41,794 nt of DNA, from NCBI GenBank assembly GCA_003646305.1, contig QNFJ01000001.1:1-41794 (forward strand), in the 5' to 3' direction. Shown here piece by piece: positions 1 to 41,794 of the stretch; within the stretch, counting starts at the first letter, position 1; each line of letters opens with the position of its first letter. Below the pieces are notes generated by a model. That model had not been told where the DNA came from, did not search any database, and saw only the letters and a list, made by a program, of their open reading frames with translations. This stretch comes from Gammaproteobacteria bacterium (lineage in GTDB: Bacteria > Pseudomonadota > Gammaproteobacteria > Methylococcales > UBA2780). The position numbers were made by a program, and so were the translations under genes.

Positions 1-1325
1 GCTTTGATTTTTTGGGCTTTCTCCTCAGGAACTGCCATGGTGCAGTTCTTCATGAATTTATCTGAGATTTCCTGCAGGGAAAGTGGGCTATCGGCACAAC
101 CCCGGTTTTTGTATTCACGCTGTTGGAGCGTGCGGCCATCTTTAAGTGTTATGCGAATCTCACCTGAATAATAGGTGGGGAAGCCAGAATCAGGATCAAC
201 TTCATAGCCGACCTTTTTTGCCAGGTCGGCAACGATGGGATCAGAAAGCGGCTCTGGTTCCAGGTCATCAAGACTAAAGTCATGGCGAACTAATGCCACG
301 GCCACCAAATAGGGGACGCTGAACTGGGCTTCATAAGCACAAGTGGGTGCCTGTTTGTTTTCAAGAGGTTCGCAGACGGTTTTAACGACCTCTTCAGGGA
401 CTAGCGCGGTGATACTTTCTATTTGCTCCGCAGTGAGCGCATATTGTTCTGTTAGTTTACGTGTGGCATCAATGACTGCGTGGGTAAAATGGCAGGAGGG
501 ATAGGGTTTGACGCCGACATTGATCACTTCCCACACCTCATTTAGTCCAGCGGTTGCGAGGCTATAATCACATTGTGGCTCAAGACCGATCAAGTGGCTT
601 TTGTAGAGGCCAAAGCGGCCATCATAAGGTTTCCTTGGGCCAATATAACCCGCCTTGGCAAAGGTAGCAGCCATAATGCCTGAAACAGCGGCCCATCCTG
701 GGTGATACCTTTTTGTCCAGGCGCCATCCTCGAGGAATTCAAAGTTTCCAGATGCCATGCTGAGCACGATGCCCTGAGCCATAATCATCTGCTCTTCAGT
801 CAATTTCATGAGTCGGGCGGCAACCAGGCTACAGGCAAAAGCACCGGCAATACCTGTCGGGTGATGCCCCACCTGATGAAAAGCACCTTTTGCAACCATG
901 CCTAAGCGAGCACCTACCTCCATTCCGACAATATAGGCGGCCAGCATCTCTTTGCCTGTTGCGTTGGTTTTTTCACCAACGGCCAGTACGCAAGGCCAGA
1001 TGGCTGATGTCATATGAACAACTCCGGCAACATGAGTGTCATCAAAATCGAGACCATGTATAAGCAAGCCATTGGCAAGAGCGGCATCGCGAAAGTTCAT
1101 GCGCTCTCCGGTCCCGAGAACAAAGTGCTCTCCAGGTTCGTTAAATAGGCGTAGCGCTTCCAGCCCCTTTTTACTAAAGTCATATTGGCTTGAGGCGTAA
1201 GCGATGCCGGTTCCGTCTAGAATCAGACTAAGAGCGTATTTTTGGACGGCGTCCGGCACGCTATTTAGATCTAATTTGGCGCTAAATTGGGCAAGTATTT
1301 TTGAGATGTTTTGTTCGGGGTTCAT
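1..1325 (-). CDS. MmgE/PrpD family protein (2-methylcitrate dehydratase superfamily); C-terminal end runs off the window
   Basis: Absent from the ORF track because no stop lies inside the window. The reverse complement from the ATG at 1325 reads MNPEQNISKILAQFSAKLDLNSVPDAVQKYALSLILDGTGIAYASS...NGLLIHGLDFDDTHVAGVVH...HQVGHHPTGIAGAFA...VKPYPSCHFTHA... and stays open to position 1. This is the typical MmgE/PrpD layout. Confidence 0.85.
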   Translation of the reverse strand, partial: MNPEQNISKILAQFSAKLDLNSVPDAVQKYALSLILDGTGIAYASSQYDFSKKGLEALRLFNEPGEHFVLGTGERMNFRDAALANGLLIHGLDFDDTHVAGVVHMTSAIWPCVLAVGEKTNATGKEMLAAYIVGMEVGARLGMVAKGAFHQVGHHPTGIAGAFACSLVAARLMKLTEEQMIMAQGIVLSMASGNFEFLEDGAWTKRYHPGWAAVSGIMAATFAKAGYIGPRKPYDGRFGLYKSHLIGLEPQCDYSLATAGLNEVWEVINVGVKPYPSCHFTHAVIDATRKLTEQYALTAEQIESITALVPEEVVKTVCEPLENKQAPTCAYEAQFSVPYLVAVALVRHDFSLDDLEPEPLSDPIVADLAKKVGYEVDPDSGFPTYYSGEIRITLKDGRTLQQREYKNRGCADSPLSLQEISDKFMKNCTMAVPEEKAQKIK

Positions 1326-1344
1326 AGCTTGTTTATCTTTTTAA

Positions 1345-1381
1345 AAATTTATTGTGAATTTGAAATTATCACAATAAATTT
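1345..1381. promoter_or_regulatory. Perfect 13-bp inverted repeat AAATTTATTGTGA-N11-TCACAATAAATTT in the divergent promoter region; candidate operator
   Basis: Read directly: 1345-1357 is the reverse complement of 1369-1381. It lies between the divergent PrpD-like gene (start 1325) and the ACAD operon (start 1486). Confidence 0.4.
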
Positions 1382-1389
1382 AAAATGTC

Positions 1390-1418
1390 TTGCCTAACCT
1401 AACAAATGTTAGTAATTT
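1390..1418 (+). promoter_or_regulatory. Candidate sigma70 promoter TTGCCT-N17-TAATTT with palindrome CTAACAaaTGTTAG (1399-1412) in the spacer
   Basis: The hexamers and the 17-nt spacing were read directly, about 70 nt upstream of the GTG at 1486. The 6+2+6 palindrome fills the spacer. The -10 match is weak. Confidence 0.3.
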
Positions 1419-1485
1419 ATATTCCATTACCTCTATTTGACCTTTGTTTAGAACGTTTTTGTGAATTTAAGTTAGGAGCACAGAT

Positions 1486-2640
1486 GTGGATTTTTCTTTA
1501 ACCGAAGAGCAGTTGGCCATTCAGGAAAGCGCCAGACGTTTTGCTGAAGACAAGTTACTTCCCGAGTATCAGAATAATGACAAGAAGCATTGTTTTGATA
1601 AGGTGATGCTGAAAGAGATGGGTGAGCTGGGCTTGATCGGCAGCGAGCTTTCGGAGCGGTATGGTGGTTTAGGTCTAGGTTATGTGACAGCGGGTTTGAT
1701 CACCGAAGAGATTGCCCGAGCCGACTTTAATGTGGCCTATGTGCAGATCCTCGCTGGCCTGAACGGGGGGATTATTGAAAAGTTTGCGGCGCCTCATTTA
1801 GCGGAGGAGTGGATTCCAAAAATCATTAGCGGTGAGGCGCTTGTTGCGATCGCTTTGACGGAACCGAGTGCGGGATCTGATGCGGGAAATCTAAAACTGA
1901 AAGCCAAAAGGAAGGGGGATGTGTTCGTTCTTGATGGTGAGAAAACCTCGATTTCAGCTGCTGCTCAAGCGGATGTGGCGGTTGTTTTTGCTCGAACGGG
2001 TACACAGGAAGAAAAAGCGAGAGGGGTGAGTGCCTTTCTGGTGCCTTTAGATCATCCCAACATTACGCGTACTCATTTTGATGACCTTGGTGAGTCGATT
2101 GTTGGGCGCGGCTCAATCTTTTTCGATGGTGTCGAAGTACCGGCCGAGAATATGCTTGGAGAAGAGGGACTCGGTTTTATTCAGGTGATGCAGGGTTTTG
2201 ATTATAGCCGTGCCTTAATTGGTATTGAGTGTTTGGCGGCAGCGAAGAAATCGGTTGAAGAGGCCTGGGAACAGATTCGCCAACGTGAAGCATTTGGTAA
2301 AAAGATCTCAAAGTTTGAAGGTGCTAGCTTTCCTTTGGCCGAAGCGGAGACTTTTATCGAGGCGGCAAAACTGCTGTGTTACAAAACACTCTGGTTAAGA
2401 GATCAAGGTAAACCTCATACTGCCGAAGCGGCAATGTGCAAATGGTGGGCACCAAAAATTTCATTCGAGATTATTCATAATTGTTTGTTAGCGCATGGCC
2501 ACGGTGGCTACAGTAAAGAGTATCCGATCCAGCAGCGGCTACGTGATGTGCTTGGCTTGCAGATTGGTGATGGCACTTCACAAATCCAGAAGATTGTCAT
2601 TGCCAGAGAGAAAATTGGCCGTGATGGCGTTCCCTATTAA
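1486..2640 (+). CDS. acyl-CoA dehydrogenase family protein
   Basis: 384 aa with a GTG start downstream of TAGGAG. ACAD hallmarks are present (ALTEPSAGSDAG; C-terminal LGLQIGDGTSQIQKIVIAR). Asp sits where MCAD-type enzymes have the catalytic Glu (I-Y-E-G-T versus I-G-D-G-T). Confidence 0.9.
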   Translation: MDFSLTEEQLAIQESARRFAEDKLLPEYQNNDKKHCFDKVMLKEMGELGLIGSELSERYGGLGLGYVTAGLITEEIARADFNVAYVQILAGLNGGIIEKFAAPHLAEEWIPKIISGEALVAIALTEPSAGSDAGNLKLKAKRKGDVFVLDGEKTSISAAAQADVAVVFARTGTQEEKARGVSAFLVPLDHPNITRTHFDDLGESIVGRGSIFFDGVEVPAENMLGEEGLGFIQVMQGFDYSRALIGIECLAAAKKSVEEAWEQIRQREAFGKKISKFEGASFPLAEAETFIEAAKLLCYKTLWLRDQGKPHTAEAAMCKWWAPKISFEIIHNCLLAHGHGGYSKEYPIQQRLRDVLGLQIGDGTSQIQKIVIAREKIGRDGVPY

Positions 2641-2655
2641 AGAAGGTATCAGAGC

Positions 2656-3447
2656 ATGAGCGATAAAATTGTTATCTCATCGATAGAGGGAAATGTCGGT
2701 CTGATTATCATCAATCGAGCCGACAAATTTAATTGTCTTTCAATGGCCGTGCATCAGGCTTTGCAAGATGCACTACAGGCGCATGAAAGTAATTCGGAAG
2801 TGAGAGCGGTTTTACTTTGTTCGGAAGGTGATCACTTTTGTACCGGAGCAGATCTTGATGAGGTGCATGGCAAGATAGCGGCTAAAGACGATGCTGTGCT
2901 TAGAGAATTTATCGAACTGGGACATAAAACCTGTCGTGATTTTGAACAGACTAGTTTGCCAGTTGTTGGCGCTATTCAGGGGTTCTGTTTAGCGGGTGGG
3001 TTAGAGATATCACTCGGCTGTGATCTGTTGTTTGCTGCGGATGATGCGCTATTCGGTGATCAGCATGCCAACTATGGGTTGATACCTGGGTGGGGAGGAA
3101 GTCAAAGGCTTACTCGAATTATCGGTTTTCGTCGTGCGCTTGATCTGATGTTGTCAGGTCGCCGATTAAAAGCAAAAGAGGCTCAGGAATGGGGAATGGT
3201 TAATTATCTAGCACCTGCTGAATCGCTTAGGGAAGAGGCGCTTAAATATTGTCATCTGCTGGCATCAAAAAGTTCCGGCGGGCTTTCAATGATGAAAGCG
3301 CTCGCCTATCAAGGAAGTGATTTGAGCCTTGATGACGCTTTGCGACTGGAGGTCAACGAGGCGATTAAGGGGCTGCAAAGTGAAGATGTGGGAGAAGGGC
3401 TTGCTGCATTTGGAGAGCGCCGGGAACCTGTCTTCAGATCCCGATAA
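2656..3447 (+). CDS. crotonase-fold protein (enoyl-CoA hydratase/isomerase family) with atypical active site
   Basis: 263 aa. Crotonase motifs are present (FCTGADLDE, GFCLAGGLEISLGCD, GLIPGWGGSQRL). The first catalytic Glu is present (GGLEIS). The second aligns with His (FGDQHANYG versus FGQPEILLG of rat ECH). Confidence 0.85.
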   Translation: MSDKIVISSIEGNVGLIIINRADKFNCLSMAVHQALQDALQAHESNSEVRAVLLCSEGDHFCTGADLDEVHGKIAAKDDAVLREFIELGHKTCRDFEQTSLPVVGAIQGFCLAGGLEISLGCDLLFAADDALFGDQHANYGLIPGWGGSQRLTRIIGFRRALDLMLSGRRLKAKEAQEWGMVNYLAPAESLREEALKYCHLLASKSSGGLSMMKALAYQGSDLSLDDALRLEVNEAIKGLQSEDVGEGLAAFGERREPVFRSR

Positions 3448-3493
3448 ACAGATTTAAATAACGAATTAATATTTAGCCGAGAAGGGAAAAATA

Positions 3494-4276
3494 ATGAACT
3501 ACGAAGATATTACCTATGAAGTAAAAAATGGAGCAGCTTACGTCACCATTAACCGTCCAAAAGTATTTAATGCTTTTAGAGGGATTACCTGTGAAGAGCT
3601 AATTCATGCGCTGACTAAAGCCGCATGGGACAAAAGTGTTGGTGTGATTGTTCTGGCGGGAGCGGGTGATAAAGCATTCTGTACAGGTGGAGATCAAAGT
3701 GCACATGACGGTCAATATGACGGGCGAGGGATTGTTGGCCTGCCTGTTGAAGAGCTGCAAACAATTCTTCGTGATGCGCCTAAACCAGTTATTGCGATGG
3801 TACAAGGTTATGCCATTGGTGGGGGCAATGTGCTGGCGACGATCTGTGATATGACGATCGCCTCAGAAAGAGCCGTTTTTGGCCAGGTGGGCCCTAAAGT
3901 TGGCTCTGTTGATCCGGGTCATGGAACCGCTTATCTTGCCCGCGTGGTTGGGGAGAAAAAAGCACGTGAAATCTGGTACATGTGCCGTAAATATTCTGCA
4001 CAGGAAGCGCTTGAGATGGGGTTGGTTAACAAGGTTGTTCCACATGAAGAGCTTGCTGATGAAGTACAGAAGTGGTGTGATGAAATCATGGATAAAAGCC
4101 CAACAGCACTAGCGATTGCCAAGCGCTCTTTTAATGCCGATACAGAAAGTATCAGAGGAATTTCCGCGTTGGGTATGCAGACATTGCAGCTTTATTACAA
4201 TACAGAAGAGTCTCAGGAAGGGGTTAAGGCGTTTAATGAAAAGCGTAAACCTGATTTCCGCCAGCATGTTAAATAA
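3494..4276 (+). CDS. MenB/BadI-family crotonase, best read as a BadI-like 2-ketocyclohexanecarboxyl-CoA-type (beta-ketoacyl-CoA) hydrolase
   Basis: 260 aa. It carries FCTGGDQSAHDGQYDGRG (the short BadI-like version of the MenB GGDQ loop), GYAIGGGNVLATICD, GPKVGSVDPGHGTAYLARVVG and the C-terminal KAFNEKRKPDF. There are no menaquinone genes nearby, and it follows an ACAD and a crotonase. Confidence 0.72.
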   Translation: MNYEDITYEVKNGAAYVTINRPKVFNAFRGITCEELIHALTKAAWDKSVGVIVLAGAGDKAFCTGGDQSAHDGQYDGRGIVGLPVEELQTILRDAPKPVIAMVQGYAIGGGNVLATICDMTIASERAVFGQVGPKVGSVDPGHGTAYLARVVGEKKAREIWYMCRKYSAQEALEMGLVNKVVPHEELADEVQKWCDEIMDKSPTALAIAKRSFNADTESIRGISALGMQTLQLYYNTEESQEGVKAFNEKRKPDFRQHVK

Positions 4277-4296
4277 CGTTTAATCGAGATAAACCT

Positions 4297-4884
4297 ATGC
4301 CAGAATCAGGAATTTACGCCATCGATGGGGTTGTCCCAGTTATTCATCCGTCCGCCTTTGTTGACGAAAATGCCACGATTATTGGTGATGTCATTATCGG
4401 ACCAGACTGCTATATCGGTCCTAATGCTTGTCTGAGGGGTGATATGGCCACCATTGAAGTCGGAGCGGGTTCTAATATTCAGGATAACTGCACACTGCAT
4501 TGTATGCCCGGTTTGCCGACAATTATTGGAGAGTGGGGGCACCTTGGTCATGGTGCGGTGGTTCATAGTGCTCGGCTAGCAAAGAATGTCCTGGTTGGTA
4601 TGAATGCTGTTGTGATGGATCAGTCTTTTATCGGTGAGAATAGCGTTGTTGCTGCAATGGCGTTTGTAAAAGTCGGAATGCAAGTGCCAGAAAATACGCT
4701 GGTTGCAGGAACACCTGCACGTATCATTCGGCAGTTGACGGAACAGGAAATTGAAGGAAAACGAGACGGGACACGCTGTTATCACCAGTTAGTGAGCCGT
4801 TGTAAAGACTCTTTAAAGCGGGTCACGCCGCGGACTGAAAAAGAGGTGGGTCGCCCAGAGTTAAAAGTTAAACCGTTAGGATGA
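4297..4884 (+). CDS. gamma-carbonic-anhydrase-like hexapeptide-repeat protein (PaaY/CaiE/YrdA family)
   Basis: 195 aa. Left-handed beta-helix hexapeptide repeats are visible (IIGDVIIGPDCYIGPNACL...). The His triad spacing is retained (H68 in TLH, H85 and H90 in LGHGAVVH). Confidence 0.8.
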   Translation: MPESGIYAIDGVVPVIHPSAFVDENATIIGDVIIGPDCYIGPNACLRGDMATIEVGAGSNIQDNCTLHCMPGLPTIIGEWGHLGHGAVVHSARLAKNVLVGMNAVVMDQSFIGENSVVAAMAFVKVGMQVPENTLVAGTPARIIRQLTEQEIEGKRDGTRCYHQLVSRCKDSLKRVTPRTEKEVGRPELKVKPLG

Positions 4885-4942
4885 ATTTAAGTGAAGCGGT
4901 TGAAAGTATTGTTTTGTTTAAAATTTAGATTAAGAGGAAATC

Positions 4943-6139
4943 ATGGATTTAAATTACACTCCAGAAGAAAAAGCATTTCAATTAGAAGTGCGTAGCTTCT
5001 TAAAGGAAAGCTACCCGAAAGAGCTCCAGGATAAAGTTTCAAAAGGGATTGCGCTCAAAAAAGAGGATTATGTCCGTTGGCAGAAAATTCTTGCTAAGCA
5101 GGGTTGGGTTGCACCTGGCTGGCCGGAAAAATTTGGTGGCCCCGGCTGGAGTCCTGTTCAGAAATATATCTTTGATGAGGAGTGTGGTACTGCGAACTGC
5201 TTGAGGACGGTTGCTTTTGGTCTGGTGATGTTGGCGCCTGTCTTAATGGAATTTGGAACAGACGAGCAGCGTGAAAAGTATTTATCAGACATCTATAACA
5301 GTGATGTTTGGTGGTGCCAGGGTTATTCGGAACCCAACTCAGGTTCAGATTTGGCCTCTTTGCAGACGCGGGCAGAAAAGCAGGGTGACCACTATATCGT
5401 CAATGGCTCTAAAACATGGACAACCCATGGTCATTACGCCGATAAGATGTTTGCACTGGTTCGAACCAGCAAAGAAGATCGGAAACAAAAAGGGATCAGC
5501 TTCCTAATGCTCGATATGAAGGCGCCCGGTGTTACAGTCGACCCGATTATTACGGTTGACGGAATGCATGTGGTCAATCAGGTCTTTCTTGATAATGTAA
5601 AAGTACCGGTTGAAAACCTGGTCGGGGTAGAAGGGGAAGGCTGGACGATTGCAAAGTATTTGTTACAGCACGAACGAACTTATATTGCCCAGGTGCCACG
5701 TTCTAAAAAGCAGATTGAGCGCTTGAAGGTATTGGCAGGAAAAGAGCTGCACAATGGTAAATCGTTATTGGAAGATGATCGCTTTCGCGCAAAAATTGCT
5801 GAAATTGAGATTGAGTTATTGGCATTAGAAATGACCAGTTTGCGGATTCTATCCAAAATGTCAGCAGGGCAGCCTCCAGGGTCTGCCTCATCGCTACTTA
5901 AAGTCAAAGGAACAGAAGTACAGCAGGCGATTACGGCTCTACTAATGGAAGCGACAGGTTACTACGGTTTTCCTTACTTCAAAGAGGTCCTTAAAGAGGG
6001 CTGGAATGAAGAGGCAGTAGGGCCTGAAGAGGCAACCTTCCTCGCCCCACATTACTTCGACTGGCGTAAATCTTCTATTTACGGTGGCTCGAATGAAATT
6101 CAGAAAAATATTATGGCGAAAGCTGTATTGGGACTTTAA
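4943..6139 (+). CDS. acyl-CoA dehydrogenase family protein (putative catalytic subunit of a heteromeric pair)
   Basis: 398 aa with YSEPNSGSDLAS and the C-terminal SSIYGGSNEIQKNIMAKAVLGL. The MCAD-type Glu position is Gly, but an IVD/LCAD-type helix-G Glu is present (LLQHERT). Confidence 0.9.
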   Translation: MDLNYTPEEKAFQLEVRSFLKESYPKELQDKVSKGIALKKEDYVRWQKILAKQGWVAPGWPEKFGGPGWSPVQKYIFDEECGTANCLRTVAFGLVMLAPVLMEFGTDEQREKYLSDIYNSDVWWCQGYSEPNSGSDLASLQTRAEKQGDHYIVNGSKTWTTHGHYADKMFALVRTSKEDRKQKGISFLMLDMKAPGVTVDPIITVDGMHVVNQVFLDNVKVPVENLVGVEGEGWTIAKYLLQHERTYIAQVPRSKKQIERLKVLAGKELHNGKSLLEDDRFRAKIAEIEIELLALEMTSLRILSKMSAGQPPGSASSLLKVKGTEVQQAITALLMEATGYYGFPYFKEVLKEGWNEEAVGPEEATFLAPHYFDWRKSSIYGGSNEIQKNIMAKAVLGL

Positions 6140-6151
6140 GGGAGAACGGGA

Positions 6152-7282
6152 ATGAATCTTGAATTCACAGAAGAACAGGTTATGTTGCAGGATGCATTAA
6201 ACAAATACCTTGAAAAAGAATACAGCTTTGAGCAGCGGCAGAAGTTGAGCCGCAATGGCGTCGGTTATAGTGAAGAGAACTGGCAAAATTTTGCCGATAT
6301 GGGATTGTTGGGTGTTCCTTTTGATGAGCAATATGGCGGTTTTGGGTTTGGTGCAACAGGCCTGATCGTCGTCATGGAAGCGATTGGTAAAGGGCTGGTT
6401 GTTGAACCTTACCTTGCCTCTGTTGTTCTCGGTGGTCAGCTTATTCAACAAGCCGGTAGTGAGGTGCAAAAAGAGGCGTTGATTCCGCAATTGATTGCAG
6501 GTGAGTTGAAACTGGCTTTTGCTTATGTCGAGAGAAATTCTCGTTTTAACCTTGCGGATGTGGCCTTTAAAGCAGAAAAAGAGGGAGATGGTTTCCGTTT
6601 AAGCGGCAAAAAATCGGTGGTTTTCAATGCAGAGACAGCCGATAAAATTATCGTTTCAGCTCGAACAGCAGGAGATCAGACCAGTAAAGAAGGGATTTCT
6701 CTTTTTATTGTTGATAAAGGGGCAGTCGGTCTCTCTAGCAGAGACTATGAAACGGTTGATGGTTTGCGCGCATCTGAACTCGATTTTGATGGCGTGATTG
6801 TAGGGGCTGATGCATTAATTGGCTCATTAAATGAGGCCTATCCTGTTATTGAAAGTGTGATTGATTTTGCATCAGCCGCTATTTGTGCGGAGAGCGTTGG
6901 GGTGATCACGCAGCTTCGTGAGAAAACAGTTGAGTACCTGAAAACCAGAAAGCAGTTTGGTCAGCCTATTGGTGCTTTTCAGGTCCTACAGCACCGCACG
7001 GTTGATATGTTTATGGTAGAAGAGCAGATGCGTTCTTTAGCCTATTTAGCCGCAATTCGTGTGACTGATGGAACAGCGGAAGAGCGCCTCAAGAGTGTTT
7101 CTGCAGCCAAGGTCTATCTGGGTGATGCGCGCCCAATCGTCGGTGAACAATCTGCACAGTTACATGGTGGTATTGGGGTTACGGATGAACTGGATGTGGC
7201 CCATTACGTTAAGCGTTTAACGATGCTGAATGTGCTCTTTGGTGATCGCGATCACCATATGCAGCGCTTTTGCCAAAGCTGA
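6152..7282 (+). CDS. acyl-CoA dehydrogenase-like protein lacking a recognisable catalytic base (putative non-catalytic partner subunit)
   Basis: 376 aa, starting 12 nt after the preceding ACAD. The ACAD fold is recognisable throughout. The helix-G position reads VIDFASAAI (no Glu) and the C-terminal position reads LFGDRDHH (no Glu). Confidence 0.85.
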   Translation: MNLEFTEEQVMLQDALNKYLEKEYSFEQRQKLSRNGVGYSEENWQNFADMGLLGVPFDEQYGGFGFGATGLIVVMEAIGKGLVVEPYLASVVLGGQLIQQAGSEVQKEALIPQLIAGELKLAFAYVERNSRFNLADVAFKAEKEGDGFRLSGKKSVVFNAETADKIIVSARTAGDQTSKEGISLFIVDKGAVGLSSRDYETVDGLRASELDFDGVIVGADALIGSLNEAYPVIESVIDFASAAICAESVGVITQLREKTVEYLKTRKQFGQPIGAFQVLQHRTVDMFMVEEQMRSLAYLAAIRVTDGTAEERLKSVSAAKVYLGDARPIVGEQSAQLHGGIGVTDELDVAHYVKRLTMLNVLFGDRDHHMQRFCQS

Positions 7283-7294
7283 TCGGCTAAGCAG

Positions 7295-8317
7295 ATGTCT
7301 AAAACGGAAAAATTAAGTTATCCGTTTGCGGAAAAGCCATCATTTGGTGGTTTGCTCGAAGTTTCGGAAGGACTGTTCTGGCTGCGGGTACCTATTCCGT
7401 TTGCGCTTGACCACATCAATCTCTGGTTATTGCGTGATGGTGATGGTTGGACAATCATTGATACGGGCTTTTTTAGCGCAGAAGTCGCGACAATCTGGGA
7501 ACGGCTGCTAGAAGAATTTTGTGCAGGCGCACCGATTAAAAAAATTGTGGTGACGCACTTTCATCCCGACCACGTTGGTATGGCGAGCTGGTTGGTTGAG
7601 CGAACCGGAGCAGAGCTGTGGATGAGCGAGCGTGAATTCCTGACCGTTCATCGTGTATGTCAGCCCTATTCTGAACGTGAGATTACGGTGAGGGCTATCT
7701 TCTTCGAGCGTTTTGGGCTAAATGAAAAGCAGCTTGCCAGTGTCGTTAACGCGAGAAGTAGTGATGTTGAGGGGCTTCCGGAAGCCCCGGTCTCATACCG
7801 CCGATTGGTCGGTGGACAAACGTTATCGATAAATGGTGAGAACTGGAACTTGTTCAGTTTCGCAGGCCATAGTCCTGAGCATATTTGTCTGCACAATGCG
7901 GAGCGTAATTTGCTGATCTCGGGGGACCAGGTGTTGCCATCAATCTCTCCGAATATTAGTGTCACCTTTTACGAGCCACAGGCAAATCCGTTAGCGGAGT
8001 ATCTGAACAGTTTATCGAGGCTATCCGAGCTGAATGAAGAGACACTGGTGCTACCGTCACATGGTTCTGTATTCCAGGGTCTTCATCGGAGGATTGATCA
8101 GCTTGAGGCCGGACATCAAAAGCAGCTGGACAGGCTTTTGGAGTTTTGTAGGCAACCGCGTGATGGTAAAGAGGCGCTGGAAGCGATGTTTGGTAACCGC
8201 TTAAGTGCATTCAATTTGAGTCTGGGGGTTGGTGAGGCCCAGGCACACCTGAATTATTTAGTGGCCAAGCGTGAGCTAAAACAAAATGATGAGTTTATTC
8301 CACATTACCAGCGATAG
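7295..8317 (+). CDS. MBL-fold metallo-hydrolase
   Basis: 340 aa with the HxHxDH motif in VVTHFHPDHVG and downstream GHSPEH and PSHG. Confidence 0.85.
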   Translation: MSKTEKLSYPFAEKPSFGGLLEVSEGLFWLRVPIPFALDHINLWLLRDGDGWTIIDTGFFSAEVATIWERLLEEFCAGAPIKKIVVTHFHPDHVGMASWLVERTGAELWMSEREFLTVHRVCQPYSEREITVRAIFFERFGLNEKQLASVVNARSSDVEGLPEAPVSYRRLVGGQTLSINGENWNLFSFAGHSPEHICLHNAERNLLISGDQVLPSISPNISVTFYEPQANPLAEYLNSLSRLSELNEETLVLPSHGSVFQGLHRRIDQLEAGHQKQLDRLLEFCRQPRDGKEALEAMFGNRLSAFNLSLGVGEAQAHLNYLVAKRELKQNDEFIPHYQR

Positions 8318-8383
8318 GGCTCAGATTGTATTGTTTCCTAACAGGCCCCATACCCTAATTAGCTGCAATAGAGATAATTAATA

Positions 8384-8806
8384 ATGAACGATACAGTGAC
8401 ATACAAAAGCCTGATTCTAGGTGATGATTTTCTTGATCCACCGCCCTCTTTTGAGGTGACCAATGAGGTGGTTGATAAATATATTCGTGCAACAAACGAT
8501 GCAACCCAGGAGCTTGGAGAGCCTAATAGTAGAGGCCAGCGAATTGCACCTCCTATGCTGGCTGCGGTTTATGTGATTGACGCGCTGCGTACCAAGGTCG
8601 GGCCGCCGGGTGGCGTTCATGCCAAGCAGCAATTTAAATTTCATCGCCCCGCATGCGTGGGTGAAACACTTTATACCTCGGCAAAGATTGTCAAACTCTA
8701 TCAGAAAAAAGAGCGGAATTACGTTGAGATGACGACTGAAACGCTTAACCAGGATGACGACTTAGTGACGACAGGGCTGATCACTCGGATATGGGGGAAA
8801 GAATAA
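8384..8806 (+). CDS. hotdog-fold protein, MaoC N-terminal-half type (no hydratase-2 catalytic motif)
   Basis: 140 aa. Its size and pattern fit a hotdog fold. It has no [ST]GDxNPxH motif. Its stop TAA (8804-8806) overlaps the next ATG (TAATG). Confidence 0.72.
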   Translation: MNDTVTYKSLILGDDFLDPPPSFEVTNEVVDKYIRATNDATQELGEPNSRGQRIAPPMLAAVYVIDALRTKVGPPGGVHAKQQFKFHRPACVGETLYTSAKIVKLYQKKERNYVEMTTETLNQDDDLVTTGLITRIWGKE

Positions 8807-9237
8807 TGACGATTAGCGAGGAATTACAAAGCTATAAAAACCTTTCTGTAGGAGATCGCCTGCCTGAAATTAAGGTACTGGTTGACCAGAATATGGTCGA
8901 TGCTTACGCGGATGCATCGGGTGATACCAATCCATTACACATTGATCCTGAATTTGCCAAAACAACCTTCTTCGGGCGAACGATTGCGCACGGACTTTTA
9001 ACTCTGGCATTTGTATCGCAAGTGCTATCTGAATGGAACTGGCAGGGATGGGCTTATGGTGGCGAATTAAGCGTTGCTTTTTTAGGTCCTGTATACCCTG
9101 GAGATGAGGTTTCAGTCAGTGGAGAAATAGATTTAATTGAGCAGCGCGAAGAGGGTGTTTTTGCGCGCTGTAATTTGGCTTGTTATTGCGGGGAGAGAGC
9201 CGTTGTTAAGGGAACAGCAACCTGCAAAGTTGGTTAA
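8806..9237 (+). CDS. MaoC-family (R)-specific enoyl-CoA hydratase subunit
   Basis: It carries the canonical hydratase-2 motif YADASGDTNPLHIDPEFA. I prefer the ATG at 8806 (MTISEE..., TAATG coupling, GGGGAAAG upstream) over the track start at 8791. Confidence 0.85.
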   Translation: MTISEELQSYKNLSVGDRLPEIKVLVDQNMVDAYADASGDTNPLHIDPEFAKTTFFGRTIAHGLLTLAFVSQVLSEWNWQGWAYGGELSVAFLGPVYPGDEVSVSGEIDLIEQREEGVFARCNLACYCGERAVVKGTATCKVG

Positions 9238-9248
9238 GGAGAAAATAG

Positions 9249-10652
9249 ATGAGTTACCGTAAAGATGGGGCTTTAGAGAAAAAAGGCGACAGCTATTACC
9301 ACCAGATTGAGTGTGCTTCAGAAGATGAAATCATCAAGATTCAGGAAGAGAAATTACAGGCGCAGATGGCCTATTTGTCTAAAAACTCAAAGCTCTATCA
9401 ACAGAAGTTTGAGAAGGCAGGTATTCGTTTTGATGAGATCAAAACACTAAAGGATTTAGCCAAAGTCCCTTTTACCGTTAAACAGGATCTTAGGGACAGT
9501 CTTCAAGCTGCTCCACCATTTGGTCTTCACCAAACAGCACCGCTTTCTGAGATTGTACAGATGCAGGCCTCGTCAGGAACCACCGGTAGTCCCGCTTATG
9601 TCGCTCTGACTGAAAACGATATTGAGATGTGGAATGAACTGAGTGCGCGAGGATTTTATGCCTGCGGTGTTAACCCAGGCGACTTTGTTTTACATGGCTT
9701 TTCCATGAGTAAAGGCTTTGTTGGCGGTATCCCTTGTATGCAGGCGATTCAATATATGGGGGCAATTGATGTTCCTGTGGGCGCTGATGGTGGGGTTGAT
9801 CGGCTGTTACGTGCCTGTGCGGATATTAAACCGCGAGTTATTATTGGCGCGCCTAATTTTCTACTGCATATTGCCTCGATGGCGCCCGATATTCTTGGTA
9901 AACGTGCCGATGAACTGGGCGTAGAAAGATTAGTTGTTGGTGGTGAACCAGGTGGTGGTATTCCTGCGATTCGCGAATCACTGGAAGAGAAATGGGGCGC
10001 GAAAGTCTGTGAAATGATGGGAGGGACTGATCTCGGCGTCATCTATTGGGCAGAATGTGATGAGCAAGATGGCATGCATATGATCTGTCAGGATCACATT
10101 ATTGTCGAATTGATTGACCCGGAAACAGAGCAGGTGATTCCTTTTGAGAAAGGCGTTACTGGCGAGCTGATTTATACCGCGATTGGCCGCGAGGCTTCAC
10201 CCGTTGTTCGTTTTAAAAGTGGCGATCACATTGTGGTGACCGATACGGCGTGTAGTTGTGGCCGGACAGGCCCTAAAATACGCTGCTTTGGGCGAACAGA
10301 TGATATGTTGATTGTCCGCGGCATCAATGTCTTTCCATCGGCAATCCAGGATCTTATTTTACAGCTACAACCTGACACCAACGGCGTGATGCGTGTCTGG
10401 GCCGATTTTGAAGGCCATACCACGCAAGCAAATCTGAAAGTATTGGTTGAGCGCGGCATTGATCGGTCGAAAGAGCAGGATCAGGAGCTTATCAGCCATG
10501 TGGAGCAAACCATTCGCAACGCCTTATCGTTCAAGGCGAAAGTGATTGTTGTCGATGCAAATAGTTTTGAAAAACCGGGTGTTGCAAAAGTAGCGCTAAC
10601 GCTTCGTGAGCAACCCGGCTTTCTCACTCTTGATGATGAGGGTGCTCAGTAA
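9249..10652 (+). CDS. PaaK-like adenylate-forming enzyme (phenylacetate-CoA ligase / coenzyme F390 synthetase family)
   Basis: 467 aa with the P-loop-like QASSGTTGSPAYV. The overall pattern is PaaK-family rather than FadD-type. Confidence 0.8.
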   Translation: MSYRKDGALEKKGDSYYHQIECASEDEIIKIQEEKLQAQMAYLSKNSKLYQQKFEKAGIRFDEIKTLKDLAKVPFTVKQDLRDSLQAAPPFGLHQTAPLSEIVQMQASSGTTGSPAYVALTENDIEMWNELSARGFYACGVNPGDFVLHGFSMSKGFVGGIPCMQAIQYMGAIDVPVGADGGVDRLLRACADIKPRVIIGAPNFLLHIASMAPDILGKRADELGVERLVVGGEPGGGIPAIRESLEEKWGAKVCEMMGGTDLGVIYWAECDEQDGMHMICQDHIIVELIDPETEQVIPFEKGVTGELIYTAIGREASPVVRFKSGDHIVVTDTACSCGRTGPKIRCFGRTDDMLIVRGINVFPSAIQDLILQLQPDTNGVMRVWADFEGHTTQANLKVLVERGIDRSKEQDQELISHVEQTIRNALSFKAKVIVVDANSFEKPGVAKVALTLREQPGFLTLDDEGAQ

Positions 10653-12262
10653 TGTCAATTATAAAGTCGACTGTACATAATCAGTCTGAAGAGTTTATCG
10701 CTAATCGAAATCGTTATCTTGAACGGATCGAAGAACTACAGGAACACCGGCAGCGCGCCCATTTAGGTGGGCCAGAGAAAGCACGGAAACGTCATATAGA
10801 ACACCGCGAACAGATATTGCCGCGTGATCGTATTCGGTTGCTGATTGACCCGGGTTCTCCTTTTTTTGAACTGGGTGAACTTGCGGGTGATGGTCTGCCC
10901 GAAGGGACTCAGGTCGGTGCAAGTGTTATTACCGGCGTCGGCCTCATTAACAGCCGTCAATGTATGATTATTGCCAATGATGCCACCGTAAAAGGCGGTA
11001 CTTATTTTCCAATGACCTGTAAAAAACATGTTCGGGCGCAGACGTTTGCGATACAGCATCGGCTACCCTGCATCACTTTAGTTCAAAGTGGTGGTGCATT
11101 TTTGCCAGAGCAGGAAGGTATTTTTCCTGATGAGGGTATGTTCGGAAGCATCTTTGTTAACCAGATCGAAATGTCCGCTCAGGGTATTCCACAGATTTCC
11201 GTGGTAATGGGCTCATCAACAGCAGGTGGTGCCTATATACCTGCGTTGTGTGATGAGATTGTCATCATTAAAGGGAAAGGTTTTATGTATCTGGGTGGCC
11301 CCCAACTGGTTGAAGCGGCGACAGGTGAGAAGGTCGAACATGAAGCGCTAGGCGGTGCAGAAATGCATTGTCGGGATAGTGGTGTTACCGATCATCTAGC
11401 AGAAGATGACGCACATGGTTTGAGTATGGTACGCGATATTGTGCGAAATCTGGGTAACCTACCCGAACAACGCTGGGATGTGGCTAAATCGGTTCCACCA
11501 CTATATCCGGTGGAAGAGATTTACGGCATTGTTAATCAGGATACGAAAATTCCGACCGCTAACCGACAAATCTTGGCTCGCTTAATTGATGGTAGTGACT
11601 TTGATGAATTCAAGGCCAATTATGGCGATACGCTGATGTGTGGCTTTGCCAAAATACATGGTTTTGAAATCGGTATTTTAGCTAATGATGGCGTGATGTT
11701 TAGTGAGTCTGCTAAAAAAGGGGCGCACTTTATTAATCTTTGCTGCCAGCGCGATATTCCACTGTTATTTGTGGCCGATGTTCCCGGTTTTATGGTGGGT
11801 GAACATGCCGAGCGGGGTGGTATCGCAAAAGATGGAGCAAAGTTCATCACCGCCATGTGTTCTGCAAAAGTACCTAAATATACCTTAATCACGGGAGGCT
11901 CTTACGGTGCCGGTTATTTAGCCATGTGTGGTCGCCCGTTTAAACCGAATGCCATGTTAGCCTGGCCATCGGGTCGTGCTGGCATTATGGGGCCGGAGCA
12001 GGTTGCCAATACGCTTGCAACGGTACGCGAAGATATCCTCAAACGAGAAGGAAAAAGTTGGACGGAAGAAGAGCGGGAAGAATTTAAAGCGCCACATCGG
12101 AAACGATTTGAGGATTCTGAAGGTGCTTATAACTTTGCCTCCAAGTTGTGGTATGACGCGGTGATTGATCCAACAGAAACACGCGAAGTGCTGGCACTTT
12201 TACTTGATCTGGCAGGACGTTCGCCCAAAGTGGAAACTAAATTTGGTGTATTCAGACAATGA
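10652..12262 (+). CDS. acyl-CoA carboxylase carboxyltransferase (beta) subunit, methylcrotonyl-/geranyl-CoA carboxylase type
   Basis: 536 aa. The layout is typical of MccB/AtuC (RIEELQEHRQRAHLGGPEKARKRH..., ANDATVKGGTYFPMT, GSSTAGGAYIPA, GSYGAGYLAMCG). Its start overlaps the previous stop (TAATG). Confidence 0.9.
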   Translation: MSIIKSTVHNQSEEFIANRNRYLERIEELQEHRQRAHLGGPEKARKRHIEHREQILPRDRIRLLIDPGSPFFELGELAGDGLPEGTQVGASVITGVGLINSRQCMIIANDATVKGGTYFPMTCKKHVRAQTFAIQHRLPCITLVQSGGAFLPEQEGIFPDEGMFGSIFVNQIEMSAQGIPQISVVMGSSTAGGAYIPALCDEIVIIKGKGFMYLGGPQLVEAATGEKVEHEALGGAEMHCRDSGVTDHLAEDDAHGLSMVRDIVRNLGNLPEQRWDVAKSVPPLYPVEEIYGIVNQDTKIPTANRQILARLIDGSDFDEFKANYGDTLMCGFAKIHGFEIGILANDGVMFSESAKKGAHFINLCCQRDIPLLFVADVPGFMVGEHAERGGIAKDGAKFITAMCSAKVPKYTLITGGSYGAGYLAMCGRPFKPNAMLAWPSGRAGIMGPEQVANTLATVREDILKREGKSWTEEEREEFKAPHRKRFEDSEGAYNFASKLWYDAVIDPTETREVLALLLDLAGRSPKVETKFGVFRQ

Positions 12263-14247
12263 TTAAACGAATTCTTATCGCAAACCGCGGCGAAATCGCC
12301 TGTCGAATTACACGAACCTGCCGTAAATTGGGGATTGATGCCGTTGGTGTCTATTCAACGGCAGATAGCCAGGGCCGCCATGTTAGAGAGATTGGTCATT
12401 CTGTTGCTATCGGTGGTGCCAGTGCAGCAGATAGTTACCTCAATATAGATAAAGTCATTGCAGCAGCTAAAGCGACTAACTGTGATGCCATTCATCCAGG
12501 TTATGGTTTTTTATCAGAAAACCCCGACTTTGCCGAGGCGGTTGAAGGTGCTGGGCTTATTTTTATTGGTCCCAGAGCGGATAGCTTACGCCGTTTTGGT
12601 GATAAGTCTGCCGCTAAAAAAGAGGCTATTAATGCCGATGTGCCGGTTATCCCGGGCAGTGATGGAAAGCTTTCCGATCCAGTGGAGATTGCCAAGATTG
12701 TTAAAAGCATGGAGCTTCCAGTGATGCTGAAAGCCGCCGCGGGTGGTGGTGGGAAGGGGATGCGGATTATCAGTGATCTGCCAAGTCTGGAATCCGATAT
12801 CAGCAGTGCCATGAGCGAAGCATTGCGTTCTTTTTCCGATGAGGCGCTACTGATTGAAAAATGTATCTACAATGCGCGTCATGTAGAGGTGCAGATTGCA
12901 GGTGATGGTGAAGGCAATGTCGTTCACCTTTTTGAACGAGAATGCTCTTTACAGCGTCGCCACCAAAAAGTTGTTGAAGAGGCGCCTGCTATTTTCCTCC
13001 GGCTAGAGCAGCGTGAAAAATTGTTGGAAGCTGCTTGCCGACTTGGTAAGCAGATTAATTTTAGAGGACTGGGCACTGTTGAGTTTCTTGTGCTGGGTGA
13101 CGATTACTATTTTCTGGAAGTAAACCCGCGGCTTCAGGTGGAGCACCCCGTTACTGAGAGCATAACTGGTCTGGATCTGGTCGAACTACAGATTCGCATT
13201 GCACAGGGAAGCGGTTTTGGCTTTCGCCAAGAAGAGGTCAGTGCTTCAGGTCACGCCATTGAGGTGCGCCTTTATGCCGAATCACCAGAGCAGAACTTTA
13301 TGCCAGCGACGGGAACAATTGAGCTTGTGAAATTCCCAGACGAGCACCTGCGCGTTGAATCCGGGGTCGATAGCGGTGACGAGATAAGTGCCTATTACGA
13401 CCCAATGGTTGCCAAACTGATTGCTACTGGAGAGAATCGAAATCAGGCGCTGGAACGTCTTCAAAAAGGAGTTGATGAAACCATTCTTTTTGGGGTTGAT
13501 AATAACCGTAATTTTCTTCAGCAACTGCTTCGCCATAACGAGGTTGTCGAGGACAAGATTGACACCGGCACGCTGGATCGCTGGTTAGCCGATTATGCCG
13601 ATGGAAAGGGTTCTCTTGAAGCAGAAAAACAGGCAGCTATTGCGGCTATTCTATGGCTAAACCAGCACCGAAAGAGTGGCTCATTAAATCCATGGGAAGG
13701 CGCCGATATCTTTAGTTATTGGGCATTAAGATCACCGAATGACAAACCTATTTATACCTTTAGCCTGATCGAAAATGAAGATGAGTGGAAGATCGCTTTT
13801 CTGAATATCGATGAGCAAGGGCTTGTTGCGCTGATGGTAAATGACCAGCGGATTGAATTGCGGCTGAAAGCTCAGGGCGATGACAGCTGGATGGCTGAAT
13901 TTCCGGAGGCACATATCCCTGTGACGGCTATTGCCACAACTGAACAGCTCTATATCCACGCACTTTCACAACAAAGTAGCTACCGAGTGGAGCAGGTTGT
14001 CCGCGATAAACAAGGGGAAGCGGCCGGTGCGAATAGTGTCATGGCACCGATGATGGGTGAGATTATCAAGGTGATTATTAAGGAAGGGGATAGCGTAGAA
14101 GAGGGTGATCTTCTGATTGTAATGGAGTCAATGAAAATGCAATTACAAATTGAAGCCGTTAAAGCGGGTACGGTAACTAACGTTCTTTGCAAGGCAGGCG
14201 ACAATGTTGCACGCGGTGAAGTTGTGGTAGAAGTCGATGCAGAATAA
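12259..14247 (+). CDS. acyl-CoA carboxylase biotin carboxylase + BCCP (alpha) subunit
   Basis: 662 aa. It has an ATP-grasp biotin carboxylase domain (ILIANRGEIACRI, KAAAGGGGKGMR, EVNPRLQVEHPVTE). The C-terminal biotinyl domain has the motif VMESMKMQ, with the Lys codon at 14134-14136. The start overlaps the beta subunit stop (ATGA). Confidence 0.92.
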   Translation: MIKRILIANRGEIACRITRTCRKLGIDAVGVYSTADSQGRHVREIGHSVAIGGASAADSYLNIDKVIAAAKATNCDAIHPGYGFLSENPDFAEAVEGAGLIFIGPRADSLRRFGDKSAAKKEAINADVPVIPGSDGKLSDPVEIAKIVKSMELPVMLKAAAGGGGKGMRIISDLPSLESDISSAMSEALRSFSDEALLIEKCIYNARHVEVQIAGDGEGNVVHLFERECSLQRRHQKVVEEAPAIFLRLEQREKLLEAACRLGKQINFRGLGTVEFLVLGDDYYFLEVNPRLQVEHPVTESITGLDLVELQIRIAQGSGFGFRQEEVSASGHAIEVRLYAESPEQNFMPATGTIELVKFPDEHLRVESGVDSGDEISAYYDPMVAKLIATGENRNQALERLQKGVDETILFGVDNNRNFLQQLLRHNEVVEDKIDTGTLDRWLADYADGKGSLEAEKQAAIAAILWLNQHRKSGSLNPWEGADIFSYWALRSPNDKPIYTFSLIENEDEWKIAFLNIDEQGLVALMVNDQRIELRLKAQGDDSWMAEFPEAHIPVTAIATTEQLYIHALSQQSSYRVEQVVRDKQGEAAGANSVMAPMMGEIIKVIIKEGDSVEEGDLLIVMESMKMQLQIEAVKAGTVTNVLCKAGDNVARGEVVVEVDAE

Positions 14248-15418
14248 ACGCTCAATTCGAGGCAAAGTTGCGATTGTTGGTGTTGGGCAATCACCTTCAG
14301 GACGGGTGCCCGGCAGAAGCCCGTTAGACTTGACTGCCGATGCAACGCTTAAAGCACTGGCCGACGCCGGTATGGATAAAAGTGAAATTGACGGGGTCTT
14401 GACGGGTAATGCCTTCGCCTCATCCTTCCACCGTTTTAGTGTTGCATTGAGTGAATACCTGAACATTCAACCTTCATTCTCTAATACCTTGCAGGTCTCG
14501 GGAGCCACTGCGGGAGCCGCCGTTAATATTGCCGCAGCAGCGATTAACGGTGGGCTTGCAGATACGGTGCTGGTCGCCTGTGGTGATAGCCTGTTAACTG
14601 GGATGACACCAGATATGGCGATTAGAGCGATGACCGAAAGCCGTGATCAACAATATGAAATGCCTTTTGGAATTCCTGTGGCCAATACGTTTGCGATGAC
14701 GGCTCAGCGGCATATGAAAGAGTACGGCACCACCTCTGAACAGTTAGCACAAGTGGCCGTTACCTTTCGTGAGCATGCTCGACGTACACCGGGTGCGCAA
14801 AAGACGGACTCGATTACGGTTGAGGATGTGTTAAATTCCAAAATGGTGACGACGCCGTATCACAAACTGGACTGTTCTCTTATTTCTGATGGTGCTGTTG
14901 CGCTAATTTTGACCTCGGCGGAAAAGGCGCATGAATATACTCAGGAGCCAATTTATATTCTGGGTGGTGGCGAGTATTACAGCCATGAGCATATTTTTTT
15001 GATGCCAGAATTGACCCAGACGGGTGCGGTTCAGGCAGCTAAAAAGGCCTATGAGATGGCGGGTGTGACGGCAAAAGATATTGATGTTGCGGGAATTTAT
15101 GATTGTTTTACCGGAACGGTTTTGATGATGCTCGAAGATCTCGGGTTTTGTAAAAAAGGCGAGTCAGGCCCATTCGTTGAGGCGGGAGAAATCACCTACG
15201 GAGGGGCTATTCCGACTAATACTCACGGTGGAATGCTCTCTTATGCGCATCCGGGTATTCCGGCGGCATGGTTTCATTTTGCGGAGGTGGTTAGACAGCT
15301 TCGCAATAGCTGCGGTGAAAGACAGGTTGCCAGTGCAGAGCTTGGACTAGTCCATACCTTAGGTGCTGGTTTTTCAACCCAGGCAACGACGATATTAGGA
15401 ACGGGGAGCACACTGTGA
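14237..15418 (+). CDS. thiolase-fold (SCP-x/Ltp-type) protein apparently lacking the nucleophilic Cys; candidate aldolase subunit
   Basis: 393 aa with an SCP-x-type thiolase pattern (VAIVGVGQS..., NTHGGMLSYAHPG). Gly occupies the nucleophile position (GATAGAAVNIAAAAINGG versus CATGSTALFMARQLIQGG). Confidence 0.85.
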   Translation: MQNKRSIRGKVAIVGVGQSPSGRVPGRSPLDLTADATLKALADAGMDKSEIDGVLTGNAFASSFHRFSVALSEYLNIQPSFSNTLQVSGATAGAAVNIAAAAINGGLADTVLVACGDSLLTGMTPDMAIRAMTESRDQQYEMPFGIPVANTFAMTAQRHMKEYGTTSEQLAQVAVTFREHARRTPGAQKTDSITVEDVLNSKMVTTPYHKLDCSLISDGAVALILTSAEKAHEYTQEPIYILGGGEYYSHEHIFLMPELTQTGAVQAAKKAYEMAGVTAKDIDVAGIYDCFTGTVLMMLEDLGFCKKGESGPFVEAGEITYGGAIPTNTHGGMLSYAHPGIPAAWFHFAEVVRQLRNSCGERQVASAELGLVHTLGAGFSTQATTILGTGSTL

Positions 15419-15855
15419 GTGAGCAAAAGGTTGGAGTAGAAGAGGCGCTAAAAAAACCATTGCCCACGCCTGATGGTGATAGCCAGCCAATGTGGGATGG
15501 TTTTAAAGAAGGTAAATTATTGTTGCAGCATTGCGGTGATTGCGGACATGTTCAATATTACCAACAAGGTATTTGTCGCAACTGCCAATCGCCTAACCTG
15601 CAGCATCAGAAAGCAAGTGGGCGTGGAGTGATTCATTCATATAGTGTCGTTCATCGTGCGCCCGGCCCTGCGTTTAGAGATGATGTTCCTTATGCAGTGT
15701 TATTAGTCGAACTGGAAGAGGGGCCCAGAATGATTAGCCGTTTGGTTGGGCAGGATTTTGACTCACTGGATTTTGATCTGCCGGTCAGGCTGGAAACCAT
15801 TAAGGTGAGTGATGAACTTTTTCTCCCTTATTTCGCATTGAACGAGTGCAATTAA
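15415..15855 (+). CDS. DUF35 OB-fold / zinc-ribbon protein (thiolase-fold partner)
   Basis: 146 aa with a GTG start overlapping the previous stop (GTGA). It has a C-x2-C-x10-C-x2-C ribbon (CGDCGHVQYYQQGICRNC) followed by an OB-fold-like segment. Confidence 0.85.
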   Translation: MSEQKVGVEEALKKPLPTPDGDSQPMWDGFKEGKLLLQHCGDCGHVQYYQQGICRNCQSPNLQHQKASGRGVIHSYSVVHRAPGPAFRDDVPYAVLLVELEEGPRMISRLVGQDFDSLDFDLPVRLETIKVSDELFLPYFALNECN

Positions 15856-15961
15856 ACCGATCCAGAAAAGGTAAGCAGAGAGCGATTTTCGCTGTTTGTA
15901 CTAGTTTCCTGGTAAGTAGGTCAGCTATTATAAGATTACGCAATTGGCGGTTTAAAATAGT

Positions 15962-17011
15962 ATGAATCTTATGTGGAAAATAGTGATCAGCTTTACCCTT
16001 GTGCTTTTGGCCGGCTGTCAATCTGAGGAGGCTCAACAAGATAGCGCACCTCCCTGGGTGAAAACCTTTGTTATTCAGCCACGAAGTGGCGCAGAACGCG
16101 TTTTATCGGGCACGGTACGGGCGCGTCATGAAATGCCGATTGCATTTCGAATTAATGGCCGAATTGAACAGCGTGCAGTTGATGCGGGGCAGCGGGTTAA
16201 AAGCGGCACCTTATTATTCGCACTGGATCCCAGTGATTTAGAGAAAGAGCTGGATGCACGCAAAGCTGAAGTTTCAGCAGCAAAAACGGCAATATCTGTC
16301 GCTGAGGCAGATGTTGTACGAGGTCACGATCTGCTAAAGAAAGAGTTTATCAGTCAGCAATCTCTTGATCGTTTCAATCTAGTTAAGCGTGAAGCGCAAG
16401 AACGGATGAATGCGGCATTGGCTCGGCTTGAGCAGGCTAAAAATGCACTGACTTACGCAAGGTTAACTGCAGAATCTGATGGGTTGCTAACAGAAGTTAC
16501 AGGTGAACAGGGAGAGGTGGTTGCAGCGGGCCAGAGTATCGCTATTTTGGCAAAAGAGGGTGAACTGGAAGTTGAACTTTTTTTTCCGGAAGAGATGAAA
16601 CCGCCAGCCAGCGGCCTGGTTATGCCAAGGAATGGGAAACCGATACCTTTAAAGTTAAGAGAGGTCGCGGGAGCTGCTGATGCGGTGAGTCATACTTGGC
16701 GAGCCCGTTATAGCGTTCGTGCCAGTGGCGATAAGCTGGCACTTGGAAATATTGTCCGCGCTATCTTCAAGCGGGTGGAAAAATCACCTGATAGCCTTGA
16801 AGTGCCTCTGGCAGCGCTGGATGAGCGAGGAGGAACGCCTCGTATCTGGGTCATTAGAGATGAACACGCGCAGCCCCTATCGATTGAATTGATTTCGCTT
16901 GGAACAGAGACGGCCCTGATCAAGACCAAATTGTCAGCGGGTAGCCGCGTCATTGCGCTTGGAACGCACCTGTTGAAGCCCGGAATGGCTGTTCAGCCTT
17001 TACCCCAATGA
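15962..17011 (+). CDS. RND efflux periplasmic adaptor (membrane fusion protein), lipoprotein
   Basis: 349 aa with the lipobox LLAGC near the N-terminus. It has a coiled-coil hairpin region (EKELDARKAEVSAAKTAISVAEAD...) and the HlyD/MFP pattern. Confidence 0.85.
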   Translation: MNLMWKIVISFTLVLLAGCQSEEAQQDSAPPWVKTFVIQPRSGAERVLSGTVRARHEMPIAFRINGRIEQRAVDAGQRVKSGTLLFALDPSDLEKELDARKAEVSAAKTAISVAEADVVRGHDLLKKEFISQQSLDRFNLVKREAQERMNAALARLEQAKNALTYARLTAESDGLLTEVTGEQGEVVAAGQSIAILAKEGELEVELFFPEEMKPPASGLVMPRNGKPIPLKLREVAGAADAVSHTWRARYSVRASGDKLALGNIVRAIFKRVEKSPDSLEVPLAALDERGGTPRIWVIRDEHAQPLSIELISLGTETALIKTKLSAGSRVIALGTHLLKPGMAVQPLPQ

Positions 17012-20000
17012 GTTTCCCTAATCTGTCTGCTCTGGCGGTAAAAGAGCGTTCAGTTACGCTGTTTTTCCTGATTCTATCGATACTTGCCGGTATCTACTCC
17101 TTTAGTTTTCTAGGACGAGCCGAAGACCCTTCTTTTACGGTCAGAATGATGGTGGTTTCCGTTATCTGGCCTGGGGCGGATGCGAACGACCTGCAAGATC
17201 AGGTGGTTGACCGGTTAGAAAAACGGATTCAGGAAGTTAAGTACCTCGATAATATTGTCACAACTGTTCGTCCGGGGCGCGCTGATTTACTCGTTGAGTT
17301 TAAGGATTACTCTCCTGCCGAGATTGTTCCTGACCTTTACTATGAGGTCAGGAAACGCATGCTGGATGAAAAAGAGACGTTACCGGATGGTGTAATCGGG
17401 CCGCTGGTGAATGATGATTTCTCGGATGTTTATTTCAGCCTGATTTCCCTGGCCGCACCGGGTCTGCCGCTGCGGCAGTTGACGCGTGAAGTAGAACAGA
17501 TCCGCGATCGTGTACAGCGGATTGAAGGGGTGCATAAGGCGCTGTTGTTTGGTGAGAGACCAGAAAGGGTTTTTGTCGAGTTTGATAATGCCAAGCTGGT
17601 TAATTTAGGGATTTCTACGCAGGCGGTTTTTGAGGCGATCAAGAACCAGAACCGTCTTTTACCCGCTGGTCTGCTGGAAACTGACGGGCCGCGCATCTAT
17701 TTGCGGCTTGATGCTGATCTGAGTAATCCAGAAGAGCTGGCAAAGATGCCGATCCGGATTGGTAAAAAGGTCATTAATCTATCCGATATTGCAACGATCC
17801 GCCGCGGTTACGAGGAGCCACCCACTTACATGGTGCGAGCAGGAGGGGAGGATACACTGCTTCTGGGCATTATTATGAAGGAGGGAGAAAATGGCTTGGA
17901 CCTCGGGGAACGGATGGCTGAATTCCTCGATAAAGAGCGCTCTCGACTGCCGTTAGGAATGGAGTTGACCCAGCTAACGAATCAGGCTGAAGCGATTTCT
18001 GGTGCGGTGAATCTGTTCCAGATCAAGTTTCTCGTTGCCGTTATAGTCGTTGTACTGGTCAGTATTTTTGCCATCGGTCTGCGGGCGGGGTTGGTCATTG
18101 GTATTGCTGTTCCGCTCACTCTGGGGCTGACCTTTTTGGTGATGCATAGCTCGGGGATGACGTTGAATAGAGTCAGTTTGGGGGCTTTGATTCTTGCGCT
18201 GGGGCTTCTGGTCGATGATGCCATCATTGCGATTGAAATGATGATGGTGAAGATGGAGGAGGGCTGGGGTCGAGTACGAGCCGCATCACATGCCTGGAAT
18301 GTAACGGCAGCACCGATGCTCTTTGGTACCTTGGTAACCGTTGCCGGGTTTGTGCCGATCGGTTTTGCAAAATCTTCTACGGGCGAATATGCAGGGGGTA
18401 TTTTCTGGGTATTGGCCATTGCTTTACTGATTTCCTGGTTGGTTGCTGTAACCTTCACGCCTTATCTTGGTGTGAGAATGTTGAAGGTGATGGCAACGAG
18501 CCATCACACGACAGAGTCGCTCTATCAAACAACGGGTTTTTGCCGTTTGCGTCGCATTGTTCGCTGGTGCGTTGATAATCGAAAAACAGTTGTAACTAGC
18601 ACCGTTTTGCTGCTGATAATTTCCATTGTCGGCATGGTGGGTGTGGTGCAAAAGCAGTTCTTTCCCAGTTCAGATCGTCCCGAAGTGTTGATTAGTGTTT
18701 TTCATCCGCAGGGCAGTGCGATTAAGGCAACCGATAAAACGGTTCAGAAACTTGAAAAAGTACTGAAAGAAATGGGTGAAGTGAAAACACTTTCTGCCTA
18801 TATTGGTGCTGGGCCTCCGCGCTTTTTTATCTCCGAAAACCCAGAGCTTCCCAACCCGGCTTTTGCCAAATTGATTGTTGTCACGCACGATGAAGAGGCG
18901 CGAGACACAGTGATGGCCGAAATTACCAGAAGAGTTAATGAAGGGGAGTTTCCGGAGGCGCGAGTGAGGGTTGTTCGCCTATTATATGGGCCACCGGTTG
19001 TCTGGCCGGTTAGCTTTCGAGTGGTCGGTGCTGACCCTCTGCAATTGCGGCATATTGGTCATAAACTTAGAGAGATCATGGCGGCTAATCCTCATACGCA
19101 TGATGCTCACCTGGAGTGGGATGAGCGAGTGCCGGTATTACACCTGGTAATGGAGCCAGACCGTCTTCGGTTGATGGGTTTGACGCCGAGTGATGTGGCC
19201 CAGCAATTACAGTTTGAGCTGAATGGTGTGCCGGTTACGCAGTTACGAGAGAACATTCGTAGTGTGGAATTGCGAGCAAGGGGTAATGCCGCTTCATTCG
19301 TTGGTTATCAAGACCTGGAGATTCGTACTCGTGATGGGCGCAAAGTTCCACTATCGCAGTTAGGGCGGTTAGAGGTTCAATACGAAGAACCGGTGATCAA
19401 ACGTTATAACCGGGAACCTTTCCTTGCGGTAGAAGCCGATATCAGGAATGCTCAGGCGAATGACGTGACTGCTGCGATATGGAAAGCTTCAGAAACGTTT
19501 CGTAGCGAACTCCCGGAAGGTTATCGAATTGATATTGGTGGTGCGGTTGAGCAGTCGGCTAAAGCGGATGCTTCTATTCAGAAACTGCAACCGTTAATGA
19601 TCGCGTTGATGCTGATCTTTATCATGTTGCAGATGCGCTCATTTACTGGAACGTTTATTGTGCTAGCCACCGCGCCACTCGGCGTGATCGGCGCAACATT
19701 AGCATTACTGCTATTTAATCAGGCTTTTGGGTTCGTGGCGCTACTCGGATTGATTGGACTTGCTGGGATTTTGATGCGCAATACGCTGATATTGACCCAG
19801 CAAGTGACCGATAATCTTGAAGAGGGGATGGATGCAGTCGAGGCCGTTGTAGAAGCTGCTGTTCGTCGGGCACGCCCAGTGATGCTGACCGCAGTTGCAG
19901 CGATGCTGGCATTTATACCGTTAACAATGGACAGCTTTTGGGGCCCACTTGCTTATGTGCTGATTGGTGGTGTTGCGGTTGGCACGGTGATTACGCTGCT

Positions 20001-20049
20001 ATTTGTGCCCGCTTTGTATGCACTGTTTTTTAAGCTTAAAACAACCTGA
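17008..20049 (+). CDS. RND efflux transporter permease (AcrB/HAE family)
   Basis: 1013 aa with two large periplasmic loops and 12-TM-like hydrophobic blocks. The RND motif GLLVDDAIIAIE is present. The start overlaps the adaptor stop (ATGA). Confidence 0.92.
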   Translation: MSFPNLSALAVKERSVTLFFLILSILAGIYSFSFLGRAEDPSFTVRMMVVSVIWPGADANDLQDQVVDRLEKRIQEVKYLDNIVTTVRPGRADLLVEFKDYSPAEIVPDLYYEVRKRMLDEKETLPDGVIGPLVNDDFSDVYFSLISLAAPGLPLRQLTREVEQIRDRVQRIEGVHKALLFGERPERVFVEFDNAKLVNLGISTQAVFEAIKNQNRLLPAGLLETDGPRIYLRLDADLSNPEELAKMPIRIGKKVINLSDIATIRRGYEEPPTYMVRAGGEDTLLLGIIMKEGENGLDLGERMAEFLDKERSRLPLGMELTQLTNQAEAISGAVNLFQIKFLVAVIVVVLVSIFAIGLRAGLVIGIAVPLTLGLTFLVMHSSGMTLNRVSLGALILALGLLVDDAIIAIEMMMVKMEEGWGRVRAASHAWNVTAAPMLFGTLVTVAGFVPIGFAKSSTGEYAGGIFWVLAIALLISWLVAVTFTPYLGVRMLKVMATSHHTTESLYQTTGFCRLRRIVRWCVDNRKTVVTSTVLLLIISIVGMVGVVQKQFFPSSDRPEVLISVFHPQGSAIKATDKTVQKLEKVLKEMGEVKTLSAYIGAGPPRFFISENPELPNPAFAKLIVVTHDEEARDTVMAEITRRVNEGEFPEARVRVVRLLYGPPVVWPVSFRVVGADPLQLRHIGHKLREIMAANPHTHDAHLEWDERVPVLHLVMEPDRLRLMGLTPSDVAQQLQFELNGVPVTQLRENIRSVELRARGNAASFVGYQDLEIRTRDGRKVPLSQLGRLEVQYEEPVIKRYNREPFLAVEADIRNAQANDVTAAIWKASETFRSELPEGYRIDIGGAVEQSAKADASIQKLQPLMIALMLIFIMLQMRSFTGTFIVLATAPLGVIGATLALLLFNQAFGFVALLGLIGLAGILMRNTLILTQQVTDNLEEGMDAVEAVVEAAVRRARPVMLTAVAAMLAFIPLTMDSFWGPLAYVLIGGVAVGTVITLLFVPALYALFFKLKTT

Positions 20050-20103
20050 TGCGGCCGCCACGGTAAGGTAAGTAAAAGGTTAGCAAGCTGGAGTAATCTA
20101 CGG

Positions 20104-21078
20104 ATGTTTAAAACAAAAATCACAGAACTGCTTGGCATAAAGTACCCCATTATCGGCGGCACGATGATGTCCATATCAAAGGCCGAGTTTGTTGCAGCCA
20201 TTTCAAATGCGGGTGGTCTGGGGATTCTTGCCTCGGCGATTTACAAATCCAAAGAGGAATTTTCTGAAGCGATTGATATTGTTCAGTCAAACACTGACAA
20301 ACCTTTTGCGGTAAACCTCAACCTTTTCCCCTCCATGCGACCTGTCGATAATGAAGATTATGTACAGATCATGGTTGATAAAGGAGTGAAGATTGTTGAA
20401 ACATCGGGGCATGCAGCACCGGAAAAATTGAGCGCAATGTTCAAAGAGGCCGGCATGATCTGGCTGCATAAGTGTGTTGGTGCGCGCTATGCAAAAAAAG
20501 CCGAATCGTTAGGGGCTGATGCAGTGACGGTTGTGGGTTATGAGAATGGTGGTGCGACCGGAAAACTGGATATATCGACGTTGGTTTTAATTCCTACTGT
20601 GGTCGATGCGGTCAATATTCCGGTTACAGGTGGAGGGGGTGTTGCCGATGGCAGAGGGTTGCTTGCTGTGTTATCCGCAGGTGCCGATGCGGTCATTATA
20701 GGGAGTCGTCTGATGATGACTAAAGAGTGCCCCATTCATGATGATTTAAAGCAGGCTTTTCTGAATGCCTCCGAACTCGATACGTCGCTGGTTATGCGCT
20801 CAATCGGAGCAACGCATCGGGTCTGGAATAACCAGGCAGCAAAAAACTGTATTGTGATGGAAGATAAAGGGGCGACATTCGAAGAGCTTCTACCGATCAT
20901 AATGGGCGATAACGCCAGGAAAATGTATTCGGAAGGAGATCTCGATGCAGGATTGGTTTCACTTAGTCAGTCTGTTGGGTTGGCTCACGACATCCCTACC
21001 GTGAAAGAATTGTTGGATCGAGTAATGATGGAAGCGCAACAAACCGTTCAGCGCTTAAATAATATTTTCCCCCGTTAG
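20104..21078 (+). CDS. nitronate monooxygenase / 2-nitropropane dioxygenase family FMN oxidoreductase (FabK/IpdC-like enoyl reductase candidate)
   Basis: 324 aa. It starts with LLGIKYPIIGGTMM and carries VTGGGGVADGRG, both typical of the NMO-family TIM barrel. Confidence 0.85.
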   Translation: MFKTKITELLGIKYPIIGGTMMSISKAEFVAAISNAGGLGILASAIYKSKEEFSEAIDIVQSNTDKPFAVNLNLFPSMRPVDNEDYVQIMVDKGVKIVETSGHAAPEKLSAMFKEAGMIWLHKCVGARYAKKAESLGADAVTVVGYENGGATGKLDISTLVLIPTVVDAVNIPVTGGGGVADGRGLLAVLSAGADAVIIGSRLMMTKECPIHDDLKQAFLNASELDTSLVMRSIGATHRVWNNQAAKNCIVMEDKGATFEELLPIIMGDNARKMYSEGDLDAGLVSLSQSVGLAHDIPTVKELLDRVMMEAQQTVQRLNNIFPR

Positions 21079-21107
21079 AGGGACTAGAAAAGTTAAGGGA
21101 GAGAGAG

Positions 21108-21869
21108 ATGGGATATGCAGGCGTTATTTATGAAAAGAAAGGCCACGTTGCCTTAATCACCTTAAATGAACCCGAGAAATTGAATGCGTTGAGCATGAAT
21201 ATTCGAGAAGGTTTAGAGCGTGCTTTCGAAGAAATCGAAAATGATAACGACGTTAGATCTGTGGTTATTACCGGTGCAGGAGAGAAATCTTTCTGTGCAG
21301 GAGCGGATATTAGCGGACTGAAATTTGAAGCCAGTTACATTAAAACCTTTTTAGGTAGCATCCTCGATACCCTGGCAATTGGTGAAAGTTGCAAAAAGCC
21401 GGTGATCTCAGCGGTGAATGGATTCGCTTTTGGTGGCGGATTCGAGTTGGCGATTGGTTCAGACTTTATTATCGCTTCCGAAAAAGCAAAATTTGGCGTT
21501 CCGGAAATTAATCTTGGCCTTCTACCAGGGTTTGCGATTGTTCGGTTGGGGAACATTATTGGGCGGCAAAAAGCTAAAGAGATGAGCATGGTGGGTGACC
21601 CGATCTCAGCTCAGGAAGCAAAAGAGCTTGGTTTAGTACTGGATGTGGTCGCACACGATGAAGTACTCAACAGAGCAATGGAGCTGGCTGAGAAATTGGC
21701 GAGTAAACCACAAGCGGCAATACAGCTGGCGAAATCGGCTTACAACCTTGGTTTGGGTGGTGATGATATTCGATATGCTAAAGATGCCATGCCATTCCTC
21801 TTTCTGACGGAAGACAGTAAAGAGGGGATTACCGCATTTATGGAAAAACGGAAACCGAATTTCTCTTAA
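21108..21869 (+). CDS. enoyl-CoA hydratase (canonical crotonase)
   Basis: 253 aa. Both catalytic Glu positions are present (GGGFELAIGSD and FGVPEINLGLLPG). Confidence 0.9.
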   Translation: MGYAGVIYEKKGHVALITLNEPEKLNALSMNIREGLERAFEEIENDNDVRSVVITGAGEKSFCAGADISGLKFEASYIKTFLGSILDTLAIGESCKKPVISAVNGFAFGGGFELAIGSDFIIASEKAKFGVPEINLGLLPGFAIVRLGNIIGRQKAKEMSMVGDPISAQEAKELGLVLDVVAHDEVLNRAMELAEKLASKPQAAIQLAKSAYNLGLGGDDIRYAKDAMPFLFLTEDSKEGITAFMEKRKPNFS

Positions 21870-21896
21870 AACTTCAGCTTTTTGTAAGGAAAACCG

Positions 21897-22373
21897 ATGA
21901 AACAAGAGGCCAGTACCGACAAGCCCCTGGGCAGTTACTTTACCGCCAAGCGGACAATATTTGATGCAGATATTTGTACTTTTGTGAATGTTGGTGGCTT
22001 GCATGAGCCGTTGTTCATTGATATGGAATATGTCAAAACAAACATGCCACCATCACACCATAAGCGATTCGCTCCAGGCCCTTTCTTAATGACAATGGGG
22101 ATGGGGCTGGTCGCCCCGCTTTTGCTCACCGTTCTGGATGATATTTCAAAGAGCCAGCCTTTCGGGCTGATGAAAGGGATGGTCAACGTTAATGCCGATA
22201 TAAAAGCACCCGGATATATTGGAGACACCGTGCAGGTCGAACTTATCCCTCGCATTAAATCGGTAACCAAATCGGGTAATGTACTATTAACTTTGCAGCA
22301 TATTATGCGCAATCAGGATGATTTGGCTATCGTAGATTTTGTAGAAACGGTGATGCTCGGCCCAGCTGAGTAA
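21897..22373 (+). CDS. MaoC-like hotdog-fold protein with degenerate hydratase motif
   Basis: 158 aa. The hydratase-2 motif position reads VGGLHEPLFID, so Asp and His are not conserved. Confidence 0.7.
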   Translation: MKQEASTDKPLGSYFTAKRTIFDADICTFVNVGGLHEPLFIDMEYVKTNMPPSHHKRFAPGPFLMTMGMGLVAPLLLTVLDDISKSQPFGLMKGMVNVNADIKAPGYIGDTVQVELIPRIKSVTKSGNVLLTLQHIMRNQDDLAIVDFVETVMLGPAE

Positions 22374-22506
22374 GCTAATGAGTCGTTTGCTATCCAAAGG
22401 AAATTAGCAAGGGGAATAGGCTGTTTACAGAAAAACGTAAGAGGTAGAAGCACAAGAAATTCGCATTTTTTATTAATAGTAAATTTAGAATTATTCAGGA
22501 GAAATC

Positions 22507-24066
22507 ATGAATCTGTCTCAATGTGTTAATAGAGCTGTCCAATTTAACCCTCAGGGGTTAGCAACGGTTTTTGGGGAACGAAAACATACCTGGACAGAGT
22601 TTAAAGAGCGTATTGCTCGTTTGGCGCAAGGGCTAAAAGGACTGGGTGTAGAAAATGATGACCGGGTTGCCATCCTTGCGCTGAACAGCGACCGTTATCT
22701 GGAATATTTCTTTGCCGTCCCCTGGGCGGGGGGGATGGTTGTGCCGATCAATATTCGCCTGGCACCACCGGAAATTATTTTCACCCTGAATGATTCAGAA
22801 ACAAAAGTGCTGATTGTTGATGATGTTTTTGCAGCCATGCTACCCGTCCTGAAAGGTAAGCTGGATACGGTCACCCAAATTGTTTTTGTGGGTGAGGGTG
22901 AAACACCCGAAGGTTGTGTGAGTTATGAAGCGTTAGTTGAAAACAGCCAGCCTGCTGAAGATGCAGGCCGTTGCGATGAAGATTTGGCAGGACTGTTTTA
23001 CACAGGTGGCACAACGGGAAGATCCAAAGGGGTGATGCTGACGCATAATAACTTACTCAGTAATGCCTTGAATATTACCCCTGCAATGCAGATAAATGAT
23101 GAAGTCATCTACCTGCACTCTGCACCGATGTTTCACCTAGCCGATTGTGCGTCAACATTTGCCGTCACTCTCGCGGGCGGCAGCCACAGCTTTACACCAA
23201 AATTTGATCCCGAAGAGACCTTAAAAACGATCGTTGCAGACAAAGTCACTAACTGCCTGTTAGTGCCGACAATGCTAAATATGTTGGTTAATTTTCCGGG
23301 GCTTGAAAAATATGATTTATCGAGCTTTAAAAGAGTTTTATACGGCGCCTCCCCAATGCCCGAAGCGGTATTATTGAAAGCGATGCAGCTACTACCAGGT
23401 TGTCAGTTTATGCAAGGCTATGGCATGACCGAAGCATCGCCGCTAATTACTTTTCTGGATGCTAAATACCACGATCTTGATGGGCCTTATGCTGGTCGTT
23501 TAAAATCGGCAGGCCGTGCGGGGGTGGCGGTTGAGCTTAAAATTGCGGATGAAGATGACAAAGAACTGCCTCTTGGTGAGGTGGGTGAAGTGCTCACTCG
23601 AGGCCCTCATACAATGAAAGGGTATTGGAAGATGGAAGCGCTGAGTGAGGAAACCTTACGAGGTGGCTGGTTGCATACGGCTGATATGGGTTATATGGAT
23701 GAAGAAGGCTTTATCTATATTGTCGATCGCTCCAAAGATATGATTATTTCAGGTGGTGAAAATGTCTATTCTACCGAAACTGAAAATGCGATTTATCAAC
23801 ATCCCGCAGTAAGGGAGTGCGCGGTAATCGGCATTCCACATAAAGATTGGGGTGAGCAGGTTCATGCGGTGGTGGTGTTGAGTGAAGGACAACAGCTCAC
23901 TGAAGAGGCGCTAAAAAAATATTGCGCGGAGTTGATCGCTGGTTATAAATGTCCACGCAGCATCAGCTTTCAGAAAGAACCTCTACCTGTCAGCGGAGCG
24001 GGTAAAATCTTAAAAGCTGATTTACGCAAGCCCTACTGGGAAGGGCAAGATAAAGGGGTTAGCTGA
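22507..24066 (+). CDS. acyl-CoA synthetase (class I AMP-forming, FadD-like)
   Basis: 519 aa with AMP-binding motifs YTGGTTGRSKGV and QGYGMTEAS, DMIISGGENVYS, and the C-terminal GKILK. Confidence 0.9.
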   Translation: MNLSQCVNRAVQFNPQGLATVFGERKHTWTEFKERIARLAQGLKGLGVENDDRVAILALNSDRYLEYFFAVPWAGGMVVPINIRLAPPEIIFTLNDSETKVLIVDDVFAAMLPVLKGKLDTVTQIVFVGEGETPEGCVSYEALVENSQPAEDAGRCDEDLAGLFYTGGTTGRSKGVMLTHNNLLSNALNITPAMQINDEVIYLHSAPMFHLADCASTFAVTLAGGSHSFTPKFDPEETLKTIVADKVTNCLLVPTMLNMLVNFPGLEKYDLSSFKRVLYGASPMPEAVLLKAMQLLPGCQFMQGYGMTEASPLITFLDAKYHDLDGPYAGRLKSAGRAGVAVELKIADEDDKELPLGEVGEVLTRGPHTMKGYWKMEALSEETLRGGWLHTADMGYMDEEGFIYIVDRSKDMIISGGENVYSTETENAIYQHPAVRECAVIGIPHKDWGEQVHAVVVLSEGQQLTEEALKKYCAELIAGYKCPRSISFQKEPLPVSGAGKILKADLRKPYWEGQDKGVS

Positions 24067-24296
24067 GAATGGCGGCTACATATGATTAATCATTTCAAGC
24101 GGTTTGGTGTTATTTGATGGCCTCTATATCCTTTGAAAAACTGATCGATGATGAAGGGTTTGAAAATTCATAAATTCCAATCAAAGGAGTGTAAATTAAC
24201 AGGTTCTGTAGTAGGATTTGTAGGCTAAATAGTGGTAAAGGTAGATATTTAGATTTCAATTTCACAGTTTAAATAATATTCACAACGGAGAAAATA

Positions 24297-25157
24297 ATGA
24301 AGCAAGGAATTGTGTTTTTTACACTAATGACTATTTTGTTTTCAGGTGCAAGTTTTGCTAGCGAAGACTCTACACTTGAACAGATAAAAAAGACGGGGGA
24401 AATACGGATTGGATACCGCAAAAACGAGCCTCCTATGTCATTTTTGGATAAAGACAATCAACCAATAGGGTACTCAATAGAGCTTTGTTTAAACGTAGTG
24501 AAAGAAGTGAAAATTTTACTGAAGACACCAAACATCACAGTAACGTATGTTCCTGTTACAGCATCTAATCGCTTTGATGCTTTAATAGACAATAAAATTG
24601 ATATTCTTTGTGGTTCAACAACCAAAACACTCTCACGCTCAGAACTGGTCGATTTTACGCAACTATCATTTGTTACAGGAGCTGATTTGCTTAGCCTGAA
24701 AGCTAATAGAATAGCTTCAGTTTCAAGCCTTAAAGACAAAAAAGTTGCAGTGGTAAAAGATACAACTACCGAGGCAACGTTAAAGTCAGCTCTGAAGAGA
24801 CTGGAAAGCAATGCAAAAGTTATCACGGTTGCTTCTGCCAAAGAGGGTATAAAAGCTGTTGAAGATGGCAAGGTAGATGCCTTTTCGTCTGACCAGATTA
24901 TATTGATTGGGCTGATCGTCACTCATGAAGGTTCGGATAAATTTATACTGTCTGACCAGGTCTTTTCATACGAACCTTTTGCACTTGCAGTTAGACGAAA
25001 TGACTCTGAGTTTAGACTTATTGCTGATCGTGCAATCTCAAAGCTGAGTAGGACTGGGAATATTACACAAGTCTATAAGACTTGGTTTGGGCAATATATT
25101 ACGGAGATCCCTAGTTTGCTTGGTGCAGTATATATGCTGAATGCAATACCTGAATAG
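24297..25157 (+). CDS. periplasmic solute-binding protein, family 3 (amino-acid ABC type), orphan
   Basis: 286 aa with a signal peptide (MKQGIVFFTLMTILFSGASFASED). The SBP_bac_3-like pattern is present (IRIGYRKNEPPMSFLD...). It is visibly more AT-rich than its neighbours. No permease or ATPase gene is adjacent. Confidence 0.82.
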   Translation: MKQGIVFFTLMTILFSGASFASEDSTLEQIKKTGEIRIGYRKNEPPMSFLDKDNQPIGYSIELCLNVVKEVKILLKTPNITVTYVPVTASNRFDALIDNKIDILCGSTTKTLSRSELVDFTQLSFVTGADLLSLKANRIASVSSLKDKKVAVVKDTTTEATLKSALKRLESNAKVITVASAKEGIKAVEDGKVDAFSSDQIILIGLIVTHEGSDKFILSDQVFSYEPFALAVRRNDSEFRLIADRAISKLSRTGNITQVYKTWFGQYITEIPSLLGAVYMLNAIPE

Positions 25158-25213
25158 TTAGCATAATTAACACTCTTTTGGGAGCCTGGCCTCCTGTTGA
25201 GATGTAAATTGCT

Positions 25214-25274
25214 CCGCCATCACTAGACACTCTTTAAAGTTACAATGACCCTAAAGAGTGTCTAGTGATGGCGG
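25214..25274. repeat. Perfect 23-bp inverted repeat (CCGCCATCACTAGACACTCTTTA / TAAAGAGTGTCTAGTGATGGCGG) with 15-nt loop between convergent genes; bidirectional terminator or REP/MITE-like element
   Basis: Read directly: 25214-25236 is the exact reverse complement of 25252-25274. There is no U-tract on either side. Confidence 0.5.
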
Positions 25275-25316
25275 GGCGATTCAAAGTGCATCAGGCGAGT
25301 TAATTGATCTACTGCG

Positions 25317-26471
25317 CTATTTAACTTTCAATCCCATCGTATTGGCAATCAGATTACGCTGCATTTGTGAGGTTCCGGCGGTGATGGTTGTGCTACGGGC
25401 ATCGCGGTAGTGGCGCTGCATATCAAATTCCATCATATAAGAGTAACCGCCCATTATTTGCATACCCATATTGGCCACTTCGGCAAAGGTTTCTGAGCCG
25501 AATAGTTTGGCCTGACTCACTTCTCGCAGTGCCTTTTCGCCTTTTGCCATCTTGCTTGCGGCGCGCAACATCAGCATTCTGCTGGCATCTACTTTAGTTT
25601 GCATATCGGCCAACATATGGGCGATGGCCTGAAAGTTTCCGATCGGTTTGCCGAACTGTTTGCGCTCTTTTGCGTAGGCTAATGCCTGATCAACAACGGT
25701 TTGTGCGTTACCGGCATAACCGGCTGTGGTGACAACGCGTTCTAGCAGAAGGCCGGAGAGCATGCAGTCCCACCCTTCGTTCACTTCACCAATGCGCATT
25801 TCATCACTAATTCTGACATTGTTGAAGAAAATCTCATTGGTTCCGAGCATGCGACGACCTAATGTTTTAAGTCGGCGAATCTCTACGCCGGGTGTGTCGT
25901 AGGGCACCATAAAGAGGGAGATCCCTTTTTGATAGGGAACGGTGGTATCGGTTTTACAGTAAAGATTGATAACGTTATTTTTTGCATCGGCTGCGGTGGA
26001 AAATAGTTTTTGTCCACTAATGACCCAATCATCACCCTCTCGTACCGCGGTGGTGCGCATATTGCCAGCATCCGAGCCTGCATCGGGTTCGGTCATGGAG
26101 ATCGACATGCGAATGTCACCGTTGATCACTTGTGGGATGTATTGTTTTTTCTGGGCTTCGCTGCCGTGGCGAAGGATATTCAGGGCATTAAATACCGATA
26201 GCGCGTAGGCACCGAGAAAGTCATAGCCTTTACGGCCTAGCTCTTCACCAACGATGACCATATCGAGGACATTGCCATCATAACCACCAAACTCTTCTGG
26301 GAAGGGCAGGCCAAGCAGTCCCATTTCGACCCATTGGTCGTAAACTTCATAAGGATAAAGCCCTTGCTCATCGTGCTCACGAATGTAGTCGGCTGTGGCA
26401 ATGTCGTCCATCATGCGGCGAACACTATCGCGCAAAAGATTTTGTTCTTCTGTTAATTCAAAATTCATCAT
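25317..26471 (-). CDS. acyl-CoA dehydrogenase family protein
   Basis: 384 aa with MTEPDAGSDAG and a helix-G Glu (GLLLERV). The C-terminal motif is TITAGTSQMQRN, with Ala at the MCAD Glu position. The start overlaps the upstream stop (TAATG). Confidence 0.9.
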   Translation of the reverse strand: MMNFELTEEQNLLRDSVRRMMDDIATADYIREHDEQGLYPYEVYDQWVEMGLLGLPFPEEFGGYDGNVLDMVIVGEELGRKGYDFLGAYALSVFNALNILRHGSEAQKKQYIPQVINGDIRMSISMTEPDAGSDAGNMRTTAVREGDDWVISGQKLFSTAADAKNNVINLYCKTDTTVPYQKGISLFMVPYDTPGVEIRRLKTLGRRMLGTNEIFFNNVRISDEMRIGEVNEGWDCMLSGLLLERVVTTAGYAGNAQTVVDQALAYAKERKQFGKPIGNFQAIAHMLADMQTKVDASRMLMLRAASKMAKGEKALREVSQAKLFGSETFAEVANMGMQIMGGYSYMMEFDMQRHYRDARSTTITAGTSQMQRNLIANTMGLKVK

Positions 26472-27649
26472 TAACTCCTGCGCTGATTAAAGGTACGGCC
26501 ATAACATTGAGCGGCAATGGTGTTGCGAAGAATTTCCGGTGTACCGCCACCGAGTGAGAAGCCCCGCGCATCACGAACCATGCGTTCAAGCGGATAATCT
26601 CGACAATAGCCATAGTGACCGTGAATCTGTAGAGCTTCATTGGTGATTCTTTGCGCCATTTCATTGGAATAGAGTTTTGCCATCGCGCAGTCATGCGGGT
26701 CTGGGAAACCATTTTTAAGATTGGTGGCGGCGCGATAAACCATCAAGCGCGCGGCGTGCAATTGAGTGGCCATATCGGCTATTTTCCACTGAATACCCTG
26801 AAATTCAGCAATGGGTCGGCCAAACTGTTTGCGTGTTTCACTATAGGCCAGCGCGGTTTCGTAAGCGCCTTGAGAGATACCGACACACATGCCAGCATTG
26901 CCGACCCGTTCGGGGCCGAAAGAGCTCATCAGCCGCTTAAACCCCTCATTACTGTAGGGTGTCGCTTCAACAATAATATTTTCTTTCGGGATGCGGACAT
27001 TATCAAAATGGAGCTCGGCCTCTTTGACCCCACAGCCGCCCATTTTGCGTTCGGGCTTTCCGGTGGTGAAACCTTCCATCCCTTTCTCGACCAGTACCGC
27101 TCCAATCCCACGTGCTCCCTTGCTGTCACCAAAGCGGGCAAAGACCATTGAGTGCGTGGCCTCTATGCCAGCAGTGGTAAAGCACTTTGTGCCATTGAGA
27201 ATATAATCATCACCCTCTTTACGGATATTGGTGCTGAGATCAGTCACCGCTGAACCGGCACCCGGTTCGCTAATGGAAATGGCGATAAGGTAGTCACCTT
27301 TGACTACACCAGGCAGGATGCGCTGTTTCTGTTCTTCTGTACCGAGTTCAGCCAGTGCTTTAGCGGGGCCATTGAGGTATAGCTGGCCGACCAGTGCGGT
27401 GTTAAAACAGACACGGGCAAGCTCTTCAAGAAAGACAACGCCATGAATAAGGGAAAGCCCCGAGCCACCGTAAGCCTCTGGAACCAACATGCCGAGATAA
27501 CCTAATTCGGCAAGCAGGTTTTTATTGGCTTCGGGATATTCCTCATGCTCATCCCAATAGGCAGCGCGTGGGGCGAACTCTTTTTCGGCGAGTGATCTCA
27601 CTTCGTGCCGAAAGGATTCCAGCTCATCGTCTAGTTTAAATGAGAACAT
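26471..27649 (-). CDS. acyl-CoA dehydrogenase family protein
   Basis: 392 aa with ISEPGAGSAVTD and a helix-G Glu (SFGPERV). The C-terminal motif is SLGGGTPEILRN. Confidence 0.9.
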   Translation of the reverse strand: MFSFKLDDELESFRHEVRSLAEKEFAPRAAYWDEHEEYPEANKNLLAELGYLGMLVPEAYGGSGLSLIHGVVFLEELARVCFNTALVGQLYLNGPAKALAELGTEEQKQRILPGVVKGDYLIAISISEPGAGSAVTDLSTNIRKEGDDYILNGTKCFTTAGIEATHSMVFARFGDSKGARGIGAVLVEKGMEGFTTGKPERKMGGCGVKEAELHFDNVRIPKENIIVEATPYSNEGFKRLMSSFGPERVGNAGMCVGISQGAYETALAYSETRKQFGRPIAEFQGIQWKIADMATQLHAARLMVYRAATNLKNGFPDPHDCAMAKLYSNEMAQRITNEALQIHGHYGYCRDYPLERMVRDARGFSLGGGTPEILRNTIAAQCYGRTFNQRRS

Positions 27650-27650
27650 C

Positions 27651-28112
27651 TTAATTCACCTCGGGACGGCGTTTAAGCATCAGTGGGGTTTCGCCTTGCT
27701 GAACAATATCACCATGTTGGTTAATGACTGAGCGCAACAGAACCACGATGCCTCTGTCGGGCTTGCTTGTTTCACGGGTTTCGATCACTTCCAGTACCAC
27801 ATGGATGGTGTCATCGATAAAGATGGGGCCCTTGAATTTCCAGTCGAGACCCAGCAGAGCAATCACGGTTTGTGAAATGCCGGCAATTAAATCTGTTCGT
27901 GTTCCAAGGCCAGAAGCGATGGAAAGGCCGAGCAGCCCATGAGCGATTCGTTTACCAAAATGAGTCTCTTTACAATATTCGGCATCGGTATGTAATTGTA
28001 CGAAATCGCCAGAGAGTCCGGCAAAGTTGACAATATCGGTTTCGGTGATGGTTCGCCCGGGCGATTGCCAGGAATCGCCTTTGTTCAAGTCATCAAAATA
28101 GATTGGATCCAT
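27651..28112 (-). CDS. MaoC-family (R)-specific enoyl-CoA hydratase
   Basis: 153 aa with a hydratase-2-like motif (FAGLSGDFVQLHTDAEY) followed by RIAHGLLGLS. Confidence 0.85.
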   Translation of the reverse strand: MDPIYFDDLNKGDSWQSPGRTITETDIVNFAGLSGDFVQLHTDAEYCKETHFGKRIAHGLLGLSIASGLGTRTDLIAGISQTVIALLGLDWKFKGPIFIDDTIHVVLEVIETRETSKPDRGIVVLLRSVINQHGDIVQQGETPLMLKRRPEVN

Positions 28113-28126
28113 TGTTTTCTCCTCAT

Positions 28127-29299
28127 TTATTTTTTTGTTTTGCCGATGGCACCGGCTGCTTCAAGGTTTTTAATTTTATTGTCTGAAAATCCCCAGTGTG
28201 AGAGCACCTGATAGGTGCTGTTTCCCGCCGCTTCAGGTGGTGTGGGTTGCGCGGTTTTAGTTCGACTAAACCGGGGGCTGGGGGCTGGTTGGGTAATACC
28301 GTCGACCGTTATAAATGTTCCGCGATGTTGGTTATGTGGATGATCGGCCGCTTCGGCCATATTTAGAACCGGCGCAAAGCAGGCATCCGTTCCTTCTAAA
28401 AGTGCGCACCACTCATCCGCTGTTTTCTCGACAAACCGGGTTGCGAATAGCTGTTTGGCATGTGGCCAGTTGTTGCGGTCGTCGAGGTCTGGAAAGGTTG
28501 CTGGATCAAAGCCGATACGGGTCAATAATTCTTTACAAAATTTGGCCTCTATCGGTGCAATGGTGATGACGCCCTGTTCAATTAAGTCGAGCATAGCATC
28601 GATGACAACGCCGGAATGAATGCCAATATCACAATGATTTTTAAGGTTGCCTAGTACCGCATGAGGAATGCCGCCAACACCAACTTGAATGGTCGAACGG
28701 TCGGGAATAAGTGTGCTGGCCAATTGGCCAATCTGCCATTCAACCGCGCTTAGTTGAGGGGTAGATAATTCGACGGGCGGATGGCGAGCCTCAACAAAGA
28801 GGTCGATATTAATATCAGCAGGTAGATCGGCTCCATAACTATAAGGCACATCGGTATTAATTTCGGCAATCACGACCCGTGCCCGGCGAGCGGCTAATGC
28901 GGTGTAATCGTTACATAAGCCGAGATTTAGTTGGCCGCTTTCAGGGTGCTGGGAAAGTTGTAGTAAAACGCAATCTGCTCGAAGGGAACCATCATAAAAA
29001 GCTTGAGAAAAGGCGCTGTATTGCTGTGGAAGTTGGTCAAGAACACCAGCCTTTGCCAGAGCAGCTGCCTGACCGATGCCCCCGTAGGAATAAAAAGAGA
29101 GGTGGTCGCTCTGTTCAGCTTTAAAGGTGTCTGAATAGAGCGCCCCAAGAAAGAGGGTGCAGCCACTAATCTCCTCTCTTTCAGCGACCAGTTTTTGGGT
29201 GAGGGTGAGCGGTTCGGCCGTGCATTGCCCACAAATAATATGATCGCCCGCGCGAAGATAATCTTTAAAATGAAAACTATCTGCCGAGACGATCTTCAT
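28127..29299 (-). CDS. In-frame chimera: N-terminal domain of an acetyl-CoA hydrolase/transferase-family protein fused to the C-terminal half of an alpha-methylacyl-CoA racemase (family III CoA-transferase fold); possibly a deletion-generated pseudogene
   Basis: 390 aa. Residues 1-246 follow the acetyl-CoA hydrolase/transferase pattern (VVIAEINTDVPYSYG, TIQVGVGGIPHAVLGNL, DIGIHSGVVIDAMLDLIEQGVIT). Residues 247-390 match the AMACR/MCR C-terminal half (IAPIEAKFCKELLTRIGF, WPHAKQLFATRFVEKTADEWCALLEGTDACFAPVLNMAEAADHPHNQHRGTFITVDGITQPAPSPRFS). The junction is near nt 28556-28566. Confidence 0.6.
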   Translation of the reverse strand: MKIVSADSFHFKDYLRAGDHIICGQCTAEPLTLTQKLVAEREEISGCTLFLGALYSDTFKAEQSDHLSFYSYGGIGQAAALAKAGVLDQLPQQYSAFSQAFYDGSLRADCVLLQLSQHPESGQLNLGLCNDYTALAARRARVVIAEINTDVPYSYGADLPADINIDLFVEARHPPVELSTPQLSAVEWQIGQLASTLIPDRSTIQVGVGGIPHAVLGNLKNHCDIGIHSGVVIDAMLDLIEQGVITIAPIEAKFCKELLTRIGFDPATFPDLDDRNNWPHAKQLFATRFVEKTADEWCALLEGTDACFAPVLNMAEAADHPHNQHRGTFITVDGITQPAPSPRFSRTKTAQPTPPEAAGNSTYQVLSHWGFSDNKIKNLEAAGAIGKTKK

Positions 29300-29315
29300 T
29301 ATTCATCTCACCTGA

Positions 29316-30482
29316 TCAATAGGACTTCGGTAGCCCGAGAACCCTTTCGGCGATGTAGCATAAAGCGAGTTGTGGGCTGATGGGTGCGATACGTGGCACC
29401 ATCACTTCACGAAGATAGCGCTCCACATGATATTCCTTTGCATAACCAAAACCACCATGCGTCATAACGGCTGTTTCACAGGCATGAAAACCGGCTTCAC
29501 CGGCGAGGTATTTGGCCGCATTAGCCGCCGCGCCACAGGGTTTGCCGTTATCGTATTGCCAAGCTGCGGACATCACCATTAACCAGGCCGCTTCCAGCTC
29601 TGACCAGCATTTGGCGAGTGGGTGTTGAATGCTCTGATTTTGACCAATGGGGCGATTAAAAACGATCCGCTCTTTGGCGTAATTGGTTGCCCGTTCTATG
29701 GCCAGTCTGCCGAGTCCAATCGCCTCTCCAGCAATCAGCACCCGTTCAGGGTTCATGCCATGTAGAATATATTCAAAGCCACGACCCTCTTCACCGATTC
29801 GATCCTCAATTGGAATTTCAAGGCCATCGATGAATAGCTCATTTGAGTCAACACATTTACGACCCATTTTATCAATGAGGTGTACATCGATTTTGCTGCG
29901 GTCGAAATCGGTATAAAAGAGGCTCAGTCCCTGAGTCGGTTTTTTAACTTCTTCGAGTGGTGTTGTCCGTGCCAGGAGGAGGATTTTATCGGCCACTTGC
30001 GCGGTAGAGATCCAGACTTTTTGGCCATTAACGATATAACGATCTCCTTTGCGAACGGCCATGGTTTTTAGCTGTGTCGTGTTTAGGCCGGTATTGGGTT
30101 CGGTGACACCAAAGCAGGCTTTTTCTCGTCCCTCAGCCATGGGTCTTAGCATCCGCTGTTTTTGCTCTTCGGTGCCAAAAACAGCGACAGGATTGAGACC
30201 AAAAATATTGATATGCACCGCTGAAGCTCCTGACATGCCCGCTCCGGACTGGGCAATGGTGCTAGCCATGATGGCCGCTTCAGTAATGCCTAAGCCCGAA
30301 CCCCCATAGGCTTCAGGAATGCAGATGCCGATCCATCCCCCATCGGCCATGGCACGATAGAAGTCGTGGGGGAAAATGCCGTCGGTGTCGCGCTGTAACC
30401 AATAGTCATCATCAAAATCACGGCATATTTTCTGAATCGAATCCTGGATACTGTTTTGGTCGTCTGTCTGTTCAAAATTCAT
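29316..30482 (-). CDS. acyl-CoA dehydrogenase family protein
   Basis: 388 aa with VTEPNTGLNT and a helix-G Glu (GMNPERV). The C-terminus is unusual: VPRIAPISPQLALCYIAERVLGLPKSY. Confidence 0.9.
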   Translation of the reverse strand: MNFEQTDDQNSIQDSIQKICRDFDDDYWLQRDTDGIFPHDFYRAMADGGWIGICIPEAYGGSGLGITEAAIMASTIAQSGAGMSGASAVHINIFGLNPVAVFGTEEQKQRMLRPMAEGREKACFGVTEPNTGLNTTQLKTMAVRKGDRYIVNGQKVWISTAQVADKILLLARTTPLEEVKKPTQGLSLFYTDFDRSKIDVHLIDKMGRKCVDSNELFIDGLEIPIEDRIGEEGRGFEYILHGMNPERVLIAGEAIGLGRLAIERATNYAKERIVFNRPIGQNQSIQHPLAKCWSELEAAWLMVMSAAWQYDNGKPCGAAANAAKYLAGEAGFHACETAVMTHGGFGYAKEYHVERYLREVMVPRIAPISPQLALCYIAERVLGLPKSY

Positions 30483-30485
30483 GAT

Positions 30486-31739
30486 TTAATTCTCTACTTT
30501 GTATTGTCTGGTGATGTCCTCCGGGGACTGAATAACCTTTTGTTTAAGCATCTCGTCGATCTGCTGCTTTGTATAACCGGCCTCTTGCAGTAACTCGATG
30601 CTGTGCTCACCTTGCCGAGGTGCTGGTCGGATTGGCTCTGCGGAGCTATCAGACCAGGTGGCCGGAACAGCCATAGAGAGGATATCGCCTTCTGTTGGAT
30701 GGTTTTGATGACGGAAGAAGTTGGTCGCAATGAGGTGGGGGTCTGACTGGATACTGTTTAAATCATGCATCGGCATCACCGGAATATCAGCTTTGTTGAG
30801 AATCTCAAGCCACTCTGCGGTGCTTCTGGTTTCCATCATGCCGGAGAACCACTTATAAACCGCATCAAAATCTTTAGCGCGGGAAGAAAAGTCTTTGAAA
30901 AGTGGATCGGTTTCTGGAATATCTTCGCGTCCAATGGCTTTAAAGAAGTGATTCCAATGTTTATCGGTATAGACCAGTGCACAGACATAGCCATCTTTGG
31001 TTTTATAAGGGCGACGGTATTTCGATAGTTGACGCGGATAGCCGCCATTATCAAGTGGGGGTTCGTAAGTGAGGCCGCCCATATGATCGCCGAGAGTGAA
31101 GCTGGTCATGGTTTCGAACATGGGAATATCGACACGTTGCCCTTTTCCGGTTCGATCTCGGTGAACCAGTGTTGCCAAAATCGCTCCCACAGCGGCCAGC
31201 CCGACAACACGGTCTGCGATGGCCGAAGGAACATAGCGGGGCTCTCCGCCGTCAACGCGTGTAAAAAGATGGGGCAGGGTTGATGCGCCCTGGATCAGGT
31301 CATCATAGGCCGGTTTTGCGGCATAAGGCCCCTCTTGCCCGTAACCAAACATCCCCGCGTAAATAATACGAGGGTTAACGGCTGAAACCACCTCATAACT
31401 GAGGCCAAGACGTTTCATTGCATTGGCACGGATGTTATAGACAAGGATATCGGCATTGGCACACAGCTTTAACAGCGCTTCGCGCCCCTCATCCTGTTTT
31501 AAGTCGAGGGTAATGGAGCGTTTACTGCGGTTTGCATTTAGAAAGATAGGGCCCATTCCAGGATTGCGGAGCGGGCCGATTGTGCGGACAAGATCTCCTT
31601 CTGGAGATTCGACCTTAATGACATCAGCCCCATAATCGCCGAGGGTCTGCGTTGCGTAAGGGCCCATTAATACGGTTGTCATATCAATAATGCGGACGCC
31701 CTCTAAAGGCCCTTTGTTGGTGGGCTCAGATTGGTTCAT
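30486..31739 (-). CDS. family III CoA-transferase (CaiB/BaiF family)
   Basis: 417 aa. The N-terminus has GVRIIDMTTVLMGPYATQTLGDYGADVIKVE. The conserved Asp region is SAIADRVVG. Confidence 0.9.
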   Translation of the reverse strand: MNQSEPTNKGPLEGVRIIDMTTVLMGPYATQTLGDYGADVIKVESPEGDLVRTIGPLRNPGMGPIFLNANRSKRSITLDLKQDEGREALLKLCANADILVYNIRANAMKRLGLSYEVVSAVNPRIIYAGMFGYGQEGPYAAKPAYDDLIQGASTLPHLFTRVDGGEPRYVPSAIADRVVGLAAVGAILATLVHRDRTGKGQRVDIPMFETMTSFTLGDHMGGLTYEPPLDNGGYPRQLSKYRRPYKTKDGYVCALVYTDKHWNHFFKAIGREDIPETDPLFKDFSSRAKDFDAVYKWFSGMMETRSTAEWLEILNKADIPVMPMHDLNSIQSDPHLIATNFFRHQNHPTEGDILSMAVPATWSDSSAEPIRPAPRQGEHSIELLQEAGYTKQQIDEMLKQKVIQSPEDITRQYKVEN

Positions 31740-32086
31740 TTAGAAACTCCGTGTGAATTGAGAGCGCAACTAAAGGCCTGGTTAGCCCAGTCGATTAATT
31801 CACTGTCATTTTCCAGCAGTTCATCAGGAGACTGGAAGTAGTTAAGGCAGATGGTTTTCCCTTTTTTTGAGTAAGAAAAAGGAGGGAGGTTATTTGCCTG
31901 AAAAACTGCAGCGCTCTTTTTGTCTGCTTTCAGGTAAAGAACGTCATCGGCAACCAGTGCAAACATCAACCCTTCAATAAAAAGCCCATAACAGCCGAAC
32001 ATTTTTTTTGCGATCACAGGCCCCATGGGTTGTAGCCGGTCAATGAGATAGCGGGTGAACTCATCAGTTTGATGGGTCTTGACCAT
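31736..32086 (-). CDS. TfoX N-terminal-domain protein (stand-alone)
   Basis: 116 aa with KKMFGCYGLFIEGLMFALVADDVLYLKAD, which matches my recollection of the TfoX_N pattern. Its stop overlaps the CoA-transferase start (ATGA type, 4 nt). Confidence 0.65.
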   Translation of the reverse strand: MVKTHQTDEFTRYLIDRLQPMGPVIAKKMFGCYGLFIEGLMFALVADDVLYLKADKKSAAVFQANNLPPFSYSKKGKTICLNYFQSPDELLENDSELIDWANQAFSCALNSHGVSK

Positions 32087-32092
32087 AATGAG

Positions 32093-32557
32093 TTAGATAA
32101 TTCCCTCTTCCAGGCTTGCAGCCATAAAAAGCCCCAGCTCTTCGCATTGGTCAATAAATTCTTCCTGAAAGTCACCTTTGCAAATAAGTGGCTCTTGTAC
32201 AACTTTCCATCTAAGCCCGGTTAATATGGATTCAAGAGCGCGCCTTGTGCCGGTGCCGTCGTTACCAGCCCGGATTAAAATGGCGCATGGCAATCCATCT
32301 GTTTTATCCATGCAGGGATAGTAATTTCGGTCAAAAAAATCCTTTAGTGCACCGCTCATGTAACCCAGGTTTTCTGGTGTGGCGAGAATGACAGCATCGG
32401 ACTTAATAACATCCTCTGCAACAGCGTCAAATGCGGGTATATACAACGCTTCGACCTGTTTTACCTCTTCATTCATGGCGCCTTTCAGTACGGCATCAAT
32501 CATCCGTTGTATGTTTGGAGAAGGTGCATGTGCAATGATGAGTAGGCGTTTGTTCAT
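32093..32557 (-). CDS. flavodoxin-like fold protein (NAD(P)H-dependent FMN reductase / flavodoxin family)
   Basis: 154 aa with LLIIAHAPSPN... and DAVILATPENLGYMSGALKDFFDR, typical of flavodoxin-like FMN proteins. Confidence 0.7.
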   Translation of the reverse strand: MNKRLLIIAHAPSPNIQRMIDAVLKGAMNEEVKQVEALYIPAFDAVAEDVIKSDAVILATPENLGYMSGALKDFFDRNYYPCMDKTDGLPCAILIRAGNDGTGTRRALESILTGLRWKVVQEPLICKGDFQEEFIDQCEELGLFMAASLEEGII

Positions 32558-32582
32558 GTTGAACGGTTGGTTTATAGATGGC

Positions 32583-33776
32583 TTATTTATTGGGTTTATC
32601 TAAGACAATTTGCATCTTCAGAAAGTTATCGATCTCTTCATCGGAGTAACCAGCTTCCTGCAAAATAGTATGATTGTGCTGGCCATAGTTGGGCGGCACA
32701 TTACGAAATTCTCCGGGTGTCCGCGATAACTTAATGGGAATGCCAGTACCTCTATAGTCGCCAGACTCTAAGACCATCTCCCGCGCTACGGTTTGTGGAT
32801 GCACCATCACGTCAGGGATGGTTTCAACCGGCCCTGCGGGTATGCCTTTGTTTATCAGTATTTGACAAAGTGCGCGGCCATCCGTTTTTTCCATCATATC
32901 TTCAAGAATGGCTCGCAATACAACTCTATTTTCAGTCCGTTTTCCGTTGTTTAGAAAGCGTGGATCAGCTGCGATCTCTTCGCGTTCAAGCAGCTTACAA
33001 AGACCTGCAAACTGACCGTCATTACCAATGGCTAGAAAGACTAAACCGGTTCTGGTTTTAAATAGATCATATGGGGTGATGCTGGGGTGCGCACTGCCGA
33101 GTCGTTCAGGCTCTTTTCCAGATAGAAACCAACTGGCAGCATGTGGGTGAAGCAGGCTAATCGCCGTGTCGTACAGGCTCACTTCCATTGATTGGCCAAG
33201 ACCCGATTTTTCTCGTTCGTATAGCGCAAGAAGAACCGCCGTTGCGGCATTCATGCCGGTGGTAATATCGACAATCGGTACGCCCACACGGATGGGTAAA
33301 CGTTGGGCTTCACCATTAATGCTGATTAAACCAGACATCGCCTGGGCTACTGCATCATAGCCGGGTGATCCGGCATAAGGGCCTGTGCTGCCAAAGCCGG
33401 TTACGCAGCAGTGAATCAGCTTAGGAAACTTTTTCTTAAGAACTTCCTCGTAACCGATACCCCATTTTTCGAGGGTGCCAATCTTAAAGTTTTCAACGAG
33501 AACATCCGCTTCTTGCAATAGGCGAAATAGAATCTCCTGTCCTGCCTTCTCACGAAGGTTAAGGGCGAGACATTTTTTATTGCGGTTAACACCGTCAAAA
33601 TAGGCACTGCCTCCCTCATGAAAAGGAGGCCCCCAGCCGCGAGTTTCATCGCCGGCAGGGGGTTCGATTTTAATGATTTCAGCGCCATGATCCCCGAGTA
33701 TCTGGGCGCACAAAGGGCCGCCCAGAACACGAGATAGGTCAATGACTTTTACACCATCAAGTGAGCCTTTTGACAT
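32583..33776 (-). CDS. family III CoA-transferase (CaiB/BaiF family)
   Basis: 397 aa. The N-terminus has GVKVIDLSRVLGGPLCAQILGDHGAEIIKIE. The conserved Asp is in VPIVDITTG. Confidence 0.9.
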   Translation of the reverse strand: MSKGSLDGVKVIDLSRVLGGPLCAQILGDHGAEIIKIEPPAGDETRGWGPPFHEGGSAYFDGVNRNKKCLALNLREKAGQEILFRLLQEADVLVENFKIGTLEKWGIGYEEVLKKKFPKLIHCCVTGFGSTGPYAGSPGYDAVAQAMSGLISINGEAQRLPIRVGVPIVDITTGMNAATAVLLALYEREKSGLGQSMEVSLYDTAISLLHPHAASWFLSGKEPERLGSAHPSITPYDLFKTRTGLVFLAIGNDGQFAGLCKLLEREEIAADPRFLNNGKRTENRVVLRAILEDMMEKTDGRALCQILINKGIPAGPVETIPDVMVHPQTVAREMVLESGDYRGTGIPIKLSRTPGEFRNVPPNYGQHNHTILQEAGYSDEEIDNFLKMQIVLDKPNK

Positions 33777-34928
33777 TTATAAAACAGCCTCGGTACCTAA
33801 TATAGAGGTCACCTGGCTCGAGAGAACGCCACCGTTGCCGTGTACTAGAGCCACTTCGGCATCGCTAACCTGACGATCACCACAGCCACCGCGTAGTTGG
33901 CGTACCGCTTCGATCAGAATAAAAATGCCGTACATGCCTGGGTGAACACAAGACAGGCCGCCGCCATTAGTATTAACCGGCAAGCTACCACCCGGTGCGA
34001 TATTGCCATTAGAGACAAAAGCGCCACCTTCACCTTTTGCACAAAAGCCAAGATCTTCCAGAAACAAGATGGTATTGATCGTGAAGGCGTCATATAACTC
34101 AACCACATCAACATCATCTTTAGTTAAGCCGGCCATATCGAAAGCGCGTTTGCCAGAGTCGAGTGCAGCGGTTGTTGTGAGGTCAGGCATTTGAGTGATC
34201 TGACGATGCCAATGAGCCGTGCCAGTGCCCATTAAATAAACAGGCTTATTAGGGAAGTCTTTAGCGCGTTCACTAGAGACCATAATAACCGCGCCACCGC
34301 CATCGGTTACTAAACAGCAATCGAGGAGTGATAATGGATCGCTCACCATTCTTGCGCTCATAACCTCTTCACGGGTTAAATCGGCACGAGAAAAAGCTTC
34401 TGGGTTTAATTGCGCCCATTTTCTGGCAGCAACAGCTACATCGGCCATGTTTTCACGGGTTGTACCATATTGGTGCATATGGCGTGCTGCAGCAAATGCG
34501 TAGGAGCTAATTGGGTAGCGAGGTTTGTAGGGTGTTTCATACGTCTGCTGCTCTGACATGGTAGCGAGTTTGCCACCCGCAGTGCGCTGGTTACTGCCGT
34601 AGCAGATTAGTGCGACCTCACACAGTCCATTCTTGATCGCCATCGCAGCATTTAATGTATGGGCGACAAACGATGATCCACCCACCATGCTGCCATCAGA
34701 AAAGCGCGGTTTGATACCAAGGTACTCAGCTGTACTGAGTGTTGGCATAAAGTGGTATGAAGAACCGGTAAACAGTCCATCAATATCGGAAAGTTTTAAT
34801 CCAGCATCGTCCAGTGCGTTATGGGTGGCTTCTGCCAAAATATCGAGCGGCATTCTGCCGTGTGCTTCGCCACATCCGGCTAGTCCAACGCCAACAATGG
34901 CGGATGATCCTCTTAATTCATGTGACAT
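33777..34928 (-). CDS. thiolase-fold (SCP-x/Ltp-type) protein apparently lacking the nucleophilic Cys; candidate aldolase subunit
   Basis: I place the start at the ATG at 34928 (MSHELRGSSAIVGVGLAG, with AAGAGG upstream). The track's longer ORF, reaching 35045, would overlap the DUF35 gene. Gly is at the nucleophile position (GSSFVAHTLNAAMAIKNG). It also carries NTNGGGLSCVHPG. Confidence 0.85.
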   Translation of the reverse strand: MSHELRGSSAIVGVGLAGCGEAHGRMPLDILAEATHNALDDAGLKLSDIDGLFTGSSYHFMPTLSTAEYLGIKPRFSDGSMVGGSSFVAHTLNAAMAIKNGLCEVALICYGSNQRTAGGKLATMSEQQTYETPYKPRYPISSYAFAAARHMHQYGTTRENMADVAVAARKWAQLNPEAFSRADLTREEVMSARMVSDPLSLLDCCLVTDGGGAVIMVSSERAKDFPNKPVYLMGTGTAHWHRQITQMPDLTTTAALDSGKRAFDMAGLTKDDVDVVELYDAFTINTILFLEDLGFCAKGEGGAFVSNGNIAPGGSLPVNTNGGGLSCVHPGMYGIFILIEAVRQLRGGCGDRQVSDAEVALVHGNGGVLSSQVTSILGTEAVL

Positions 34929-34932
34929 ATTC

Positions 34933-35331
34933 TTAAGCCTCTTTTGCTGGTGTGAAAACCACAAACGGCTCATCACTATCATTATTAATTTGTGCACAAA
35001 CTTGTGCGCCAATTTTGACCGCTTCAGCCTCAATTCCTTCCACACGGCTCATTAGTCGAGGGCCCTCTTCGAGCGTAACTAGGCAAACATTGTAATTGCC
35101 ACCACGCTCAGGTTTGCGACGAATCGTTGTGGTTGAGTAGACCTCACCTTTCCCCGAAAGTGGTTGCCATTCAAGTTCAAAGCTACCGCAATGAGGGCAG
35201 ACGATGCGCGGGAAAAAATGGAATTCACCGCACTTTTTGCATTTTGGTAATGCAAAAACTTCTTTTTTTAAATAGTCGGCATAAACCTTATCTGGGCCGG
35301 GCCCGACAGGAGAGGTGCTTATTTCACTCAT
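34933..35331 (-). CDS. DUF35 OB-fold / zinc-ribbon protein (thiolase-fold partner)
   Basis: 132 aa with a C-x2-C-x10-C-x2-C ribbon (CKKCGEFHFFPRIVCPHC). It lies 4 nt upstream of the thiolase-fold gene. Confidence 0.85.
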   Translation of the reverse strand: MSEISTSPVGPGPDKVYADYLKKEVFALPKCKKCGEFHFFPRIVCPHCGSFELEWQPLSGKGEVYSTTTIRRKPERGGNYNVCLVTLEEGPRLMSRVEGIEAEAVKIGAQVCAQINNDSDEPFVVFTPAKEA

Positions 35332-35387
35332 AGTAACTAATGCTCCTAAAAATTAAGTAGATTAATACGAATCCTGCAATAGGCTAA

Positions 35388-35397
35388 CAAACGTTTG
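35388..35397. promoter_or_regulatory. Perfect palindrome CAAACGTTTG within CTAACAAACGTTTG; candidate operator in divergent promoter region
   Basis: Read directly. It overlaps the candidate -35 box of the OYE promoter. It shares CTAACAAAyGTT with 1399-1410. Confidence 0.35.
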
Positions 35398-35423
35398 ACT
35401 CTCATTCAAATAGCCGTTATGTT
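35395..35423 (+). promoter_or_regulatory. Candidate sigma70 promoter TTGACT-N17-TATGTT for the OYE gene
   Basis: The hexamers and the 17-nt spacer were read directly. It lies about 48 nt upstream of the GTG at 35471. Confidence 0.4.
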
Positions 35424-35470
35424 TTTTACTTGAAAACAGTCTAATTCAATTTGAATGTTGAGGGTGCAGA

Positions 35471-36613
35471 GTGCAAATAAGCAAACCACTACTTTTCTCT
35501 TCATGGGAGATCGCTAAATTAAAGCTATCCAATCGGATCATGATTTCGCCAATGTGTATTTATCAGGCGGAAGCGGATGGGCTAGTATCGGATAAGCATC
35601 TGGTTCACTATGGGCAATACGCTTTGGGAGGCGCAGGACTAATCATAACGGAGGCAATTGCTGTAGAAGAAAGAGGAAGGATTAGTGGCTGGGATCTTGG
35701 GTTATGGGCTGATGAGCAAATCAAACCGCTCCGCAAGATAGTCACTTTCGCGCAGGAACAGGGTTCTAAAATTGGTATACAACTTGGCCATTCCGGGCTT
35801 AAAGGCTCGACGAGGCCGCCCTGGGAAGGGAATGGTTTTCTTGATGAAAGCGATGCGGAAAGAAATGCCAAACCATGGAAAACCGTAGGGCCGTGCGAAA
35901 ATTTATTGCCCCCAGATTGGCCTGCACCTAAAGTATTAACGACTCAGGAAATTGCAGAAGTGGTCGATGCGTGGGGTGATGCGGCGGCGCGAGCTGATGC
36001 TGCCGGATTCGACGTGCTGGAAATACATGGTGCGCACGGATATTTGATAAGCGAGTTTTTATCACCGCTGAGTAACACGCGTAAAGATGGCTATGGAGGC
36101 GAAGAGGGAAGAACACGATTGGCATGTGAAGTGGTTGAGTCGGTTCGGGCGAACTGGCCTGATGATAAACCGCTATTTTTCCGAATATCAGTGATTGATG
36201 GTGTTGATGTAGGTTGGTCGATTGATGATTCCATCAGCTTTTCAAAACAGCTTAAAAGAATGGGAGTTGATTTGATTGATTGCTCCAGCGGTGGCTTTAA
36301 AGTTGAGCGAGACAGAGCTATACCAAGGAAATTAGGCTTTCAAGTCTATCTGTCTGAAGCTGTTAAAGCTGGTGCAAATATCCCCACAGCGTCAGTTGGG
36401 TTGATCACTGAGCCTGACCAGGCGGAGACTATTTTGCAGAGTGGGCAGGCCGACTTGATTGCGATCGGCAGAACCGCGTTGAATAATCCTTACTGGCCAC
36501 GGCATGCGGCTCAGTATTTTAGTGTTGATGATAAGTTTGAGAATTGGCCGACTCAATATGGCTGGTGGCTTGAGCGCTGGGCCAAGACGTTGAATCGATG
36601 TGAAGACAGGTGA
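35471..36613 (+). CDS. NADH:flavin oxidoreductase, Old Yellow Enzyme family (YqjM/NamA-like)
   Basis: 380 aa with a GTG start. It has ISPMCIYQA, IGIQLGHSG, FDVLEIHGAHGYLISEFLSPLSNTRKDGYGG and DLIAIGRTALNNPYWP. Confidence 0.9.
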   Translation: MQISKPLLFSSWEIAKLKLSNRIMISPMCIYQAEADGLVSDKHLVHYGQYALGGAGLIITEAIAVEERGRISGWDLGLWADEQIKPLRKIVTFAQEQGSKIGIQLGHSGLKGSTRPPWEGNGFLDESDAERNAKPWKTVGPCENLLPPDWPAPKVLTTQEIAEVVDAWGDAAARADAAGFDVLEIHGAHGYLISEFLSPLSNTRKDGYGGEEGRTRLACEVVESVRANWPDDKPLFFRISVIDGVDVGWSIDDSISFSKQLKRMGVDLIDCSSGGFKVERDRAIPRKLGFQVYLSEAVKAGANIPTASVGLITEPDQAETILQSGQADLIAIGRTALNNPYWPRHAAQYFSVDDKFENWPTQYGWWLERWAKTLNRCEDR

Positions 36614-36650
36614 AATCGCCCGGTAAATTTTAGATTTTTGGGGAAATAAA

Positions 36651-37112
36651 ATGGAGCAAGAATGTATTCAGGAAAAAATGCGACCAAACTGTTGTTTTGG
36701 GTGTGGACTCGATAATCCCCATGGGTTGCAAATTAATAGCTACTGGAACGGTGATGAGGTTGTTTGTATCTGGAGTCCTAAGGATTACATGACAGGTCCC
36801 CCTGATTATCTATATGGTGGCACCTCTGCTAGTTTAATCGATTGCCATTCCGTCAATGCCGCGATTGCTTATGCTAATAGAATGGAGGGGAATGAGGATA
36901 AATACGATCAAAATATCCGCATGGTCACGGGGACAATGACCGTAAAATATTTAAAACCGGTTCCCATGAAGCCAGTCAAATTAACAGCAACGATTGAAAA
37001 AGTGGAAGGCCGAAAATATACCGTTAAAAGCACACTGCAAAGCGACAATGTGGTTTGTGTAGAGGGTAAGGTGGTTGCTATTCTTTTGAAGGTTGAAAAA
37101 GGTGAGTTGTAA
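36651..37112 (+). CDS. PaaI/4HBT-type hotdog-fold thioesterase
   Basis: 153 aa. The N-terminal CFGCGLDNPHGLQI is typical of this thioesterase group, and the size fits a hotdog fold. Confidence 0.72.
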   Translation: MEQECIQEKMRPNCCFGCGLDNPHGLQINSYWNGDEVVCIWSPKDYMTGPPDYLYGGTSASLIDCHSVNAAIAYANRMEGNEDKYDQNIRMVTGTMTVKYLKPVPMKPVKLTATIEKVEGRKYTVKSTLQSDNVVCVEGKVVAILLKVEKGEL

Positions 37113-37204
37113 TCCAGTAGCTTGGCCTTGAATGGTAATATTGGTATCTCAGTATAAATATAAAAAGCCATAATTAAGGCTAAAACGGGCAGTGGAGGTA
37201 TTGT

Positions 37205-39130
37205 ATGTTGGGGACTGTTTATCGGAATAAAGATTATCAGGGCCGGATTGAGAGAGCCCGAGAGCAATTTCATTGTGGTTTTGAAGTAAACGAAGAAATG
37301 CTTTCCCCGCTTGTGCTCGAGTCATGGCAGCGATCCAGGCAATTTAACGTCAGTAGTAATTTGAGTCGAGCTCCCGAAATTGAGGGAAATGGCTTGACTA
37401 ATACGGAACAGGATTCGTACTTGGCGCTACGAAAAGCCGCACTACCCGTTATCAAGGATGCACGAAGGATTCTTGATGATAATCAGCTGCTTATGCTGCT
37501 AACTTCTGCTGAGGGGAAGATTATTGAGCGTGAGGGGAATCTGCGGTCGTTAAAAATAGCTGATTCACAGCAACTCATTATCGGTAGCAGCTGGACGGAA
37601 AGCAGTTGTGGTACAAATGCAGTGGGAATGGCTATTTCCCTGCAGCAGCCAGCACAGATTGTTGCCCATGAGCATTATTGTGAAATGGTGAAAGTCTGGG
37701 GTTGTGCGGCTGTACCGATCAAAGACTTGAGAGATGGACGTATGCTGGGCGTACTGGATACGACCGGTCCTGCGCATTCATTCGGCTCGATGAACCTTGG
37801 CTGGGTCAACTCAATGGCCTCATGCATTGCATTTCGATTGAATGAAGAGCGCAATTTATCAAAATATCGCTTGCTTGAGCACTGTATGGGGCAAGCTCGC
37901 AGGCTCTCCCAAGCTAACGTACAACTTTTTGATGAAGACGGTTTCCTGGTCTGGATGAGTGATTGGTTATTAACTAAGCAGTGTGACGTGACTCTTCTAG
38001 GGCATAATCAGATTGGCATGAGGTGGGATGAGATGGCTGTGAGTAGGCAACCACTAAAGAATCCCCCGCGAGATATTCAGGCAGATTGCTTGGAGCCCGT
38101 GGTCATTGGAGGCAGAATAGCTGGCCATTTGTTATTTATTCCGGTAAAAGTTGAAAAAAAAGTTACGAAAATAGCTGTAATAGAGGCTAGACAAAGCAGC
38201 TTGATTATTGGGGAAAGCGCTGTAACGGAGGGATTAAAAAATCTTGCGAAACGCTTTGCCTGTGTAGATGCGATTTGCACGCTTACCGGTGAAACAGGTA
38301 CGGGCAAAGAGGTTATGGCCAGAGAAATGCACGCTCTGGGAAATAGAGAGGGTGCATTTATTGCGGTGAACTGTGGCGCGATGCAAAAAGAGCTGCTTGC
38401 GAGTGAGTTGTTTGGTTATGCGGAAGGTAGTTTTACCGGTGCCAAGCGAGGTGGAATGATTGGGAAGTTTGAGGCGGCTAACGGGGGGACTCTGCTGCTT
38501 GATGAGTTTTGCGAACTCCCTCTTGAATTACAGGTTTATCTGCTTAGAGTTCTTGAAGAGCATGAAGTCGTTCGGATTGGGGAATCAAAGCCTCGTAAGA
38601 TTAATGTACGAATTATCGTCGCAACCAATAAAAACCTTGAAGAAGAGGTTGAAGCTAAGCGCCTGAGGGAAGATTTGTACTACAGAATCAATGCAAATAT
38701 GATTGAGCTGCCCCCGTTACGGGAGCACAAAGAAGATATTATGGTTTTGTTCGATCATTTCCTAGGTCGAGTTTCAAGTGAGAGTTGTGGGATAGCACCT
38801 CAATTAACCCCCTCTTTTATAAAAGCGTTGAAAGCGCACAGTTGGCCGGGCAACATAAGAGAACTCCGCAATTTTGCCGAAAATTGTTTTCTGATGAATC
38901 CAGGTGAGACGTTAACGGTAGAGCATCTTCCCAATAGAATGCTGGCATCCGTTTCTCGTAGCTCCGGTCAAGAGGAAAGTGCGTGTGGTTGTACGCTTAA
39001 AGAAGTTGAGCGGCAGGCGCTTGTGGAAGCATTGAGTCTTTTTGATGGGAATATTTCGAAGGCTGCACGGCACCTTGGTATTGCGAGAAGTACGTTCTAT
39101 AAGAAAATGGATGCATTAGAAAAGGATTGA
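37205..39130 (+). CDS. sigma54-dependent transcriptional activator, AcoR/AcxR-like
   Basis: 641 aa. The N-terminal sensory region has the AcoR-type LESWQRSRQF motif. The AAA+ domain has Walker A GETGTGKE, GSFTGA (GAFTGA motif) and LLLDEF. The C-terminal Fis-type HTH is NISKAARHLGIARSTFYKKM. Confidence 0.92.
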   Translation: MLGTVYRNKDYQGRIERAREQFHCGFEVNEEMLSPLVLESWQRSRQFNVSSNLSRAPEIEGNGLTNTEQDSYLALRKAALPVIKDARRILDDNQLLMLLTSAEGKIIEREGNLRSLKIADSQQLIIGSSWTESSCGTNAVGMAISLQQPAQIVAHEHYCEMVKVWGCAAVPIKDLRDGRMLGVLDTTGPAHSFGSMNLGWVNSMASCIAFRLNEERNLSKYRLLEHCMGQARRLSQANVQLFDEDGFLVWMSDWLLTKQCDVTLLGHNQIGMRWDEMAVSRQPLKNPPRDIQADCLEPVVIGGRIAGHLLFIPVKVEKKVTKIAVIEARQSSLIIGESAVTEGLKNLAKRFACVDAICTLTGETGTGKEVMAREMHALGNREGAFIAVNCGAMQKELLASELFGYAEGSFTGAKRGGMIGKFEAANGGTLLLDEFCELPLELQVYLLRVLEEHEVVRIGESKPRKINVRIIVATNKNLEEEVEAKRLREDLYYRINANMIELPPLREHKEDIMVLFDHFLGRVSSESCGIAPQLTPSFIKALKAHSWPGNIRELRNFAENCFLMNPGETLTVEHLPNRMLASVSRSSGQEESACGCTLKEVERQALVEALSLFDGNISKAARHLGIARSTFYKKMDALEKD

Positions 39131-39234
39131 TTTCTTTATTCTTCTCATTGCTATTTGTGTTTGCACTTGAATACCATCGAGCACTTTTTCATCATTTCAT
39201 TCTTCCTAATTTCAATTAAGCTGTTGGTGCTTAA

Positions 39235-39260
39235 CCGAGATACTTAAATCTTTATCTCGG
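39235..39260 (+). terminator. Weak hairpin CCGAGATA-N10-TATCTCGG downstream of the regulator gene
   Basis: It has an 8-bp stem and a 10-nt loop, followed by CTGTCTCATTTT. It is AT-rich and the T-tract is poor. Confidence 0.3.
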
Positions 39261-39273
39261 CTGTCTCATTTTC

Positions 39274-39324
39274 GGACATTTTGTGATGTGATTATCCAAT
39301 ATCAGGACATTATGAGGTGATGTG
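39274..39324 (+). promoter_or_regulatory. Two direct repeats GGACATT(T/A)TG..GTGATGTG; candidate enhancer (UAS) for the sigma54 activator
   Basis: GGACATTTTGTGATGTG (39274-39290) and GGACATTATGAGGTGATGTG (39305-39324) lie about 60-110 bp upstream of the -24/-12 element. Confidence 0.35.
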
Positions 39325-39383
39325 GGTAAAGTTATTTTCTAAATGACCACTGATAAATAAGCGCTCTTCCTGCAACTGTGTTC

Positions 39384-39399
39384 TGGCATAAAGAATGCA
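39384..39399 (+). promoter_or_regulatory. sigma54 (-24/-12) promoter TGGCATaaagaaTGCA
   Basis: The GG and GC dinucleotides have canonical 12-nt register against TGGCACG-N4-TTGCW. It is about 60 nt upstream of the ATG at 39460 and immediately downstream of a sigma54 activator gene. Confidence 0.6.
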
Positions 39400-39459
39400 A
39401 TCGGTTACTTAGGTGCATACCTGTTTGTACCAAACATAAACCTGTAGGAGGGCGATCAA

Positions 39460-39730
39460 ATGGTAGCAGCAACAAAAGAGGTGCAGGGAAATAAGCCTGT
39501 TGAGGTTGAAAAAACGGTAGCCTATAAAATCAGTCAGCGAGATGAGTTAACCGAAAAAACGGGACACTACTGGGGAATTAAAGAATTCACGCTTAAAGAC
39601 AGTATCTGACCCAGTGAAGTTTGAGCGTTTTTATTCACGCCTGCAATCAGCCTGTATGGCGGCCAGAGAGATTTCTCGATTTGTTGCAGCTAGTCTGGGT
39701 GGTCGAGAAATGGGTGAGGCTGTGTGGGGG
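39460..39730 (+). pseudogene. 5' remnant of a second hydantoinase-B/acetone-carboxylase-alpha-like gene (frameshifted, then truncated)
   Basis: A good RBS (GGAGGG) precedes the ATG at 39460. MVAATKEVQGNKPVEVEKTVAYKISQRDELTEKTGHYWGIKEFTLKDSI ends in a stop at 39607-39609. The +1 frame continues DPVKFERFYSRLQSACMAAREISRFVAASLGGREMGEAVWG. Both parts parallel residues of the intact gene at 40653 (LEYKLQQRDELYKKTGHYWGVKELKLKEQDPIKYERFFSRIQSAVFAAREKARFVAASPGGREMGESLW). Homology stops at about 39730. Confidence 0.7.
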
Positions 39731-39732
39731 TT

Positions 39733-40579
39733 GGCAAGAAAGTACATGAAGCTGGGGGGAAGATTGCACCTCAGATCTGGCATACAGGGATGATGAGAGA
39801 GAAAGGAATGGAGCCTGATCCAGAAGAGATTGCTGTTGGGCCAAGCGATATATATAAGGATGTAGAGCTGGTGGCGCGTGGTCTTGGCCTGGATGAAATT
39901 GCAGAGATCGTGCTTGCTTATGCGCAAGCAGCGAAAGATGCAAAATCACTCGGTTTTGATGCGGTAGAAATCCACGGTGCACATCAATATTTAATCGATC
40001 AGTTTTTCTGGGAAGAAACCAATAAACGAACAGATGAATATGGGGGGGTAATAGAAAACCGTATTCGCTTTGGGAAAGAGGTTGTTGCTGCAGTACGGGC
40101 GGTAGTTGGCCCAGAATTTCCTGTTATTTTTCGTTTTTCGCAATGGAAACTACTGGATTACACAGCAAAAATTGCCAACTCTCCTGAGGAGTTAGGGAAA
40201 ATCCTTATTCCTTTGAGTGAAGCAAGGTGTGGACATTTTTCACGCCAGTACAAGGCGTTTTTGGGAGCCAGAATTTGAAGGATCTGATTTAAATTTGGCT
40301 GGTTGGGCGAAAAAACTGACCGGTAAACCTTCCATTACGCTAGGAAGCGTTGGGCTGGATAAGGAATTTAAGCTTGACCACTTTATAGGGACAGAAAATC
40401 CTGATGCAGGCACGACTGATATCAATGAACTGTGTAGCCGATTAAACAAAGGTGAATTTGATTTGGTGGCGCTTGGCCGGGCGATAATGGGCGATCACCA
40501 GTGGGTTAACAAAGTTAAGGCAGGCGATTTTGCGAGCATCAAACCCTTTGATAAGCACGCAATGGATACCCTCACTTGA
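39733..40579 (+). pseudogene. Old Yellow Enzyme-family flavin oxidoreductase remnant: roughly 80 N-terminal codons missing (estimated against the intact OYE at 35471) and one frameshift (about nt 40225)
   Basis: Track ORFs 39724..40278 and 40217..40579 together read KKVHEAGGKIAPQIWHTG...FDAVEIHGAHQYLIDQFFWEETNKRTDEYGG...LSEA/GVDIFHASTRRFWEPEF...DLVALGRAIMGDHQWVNK. There is no N-terminal FMN-binding segment. Removing the single extra A in GCAAGG restores the frame. Confidence 0.75.
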
Positions 40580-40652
40580 TGCCCTTTTTGTTAAAGAAAT
40601 GGTAAAACGGTAAGATCGAGAGAAAGTAATACTGACTTCCTGAGGAGGAAAA

Positions 40653-41794
40653 ATGACATCTGTAATGAAAGAAGGGCTGGGACTTCCAGTTGAAAAGACG
40701 TTGGAATACAAGCTGCAGCAACGTGACGAGTTGTATAAAAAAACAGGGCACTACTGGGGAGTAAAAGAGCTTAAGTTAAAAGAGCAGGATCCAATTAAAT
40801 ATGAACGCTTTTTTTCACGAATTCAGTCCGCCGTTTTTGCTGCGCGTGAAAAAGCTCGGTTTGTTGCGGCAAGTCCGGGTGGACGAGAAATGGGTGAATC
40901 ACTCTGGGCACTAACAACTGCTGAAGGGGACACGATCGCCATGTCGTTGGGCTTTATTTCTCATTGTGCCTCTTTTCCTGTCTCGATCAAACACATGATT
41001 GATAACCAGTTTGAAACTAATCCGGGCATTAACGACGGTGATGTATTTAGTGCTGATGATCCGCTGACATCCGGTGCGCCACATCCGGGAGATACATACA
41101 CGCTGGTTCCTATTTCTGTGGGTGGAGAAGTTATTGCGTGGTCATGTTCGGTTAATCATATCATGGACGCAGGCGCCCCTCAGGCGGGCAGCTGGCCAGT
41201 TTTTACGGTTGATACATTTATGGATGGGTTTGTCTTTCCGCCAATGAAAACAGGCGAAAACTTACGGGCGGCAAAATGGTGGGACAACCTGTGGATGAGG
41301 CGTACCCGTGCGGGAGCGATGAATGTTCTAGATGACAGAATGAGGCTTGCGGGCTGTTCAATGATTCATGGTTCTATACATGAAATTATTGAGGAATTCG
41401 GGGTCGAATACTACCAACAGGCATGCAAGGAGATTATTGAAGAGAGTCGACGGATGATCCTAAATAACATGCGTTCTACGTTGGTCCCTGGGCGATATGA
41501 TGGAAGCTGTTTCAGAATCTCCATGCTAAAAGGGCAGCAAAAAATTTGGGAGCATGCGGATAAAAATGAGCTGATTCACGTGCGTGGTGTATTCAGTGTT
41601 GATGAAGAGGGCCGAGTTGTATGGGATACAGAAGGCTCTTCACGGTGGGGCTATCATGGTTTTAATGGTTACCCTGGTGGTTCTGATGTGGCACTGTATC
41701 TTTGTATGACCACGACATTCGCCCATAGCTGTAAAGCTAGTGCTGGCGTCAATATGAACGTTGAGAGCATCTACCATGAAGGGAGCATTTATAA
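40653..41794 (+). CDS. hydantoinase B/oxoprolinase family protein, acetone/acetophenone-carboxylase alpha-subunit-like (5' part; continues past window end)
   Basis: Absent from the ORF track because no stop lies in the window. GAGGAGG is 5 nt upstream of the ATG at 40653. It reads MTSVMKEGLGLPVEKTLEYKLQQRDELYKKTGHYWGVKELKLKEQDPIKYERFFSRIQ...NPGINDGDVFSADDPLTSGAPHPGDTYTLVPI...HIMDAGAPQAGSWP... and stays open to 41794. Confidence 0.88.
   Translation, partial: MTSVMKEGLGLPVEKTLEYKLQQRDELYKKTGHYWGVKELKLKEQDPIKYERFFSRIQSAVFAAREKARFVAASPGGREMGESLWALTTAEGDTIAMSLGFISHCASFPVSIKHMIDNQFETNPGINDGDVFSADDPLTSGAPHPGDTYTLVPISVGGEVIAWSCSVNHIMDAGAPQAGSWPVFTVDTFMDGFVFPPMKTGENLRAAKWWDNLWMRRTRAGAMNVLDDRMRLAGCSMIHGSIHEIIEEFGVEYYQQACKEIIEESRRMILNNMRSTLVPGRYDGSCFRISMLKGQQKIWEHADKNELIHVRGVFSVDEEGRVVWDTEGSSRWGYHGFNGYPGGSDVALYLCMTTTFAHSCKASAGVNMNVESIYHEGSIY

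Follow-up and report, generated by a model that had tools for sequence, protein, structure and literature searches.

Two adjoining genes in the window (the whole 41,794-nt stretch of DNA analyzed), within a Cycloclasticus operon for fatty-acid-like degradation, encode a thiolase-fold protein and a DUF35 protein, which we propose to form a Sal-type retro-aldolase acting as the lyase in a route that uses carboxylation to bypass a β-branch. From the sequence evidence we put this reading at somewhat better than even odds (about 55%). That the predicted pair performs aldolase chemistry, with cleavage of a C–C bond, is itself quite likely; that its substrate is a carboxylated, hydrated intermediate is a more tentative proposal. 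The enzyme would be of a known kind in a different setting, with a carboxylase as its neighbor instead of steroid genes. Both ORFs lie where the original prediction had placed them, the start of the DUF35 ORF overlapping the end of the thiolase-like ORF through GTGA. We know of no enzyme activity for the clade of the 393-aa protein.

Table 1. Positions in the window of both gene pairs, diagnostic residues and operon genes.
Feature	Position	Strand	Remarks
AliB-type ACAD	1486..2640	+	
Enoyl-CoA hydratase	2656..3447	+	
BadI-type ring hydrolase	3494..4276	+	
PaaY-like gene	4297..4884	+	
PimC/PimD-like ACAD pair	4943..7282	+	
MBL-fold hydrolase	7295..8317	+	
MaoC/hot-dog gene pair	8384..9237	+	8384–8806 and 8791–9237, overlapping; HadAB-like two-subunit (R)-specific enoyl-CoA hydratase
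PaaK-like acyl-CoA ligase	9249..10652	+	Stop shares one base with carboxyltransferase start
Carboxyltransferase (β) subunit, MCC/GCC-type biotin carboxylase	10652..12262	+	Pfam Carboxyl_trans 9.6e-130
Biotin carboxylase + BCCP (α) subunit	12259..14247	+	ATGA overlap with carboxyltransferase; 11-nt overlap with thiolase-like gene
Thiolase-fold protein, predicted catalytic subunit of β-hydroxyacyl-CoA retro-aldolase	14237..15418	+	ATG start; 393 aa
Gly89 codon, thiolase nucleophile Cys position	14501..14503	+	HMMER and MAFFT alignment to 6ESQ
Y288-D289-C290-F291 motif	15098..15109	+	Counterpart of CtSal Y302-D-C304-Y (catalytic base and acid); alignments, CtSal mutagenesis (PMC12329534)
N328-T-H330-G-G loop and His338	15218..15250	+	His338 at site of TcLtp2 Tyr344/CtSal Gln352
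Free-standing DUF35 protein, predicted obligate partner	15415..15855	+	GTG start; 146 aa; Pfam and PDB matches
Zinc ribbon C40-x2-C43-x10-C54-x2-C57	15532..15585	+	Canonical C4 type; coordinates checked
Divergent second pair (copy 2)	33777..35331	-	DUF35 34933–35331, then thiolase-like gene 33777–34928

The 393-aa protein matches the Pfam domains Thiolase_C_1 (2.5e-54) and Thiolase_N (2.9e-9) and can be assigned to the SCP2-thiolase branch. Its HMMER matches among PDB sequences include 4U4E (1e-84), CtSal (9MYR; 2.8e-63) and TcLtp2 (6OK1; 1e-51), and the same three structures are the best Foldseek matches. The AlphaFold model is weak at the active-site loops (mean pLDDT 66). The closest solved structure, 4U4E, is a putative thiolase from Sphaerobacter thermophilus (44% identity); like our protein, it and the PRK06158 group have Gly in the nucleophile's place and Tyr-Asp-x-Phe, but the motif reads YDSF or YDAF, without the Cys. 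Behind 4U4E, the nearest solved structures by both sequence and fold are CtSal-ShyDUF35 and TcLtp2-ChsH2DUF35 (36% identity to CtSal and 34% to TcLtp2), both established aldolases.

The substitution of Gly for the nucleophilic Cys, originally deduced from an ungapped alignment, is upheld by gapped alignments. HMMER pairs the nucleophile Cys (AACASG) of 6ESQ, an archaeal DUF35-associated thiolase, with Gly89 of VSGATA, and the two residues also fall together in a separately built MAFFT alignment of ~150 sequences; the quoted string GATAGAAVNIAAAAINGG indeed begins at residue 89. Gly89 is unchanged in all 16 aligned orthologues from alpha-, beta- and gammaproteobacteria (70–96% identity), and ~140 full-length relatives of the 150 listed (34–50% identity) have Gly, rarely Ser or Ala, at this position, with Cys in none of them. 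Because of this constancy among orthologues and the absence of Cys in distant relatives, the loss is a clade-wide trait, neither chance nor sequencing error. Without the nucleophile no acyl-enzyme for thiolysis should form, which makes covalent thiolysis by this protein very unlikely. A genuine 3-ketoacyl-CoA thiolase that employs another nucleophile (Cys290, Cys213 or Cys115) would agree with the retained fold, Cys290, His330 and NTHGG elements, and with the NCBIfam name "acetyl-CoA acetyltransferase" carried by relatives. We consider it highly improbable, given the clade-wide lack of the Cys, scores below every NCBIfam thiolase cutoff, and the view of the authors of CtSal, which has the same architecture, that its Gly at the nucleophile position makes thiolytic cleavage impossible (PMC12329534). 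The archaeal acetoacetyl-CoA thiolase/HMGCS/DUF35 complex (6ESQ) and benzoylsuccinyl-CoA thiolase BbsAB (7PXP) belong to the same SCP2-type branch and also have a free-standing DUF35, but 6ESQ keeps the nucleophile Cys and an HDCF motif, and BbsB is a working thiolase.

The second catalytic cysteine had been sought at HTLGAGFS, which begins at residue 373. This is the position of the classical CxG loop, but the acid/base Cys of SCP2-type thiolases sits instead in HDCF (6ESQ), whose counterpart here is YDCF with the Cys kept. The claim that the catalytic cysteines have been lost is, in this respect, wrong: Cys290 is retained and corresponds to Cys304, which is essential in CtSal, where Y302F, C304A, C304S and C304H each abolish activity (PMC12329534). 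Because Cys290 matches both the SCP2-type acid/base Cys and CtSal Cys304, the active site is best described as Sal/SLP-type. Residues Y288, D289, C290, F291, H330 and H338 are unchanged in 16 of 16 orthologues (70–96% identity), and NTHGGMLSYAHPG begins at residue 328 as quoted. Tyr288 is near-universal among the ~140 distant representatives of the 150 listed. The motif Cys varies in the wider clade (YDAF in copy 2, YDSF in 4U4E); either it would not be a universal acid, or the clade would harbor more than one chemistry.

The original prediction of an Ltp2-like enzyme, taken to mean one without both catalytic cysteines and with a Tyr/Tyr acid-base pair, agrees with Gly89, with a Tyr matching Ltp2 Tyr294 and with a C4-type DUF35 as in ChsH2. 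The Tyr/Tyr site does not fit, as the motif is YDCF and not the Y294-D-H-F of Ltp2, and His338 occupies the position of Ltp2 Tyr344; with Cys290 also unchanged in orthologues, an aldolase of the Ltp2 type is very improbable. The broader prediction of a retro-aldolase with Ltp2 as precedent survives in that the nucleophile is lost, a DUF35 partner is present and the nearest characterized structures are aldolases, with a Sal/SLP-type site in place of the Ltp2 type. TcLtp2/MtLtp2-ChsH2(DUF35), the cholesterol C3 side-chain aldolase, shares the thiolase fold without the nucleophile Cys, releases an acyl-CoA from a tertiary β-hydroxyacyl-CoA by a retro-aldol reaction like the one predicted here, and is encoded with a comparable operon logic, but its DUF35 is fused to ChsH2, and it is actinobacterial with a steroid substrate.

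CtSal-CtShy(DUF35), the bile-acid side-chain aldolase of Comamonas testosteroni (9MYR; PMC12329534), is the more similar system: it is a proteobacterial enzyme of the thiolase fold that associates with a DUF35 domain, has Gly in place of the nucleophile and carries its Tyr/Cys dyad in a Y-D-C-aromatic motif (YDCY). In contrast to the free-standing C4 protein described here, its DUF35 domain is carried as a fusion on the MaoC hydratase Shy, and the zinc site there is of the Cys3His1 type. CtSal Gln161, Gln347 and Gln352, proposed to activate the Cys and to form the oxyanion hole (PMC12329534), align with Ala149, Met333 and His338, and the steroid setting of CtSal differs from the non-steroid, carboxylase-attached one here. 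Trypanosoma brucei TbSLP (5AB4–5AB7), a structural neighbor, likewise lacks the nucleophile Cys and has an identical YDCF, but it comes from a eukaryote, is not known to pair with a DUF35 protein and shares ~24% identity. Its published malonyl-CoA decarboxylase activity (PMC12329534), together with Cys-less ketosynthase-like decarboxylases and the adjoining carboxylase, provides a model for an acyl-CoA decarboxylase, or another non-aldolase, acting on the carboxylated product. TbSLP turns over very slowly (kcat 0.005 per s), and the activity is absent from CtSal (PMC12329534); moreover, a carboxylase and a decarboxylase acting in turn in one operon would amount to a futile cycle, except in an isomerization, and the operon hydratases would be left without a subsequent step. 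We judge this reading improbable.

The 146-aa protein combines a rubredoxin-like zinc ribbon with an OB fold (zf-ChsH2, 2.3e-11; OB_ChsH2_C (DUF35), 5.6e-20) and matches ChsH2(DUF35) (2.8e-19), Shy DUF35 (2.1e-18) and archaeal DUF35 (2.7e-13) in the PDB. The four-Cys zinc ribbon recognized originally is thus confirmed, and its cysteines are unchanged in 79 of 79 sequences. Of 80 orthologous loci, 78 have a DUF35 gene after the thiolase-like one. DUF35 proteins are known scaffolds, one of them in the archaeal thiolase/HMG-CoA synthase complex, and an inert pseudoenzyme that uses its DUF35 to organize the hydratase, ligase or carboxylase could be imagined. Orthologues are, however, 69–74% identical across three proteobacterial classes with unchanged active-site motifs, a pattern that speaks for constraint on a catalytic site, and we give the scaffold little credence.

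As a retro-aldolase, the two gene products would form a heteromeric β-hydroxyacyl-CoA aldol-lyase, whose 393-aa subunit retains the thiolase fold and CoA-thioester pocket. By inference from Sal, Tyr288 would take the proton from the β-hydroxyl, the Cα–Cβ bond would then break, and Cys290 would protonate the acetyl-CoA enolate. On the model of Ltp2-ChsH2(DUF35) and Sal-Shy(DUF35), the C4 DUF35 would bind the catalytic dimer and help shape the substrate cleft.

Carboxyltransferase, biotin carboxylase, thiolase-like gene and DUF35 overlap successively, and translation of the pair is coupled to that of a methylcrotonyl-CoA-carboxylase-type carboxylase. Against PDB sequences the carboxyltransferase scores 617 bits with AccD1, 596 with P. 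aeruginosa MCC β, 425 with GCC β and ~200–250 with PCC β types, placing it by similarity in the MCC/GCC type. The upstream same-strand block (1486..8317) gives hits to TIGR03207 (583 bits; cutoff 575) and TIGR03210 (476 bits; cutoff 468). The operon appears to be devoted to alicyclic or branched acyl-CoA breakdown with an MCC-type carboxylase, a gene content on which steroid side-chain degradation was rejected as the context. Because AliB-, BadI- and PimCD-like genes lie upstream, the carbon source is suggested to be a substituted alicyclic or branched carboxylic acid.

The operon role proposed for the pair derives solely from gene context. It would begin with an acyl-CoA dehydrogenase that makes a 3-branched 2-enoyl-CoA; the MCC-type carboxylase would then carboxylate the γ carbon, and a hydratase would convert the product into a tertiary 3-hydroxy-3-(carboxymethyl)acyl-CoA, beyond oxidation by any dehydrogenase. 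The aldolase would cleave this to acetyl-CoA and a β-keto acid, which the adjacent CoA ligase would re-activate. The proposed reaction, and its place downstream of an MCC/GCC-type carboxylase and a hydratase, are those of HMG-CoA lyase (LiuE) and 3-hydroxy-3-isohexenylglutaryl-CoA lyase (Liu/Atu); these have an unrelated TIM-barrel fold, and the analogy is functional only. No HMG-CoA lyase (HMGL-like domain) was found in five annotated carboxylase-bearing contexts (the window and four other loci). At the level of pathway steps, the proposed logic is identical to that reviewed for Rhodococcus, where C24-branched sterol side chains are removed through desaturation, carboxylation at C28, hydration, an aldol cleavage that thiolase-like Ltp3-Ltp4 performs, and re-thioesterification (PMC6678751); Ltp3-Ltp4 differs in being a heteromer of two thiolase-like proteins with a steroid substrate.

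Among 52 full-flank orthologous loci, DUF35 is present in 51, biotin carboxylase in 37 and carboxyltransferase (within 10 kb) in 36. The ~30% of orthologous loci that lack a carboxylase within this distance come mostly from betaproteobacteria and lie instead downstream of CoA-ligase gene arrays; in the other lineages examined a CoA ligase is immediately upstream of the thiolase-like gene. The loci without a nearby carboxylase favor an arrangement like that of the mycobacterial igr operon: the retro-aldolase would directly cleave what the PimCD-like dehydrogenase and MaoC hydratase produce, and the carboxylase would serve another step; an acetyl or propionyl unit might be removed from a ring side chain, e.g., (1-hydroxycyclohexyl)acetyl-CoA to cyclohexanone and acetyl-CoA. 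The igr-like gene set of the Cycloclasticus operon (two ACADs, two MaoC subunits, thiolase-like gene and DUF35) and the direct use of hydratase products by both characterized relatives point the same way. However, the MaoC and PimCD-like pairs are found in Cycloclasticus only (4–5 of 52), whereas the carboxylase is conserved and translationally coupled, and the MaoC pair is closer to generic PhaJ/HadAB hydratases than to ChsH1/ChsH2. We regard this carboxylase-independent role as unlikely, though not negligible.

The second pair in the window is divergent. Its thiolase-like protein, whose real start is MSHELRG, is 44% identical to that of copy 1, carries Gly in place of the nucleophilic Cys, lacks Cys in its motif too (YDAF), and falls in the NCBIfam PRK06158 group together with 4U4E.

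The thiolase-like gene and the DUF35 gene of the window (copy 1) lie exactly at the originally predicted positions and are joined via a GTGA overlap, with a Shine-Dalgarno-like GGGGAG directly 5' of the GTG start of the latter. Pfam identifies Thiolase_C_1 (2.5e-54) and Thiolase_N (2.9e-9) in the first product, and zf-ChsH2 and OB_ChsH2_C (formerly DUF35) in the second. The zinc ribbon has the canonical C4 form (C40-x2-C43-x10-C54-x2-C57) and none of its four cysteines varies among the query and 78 orthologues (79 sequences), consistent with the partner having been described as a DUF35 protein with a four-cysteine ribbon. A collection of species-representative genomes yielded 80 orthologous loci, 52 of them with full 10-kb flanks; the DUF35 gene is located 3' of the thiolase-like gene at 78 of the 80. 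A weak hairpin resembling a terminator lies 3' of the DUF35 gene in the window. Two minus-strand ORFs (13980-14345 and 14143-14466) overlap two plus-strand genes that are well supported and were treated as spurious.

The peptides quoted in the original prediction are all present in the protein, with GATAGAAVNIAAAAINGG starting at residue 89, NTHGGMLSYAHPG at residue 328 and HTLGAGFS at residue 373. In a nearly full-length HMMER alignment, Gly89 (VSGATA) faces the thiolase cysteine (AACASG) of 6ESQ, an archaeal DUF35-associated acetoacetyl-CoA thiolase, and a MAFFT alignment of ~150 sequences gives the same pairing. The replacement of the acyl-accepting cysteine by glycine, first proposed from an ungapped alignment, is thus upheld by gapped alignments, neither of which places a cysteine at this position. 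Gly89 is invariant in 16 orthologues. Clusters at 50% identity supplied ~140 full-length representatives that share 34-50% identity with the query; in these, the equivalent residue is glycine, occasionally serine or alanine, and never cysteine, such that all of those inspected are devoid of the nucleophile. The nucleophile has therefore been lost throughout the clade, and the assignment as a true thiolase was rejected, as cysteine is absent from this position anywhere in the clade. The remaining cysteines are at positions 115, 213, 290, 305 and 359; a thiolase that employs one of these as its nucleophile is a less likely reading.

In the SCP2-type branch of thiolases, the acid/base cysteine is located in an HDCF motif and not in the classical C-terminal CxG loop. 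The window protein is a member of this branch. Where 6ESQ reads HDCF, it reads Y288-D-C290-F, with the cysteine kept and a tyrosine replacing the histidine, the same pattern as in Sal (CtSal, 9MYR), the bile-acid aldolase of Comamonas testosteroni, and in SLP, the SCP2-thiolase-like protein. Cys290 is invariant in the 16 orthologues; in the wider group the third position of the motif is variable (C, A, S, P or N) and the tyrosine is nearly universal. The earlier view that both catalytic cysteines had been lost is, thus, incorrect, and HTLGAGFS, although present as quoted, marks the classical CxG loop and not the cysteine site of the SCP2 branch.

Sal combines a glycine at the nucleophile position with a Y302-D-C304-Y motif, and its Y302F, C304A, C304S and C304H variants are inactive; the tyrosine is proposed to act as the base on the beta-hydroxyl and the cysteine as the acid on the acetyl-CoA enolate (PMC12329534). 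The acid-base pair of Ltp2 (TcLtp2, 6OK1) is different and consists of Tyr294 in YDHF (base) and Tyr344 (acid), with His296 in the oxyanion hole (PMC12329534). Gly89 and Y288-D-C290-F of the window protein align with Gly89 and Y302-D-C304-Y of CtSal, the combination by which Sal is defined. The motif tyrosine of Ltp2 is also present, but the positions of its His296 and Tyr344 are occupied by Cys290 and His338. Therefore, the active site is of the Sal/SLP type and not of the Ltp2 type, and a Tyr/Tyr site was rejected on the mismatch of both the motif and position 338. The "Ltp2-like" label captured the kind of enzyme, a predicted thiolase-fold aldolase without the nucleophilic cysteine accompanied by a DUF35 protein, but not its type. 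The trace malonyl-CoA decarboxylase activity of the Trypanosoma brucei SLP would be in line with a decarboxylase role, which we consider less likely than aldol cleavage; an inert scaffold is likewise a less likely account.

The solved structures closest in sequence are 4U4E, a putative thiolase from Sphaerobacter (1e-84), CtSal (2.8e-63) and TcLtp2 (1e-51), followed by archaeal thiolases, while the DUF35 protein matches the Ltp2 partner ChsH2(DUF35) (2.8e-19), the Sal partner Shy(DUF35) (2.1e-18) and archaeal DUF35 (2.7e-13). Foldseek returned the same neighbours (4U4E, 6OK1 and 9MYR) for an AlphaFold2 model that was built from a 17-sequence alignment (mean pLDDT 66, pTM 0.71, active-site loops <50) and is adequate for such a search, not for geometry. 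The window protein is 44% identical to both 4U4E and copy 2 (the second such pair of the window), compared to 36% for CtSal, 34% for TcLtp2 and 32% for 6ESQ, and these identities place it in a third group beside the Sal and Ltp2 clades. CtSal is the nearest relative for just 5 of the ~140 representatives, which sets the group outside the Sal clade. Gln161 (oxyanion hole), Gln347 and Gln352 (which support the Cys thiolate) of CtSal are replaced by Ala149, Met333 and His338, respectively, with a conserved Asn150 beside Ala149. Furthermore, in Shy the DUF35 domain, with its Cys3His1 zinc site, is joined to a MaoC hydratase, whereas the window DUF35 protein is free-standing with a C4 site. A soluble, active Ltp2-type enzyme needs a C4 zinc-ribbon DUF35 partner; the C4 protein encoded directly downstream is the predicted partner in the window.

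We conclude that the pair is most likely a further member of the aldolase-DUF35 kind, in a widely conserved clade. To our knowledge, Sal and Ltp2 are the only characterized members of this kind, which lacks the nucleophilic cysteine, and both act on steroids. Orthologues are 86-96% identical in Cycloclasticus genomes and 69-74% identical in Bradyrhizobiaceae, Xanthobacteraceae, Burkholderiales and other Proteobacteria (alpha-, beta- and gammaproteobacteria), an unusually high conservation across three classes. A search of plasmids found paralogues only, at no more than 44% identity.

The pair ends a run of overlapping genes (see table), in which the thiolase-like gene overlaps the biotin carboxylase (BC) gene by 11 nt. 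The carboxyltransferase (CT) scores 617 bits against M. tuberculosis AccD1, 596 against P. aeruginosa MCC beta and 425 against GCC beta, compared to ~200-250 for propionyl-CoA carboxylase types; on these scores (MCC/GCC beta far above PCC/ACC beta) it is of the methylcrotonyl-/geranyl-CoA carboxylase type. The small pocket of MCC and the large pocket of GCC are distinguished by a selectivity residue, Phe191/Gly162 (PMC4673880). The candidate selectivity segment reads IFVNQ in the window, IFYNQ or IMYNQ in linked orthologues and IFFNQ in P. aeruginosa MCC. Further upstream on the same strand are genes for an enoyl-CoA hydratase, a PaaY-like protein, a PimC/PimD-like acyl-CoA dehydrogenase (ACAD) pair and a MaoC pair that resembles a two-subunit HadAB/PhaJ hydratase. 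A ChsH1/ChsH2-like identity of the MaoC pair was rejected, its best PDB matches being generic PhaJ/HadB hydratases. The AliB-type and BadI-type products both exceed their equivalog cutoffs, which indicates that a Cycloclasticus has a Rhodopseudomonas-type pathway for alicyclic acids; we found no gene for a BadH-like SDR within the window. The steroid side-chain precedent, thus, does not extend to the setting, which consists of AliB, BadI and PimCD-like genes and a carboxylase. The MBL-fold hydrolase, which might be a thioesterase, is only 53-56% identical among Cycloclasticus, compared to 70-90% for neighbouring genes.

Features of the window, with the operon of copy 1 and the copy 2 pair
Feature	Position	Strand	Remarks
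MmgE/PrpD-family gene	3-1340	-	left window edge
AliB-type cyclohexanecarboxyl-CoA dehydrogenase	1486-2640	+	above NCBIfam equivalog cutoff TIGR03207
BadI-type 2-ketocyclohexanecarboxyl-CoA hydrolase	3494-4276	+	above NCBIfam equivalog cutoff TIGR03210
MBL-fold hydrolase with B_lactamase-like_C domain	7295-8317	+	between ACAD pair and hydratase genes
PaaK-like CoA ligase	9249-10652	+	stop shares one base with CT
Carboxyltransferase (CT)	10652-12262	+	MCC/GCC type
Biotin carboxylase-BCCP	12259-14247	+	ATGA overlap with CT
Thiolase-like ORF (copy 1)	14237-15418	+	ATG start, 393 aa
DUF35 ORF (copy 1)	15415-15855	+	GTG start, 146 aa
Thiolase-like gene (copy 2)	33777-34928	-	Gly at nucleophile position, YDAF
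DUF35 (copy 2)	34933-35331	-	precedes thiolase-like gene, 4-nt gap; order reversed compared to copy 1
Sigma-54 activator with GAF sensor domain	37205-39130
Start of hydantoinase-B/oxoprolinase-family gene	40644-41794		runs off window end

Of the 52 loci with full flanks, 36 contain the CT (at least 50% identity) and 37 the BC, compared to 25 for an AliB-like dehydrogenase and 27 for one particular enoyl-CoA hydratase. The MaoC pair and the PaaK-like ligase are limited to Cycloclasticus and its closest relatives. The order in Bradyrhizobiaceae and Xanthobacteraceae is ligase, thiolase-like, DUF35, ACAD, CT and BC. An SDR and/or enoyl-CoA hydratase usually comes next, and the vicinity also encodes an acetoacetyl-CoA-synthetase-like ligase and a dienoyl-CoA-reductase-like enzyme. 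Of three loci examined, two have a 4-nt overlap between the ligase and thiolase-like genes. No HMG-CoA-lyase-like domain was found in five annotated carboxylase-bearing contexts (the window and four other loci). In several Betaproteobacteria, the pair is at the end of an array of 5-6 CoA-ligase genes, and a carboxylase is absent from the surrounding 10 kb. At L086 and L087 (Burkholderiales/Extensimonas), a 73% identical pair ends an array of 5-6 AMP-dependent ligase genes, with no dehydrogenase, hydratase or carboxylase nearby.

Starting from the fold, the missing nucleophile, the kept Tyr/Cys pair, the DUF35 partner and a conserved, translationally coupled carboxylase, we infer that the complex is most likely a retro-aldolase, which would convert a beta-hydroxyacyl-CoA to acetyl-CoA and a carbonyl product. 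Its most economical place in the operon would be the lyase step of a carboxylation-dependent beta-branch bypass. A dehydrogenase would produce a 3-substituted 2-enoyl-CoA, the gamma carbon of which would be carboxylated by the MCC-type enzyme; a hydratase would then generate a tertiary 3-hydroxy-3-(carboxymethyl)acyl-CoA, to be cleaved by the aldolase into acetyl-CoA and a beta-keto acid that the neighbouring ligase could re-activate. HMG-CoA lyase performs the chemistry of this proposed bypass in the Liu/Atu pathways. The same order of steps has been proposed for C24-branched sterols, with the thiolase-like Ltp3-Ltp4 as the aldol-lyase, followed by re-thioesterification (PMC6678751). The presence of AliB/BadI/PimCD-like genes suggests that the starting compounds are substituted alicyclic acids, and methylpimeloyl-CoA after ring opening is our guess at such a substrate.

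The main rival explanation is that the aldolase acts directly on the product of the MaoC hydratase, as in the igr operon, and that the carboxylase serves another step. The ~30% of loci without a nearby carboxylase would fit this arrangement, and the carboxylation bypass leaves L086 and L087 unexplained; however, the MaoC pair is lineage-specific, whereas the carboxylase is the conserved neighbour. We assign a probability of roughly 35% to the reading of the clade as a thiolase-fold, DUF35-dependent analogue of HMG-CoA lyase that, for beta-branched acyl-CoAs originating from substituted alicyclic or branched carboxylic acids, completes a carboxylation-dependent bypass. The sources may include methyl-substituted cyclohexanecarboxylates, cyclohexylacetate-type naphthenic acids and isoprenoid acids. 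If true, it would be a non-orthologous replacement of the Liu/Atu lyase step and a proteobacterial equivalent of the step proposed for Ltp3-Ltp4. The pairing of thiolase-like/DUF35 and carboxylase genes is not described in the literature that we consulted on DUF35 with carboxylases, on alternatives to isohexenylglutaryl-CoA lyase and on cyclohexylacetate catabolic genes.

In a marine hydrocarbon degrader, a Sal-type Tyr/Cys site is now found in an operon unconnected with steroids, translationally coupled to an MCC-type carboxylase; of all parts, this association with the carboxylase is the most interesting and the most testable. Many thiolase-like genes without the nucleophilic cysteine are annotated as "acetyl-CoA acetyltransferase" or "thiolase". 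The proposed role, if correct, would identify the lyase for carboxylation-dependent beta-branch removal in bacteria without an HMG-CoA lyase in the cluster, provide a marker gene for the breakdown of branched or alicyclic (naphthenic-type) acids and correct a widespread mis-annotation. Should it be wrong, the pair would still be an ordinary new aldolase-DUF35 member.

The glycine and YDAF motif of copy 2 leave a cysteine at neither catalytic position, and the motif is similar in this respect to the YDSF of 4U4E. Its thiolase-like product scores above the cutoff of NCBIfam PRK06158, and translation probably starts at 34928 (MSHELRG) and not at the GTG at 35045. The surroundings of copy 2 contain three family-III CoA-transferases, ACADs, a MaoC hydratase and an old-yellow-enzyme gene.

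The neighbours of the copy 1 DUF35 gene differ in two other Cycloclasticus loci. In L006 (11603-12085), the counterpart (75% identical) of the 158-aa ORF at 21897-22373 of the window lies directly 3' of the DUF35 gene; in L088 (11646-16710), the gene next to DUF35 is citrate-synthase-like, and the copy 2 cluster comes after it. Thus, the window block 15962-21869 (RND efflux pump, FabK/NMO-like gene and ECH) appears to have been inserted or rearranged. The 158-aa ORF has no match in Pfam or NCBIfam; it is conserved, and another Cycloclasticus genome has it in synteny with the aldolase pair. L006 also contains (12339-21001) a second MCC/GCC-like carboxylase beside a true, Cys-containing acetyl-CoA acetyltransferase and ACADs, with an enoyl-CoA hydratase related to gamma-carboxygeranoyl-CoA hydratase, which indicates two carboxylase-based branched-chain modules in the genus. 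The window ORF at 39724-40278 / 40217-40579 covers only positions 87-237 of the Oxidored_FMN profile and is probably a truncated or frameshifted old-yellow-enzyme gene; a full-length paralogue is located at 35471-36613, and L088 carries a 78-aa Oxidored_FMN fragment.

Follow-up and report, generated by a model that had tools for sequence, protein, structure and literature searches.

The stretch of DNA analysed here, 41.8 kb in length and called the window throughout, is overall an acyl-CoA catabolic island. It contains several acyl-CoA dehydrogenases and enoyl-CoA hydratases, a biotin carboxylase/carboxyltransferase pair, two SCP-x-type thiolases, two acyl-CoA ligases, an NMO-family oxidoreductase, an RND efflux system, an OYE-type flavoprotein and a sigma-54 activator. 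One open reading frame (ORF) of this island, termed the fused ORF, unites parts of two genes, g1 and g2, which are separate and intact in relatives such as the locus L004 of GCA_053986525.1. The fused ORF and its surroundings comprise the following features, given with their coordinates in the window:

32583-33776: a second further family III gene, whose best matches are CoA-transferases.
30486..31739, minus strand: upstream gene for a family III CoA-transferase of 417 aa, with Tyr at the MCR His126 position.
29316..30482, minus strand: acyl-CoA dehydrogenase gene (388 aa) forming the upstream flank, intact, product 98% identical to the L004 orthologue.
28127..29299, minus strand: the fused ORF, with an ATG start, 390 aa and a stop codon.
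28562..29299, minus strand: g1-derived part of the fused ORF (residues 1-246), 87% identical to residues 1-246 of the 417-aa L004 g1.
28610..28612, minus strand: codon GGC for G230, which stands in place of the catalytic Glu238 of AbfT in an alignment with that enzyme.
28561..28567, minus strand: deletion junction with a 7-nt patch of imperfect microhomology, from the alignment with L004; the join lies at 28562/28561.
28547..28549, minus strand: codon GAG for E251 (in 'APIEAKF'), the equivalent of MCR Glu241, from an alignment with MCR.
28127..28561, minus strand: g2-derived part of the fused ORF (residues 247-390 and the native g2 stop), 75% identical to residues 247-396 of L004 g2.
27651..28112, minus strand: MaoC-type hydratase gene (153 aa) forming the downstream flank, intact, product 97% identical to that of L004.
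25317..27649, minus strand: two acyl-CoA dehydrogenase genes (392 and 384 aa) further downstream, intact, with a dN/dS of ~0.02.

The order of the operon is family III CoA-transferase, acyl-CoA dehydrogenase, g1, g2, MaoC hydratase and two acyl-CoA dehydrogenases, and the fused ORF lies within a co-directional run of genes which are separated by spacers of 1-16 nt or overlap by 1 nt. No protein of this operon reached an NCBIfam equivalog cut-off; the nearest models were those of dicarboxylate or alicyclic acyl-CoA enzymes, and the operon appears to act on acyl-CoAs that are dicarboxylic, alicyclic or methyl-branched. The product of the fused ORF is identical to the NCBI entry RLA24699.1 ('MAG: hypothetical protein DRQ61_00130 [Gammaproteobacteria bacterium]'), which constitutes a one-member (singleton) cluster and carries the Pfam label CoA_transf_3. 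Its predicted tryptic peptide across the junction is NHCDIGIHSGVVIDAMLDLIEQGVITIAPIEAK. A literature search with the sample and protein identifiers gave no match.

The fused ORF is a two-part chimera of two CoA-enzyme families. An earlier note on this DNA had placed the switch from an acetyl-CoA hydrolase/transferase-type sequence (residues 1-246) to a racemase sequence at residue 247, which agrees closely with the matches obtained to PDB chains. Residues 3-248 aligned to 4-hydroxybutyrate CoA-transferases (3gk7, E=2.4e-30; 3d3u, E=4e-30), covering about chain residues 11-256 (21-256 of 448 in 3gk7), and this AbfT-aligned region includes the strand bearing the AbfT catalytic residue as well as the G-x-G-G-I-P loop. 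Residues 244-369 aligned to the racemases MCR/AMACR, namely 2g04 (E=6e-23, chain 237-352 of 359) and the MCR of M. tuberculosis, 1x74 (E=1.5e-22, chain 234-358 of 360). E-values of this size lie, for both halves, far beyond chance. The g1-derived part corresponds to a Glu-less (H-S-G) family I CoA-transferase of the Cat1/AbfT-like type, of which it covers the N-terminal domain and, from the C-terminal domain, the first strand/helix. The g2-derived part corresponds to about residues 237-358 of MCR, which comprise a piece of the small domain together with the C-terminal segment that returns to the large domain. As the earlier note had expected of a domain scan, each Pfam model was confined to one half: CoA_transf_3 matched residues 242-354, which represent only positions 237-358 of the 366 profile positions, and AcetylCoA_hydro matched residues 13-158 with a sub-threshold score (20.2 bits at a cut-off of 24 bits). 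The family I C-terminal domain, described there as absent, is indeed missing, as the Pfam search gave no match to PF13336 (AcetylCoA_hyd_C) in the fused ORF, a domain which is present in the intact relatives. The NCBIfam model TIGR03948 (butyryl-CoA:acetate CoA-transferase) matched residues 13-247 only (E=1e-19), and in the Pfam, NCBIfam and PDB searches no single domain model spanned the junction. An alignment of the unrelated halves of the two families (MAFFT alignment A1) merely forces them onto each other, and a structure model is unable to show whether the chimera folds because its halves have no shared co-evolutionary history.

Among the best 120 database matches, all except RLA24699.1 itself cover at most 70% of the fused ORF. 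Most of them (116/120) are acetyl-CoA hydrolase/transferase-family proteins of ~410-450 aa which align to the N-terminal part, and three are CoA_transf_3 proteins of ~390 aa which align to the C-terminal part; no full-length homologue with the fused architecture was among the 120. The protein search was not exhaustive, as g1 of L004 is on record yet was unlisted. No relatives were retrieved either when genome_contigs and metagenome_contigs were scanned with the fused protein. Widespread homologues of the same architecture and a single domain running across the junction, both of which the earlier note had regarded as speaking against a fusion, were not encountered in these searches.

The two-gene arrangement that the earlier note had proposed to look for in related genomes was found in three of them. 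In L004, in the Cycloclasticus MAG locus L001 and in L012, a metagenome contig, the position of the fused ORF is taken by two separate full-length genes, g1 (417-420 aa; 420 aa in L001) and g2 (388-396 aa; 388 aa in L001), which have the same neighbours on either side, the acyl-CoA dehydrogenase gene and the MaoC hydratase gene. The gene order of L004 matches that of the window over >12 kb, comprising a DUF35-type zf/OB protein, an SCP-x-type thiolase, a family III CoA-transferase (397 aa), an FMN reductase, a TfoX_N protein, a family III CoA-transferase (417 aa), the acyl-CoA dehydrogenase (388 aa), the position of the fused ORF, the MaoC hydratase (153 aa), two acyl-CoA dehydrogenases and an acyl-CoA ligase. 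At the position in question L004 encodes a 417-aa AcetylCoA_hyd_C protein (g1) followed by a 396-aa CoA_transf_3 protein (g2), and the g1 stop and g2 start codons have one base in common. A more distant locus, L017, possesses a g1 that is 53% identical to L004 g1 and an MCR-type gene that is 61% identical to L004 g2 and keeps His, Asp and Glu; its cluster also includes a family III transferase, a dehydrogenase, a MaoC/mesaconyl-CoA-hydratase-like protein, an HpcH-type lyase and a TRAP transporter. Judged by these sequences, the pairing of g1 with an MCR gene is old, and since it also exists in L017, the full-length forms are taken to be ancestral. The reverse polarity, a short ancestral form with insertions in the relatives, was rejected, both halves being truncated versions of widespread full-length families. 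A further contig, L007, was recovered like L012 by an anchor pattern derived from the flanking dehydrogenase and not by scans with the fused protein. Its g2 is frameshifted, but a second, independent racemase loss was not concluded from this because the contig shows three ~59-nt gaps relative to L001 at the boundaries of identity blocks and is a strain-chimeric assembly.

A nucleotide alignment of the window with L004 revealed a single gap of 1253 nt at the switch point, with 84-88% identity on both sides; relative to L001 the corresponding gap is 1262 nt. Both remnants stand in their native reading frames. In L004, g2 is read in the +2 frame with respect to g1; as 1253 mod 3 is 2, the deletion puts the two remnants in one frame. 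The join connects g1 codon 246 (ACC, 28564-28562) to g2 codon 247 (ATT, 28561-28559), within the range of nt 28556-28566 estimated previously. The sequences at the breakpoints are:

Window at the join: GGC GTC ATC ACC / ATT GCA CCG (G V I T / I A P).
L004, left breakpoint: GGT GTA GTG ACC AAC GCG.
L004, right breakpoint: CGT TAC ATC TCC ATT GCA CCG.

In the 7-nt patch (28567-28561) the window reads ATC ACC A, the left site of L004 GTG ACC A and its right site ATC TCC A, and the parental sites thus resemble each other as xTx xCC A. The exact ancestral microhomology cannot be reconstructed from this comparison because the closest intact relative is ~13-16% divergent from the window at the nucleotide level.

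Since the window derives from a metagenome-assembled genome (MAG), and since the related public contig L007 is itself chimeric, with its three gaps at strain-block boundaries, a mis-join during assembly or binning had to be considered as the origin of the fusion. However, the same ORF and junction are present on the JGI contig L002 (sample 3300033151), which differs from the window by 12 substitutions and a 51-nt tandem duplication in another gene, and on the Logan contig L003 (SRR6478915), which differs by 2 substitutions. Three separately assembled contigs with the same junction that differ by SNPs argue that the fusion is no assembly error. Moreover, the shared sequence at the join amounts to at most 7 nt, far under any assembler k-mer, the gap of 1253 nt is not k-mer sized, and the identity to L004 is alike on the two sides (84% and 88%). 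We therefore consider the probability of such an artefact to be close to negligible.

Very probably, the fused ORF arose from one deletion of ~1.25 kb that joined the neighbouring genes g1 and g2, as the earlier note had suggested, and is most likely an inactive remnant. According to this scenario, a single deletion inside a conserved acyl-CoA catabolic operon would have taken the last ~171 codons of g1, a homologue of Glu-less ThnP-like family I CoA-transferases, together with the first 246 codons of g2, an α-methylacyl-CoA racemase orthologue. The ends would have been joined within the short imperfect direct repeat (ATC-xCC-A). Short imperfect direct repeats at the ends of a deletion are the usual footprint of replication slippage or illegitimate recombination, and we infer one of these processes here from the comparison with L004, a relative and not the direct ancestor of the window lineage. 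Translation would then start at the start codon of g1 and stop at the native g2 stop. The deletion would be recent, yet older than the split of the three sampled strain variants. That the remnant is inactive is favoured because the breakpoints cut through domains and two of the three catalytic residues of the racemase are lost; with the C-terminal half of the transferase and the large domain of the racemase gone, the chimera would hardly retain either function.

An SD-like GGTGAG precedes the ATG of the fused ORF, which is probably translated. The GAGGAG Shine-Dalgarno sequence of the MaoC gene is intact within the 14-nt spacer behind the stop codon. As the ORF ends at the native g2 stop before this ribosome-binding site, expression of the downstream genes should be undisturbed, and the deletion is probably non-polar with respect to these conserved genes.

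To assess how the chimera evolves, substitution rates were compared. The neighbouring genes are full length and exhibit dN/dS values of 0.02-0.07 relative to L004, which shows strong purifying selection on them; the two remnants have values of 0.10 and 0.18, which are no evidence of relaxation because the same segments are the least conserved, fastest-evolving ones between the two intact genomes, too. In a Tajima relative-rate test with three taxa (the window, L004 and L001 as outgroup), unique replacements were counted as follows:

N-terminal part of the fused ORF: 9 unique to the window, 11 unique to L004.
C-terminal part of the fused ORF: 7 unique to the window, 7 unique to L004.
Whole fused ORF: 16 unique to the window, 18 unique to L004.
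Five neighbouring genes pooled: 23 unique to the window, 31 unique to L004.

By this test there is no excess of replacements on the window lineage, and internal stop codons are absent from the ORF. A rough estimate excludes an excess above ~8 replacements, which corresponds to at most ~0.01 neutral substitutions per site, whereas the synonymous divergence between the window and L004 is ~0.7-0.8. This leaves a deletion within the last few per cent of the branch or an ORF that is still under constraint; the rates fit both equally. Population data do not separate a young deletion from constraint, because there are no SNPs within the ORF among the three assemblies, all variation being located outside.

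It is conceivable that constraint reflects a genuine new domain combination, i.e. a chimera that is translated, folded and kept by selection. Its role might be that of a scaffold or of a non-catalytic subunit that binds acyl-CoA, or its racemase fragment might dock onto another family III protein of the operon. The ORF is intact, in frame and preceded by an SD-like motif, the window lineage shows no rate acceleration, the fusion is fixed in three strain variants, and Glu251 is kept, whose equivalent Glu241 acts across the dimer interface of MCR. On the other hand, a random deletion is in frame 1/3 of the time, a young event is likewise expected to cause no acceleration, and the variation among the copies, which lies entirely outside the ORF, demonstrates no selection on it. 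Furthermore, both breakpoints cut within domains and not between them, and the protein is a singleton for which database matches and contig scans gave no diverged homologues. We regard a new domain combination as highly improbable. Its more specific version, a stably folded and selected protein in which a CoA-transferase N-domain is tethered to a racemase small-domain fragment with its cross-subunit Glu, deserves very little credence indeed. Such a chimera could dock onto one of the family III CoA-transferases of the operon or be an acyl-CoA-binding or regulatory subunit and, if real, would be a new protein caught in the course of arising from an intra-operon deletion.

If the fused ORF is an inactive remnant, as we believe, both parental activities have most likely been lost from the locus. 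The window contains no intact racemase and no intact g1. The former had already been concluded in the earlier note and holds for all 41.8 kb. The family III genes at 30486-31739 and 32583-33776 have SUGCT, CaiB/BaiF and Frc CoA-transferases as their best matches, and since both carry Tyr at the His126 position and Asp at the Glu241 position of MCR, they are not racemases. Translocation of the deleted segments was also considered, but neither the C-terminal segment of g1 nor the N-terminal segment of g2 has a close match elsewhere in the window.

The consequence of the deletion, though not its origin, would be different if the deleted form were only one allele or if a second functional copy existed elsewhere in the genome, so that the activities were not lost. 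The deletion is young, the analysis covered 41.8 kb, which is about one third of the 129-kb contig, and the protein search had missed L004 g1. By contrast, all three assemblies contain the deleted form, no protein with an identity between 74-77% and 100% to either half is among the matches listed, and no remnants of the deleted segments exist in the window. A retained activity of this kind is therefore unlikely, though the loss could be without consequence if the genome had a further racemase or g1 copy at another site. The favoured interpretation, an inactive remnant, implies that the lineage recently lost, at this locus, a 2-methylacyl-CoA racemase and a ThnP-like Glu-less CoA-transferase homologue from a strongly conserved operon, which, if there are no second copies, would entail a narrower stereochemical or positional substrate range of the pathway. 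For annotation, RLA24699.1 is best regarded as what is left of two genes after their fusion and should count neither as a racemase nor as a CoA-transferase in a metabolic reconstruction of the MAG.

Comparison with the parental families makes clear how little of either enzyme is preserved. Intact g2 is a full-length MCR orthologue (1x74, residues 7-357 against 2-347, E=1.2e-114) which keeps the motifs 'aGHDlnyi' (His126) and 'llGDyggg' (Asp156) and Glu241 as well. In MCR the large domain consists of M1-A188 and R331-G360 and the small domain of V189-P300; H126 and D156 are residues of the large domain, and E241 is contributed by the partner subunit's small domain in the intertwined dimer (PMC10967716). 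With its residues 244-369 the fused ORF aligns to 1x74, including E251, the only one of the three catalytic residues that it keeps, but it lacks everything N-terminal to MCR residue ~237. The missing portion includes half of the small domain and the Rossmann-like large domain, which bears His126, Asp156 and the CoA site. The intact g2 of L004, L001 and L017 has both His and Asp, and their positions fall into the segment deleted from the window, where the earlier note had located the catalytic pair. A full-length family match (~360 aa) to MCR is not obtained, and the fused ORF alone is predicted to be unable to act as a racemase.

Family I CoA-transferases have their active site between two domains, and it is the C-terminal domain that completes it. 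With the enzymes of the AbfT/Cat1 group (3gk7, 3d3u) the fused ORF has the N-terminal α/β domain in common; unlike them it lacks PF13336 and possesses Gly230 where AbfT has the catalytic Glu238. This Gly belongs to the motif G-I-H-S-G (residues 226-230), in which G230 aligns with the E of the AbfT 'HSE' and which is also found in g1 of L004 and L001. The earlier note had pointed out H-S-G instead of H-S-E among the defects of the ORF; the residue is as described, but it is no sign of decay. H-S-G or H-T-G occurs in 114 of the ~116 family members among the matches listed, the intact orthologues have the same Gly, and the position is accordingly a conserved trait of the subfamily. In addition, an active enzyme with the same Gly exists. 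ThnP (N47_E41340) is an intramolecular CoA-transferase of anaerobic naphthalene degradation, Cat1-like, in which 'the conserved active glutamate ... is replaced by G238' (PMC11659651). It is active, strictly intramolecular, on a dicarboxylic acyl-CoA, and its gene adjoins that of the acyl-CoA dehydrogenase ThnO (PMC11659651). The parent g1 resembles ThnP in three respects: it encodes a family I protein of the Cat1-like type, Gly replaces the active-site Glu, and an acyl-CoA dehydrogenase gene adjoins it. By analogy it may work like ThnP, and the Gly may reflect either a shared clade or an independent gain. The two differ in their hosts, Cycloclasticus-like Gammaproteobacteria for g1 and a sulfate-reducing Deltaproteobacterium for ThnP, and in their pathways. 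Of a ThnP-type protein the fused ORF keeps the N-terminal 59% only. Intact g1, for its part, belongs to a large, conserved subfamily of family I CoA-transferases, Glu-less and uncharacterised, which recurs in linkage with MCR, acyl-CoA dehydrogenase and MaoC hydratase, and this subfamily is a by-product of the analysis that is more interesting than the fusion.

On the basis of the defining features looked for, the fused ORF would thus be placed functionally outside both the racemase and the family I transferase families. In-frame fusions of adjacent genes produced by deletion are a common class of bacterial pseudogenes. Like other deletion-derived fusion remnants, the fused ORF shows short direct repeats, truncation of both parents, an otherwise intact synteny and a restriction to one lineage. 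It differs from them only in its youth, as secondary lesions have not yet accumulated. Hence, the fused ORF is an ordinary, lineage-specific case of a well-known event and not a new kind of enzyme.

The gene g1, reduced in the window to the N-terminal part of the fused ORF, is intact in the syntenic loci L004 and L001 (a Cycloclasticus MAG locus) and in the distant locus L017, which also carries a pair of g1 and an MCR-type racemase gene:

L004 6748-8001, intact g1
L001 2608-3870, intact g1
L017 6001-7269, intact g1
window 28562-29299, g1 remnant

Intact g1 falls into a subfamily of family I (Cat1-like) CoA-transferase homologues that is both large and conserved. Among the matches listed, 114 of about 116 cluster representatives of this subfamily have glycine at the position of the catalytic glutamate (H-S-G). 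Recurrent partners of the subfamily are MCR-type racemases, acyl-CoA dehydrogenases and MaoC hydratases; the L017 cluster additionally encodes an HpcH-type lyase, together with a TRAP transporter. A Glu-to-Gly change is also present in ThnP, an intramolecular CoA-transferase (PMC11659651), besides which no characterised Glu-to-Gly relative was found. The g1 subfamily may represent widespread intramolecular CoA-transferases whose substrates are dicarboxylic acyl-CoAs.

L004 g1, although 87% identical to the N-terminal part of the fused ORF, was missing from the matches of the large protein search. The gene is nevertheless on record in the contig index, and the racemase gene g2 of the same genome (P0006) did appear among the matches. 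Thus, absence from the match list is no proof of absence.

An orthologue (93% amino-acid identity) of the 388-aa acyl-CoA dehydrogenase flanking g1 was detected on another contig, L008 (Ga0164315_10013160, 1670-2836), in a wholly different neighbourhood lacking g1, g2 and MaoC. Hence, this dehydrogenase is not confined to the operon.

Further differences between the loci concern these positions:

window 24067-25317, segment of about 1.25 kb separating the operon's last dehydrogenase gene from the acyl-CoA ligase gene
window 24297-25157, plus strand, family 3 solute-binding protein gene inside this segment
window 22507-24066, AMP-binding acyl-CoA ligase gene, with a 51-nt unit at about 23716-23766
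L002 11531-11632, tandem duplication

The otherwise collinear L004 lacks the solute-binding protein segment, dehydrogenase and ligase genes being spaced by 27 nt there. The segment is a second indel distinguishing the lineages of the window and L004. In L002, the JGI variant of the window's lineage, the 51-nt unit is duplicated in tandem, perfectly and in frame; the additional 17 aa extend the ligase to 536 aa, compared to 519 aa in the window. The duplication reflects either strain polymorphism or an error of assembly.

Compared to L001, the metagenome contig L007 (MAAB01013766.1) shows three gaps of 58-61 nt each (1468/1469, 5111/5112 and 7651), one of which causes a frameshift in the racemase gene. 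All three are located at borders between blocks of 94%, 98% or 99.8% identity to L001, a pattern that indicates a strain-chimeric assembly and not a biological lesion.

The window also contains a biotin carboxylase/carboxyltransferase pair and a set of genes upstream of it:

window 1486-8317, several acyl-CoA dehydrogenases, two enoyl-CoA hydratases, a hexapeptide transferase, a metallo-beta-lactamase-fold protein and an AMP-binding enzyme, upstream of the carboxylase pair
window 10652-14247, carboxyltransferase (536 aa) and biotin carboxylase/BCCP fusion (662 aa)

The arrangement recalls Atu/Liu-type clusters of geranyl-CoA or methylcrotonyl-CoA carboxylase, which serve methyl-branched acyl-CoAs.

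Follow-up and report, generated by a model that had tools for sequence, protein, structure and literature searches.

The DUF35/thiolase-fold gene pair that heads a tight 11-gene acyl-CoA operon in the 41.8-kb window (the whole stretch of DNA analyzed, 41,794 nucleotides from a gammaproteobacterium of the order Methylococcales) may encode a β-hydroxyacyl-CoA retro-aldol lyase, a reading to which we give a probability of about one half. We infer the aldolase activity from the two studied steroid-degrading relatives, TcLtp2 and CtSal; the ortholog group itself is known from its sequences and one crystal structure, 4U4E. The pair itself is a real and ordinary member of a bacterial family, and it is the family that is probably misnamed.

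Organization of the gene pair

The features are collected in Table 1. The initial annotation described a DUF35-first pair with a 4-nt gap, and the open reading frames and spacer are as it said: the DUF35 stop codon TAA is followed by the spacer and then by the ATG of the thiolase-fold gene. We place the thiolase-fold start at this ATG (residue 40 of a longer mechanical ORF) because 383-aa homologs cover 100% of the resulting protein. AGGAG precedes the DUF35 ATG, while the ribosome-binding site AAGAGG of the thiolase-fold gene lies inside the 3' end of the DUF35 ORF, suggesting that the two genes are translationally coupled. The DUF35 protein matches Pfams PF12172 zf-ChsH2 (45.6 bits, cutoff 23.2, E 6e-12) and PF01796 OB_ChsH2_C (58.6 bits, cutoff 27.1, E 6e-16); its C4 zinc ribbon, residues 31-48 (CKKCGEFHFFPRIVCPHC), has all four zinc ligands, Cys31/34/45/48 (nt 35188-35241). 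Pfam Thiolase_C_1 hits the thiolase-fold protein with E 1e-72. The coupling, the conserved adjacency and the homology to partners in 9MYR, 6OK1 and 7PXP suggest that the two genes probably encode the subunits of a DUF35/thiolase-fold complex, putatively an α-β-β-α heterotetramer as in the related complexes of known structure.

Table 1. Coordinates of the gene pair, its active-site codons, its operon and the second such pair in the window
Feature	Position	Strand	Evidence or remark
Divergent intergenic region, DUF35 gene / OYE gene	35332-35470	none	presumed operon promoter site
DUF35 protein, 132 aa	34933-35331	minus	C4 zinc ribbon + OB fold; stand-alone ORF, no hydratase fusion
Spacer GAAT, 4 nt	34929-34932	minus	sequence read
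Thiolase-fold protein, 383 aa	33777-34928	minus	NCBIfam NF004811/PRK06158; lacks both canonical catalytic cysteines
Gly84-Ser85-Ser86 codons, in place of CxS	34671-34679	minus	alignment to archaeal acetyl-CoA acetyltransferase 7YVY; codons checked
Arg169 codon	34422-34424	minus	aligns with CoA-pyrophosphate-binding Arg of CtSal (Arg216) and TbSLP (Arg197) (PMC12329534)
Tyr279-Asp-Ala281-Phe codons	34083-34094	minus	YDAF vs thiolase HDCF/HDAF; codons checked
Cys327-Val-His329 codons	33942-33950	minus	His329 is the thiolase GHP histidine, at the position of TcLtp2 acid Tyr344
Family III CoA-transferase 1, dicarboxylate type	32583-33776	minus	Pfam CoA_transf_3, E 8e-123
Flavodoxin-like (FMN_red) protein	32093-32557	minus	Pfam PF03358
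TfoX_N-domain protein	31736-32086	minus	Pfam PF04993, E 4e-30
Family III CoA-transferase 2, SUGCT-like	30486-31739	minus	best PDB 9BR6, 194 bits
Acyl-CoA dehydrogenase 1	29316-30482	minus	Pfam
Chimeric CoA-transferase ORF	28127-29299	minus	PDB hits split at about residue 245
MaoC-type (R)-specific enoyl-CoA hydratase, 153 aa	27651-28112	minus	Pfam PF01575; weak NCBIfam PaaZ C-terminal domain, RipB/Ich
Acyl-CoA dehydrogenase 2, short-chain type	26471-27649	minus	domain searches
Acyl-CoA dehydrogenase 3, last operon gene	25317-26471	minus	
Copy 1, thiolase-fold + DUF35 pair	14237-15418 and 15415-15855		gene order opposite to copy 2

Family and distribution

Against NCBIfam NF004811/PRK06158 (cutoff 421) the thiolase-fold protein reaches 666 bits over residues 2-382 of its 383. 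Its closest PDB entry is 4U4E (E 1e-117, aligned end to end), a match by which, on sequence, its fold is already fixed. It has more than 8000 homologs, with identities of at least 70% reaching across the alpha-, beta- and gammaproteobacteria; metagenomic relatives are 96% identical, and orthologs 61-72% identical were found in at least 572 genome stretches. We scored residue conservation over 121 orthologs and gene neighborhoods over 80 other genomes, and in about 78 of those 80 the thiolase-fold gene is immediately preceded by a DUF35 gene. What the initial annotation took for a peculiarity of this locus is thus the family-wide state of a very large and already catalogued family (PRK06158, 4U4E), and the inverted gene order that it found distinctive is simply the fixed order of the ortholog group. 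Every database name for the protein is "thiolase" or "acetyl-CoA acetyltransferase", and these names are automatic. Literature searches on the PRK06158/4U4E ortholog group (4U4E by name included) and on DUF35 with CoA-transferase and acyl-CoA dehydrogenase (ACAD) found nothing in the papers covered.

The window holds a second such pair, copy 1. The opposite order and the divergence of the two paralogs, both of which had been called correctly, come with 44% identity between the thiolase-fold proteins and 30% between the DUF35 proteins, and copy 1 falls below the NF004811 cutoff (383 bits against 421). It comes immediately after the biotin carboxylase gene, in the slot that an HMG-CoA lyase has in a related Polaromonas cluster. 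In a neighbor-joining tree of the C-terminal domain, copy 2 (the pair under study), copy 1, 4U4E, Ltp2 and Sal group together, with BbsB and an archaeal thiolase outside. It is plausible, from the presence of two modules, that the pathway would include at least two non-thiolytic C-C cleavages.

Catalytic positions

In a HMMER alignment the nucleophilic cysteine (CxS) of the AACASG motif of 7YVY falls opposite Gly84, and a MAFFT alignment puts Gly84 at the same position, as the initial annotation had it; residues 84-101 of the protein are GSSFVAHTLNAAMAIKNG. Gly84 is present in 121 of 121 orthologs and in 96% of the wider clade, and YDAF is likewise invariant among the 121. Tyr279 aligns with the histidine of VHDAF (7YVY) and of LHDAF (7PXP), so the HDxF histidine is missing; the acid/base cysteine of the SCP2-thiolase HDCF motif (PMC12329534) is Ala281 here and in all 121 orthologs, and the C-terminal CxG position has no cysteine. 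Proper alignment, a check by which the earlier reading was to stand or fall, therefore finds neither canonical catalytic cysteine. The description "Cys-less" holds for the catalytic positions but not overall: three of the protein's eight cysteines (C204, C205 and C296) are invariant, and a fourth, C327, is almost so. We considered and rejected a misalignment hiding the nucleophile (Ser85, Ser86 or a nearby cysteine), because the x of GxS is A, S, C, T, Q or G across the clade and that site has no conserved cysteine.

His329 (VHPG, the oxyanion-hole GHP histidine) and Arg169 are each present in 121 of 121 orthologs, the latter also in 92% of the clade, and the NxNGG motif is conserved; together these suggest an active acyl-CoA enzyme and not a relic. 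We infer that covalent thiolysis is impossible for the complex, though binding of acyl-CoA would be expected. Cys327, found in 118 of 121 orthologs (Phe in the other three), is a candidate proton donor. The ortholog group very often has a cysteine at 327 or 328; at position 327, BbsB, 4U4E and copy 1 have Tyr, and the wider Gly/Tyr clade has Tyr, Phe, His, Ser or Gln.

Comparison with characterized systems

The nearest characterized relatives are the retro-aldolases CtSal (9MYR, 197 bits) and TcLtp2 (6OK1, 187 bits), and true thiolases rank below both (7YVY 149, BbsB 136 and 6ESQ 124 bits). The best PDB matches of the DUF35 protein are again the aldolase partners, that of CtSal (9myr_B) ahead of that of TcLtp2 (6ok1_B), with BbsA the weakest. 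Gly84 and Tyr279 reproduce the glycine at the nucleophile position and the YDxF tyrosine of the Ltp2/Sal aldolases, and both are found in almost every one of 111 relatives that are 38-62% identical. To our knowledge, TcLtp2 and CtSal are the only biochemically characterized proteins with this combination. The YDxF tyrosine is the catalytic base, essential in TcLtp2 and CtSal, and for CtSal the replacement of the nucleophilic cysteine by glycine is said to make thiolysis impossible (PMC12329534).

The resemblance to either aldolase is incomplete. TcLtp2-ChsH2, a retro-aldolase of the steroid C3 side chain whose chemistry is the one proposed for copy 2, also has a DUF35 partner and shares the glycine, the YDxF tyrosine and the motifs LLDCC and GFCxxGE. 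It differs in having YDHF where copy 2 has YDAF, in having its acid Tyr344 at the position of His329, and in its DUF35, which forms the C-terminal domain of the ChsH2 hydratase subunit where copy 2 has a free-standing 132-aa ORF. The Ltp-type model NF005892 gives only 257 bits against a cutoff of 469. CtSal-CtShy, a retro-aldolase of the bile-acid C5 side chain (PMC12329534) and the second-best PDB match, shares the glycine, the tyrosine base and the CoA-binding arginine, but its essential Cys304 (YDCY) is Ala281 here, and it has Gln where copy 2 keeps His329. Its DUF35, with a C3H1 zinc finger, is part of a fusion with the Shy hydratase, in contrast to the free C4 ribbon of copy 2, and the Sal product is an aldehyde, with an aldehyde dehydrogenase gene clustered; the window has none. 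The unpublished 4U4E protein shares the VGGSSF, YDxF and LSxxHPGMYG motifs with copy 2 but reads YDSF and LSYTHP, which puts Ser and Tyr at the places of Ala281 and Cys327.

Among thiolases, BbsAB (7PXP) comes from an operon of similar layout, with a free DUF35 gene first, then the thiolase-fold gene, family III CoA-transferases, an ACAD and a hydratase, and BbsB shares the HDAF-type alanine and the GHP histidine. BbsB is nevertheless a true thiolase with His in HDAF where copy 2 has Tyr, and the copy 2 operon has no BbsCD-type dehydrogenase. The benzoylsuccinyl-CoA thiolase type was the identity that would have overturned the initial annotation; the BbsB equivalog gives 147.9 bits (cutoff 750) and the BbsA equivalog 35.9 (cutoff 250). 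These scores and the motif alignment rule out a conventional or BbsAB-type thiolase. PhlC/MucB-type thiolases have the same fold, a free-standing DUF35 binding the thiolase-fold subunit, and alignable CxS and GHx positions, but they keep the CxS cysteine, which is acetylated in PhlC and MucB, and their DUF35 forms a bridge to another thiolase-fold enzyme, of which there is none adjacent to copy 2. IpfDE of the ibuprofen pathway, which we set aside as a non-steroid precedent, is described only as a "thiolase" releasing propionyl-CoA.

HMG-CoA lyase and LiuE are metal-dependent TIM-barrel enzymes that convert a (tertiary) β-hydroxyacyl-CoA to a carbonyl compound and acetyl-CoA. These and other β-hydroxyacyl-CoA lyases are functional analogs only: they have the reaction type proposed here on an unrelated fold, with no sequence relationship.

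The operon and the window

The operon list of the initial annotation (two family III CoA-transferases, three ACADs and one MaoC hydratase) is right as far as it goes, but omits the flavodoxin-like gene, the TfoX_N gene and a chimeric CoA-transferase remnant. The start codon of CoA-transferase 1 abuts the thiolase-fold stop codon; the gene is conserved beside the pair in a Cycloclasticus MAG locus (L008), where the flavodoxin-like gene also has an 81% identical copy at the same position and ACAD 1 an 88% copy. Orthologs of ACAD 1 at 70-72% occur in betaproteobacterial clusters that hold the pair. The TfoX_N gene is unexpected for an acyl-CoA operon and is missing from the operons of relatives. 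The MaoC gene lies 7 kb downstream of the DUF35 gene.

The closest structures to CoA-transferase 1 are 4ED9, formyl-CoA transferase 10UH, SUGCT 9BR6 and YfdE. We therefore rejected the family III CoA-transferases as α-methylacyl-CoA racemases, a reading that would point to branched-chain or steroid substrates; racemases score only about 88-100 bits. A guess at the substrate from the other operon genes was likewise abandoned, as these accompany the pair only in close relatives and so say little about the family's substrate.

We found no sigma-54 -24/-12 site in 35332-35470, and no above-chance sigma-70 site there, promoter-like hits being fewer than in shuffled sequence. Control of the operon by the neighboring sigma-54 activator was rejected, as the only good nearby site (39384-39399) faces the other way; the count of sigma-54 sites across the window is below chance. 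Terminator-like hits in the scan were at about the shuffled level. An OYE gene near the pair is frameshifted.

The chimeric ORF joins the N-terminal ~63% of a family I (4-hydroxybutyrate-type) CoA-transferase in frame with the C-terminal ~36% of a family III CoA-transferase/racemase. A homolog search gave no full-length relative except itself, and it is probably a deletion scar, such that the operon may not be fully functional. A possible objection to any catalytic interpretation is that the thiolase-fold protein is non-catalytic in the source genome, serving as a partner for structure or substrate binding, or belonging to an operon in decay. The missing catalytic cysteines, this in-frame fusion of two truncated genes, unique to the genome, and the frameshift in the nearby OYE gene would all fit. 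Yet the protein is intact, full-length and 96% identical to metagenomic relatives, and the invariance of its active-site motifs at 61-72% identity across bacterial classes, with the kept DUF35 pairing, points to an active site that works and is under strong purifying selection. We regard a non-catalytic protein as very improbable.

The whole window has nine ACADs, four crotonases and three or four MaoC/hot-dog hydratases; a search of it found no SDR, no 3HCDH, no canonical thiolase, no HMG-CoA lyase, no aldehyde dehydrogenase and no steroid genes. The lack of hydroxyacyl-CoA dehydrogenase, canonical thiolase and aldehyde dehydrogenase favors a lyase. An acetone-carboxylase alpha-like gene lies 5 kb from the pair, and two related MAGs likewise have one close to their pair; the encoded enzyme might consume a ketone product. 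A literature search on Cycloclasticus with acetone carboxylase found nothing.

Proposed reaction

In the lyase scheme, the acid would be loaded onto CoA by the dicarboxylate-type family III CoA-transferase, an ACAD would make the 2-enoyl-CoA, and the MaoC hydratase would add water; the complex would then cut the Cα-Cβ bond to give a carbonyl compound and a short acyl-CoA, with no dehydrogenase or thiolase step anywhere. Tyr279 would take the proton off the β-hydroxyl, the Gly84 backbone and His329 would hold the hydroxyl and the enolate, and Cys327 or another residue of the 325-329 loop would reprotonate the enolate. The substrate may be a β-branched or otherwise β-oxidation-blocked (di)carboxylic acid, yielding a ketone or oxo-acid.

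Several points weigh against the lyase. First, copy 2 has neither of the aldolases' catalytic acids (His329 stands in for Ltp2 Tyr344, and Ala281 for Sal Cys304). Second, the GHP histidine and HDAF alanine are kept, and the site seems just two substitutions from BbsB and the archaeal thiolases. Third, orthologs elsewhere lie in an MFE-2 context, the operon partners are not conserved, and the operon is scarred.

The same oxyanion-hole residues would also stabilize an enolate formed by other cysteine-independent chemistry, namely decarboxylation of a 2-carboxyacyl-CoA (malonyl-type) or a synthetic aldol/Claisen condensation. Dicarboxylates are hinted at by the SUGCT-like CoA-transferases here and by TctC, DcaP and PauA-like genes elsewhere, and TbSLP (YDCF, without nucleophile) is a slow malonyl-CoA decarboxylase (PMC12329534). 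However, TbSLP turns over very slowly (kcat 0.005 per s) and CtSal lacks the activity (PMC12329534). The operon clearly serves catabolism, no feature of its context points specifically to a decarboxylase, and the clade-conserved tyrosine is explained by hydroxyl-directed aldolase chemistry. We consider either reaction decidedly unlikely.

Gene neighborhoods in other genomes

In the 80 other genomes, MaoC/MFE-2 hydratases lie within 7 kb of the pair in 51 and an MFE-2-like SDR nearby in 39; neighbors also include PimCD-like ACADs, and the commonest neighbors include no canonical thiolase and no aldehyde dehydrogenase. An MFE-2-type hydratase and SDR without another thiolase is the context expected of a thiolase step, which keeps a thiolase-like role alive: the pair may act on 3-oxoacyl-CoA and CoA in a β-oxidation-like cycle by a non-canonical mechanism, with direct CoA attack and no acyl-enzyme, or with a nucleophile relocated to Cys327/Cys328 beside the GHP histidine. 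The orthologs are typically flanked by a complete set of ACAD, MFE-2 hydratase and MFE-2-like SDR genes with no other thiolase within 7-10 kb, the frequent cysteine at 327 or 328 would supply such a nucleophile, and His329, the HDAF alanine, NxNGG and the CoA-binding arginine are kept as in BbsB and archaeal thiolases. All database names agree with this role, but they are automatic. Position 327, being Phe in three orthologs and Tyr, Phe, His, Ser or Gln in the clade, offers no conserved nucleophile; the window lacks a dehydrogenase for making the 3-oxoacyl-CoA, and we know of no thiolase without the CxS cysteine. That cysteine is Gly in every ortholog, the HDxF histidine is Tyr, and the glycine in CtSal is stated to exclude thiolysis (PMC12329534). 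A thiolase step is thus unlikely, if worth keeping in mind. Its extension to the whole PRK06158 group, as the real thiolase of a widespread MFE-2-type (di)carboxylic-acid β-oxidation working by direct CoA attack or through a relocated Cys327/Cys328, seems to us distinctly doubtful; if true, it would be a new catalytic solution in the thiolase superfamily.

Significance

For the locus alone the finding is modest, as the pair is an ordinary family member. We know of only two thiolase-fold retro-aldolases with a DUF35 partner, both steroid side-chain enzymes. The PRK06158 family is far larger, with thousands of sequences in Proteobacteria and beyond, no link to steroid genes and one unpublished crystal structure (4U4E), and its proteins are called "thiolase" by every database, yet none can have the thiolase nucleophile. 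The constellation Gly / Tyr-Asp-Ala-Phe / Cys-x-His differs from both aldolase types and would therefore be a third proton-donor solution. If the family is a β-hydroxyacyl-CoA lyase, many annotated β-oxidation clusters have been misread, and activities of this type that lack a gene, such as (1-hydroxycyclohexan-1-yl)acetyl-CoA lyase, would gain candidates. Such a lyase would provide a general route past blocked (β-branched) positions in the breakdown of hydrocarbons, terpenoids and dicarboxylates.

Gene pair and operon

The DUF35 gene and the thiolase-fold gene lead the operon as an adjacent pair (copy 2, see table). The mechanical ORF of the thiolase-fold gene runs over 33777-35045 (422 aa); we reassigned its start to the ATG at 34928, because all close homologues are 383 aa long and cover the protein fully. 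The DUF35 protein carries four zinc-ligand cysteines (31, 34, 45 and 48). At the gene junction the DUF35 stop codon TAA is followed by a 4-nt spacer, GAAT, and then by the thiolase-fold ATG, with AAGAGG lying within the 3' end of DUF35; this layout suggests translational coupling. Downstream of the pair, with gaps of −4 to 25 nt, come in order a family III CoA-transferase, a flavodoxin-like protein, TfoX_N, a second family III CoA-transferase and an acyl-CoA dehydrogenase (ACAD), then a 390-aa CoA-transferase-like ORF, a MaoC hydratase and two further ACADs. The ORF list and domain search agree with the initial annotation on the pair and its operon, except that three of these genes were missing from its list.

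Coordinates of the gene pair and other features in the window
Feature	Position	Strand	Details
DUF35 protein, 132 aa	34933-35331	-	ORF list; PF12172 zinc ribbon, PF01796 OB fold
Thiolase-fold protein, 383 aa	33777-34928	-	Thiolase_C_1, E 1e-72
TfoX_N and flavodoxin-like (FMN_red) genes	31736-32557	-	Mid-operon
Chimeric 390-aa ORF	28127-29299	-	Within operon; in-frame; two CoA-transferase parts
Copy 1 locus	10652-15855	+	Carboxyltransferase, biotin carboxylase/BCCP, thiolase-fold, DUF35
Biotin carboxylase/BCCP	12259-14247	+	After carboxyltransferase gene; stop codon overlapped by copy 1
Copy 1 thiolase-fold	14237-15418	+	Gly at nucleophile position, YDCF, LSYAHP
MmgE/PrpD-family gene	3-1340, off left edge	-	Weak 2-methylcitrate dehydratase model matches, far under cutoffs
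Intact Old-Yellow-Enzyme-type (OYE) gene	35471-36613
Sigma-54 activator	37205-39130	+	GAF, AAA+ and HTH domains
-24/-12-like site TGGCATAAAGAATGCA	39384-39399	+	Best such site in activator's neighbourhood
OYE-type gene, split	39718-40576 (39718-40275, 40217-40576)	+	Two overlapping frames
Acetone-carboxylase alpha-subunit-like gene, partial	40644-41792, off right edge	+	5M45_A, E 9e-59

The 390-aa ORF is chimeric: residues 3-248 resemble the N-terminal half of 4-hydroxybutyrate-type (family I) CoA-transferases, and residues 244-369 the C-terminal third of alpha-methylacyl-CoA racemase/family III proteins. A 5.8-billion-sequence database contains no second protein that spans both parts, and the nearest full genes encode a 420-aa Cycloclasticus protein (74%, N-terminal part) and a 396-aa CoA_transf_3 protein (77%, C-terminal part). 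Most likely the ORF is either a deletion that fused two adjacent genes or an assembly artefact. The flavodoxin-like gene is kept in a Cycloclasticus MAG (81% identity, L008 5384-5842); conservation at that locus does not extend to the TfoX_N gene or the second CoA-transferase.

Active site

HMMER alignment with the archaeal acetyl-CoA acetyltransferase 7YVY places Gly84 of VGGSSF at the position of the nucleophilic Cys in AACASG (CxS motif), and a separate MAFFT alignment again puts Gly84 there. The acid/base motif, which is HDCF in SCP2 thiolases (where it holds a Cys) and HDAF in 7YVY and BbsB, reads Y279-D-A281-F in the window protein; the GHP histidine is retained as His329. The glycine at the nucleophile position claimed by the initial annotation is borne out, and both canonical catalytic cysteines are absent on proper alignment; its term 'Cys-less' holds for those positions but not for the protein as a whole, which has eight cysteines. 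Three of these (Cys204, Cys205, Cys296) are invariant in orthologues and are general to the fold, as they are common to Ltp2 and/or BbsB; Cys327, two residues ahead of His329, is found in 118 of the 121 orthologues.

Gly83, Gly84, Tyr279, Asp280, Ala281, Phe282 and His329 show no variation among the 121 close sequences. Among 111 full-length representatives with identities of 38-62%, nearly all carry Gly in place of the nucleophile together with the Tyr of YDxF; the third position of that motif is variable (A, S, C, P, N), and so is position 327 (Y, F, C, H, S, Q, E). The clade-wide near-invariants are Gly84 (96%), Arg169 (92%), Tyr279 (88%), Asp280 (100%) and Asn319 (91%), with Arg169 aligned to the CoA-pyrophosphate Arg of CtSal and TbSLP. 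At the level of sequence, the Gly/Tyr signature is family-wide. Such strong conservation of intact active-site motifs argues against a non-catalytic or decaying role, which we regard as very improbable.

Relationship to known enzymes

The protein passes the NCBIfam model NF004811/PRK06158 (666 bits against a cutoff of 421) and falls below cutoff in the Ltp-type, archaeal thiolase and BbsB models; failure of the last disposes of a benzoylsuccinyl-CoA thiolase type, the outcome that the initial annotation had named as refuting its reading. Its closest PDB match is 4U4E, an uncharacterised entry named 'thiolase' (E 1e-117), and VGGSSF and YDxF are common to both. Bit scores were higher for the DUF35-partnered retro-aldolases CtSal (197) and TcLtp2 (187) than for 7YVY (149), BbsB (136) and 6ESQ (124). 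The DUF35 domains of Shy and ChsH2 come closest to the window DUF35 protein, and BbsA is its most distant match. A neighbor-joining tree of the C-terminal domain, rough, without support values and with reference sequences rebuilt from printed PDB-search alignments, groups copy 2, copy 1 (the diverged pair elsewhere in the window), the 4U4E group, Ltp2 and Sal in one clade, with BbsB and the archaeal thiolase outside.

Catalysis in SCP2 thiolases relies on a nucleophilic Cys and on the Cys of HDCF. TcLtp2 (6OK1) has base Tyr294 of YDHF and acid Tyr344, and CtSal (9MYR), in which Tyr302 and Cys304 of YDCY are catalytic, carries Gly in place of the nucleophile and 'cannot catalyze thiolytic cleavage'; a further protein, TbSLP (YDCF), is a suspected aldolase (Rolfe et al. 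2025, PMC12329534). In the window protein Tyr344 of TcLtp2 corresponds to His329 and Cys304 of CtSal to Ala281. DUF35 is fused to a hydratase in both of those enzymes, whereas the window DUF35 is free, as is BbsA. These differences count against placing the protein simply among the known aldolases. The trace malonyl-CoA decarboxylase activity of TbSLP (PMC12329534) would favor a decarboxylase-type or other enolate reaction, which we nevertheless consider improbable. From BbsB-type thiolases the active site differs mainly by Cys-to-Gly and His-to-Tyr, a small separation that speaks for a family performing the thiolase step by an unconventional route; this is the strongest rival to a lyase, though still an unlikely one, and genomic context bears on it further.

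Distribution and genomic context

A word-indexed search found >8000 homologues, the best 120 all at ≥69% identity and from alpha-, beta- and gammaproteobacteria; an exhaustive search of 50%-identity cluster representatives gave 12330 at E ≤1e-3 and 1407 at E ≤1e-30. One scan of species-representative genomes yielded at least 572 stretches with relatives, headed by MAGs of Cycloclasticus (92%), Porticoccaceae (85%) and Cellvibrionales (84%). The 61-72% tier holds Rhodocyclaceae, Rugosibacter, Immundisolibacteraceae, Ottowia, Hydrogenophaga, many roseobacters, Cupriavidus, Bordetella, Variovorax and the pseudomonads Pseudomonas nitroreducens, P. delhiensis and P. paraeruginosa; one Streptomyces and one Oceanobacillus are also among the matches of that scan. 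Many PLSDB roseobacter plasmids (Sulfitobacter, Pseudosulfitobacter, Roseovarius; e.g. NZ_CP031599.1, CP010856.1) have up to 5-6 separate matching places, at best ~67% identity. Cys-less thiolase-fold genes have, to judge by such matches, undergone a marked paralogue expansion on marine plasmids.

Among the best 80 loci, DUF35 lies directly upstream of the orthologue in ~78; DUF35-first order is thus fixed in the orthologue group, and the 'inverted gene order' proposed earlier reflects no inversion event. Within 7 kb of the pair at these loci we found ACADs (62/80), crotonases (52/80), MaoC/MFE-2 hydratases (51/80), MFE-2-like SDRs (39/80), family III CoA-transferases (36/80), AMP ligases (22/80) and a second thiolase-fold gene (5/80). 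Unbiased clustering of neighbor ORFs returned the same gene types plus TctC receptors and ETF, and neither aldehyde dehydrogenase nor canonical thiolase was represented among the 22 commonest clusters. Outside close relatives, the pair does not keep the operon partners that it has in the window.

Orthologues usually stand beside a full set of ACAD, hydratase 2 and MFE-2-type dehydrogenase with no other thiolase, as a thiolase-step enzyme would. However, this company is not decisive, because ltp2 has the same company in the mycobacterial cholesterol cluster, where Hsd4A/Hsd4B-like genes surround it. ChsH3/ChsB1 are named in PMC8204306.

A betaproteobacterial cluster recurs with the pair in Ottowia and on a Polaromonas sp. 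JS666 plasmid, where the pair is BPRO_RS26405/26410. One operon is ACAD-crotonase-carboxyltransferase-biotin carboxylase, followed in Polaromonas by HMG-CoA lyase; the divergent operon comprises 2,4-dienoyl-CoA reductase, ACAD, a PimD/PimC-like ACAD pair, DUF35, 'thiolase', (DcaP porin), SDR, MFE-2 hydratase, crotonase, ACAD and CaiB/BaiF transferase. In the window, several genes drawn from both operons (ACAD_a, ECH_a, carboxyltransferase, ACAD_1, CoA-transferase 1) are 52-72% identical to their counterparts, so the window is a rearranged relative of this cluster.

In the Polaromonas plasmid a DcaP-family dicarboxylate porin gene directly follows the 'thiolase' (L088 13429-14757). In Pseudomonas paraeruginosa ATCC 9027 (L031 9621-21056) a 715-aa ORF comes right after the orthologous pair, and the ORFs past it have sizes and order that we take to fit an MFS, ACAD, ECH, ACAD, SDR, NMO series, of which only the last ACAD and NMO are backed by similarity; judged by ORF sizes, the region presumably resembles the pauA pimeloyl-CoA synthetase region. 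The Pseudomonas ORF series and the Polaromonas porin point to dicarboxylic-acid substrates for the family.

Proposed reaction and surrounding genes

We propose, with a probability of about one half, that the pair is a beta-hydroxyacyl-CoA retro-aldol lyase: the nucleophile is missing, the Tyr that serves the aldolases as base never varies, residues for CoA binding and the oxyanion hole are intact, and the pairing with DUF35 is conserved. Dehydrogenases and hydratases are numerous in the window, yet it encodes no 3-hydroxyacyl-CoA dehydrogenase and no canonical thiolase, HMG-CoA lyase or aldehyde dehydrogenase. The two proteins would form a 2:2 complex in which Tyr279 takes the proton of the beta-hydroxyl, hydroxyl and enolate are held by the Gly84 backbone and His329, and Cys327 may donate the proton, a role proposed because this residue is near-invariant in orthologues and occupies a position that is Tyr in BbsB, 4U4E and copy 1. 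The operon would then run CoA-transfer, dehydrogenation, hydration and lysis. Both CoA-transferases are like dicarboxylate enzymes (SUGCT, YfdE, formyl-CoA transferase) and unlike racemases, and the missing aldehyde dehydrogenase suggests that the product is a ketone or an oxo-acid.

Any ketone that a retro-aldolase set free could logically be consumed by a ketone carboxylase; copies of the acetone-carboxylase-like gene with 81-83% identity occur a few kb away from the pair in the Porticoccaceae (L009 1107-2243) and Cellvibrionales (L010 2-604) MAGs. Copy 1 overlaps the biotin carboxylase stop codon, exactly where the Polaromonas cluster has HMG-CoA lyase (L088 1-142), and may be a non-orthologous replacement of that enzyme in a Liu/Atu-like carboxylation route. 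Its position and the acetone-carboxylase-like gene fit lyase chemistry in the locus circumstantially, and are no proof for copy 2.

The site TGGCATAAAGAATGCA faces the OYE-like and acetone-carboxylase-like genes, away from the DUF35 operon; window-wide, -24/-12-like sites are not above chance in number. The split OYE-type gene is probably a frameshift or pseudogene. Distant MmgE/PrpD relatives (27-38% identity) occur ≤10 kb from the pair in eight other genomes.

Thiolase-fold aldolases partnered by DUF35 are a known kind of system, and NCBIfam and the PDB already include this family, which is uncharacterised and almost certainly carries the wrong name. What is new is the free-standing DUF35, the context without steroid genes, and the constellation of Gly, YDAF and Cys-x-His, which matches neither Ltp2 nor Sal. 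The pair is a sound enzymology lead, if one unsurprising to a specialist.

Follow-up and report, generated by a model that had tools for sequence, protein, structure and literature searches.

The closest described system to the locus analysed here is AcxABC/AcxR of Xanthobacter autotrophicus Py2 and Rhodobacter capsulatus (5svb and 5m45), with which it shares hydantoinase-B (alpha), hydantoinase-A (beta) and Acetone_carb_G (gamma) subunits. In Xanthobacter, acxABC is under sigma-54 and AcxR control (PMC2244623), and a sigma-54 promoter motif and an adjacent sigma-54 activator are likewise found here. We refer to the whole analysed stretch of 41,794 nucleotides as the window; its hydantoinase-B-like protein (HydB) aligns with acetone carboxylase alpha (5svb) over ~709 residues (E 1.6e-98), and the acetate/acetoacetate-CoA-ligase-like gene downstream fits a route from ketone through beta-ketoacid to CoA ester. 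The acx genes are ordered beta-alpha-gamma, whereas the order in the window is alpha-gamma-beta, and no NCBIfam equivalog cut-off is reached here. A further difference from AcxABC is that relatives of this locus carry two tandem paralogous carboxylase sets, 55-67% identical, with an Old Yellow Enzyme (OYE) gene between them, one set being represented in the window by a stub of 91 codons. A literature search found no paper mentioning both acetone carboxylase and Cycloclasticus.

Three further comparisons frame the locus. Members of the OYE family (PF00724; for example, morphinone reductase 2r14, NemA and OPR) are matched at the profile level by a remnant in the window, yet its first 92 residues are missing and its frame is broken, and from the known OYE fold it would be unable to form a complete barrel. 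Pseudogene fusions made by deletion in bacterial operons show the same combination of an out-of-frame join, later indels and an intact version in a relative; unlike the usual examples, the present one lies between a dedicated sigma-54 promoter and genes that are presumably still driven by it, with a leader of ~1.2 kb. Homology-facilitated illegitimate recombination is a documented mechanism (PMC3240628), and the likeness here, foreign-looking sequence on one side of the junction, is circumstantial.

Our main finding is that positions 39460-40652 very probably represent a deletion scar in a sigma-54-controlled, acetone-carboxylase-like operon, consisting of gene debris between the promoter and the surviving carboxylase set (Table 1). 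We compared the locus with a related MAG contig (GCA_053986525.1, hereafter L017), which holds an undeleted arrangement.

Table 1. Features of the window in and around the scar, with coordinates, strand and basis of assignment.
Feature	Position	Strand	Basis
Sigma-54-dependent activator (MimR_N/GAF sensor, AAA+ sigma-54 interaction domain, Fis-type HTH)	37205..39130	+	Pfam
Direct repeat GGACATTTTGTGATG / GGACATTATGAGGTG, 31 nt apart	39274..39319	+	65-110 nt upstream of sigma-54 motif
Sigma-54 promoter motif TGGCATAAAGAATGCA (-24 GG / -12 GC)	39384..39399	+	Consensus match
AGGAGG ribosome-binding site, inherited from HydB'	39446..39451	+	Direct reading; aligns with L017 HydB' leader
HydB' stub (hydantoinase-B/acetone-carboxylase-alpha paralogue)	39460..39738	+	Homology, alignments
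Junction between HydB' stub and OYE remnant	39738..39739	+	BLASTN and global alignments against L017
OYE-family (PF00724) remnant, codons 93-371 plus stop	39739..40579	+	Pfam profile, alignment with L017
OYE-HydB spacer	40580..40652	+	Alignment with L017; promoter scans
5' part of intact HydB, set 2	40653..41794	+	Pfam; 737 aa in full contig

The debris opens with the start of a second hydantoinase-B-like gene, HydB', of which the first 91 codons and 2 nt remain out of 741 codons in L017. Its ATG at 39460 begins a 49-codon open reading frame that stops at 39607-39609, and the frame is broken by a 4-nt insertion, CAGT, at ~39600-39603, which is missing from all six of the intact homologues compared. 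An earlier sequence-only reading had described a ribosome-binding site and 49 codons parallel to the N-terminus of HydB, followed by a +1 frameshift. The parallel is borne out by alignment, in which the stub joined to its frameshifted continuation shares 63% identity with the start of the intact HydB protein encoded from 40653 (E 4e-37); the net shift of +1 was also right, with the refinement that the actual event is the 4-nt insertion.

The stub belongs with HydB' and not with HydB: it is 84% identical in amino acids and 80% in nucleotides to the L017 HydB' N-terminus (E 1e-51) and 88% identical in amino acids to HydB' of a second relative (L025), with ranges of 84-88% against the HydB' clade and 58-68% against the HydB clade. 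Homology to the Hydantoinase_B/acetone carboxylase alpha-like family is clear, and what the stub lacks is the complete, uninterrupted HydB' coding sequence of ~737-741 codons. A Pfam search with the 89-aa stub gave no match because the domain begins only at about residue 46, and at the protein level the reconstructed stub retrieved only the 49-aa open reading frame itself in a search with a coarse word index. The HydB' and HydB N-termini of the window share only ~70% DNA identity and the two L017 proteins are 55% identical, which indicates that HydB' and HydB are old paralogues, as the sequence-only reading had proposed in preference to a recent duplication.

The second piece of debris matches PF00724 over profile positions 87-338 of 342 (E 1e-42; 147 bits against a gathering cut-off of 27) and is 96% identical in amino acids to codons 93-371 of the L017 OYE. 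Profile positions 1-86 are absent, so that a full-length barrel in one frame is not encoded: the first 92 codons, a quarter of the TIM-barrel profile, are gone, and an extra A at 40224/40225 (GAAGCAAGGTG versus GAAGC-AGGTG in the alignment with L017) breaks the frame at residue 254 of the parent protein. The N-terminal truncation had been recognised from the letters alone, with an estimate of ~80 missing codons that falls short of the true 92, and the 1-nt insertion had been placed correctly at ~40225. The nearest intact homologues of the remnant are all 371 aa long, and the one at 96% identity gives matches to OYEs of known structure at E ~1e-46. An intact OYE paralogue at 35471-36613 was considered as the source of the remnant and ruled out at only 31% identity.

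The two fragments meet out of frame with each other. Window positions 39436-39738 align with L017 4813-5110 and positions 39739-41794 with L017 10277-12323, so that in L017 terms nt 5110, the second base of HydB' codon 92, directly precedes nt 10277, with which OYE codon 93 begins. The switch into the OYE gene, previously put at ~39730, is thus real and falls exactly at 39738/39739. No microhomology beyond 1-3 nt is demonstrable at the junction in the alignment to L017, the true parent of the stub not being among the compared sequences. A HydB'-OYE fusion protein is ruled out by four stops between 39607 and 39738 in the frame of the ATG.

In L017 the gene order is sigma-54 activator, promoter motif, HydB' (741 aa), gamma' (185 aa), HydA' (719 aa), OYE (371 aa), HydB (737 aa), gamma, HydA and an ACS-like gene, and 5166 bp of this arrangement are absent from the window, comprising the greater part of a carboxylase set and the beginning of the OYE gene. 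This is the deletion that the sequence-only reading had postulated, and the ancestral arrangement it predicted for syntenic loci is the one found in L017. Another relative (L008) has the C-terminus of HydA', 95% identical to L017 HydA', followed by an intact OYE and then HydB, and therefore the same HydA'-OYE-HydB join as L017. Relatives thus show the undeleted state with intact genes and not the same truncated arrangement, which supports deletion. Across relatives more widely, the OYE gene stands before, between or after the carboxylase sets, and the sets occur in either order.

From these comparisons, the parental operon, as preserved in L017, had one sigma-54 promoter and two tandem paralogous carboxylase sets with an OYE flavin reductase gene between them. 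An illegitimate join of HydB' codon 92 to OYE codon 93 very probably took out ~5.2 kb, after which the 4-nt and 1-nt insertions were gained and the fragments appear to be drifting as pseudogenes. The remaining set 2 continues beyond the window with gamma (183 aa), HydA (722 aa) and the ACS-like ligase, and it still appears to be functional: HydB is 98.5% identical to its L017 counterpart in amino acids with an omega of 0.08, indicating purifying selection, and gamma and HydA are full-length and ~99% identical to those of L017.

L017 is best regarded as a model of the parental arrangement and not as the literal parent, because the stub and the regulator have diverged from it far more (dS about 1.2) than both flanks (~0.1). 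The activator is 63% identical in amino acids and 70% in nucleotides to the L017 counterpart at the same position, and the stub has a dS of 1.2. In contrast, the right flank (OYE and HydB) is 97% identical in nucleotides with a dS of about 0.1, and on the left OYE2 is 95% identical in amino acids (dS 0.13) and the thioesterase 89%. Nearly all of the stub divergence is synonymous (omega 0.06), so it arose in a functional gene and not after pseudogenisation. The block of regulator, promoter and stub thus stands much further from L017 than either flank does, and the locus reads as a recombinational mosaic in which this block has other ancestry than its surroundings, relative to L017. The scar itself may have arisen by simple deletion or else by homology-facilitated illegitimate recombination, as a one-ended replacement.

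The second of these options has a specific form, to which we give a tentative, minority place: in one step, a regulator, a promoter and the beginning of HydB', brought in on DNA from a diverged relative, would have displaced the native regulator together with set 1 and the start of the OYE gene. On the left the incoming DNA would have recombined homologously close to where the thioesterase gene ends (~37092), and on the right it would have been joined illegitimately to OYE codon 93. Set 2 would thereby have come under the control of another sigma-54 activator. In favour of this form, divergence from L017 changes abruptly just at the junction, OYE2 and the thioesterase further to the left are again close to L017, the largely synonymous stub divergence built up in a functional gene and the mechanism is the documented one cited above. 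The best non-self relative of the regulator (76% identical in amino acids) also lies in a different gene context, followed by porin, MMPL, DUF1302 and DUF1329 genes and no carboxylase; lacking a carboxylase downstream, it was rejected as a guide to the parental state. However, a recombination boundary anywhere inside the later-deleted 5.2 kb would look identical, L017 could instead be the recombinant lineage and clear microhomology is not visible at the junction. Nor did GTDB genomes and JGI metagenomes yield a donor allele for the stub above 88% amino acid or 81% nucleotide identity, and no third close lineage was found, the 90% clusters of OYE2, thioesterase and regulator holding the window and L017 lineages only. 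Somewhat less probable again is the adaptive version, in which the scar is not passive decay and would be a one-step regulatory rewiring that captured a foreign activator and promoter together with the first 275 nt of their own carboxylase gene. Under that version, and equally doubtful, the remaining carboxylase would come to be controlled by an activator whose sensor domain differs (63% identical).

In the window, debris separates set 2 from the sigma-54 promoter. The motif TGGCATAAAGAATGCA is the sole match to TGGCAY-N6-TGCW in the window, with 0.62 matches expected by chance, so the pattern alone is not significant. It fits 9 of the 11 consensus positions, with GG and GC 10 nt apart in the form TGGCAC-N5-TTGCW, and the activator gene ends 254 nt upstream. 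An equivalent motif of the type TGGCA(C/T)-N6-TGC (TGGCGC in L021) occurs in six other loci (L009, L012, L013, L017, L020 and L021), each time 45-64 nt ahead of the leading carboxylase gene; with the window included, this holds for seven of seven arrangements. The activator presumably regulates the promoter at 39384, and the direct repeat upstream of the motif may, speculatively, hold activator-binding sites.

In all seven arrangements a sigma-54 motif lies ahead of the leading carboxylase gene, and set 2 of the window, L017 and L008 has none in front of it, so the likeliest source of expression for the surviving set is read-through of the debris from the promoter at 39384. With the promoter and the HydB' start kept, activator-driven transcription should begin near 39410; the transcript would yield a 49-residue junk peptide, cross ~1.0 kb of debris that is not translated and continue into the intact HydB, gamma and HydA genes, which would rely on their own ribosome-binding site (GAGGAGG at 40642-40648, the strong site noted earlier from the letters) and have no promoter of their own. 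The event would have brought set 2, originally some 6.4 kb from the promoter, to within about 1.25 kb of it, at the cost of set 1 and the OYE enzyme. A simple scan of the + strand found no terminator in 39000-40800, and the debris is rich in G and poor in C (C/G 0.6), a composition that would be unfavourable for Rho loading.

It is fairly unlikely that HydB-gamma-HydA is instead driven by its own promoter within the OYE remnant or the spacer, which would make the debris irrelevant to expression. The promoter and terminator scans were simple consensus scans that can miss true promoters, so an internal promoter within the OYE remnant could escape them, and arrangements of the L013 type do have a sigma-54 promoter between OYE and HydB. 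On the other hand, no sigma-70-like site was found in 39000-40800 (2.7 expected in shuffles), and no sigma-54 motif stands before set 2 in the window, in L017 or in L008 (spacers of 65-134 bp in the latter two), in agreement with the earlier claim that HydB has no promoter of its own. A second GG-N10-GC site does occur at 39753 (TGGGGGGAAGATTGCA), but it falls within the codons for a conserved OYE motif, EAGGKIAP, and is not retained in L008, and no GG-N10-GC site downstream of it scores above 5 of 11. The spacer differs from that of L017 by an 8-nt insertion, and TGGTAAAACGGTAAG at 40600, which lies in this insertion, lacks the -12 GC, as had been stated.

A reading in which the fragments are still functional, whether the 49 codons as a leader peptide with a regulatory role or the OYE parts (open reading frames of 184 and 116/120 aa) as a split enzyme, is very improbable. 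The 49-codon frame does retain a strong ribosome-binding site, and gene callers predict the 49-, 184- and 116-aa open reading frames; against this, the OYE parts have lost 92 N-terminal residues and are broken a second time at residue 254, nothing similar is conserved outside a single population (>99.7% identical) and an Rfam search of 39000-40800 gave only a chance match (SOX2OT, 18.6 bits versus a gathering score of 70). Non-synonymous changes and SNPs also accumulate in the debris. The omega of the OYE remnant is 0.18, intact orthologues give 0.055 across the corresponding region, and on the window branch there are 8 non-synonymous and 7 synonymous changes in the remnant versus 6 and 23 in HydB (Fisher p = 0.04, with small counts of 15 and 29). 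L004 and the window differ by five SNPs, of which four lie in the debris, as do 6 of 18 SNPs overall, an enrichment on a small count. The direction is that expected of relaxed constraint, although the counts are small throughout.

The junction was recovered in four contigs, the additional A in four and the 4-nt insertion in six, from separate ENA, Logan and JGI samples; contigs overlapping the region show no indel differences from the window, and in alignments with relatives only the window lineage carries the two indels. While every contig is a short-read metagenome assembly, the recurrence of the same junction and both insertions in independent samples and through different pipelines, with neither indel in a long homopolymer, leaves next to no probability for an artefact and settles the concern raised earlier about errors at 39607 and 40225: sequencing or assembly error is excluded.

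The scar is therefore real, and it is an ordinary kind of feature that does not challenge current understanding. For annotation, the 49-, 184- and 116-aa open reading frames should be marked as pseudogene fragments and the carboxylase operon drawn with a 1.2-kb leader. For the biology of these bacteria, the locus would offer a clean, datable pruning of a catabolic operon with two paralogous ketone-carboxylase-like sets, the OYE remnant standing at a dS of ~0.1 from the undeleted relative, and it also exemplifies gene reshuffling among relatives. If the mosaic does reflect a regulator swap, it would show sigma-54 control modules moving between paralogous catabolic operons.

Upstream of the intact hydantoinase-B-like gene (HydB) lie the elements described by the sequence-only reading: a truncated paralogue (the HydB' stub) and an Old Yellow Enzyme (OYE) remnant, together the debris, followed by HydB itself. 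Homology in the stub is regained for 44 more codons once the frame is shifted after ~39600, and the reconstructed stub (89–91 residues) is 63% identical to the N-terminus of HydB (E 4e-37). The OYE remnant has a single frame break near 40225; the intact OYE paralogue at 35471–36613, at only 31% identity, was ruled out as its source.

Features of the region from the sigma-54 activator gene to HydB and their counterparts on contig L017
Feature	Position	Detail
Sigma-54 activator gene	37205–39130	Upstream of promoter, stub and OYE remnant
Direct repeat	39274–39288, 39305–39319	GGACATTTTGTGATG, GGACATTATGAGGTG; 31-nt spacing; 65–110 nt upstream of sigma-54 motif
Sigma-54 motif	39384	TGGCATAAAGAATGCA; before stub
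AGGAGG ribosome-binding site	39446	Before stub ATG
HydB' stub	39460–39738	
49-codon ORF	ATG 39460, stop 39607	5' part of stub
OYE remnant	39739–40579	Pfam PF00724, profile positions 87–338/342, E 1e-42
Sigma-54-like geometry	39753–39768	TGGGGGGAAGATTGCA; 15 nt right of junction, inside conserved OYE coding motif EAGGKIAP
Spacer	Between OYE remnant and HydB	73 nt, with GAGGAGG site
8-nt insertion versus L017	40601–40608	In spacer; gives GGTAA-AAC-GGTAA repeat
HydB	From 40653	Intact
Debris SNPs, L004	39571, 39614, 39696, 40235	
Debris SNPs, L003	39491, 40333	
Block aligned to L017 4813–5110	39436–39738	HydB' 5' end, 80% nt
Block aligned to L017 10277–12323	39739–41794	OYE codon 93 onward into HydB, 96.8% nt

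Intact 371-aa homologues of the reconstructed OYE remnant were found at 74–89% identity, and one protein of the nearest cluster lies on L017, an NCBI MAG contig (GCA_053986525.1). L017 and the window share their left flank: zf-ChsH2, OYE2 (an intact OYE paralogue), thioesterase and the sigma-54 activator. On L017 the activator is followed by HydB' (741 aa), gamma' (185 aa) and HydA' (719 aa), which form set 1, then OYE (371 aa), HydB (737 aa), gamma and HydA, the last three forming set 2, and finally an ACS-like ligase, a CoA-transferase and an acyl-CoA dehydrogenase. A second relative, L008, starts in the HydA' C-terminus (95% identity to that of L017) and continues into intact OYE and HydB. 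The aligned blocks place the junction at 39738|39739, with no microhomology beyond 1–3 nt demonstrable in the alignment. Relative to L017 the window is missing 5,166 bp: 650 HydB' codons, the entire gamma' and HydA' genes and 92 OYE codons. This intact arrangement supports the earlier proposal that most of one carboxylase set and the OYE 5' end were deleted, with small corrections (92 rather than ~80 OYE codons lost; switch at 39739 rather than ~39730), and the feature is a recent deletion (or replacement) scar.

The regulator protein is present on contigs assembled separately from ENA, Logan and JGI samples, which are 99.8–100% identical to the window and show no indel differences from it in the part of the region that each covers. 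Since the same junction (four contigs), additional A (four) and 4-nt insertion (six) recur on these independent assemblies, the scar and frameshifts are not an artefact. The first frameshift is net +1 as proposed, but the event is a 4-nt insertion, CAGT, at ~39600–39603 that is missing from all six intact HydB'/HydB genes compared; the second is one additional A at 40224/40225 in the alignment with L017.

The stub is what remains of an old paralogue, in agreement with the sequence-only reading, because it is closer to HydB'-clade proteins (73–88% identity; L017, L020–L027 and Cycloclasticus sp. 46_120_T64) than to the HydB clade (58–68%), and within L017 HydB' and HydB are only 55% identical (gamma subunits 60%, HydA subunits 67%). 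HydB shares homology with the alpha subunit of acetone carboxylase (5svb, E 1.6e-98); it reached no NCBIfam equivalog threshold, so the family match does not fix its substrate. On L028 (JGI Ga0105358_10006623, 1–6105) the order is reversed, HydB-gamma-HydA then HydB', which indicates that the two clades recur as tandem pairs in rearranged order.

When 37092–39738 is compared with L017, the regulator within it is 63% identical in amino acids (70% nt), though neighbouring genes reach 89–98.5%. To the left, OYE2 is 95% identical (dS 0.13) and the thioesterase 89%; to the right, the OYE remnant is 96% (dS 0.11) and HydB 98.5% identical (dS 0.09). The stub is 84% identical (80% nt), and its dS of 1.2 and omega of 0.06, against low dS in both flanks, mean that it diverged while still part of a working gene in another lineage, and not by decay. 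The locus is therefore a mosaic, which the window alone could not reveal. On its right side the foreign-looking block ends at the junction. The window regulator has its closest relative (76% aa) in L018/L019, where porin, MMPL, DUF1302 and DUF1329 genes come next and no carboxylase. A single homology-facilitated illegitimate recombination, a documented mechanism (PMC3240628), could have swapped the regulator module and made the scar in one event; an earlier allelic replacement with later deletion of its boundary also fits, as does L017 itself being the recombinant lineage. The clusters of OYE2, thioesterase and regulator contain no third close lineage to polarise window against L017, and GTDB genomes and JGI metagenomes yielded no stub donor allele above 88% aa.

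The loss behind the scar is recent, given an OYE dS of only 0.11 against L017. When L008 serves as outgroup, substitutions on the window branch number 7 synonymous and 8 non-synonymous in the OYE remnant versus 23 and 6 in HydB (Fisher p = 0.04; counts small), and omega is 0.18 for the remnant against L017 versus 0.055 for the intact L017–L008 pair in the corresponding codons. The debris accounts for ~10% of the length compared among window-type contigs and for 6 of their 18 SNPs; for L004, 4 of 5 differences over 9.2 kb lie there. These small counts lean the way that decay of the debris would predict.

Set 2 would be expressed by read-through from 39384 across the debris, which we infer to be the best explanation on several grounds. 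A motif of the form TGGCA(C/T)-N6-TGC (TGGCGC in L021) precedes the first carboxylase gene by 45–64 nt in seven arrangements, those of the window, L009, L012, L013, L017, L020 and L021. It is absent from the spacers that lead into set 2 on the window, L017 and L008, in keeping with the earlier view that HydB lacks its own promoter. The repeat made by the 8-nt spacer insertion is the sequence at ~40600 that the earlier reading weighed and rejected as a promoter. No sigma-70-like site or plus-strand terminator-like hairpin was found in 39000–40800, and the debris is poor in C (C/G 0.6), which is unfavourable for Rho loading. HydB remains under purifying selection (omega 0.08), and gamma and HydA are full-length with ~99% aa identity to L017. 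Acetone carboxylase in Xanthobacter is under established sigma-54/AcxR control (PMC2244623). The sole other GG-N10-GC site of any quality within 39131–40652, at 39753, is present in L017 and not in L008. The direct repeat at 39274–39319 may provide activator-binding sites.

As a whole, the window encodes a large catabolic cluster, with acyl-CoA dehydrogenases, enoyl-CoA hydratases, biotin carboxylase and carboxyltransferase, thiolase-like/ChsH2-like pairs, family III CoA-transferases and an RND pump. On the minus strand, 28127–29299, the other suspected chimera, is an intact ORF whose 390-aa product resembles family III CoA-transferases only in its C-terminal ~130 residues, with a weak AcetylCoA_hydro N-domain match in the N-terminal part; 31736–32086 (also minus strand) encodes a small TfoX_N-domain protein inside a CoA-transferase/acyl-CoA dehydrogenase operon. 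HydA and the ACS-like gene are separated by a second OYE fragment, the final 203 nt through the stop codon (L017 16272–16474; L001 18540–18742, downstream of the window). Identity to the OYE of L017 is 92% for the copy on L017 and 86% for the visibly decayed copy of the window lineage, which suggests insertion of set 2 into an L012-like HydB'-gamma'-HydA'-OYE-ACS locus, with the OYE 3' end duplicated. With P the sigma-54 motif, relatives show regulator-OYE-P-HydB (L013), P-HydB-gamma-HydA-OYE (L012, L016), transport genes-OYE-DUF1329-P-HydB (L009, Cycloclasticus) and set 2 then set 1 (L028). From these many permutations the region is evidently rearrangement-prone, in line with the earlier view of an island being remodelled, and the scar is an event of a common type, one that the data document well at this locus and that is of modest interest.
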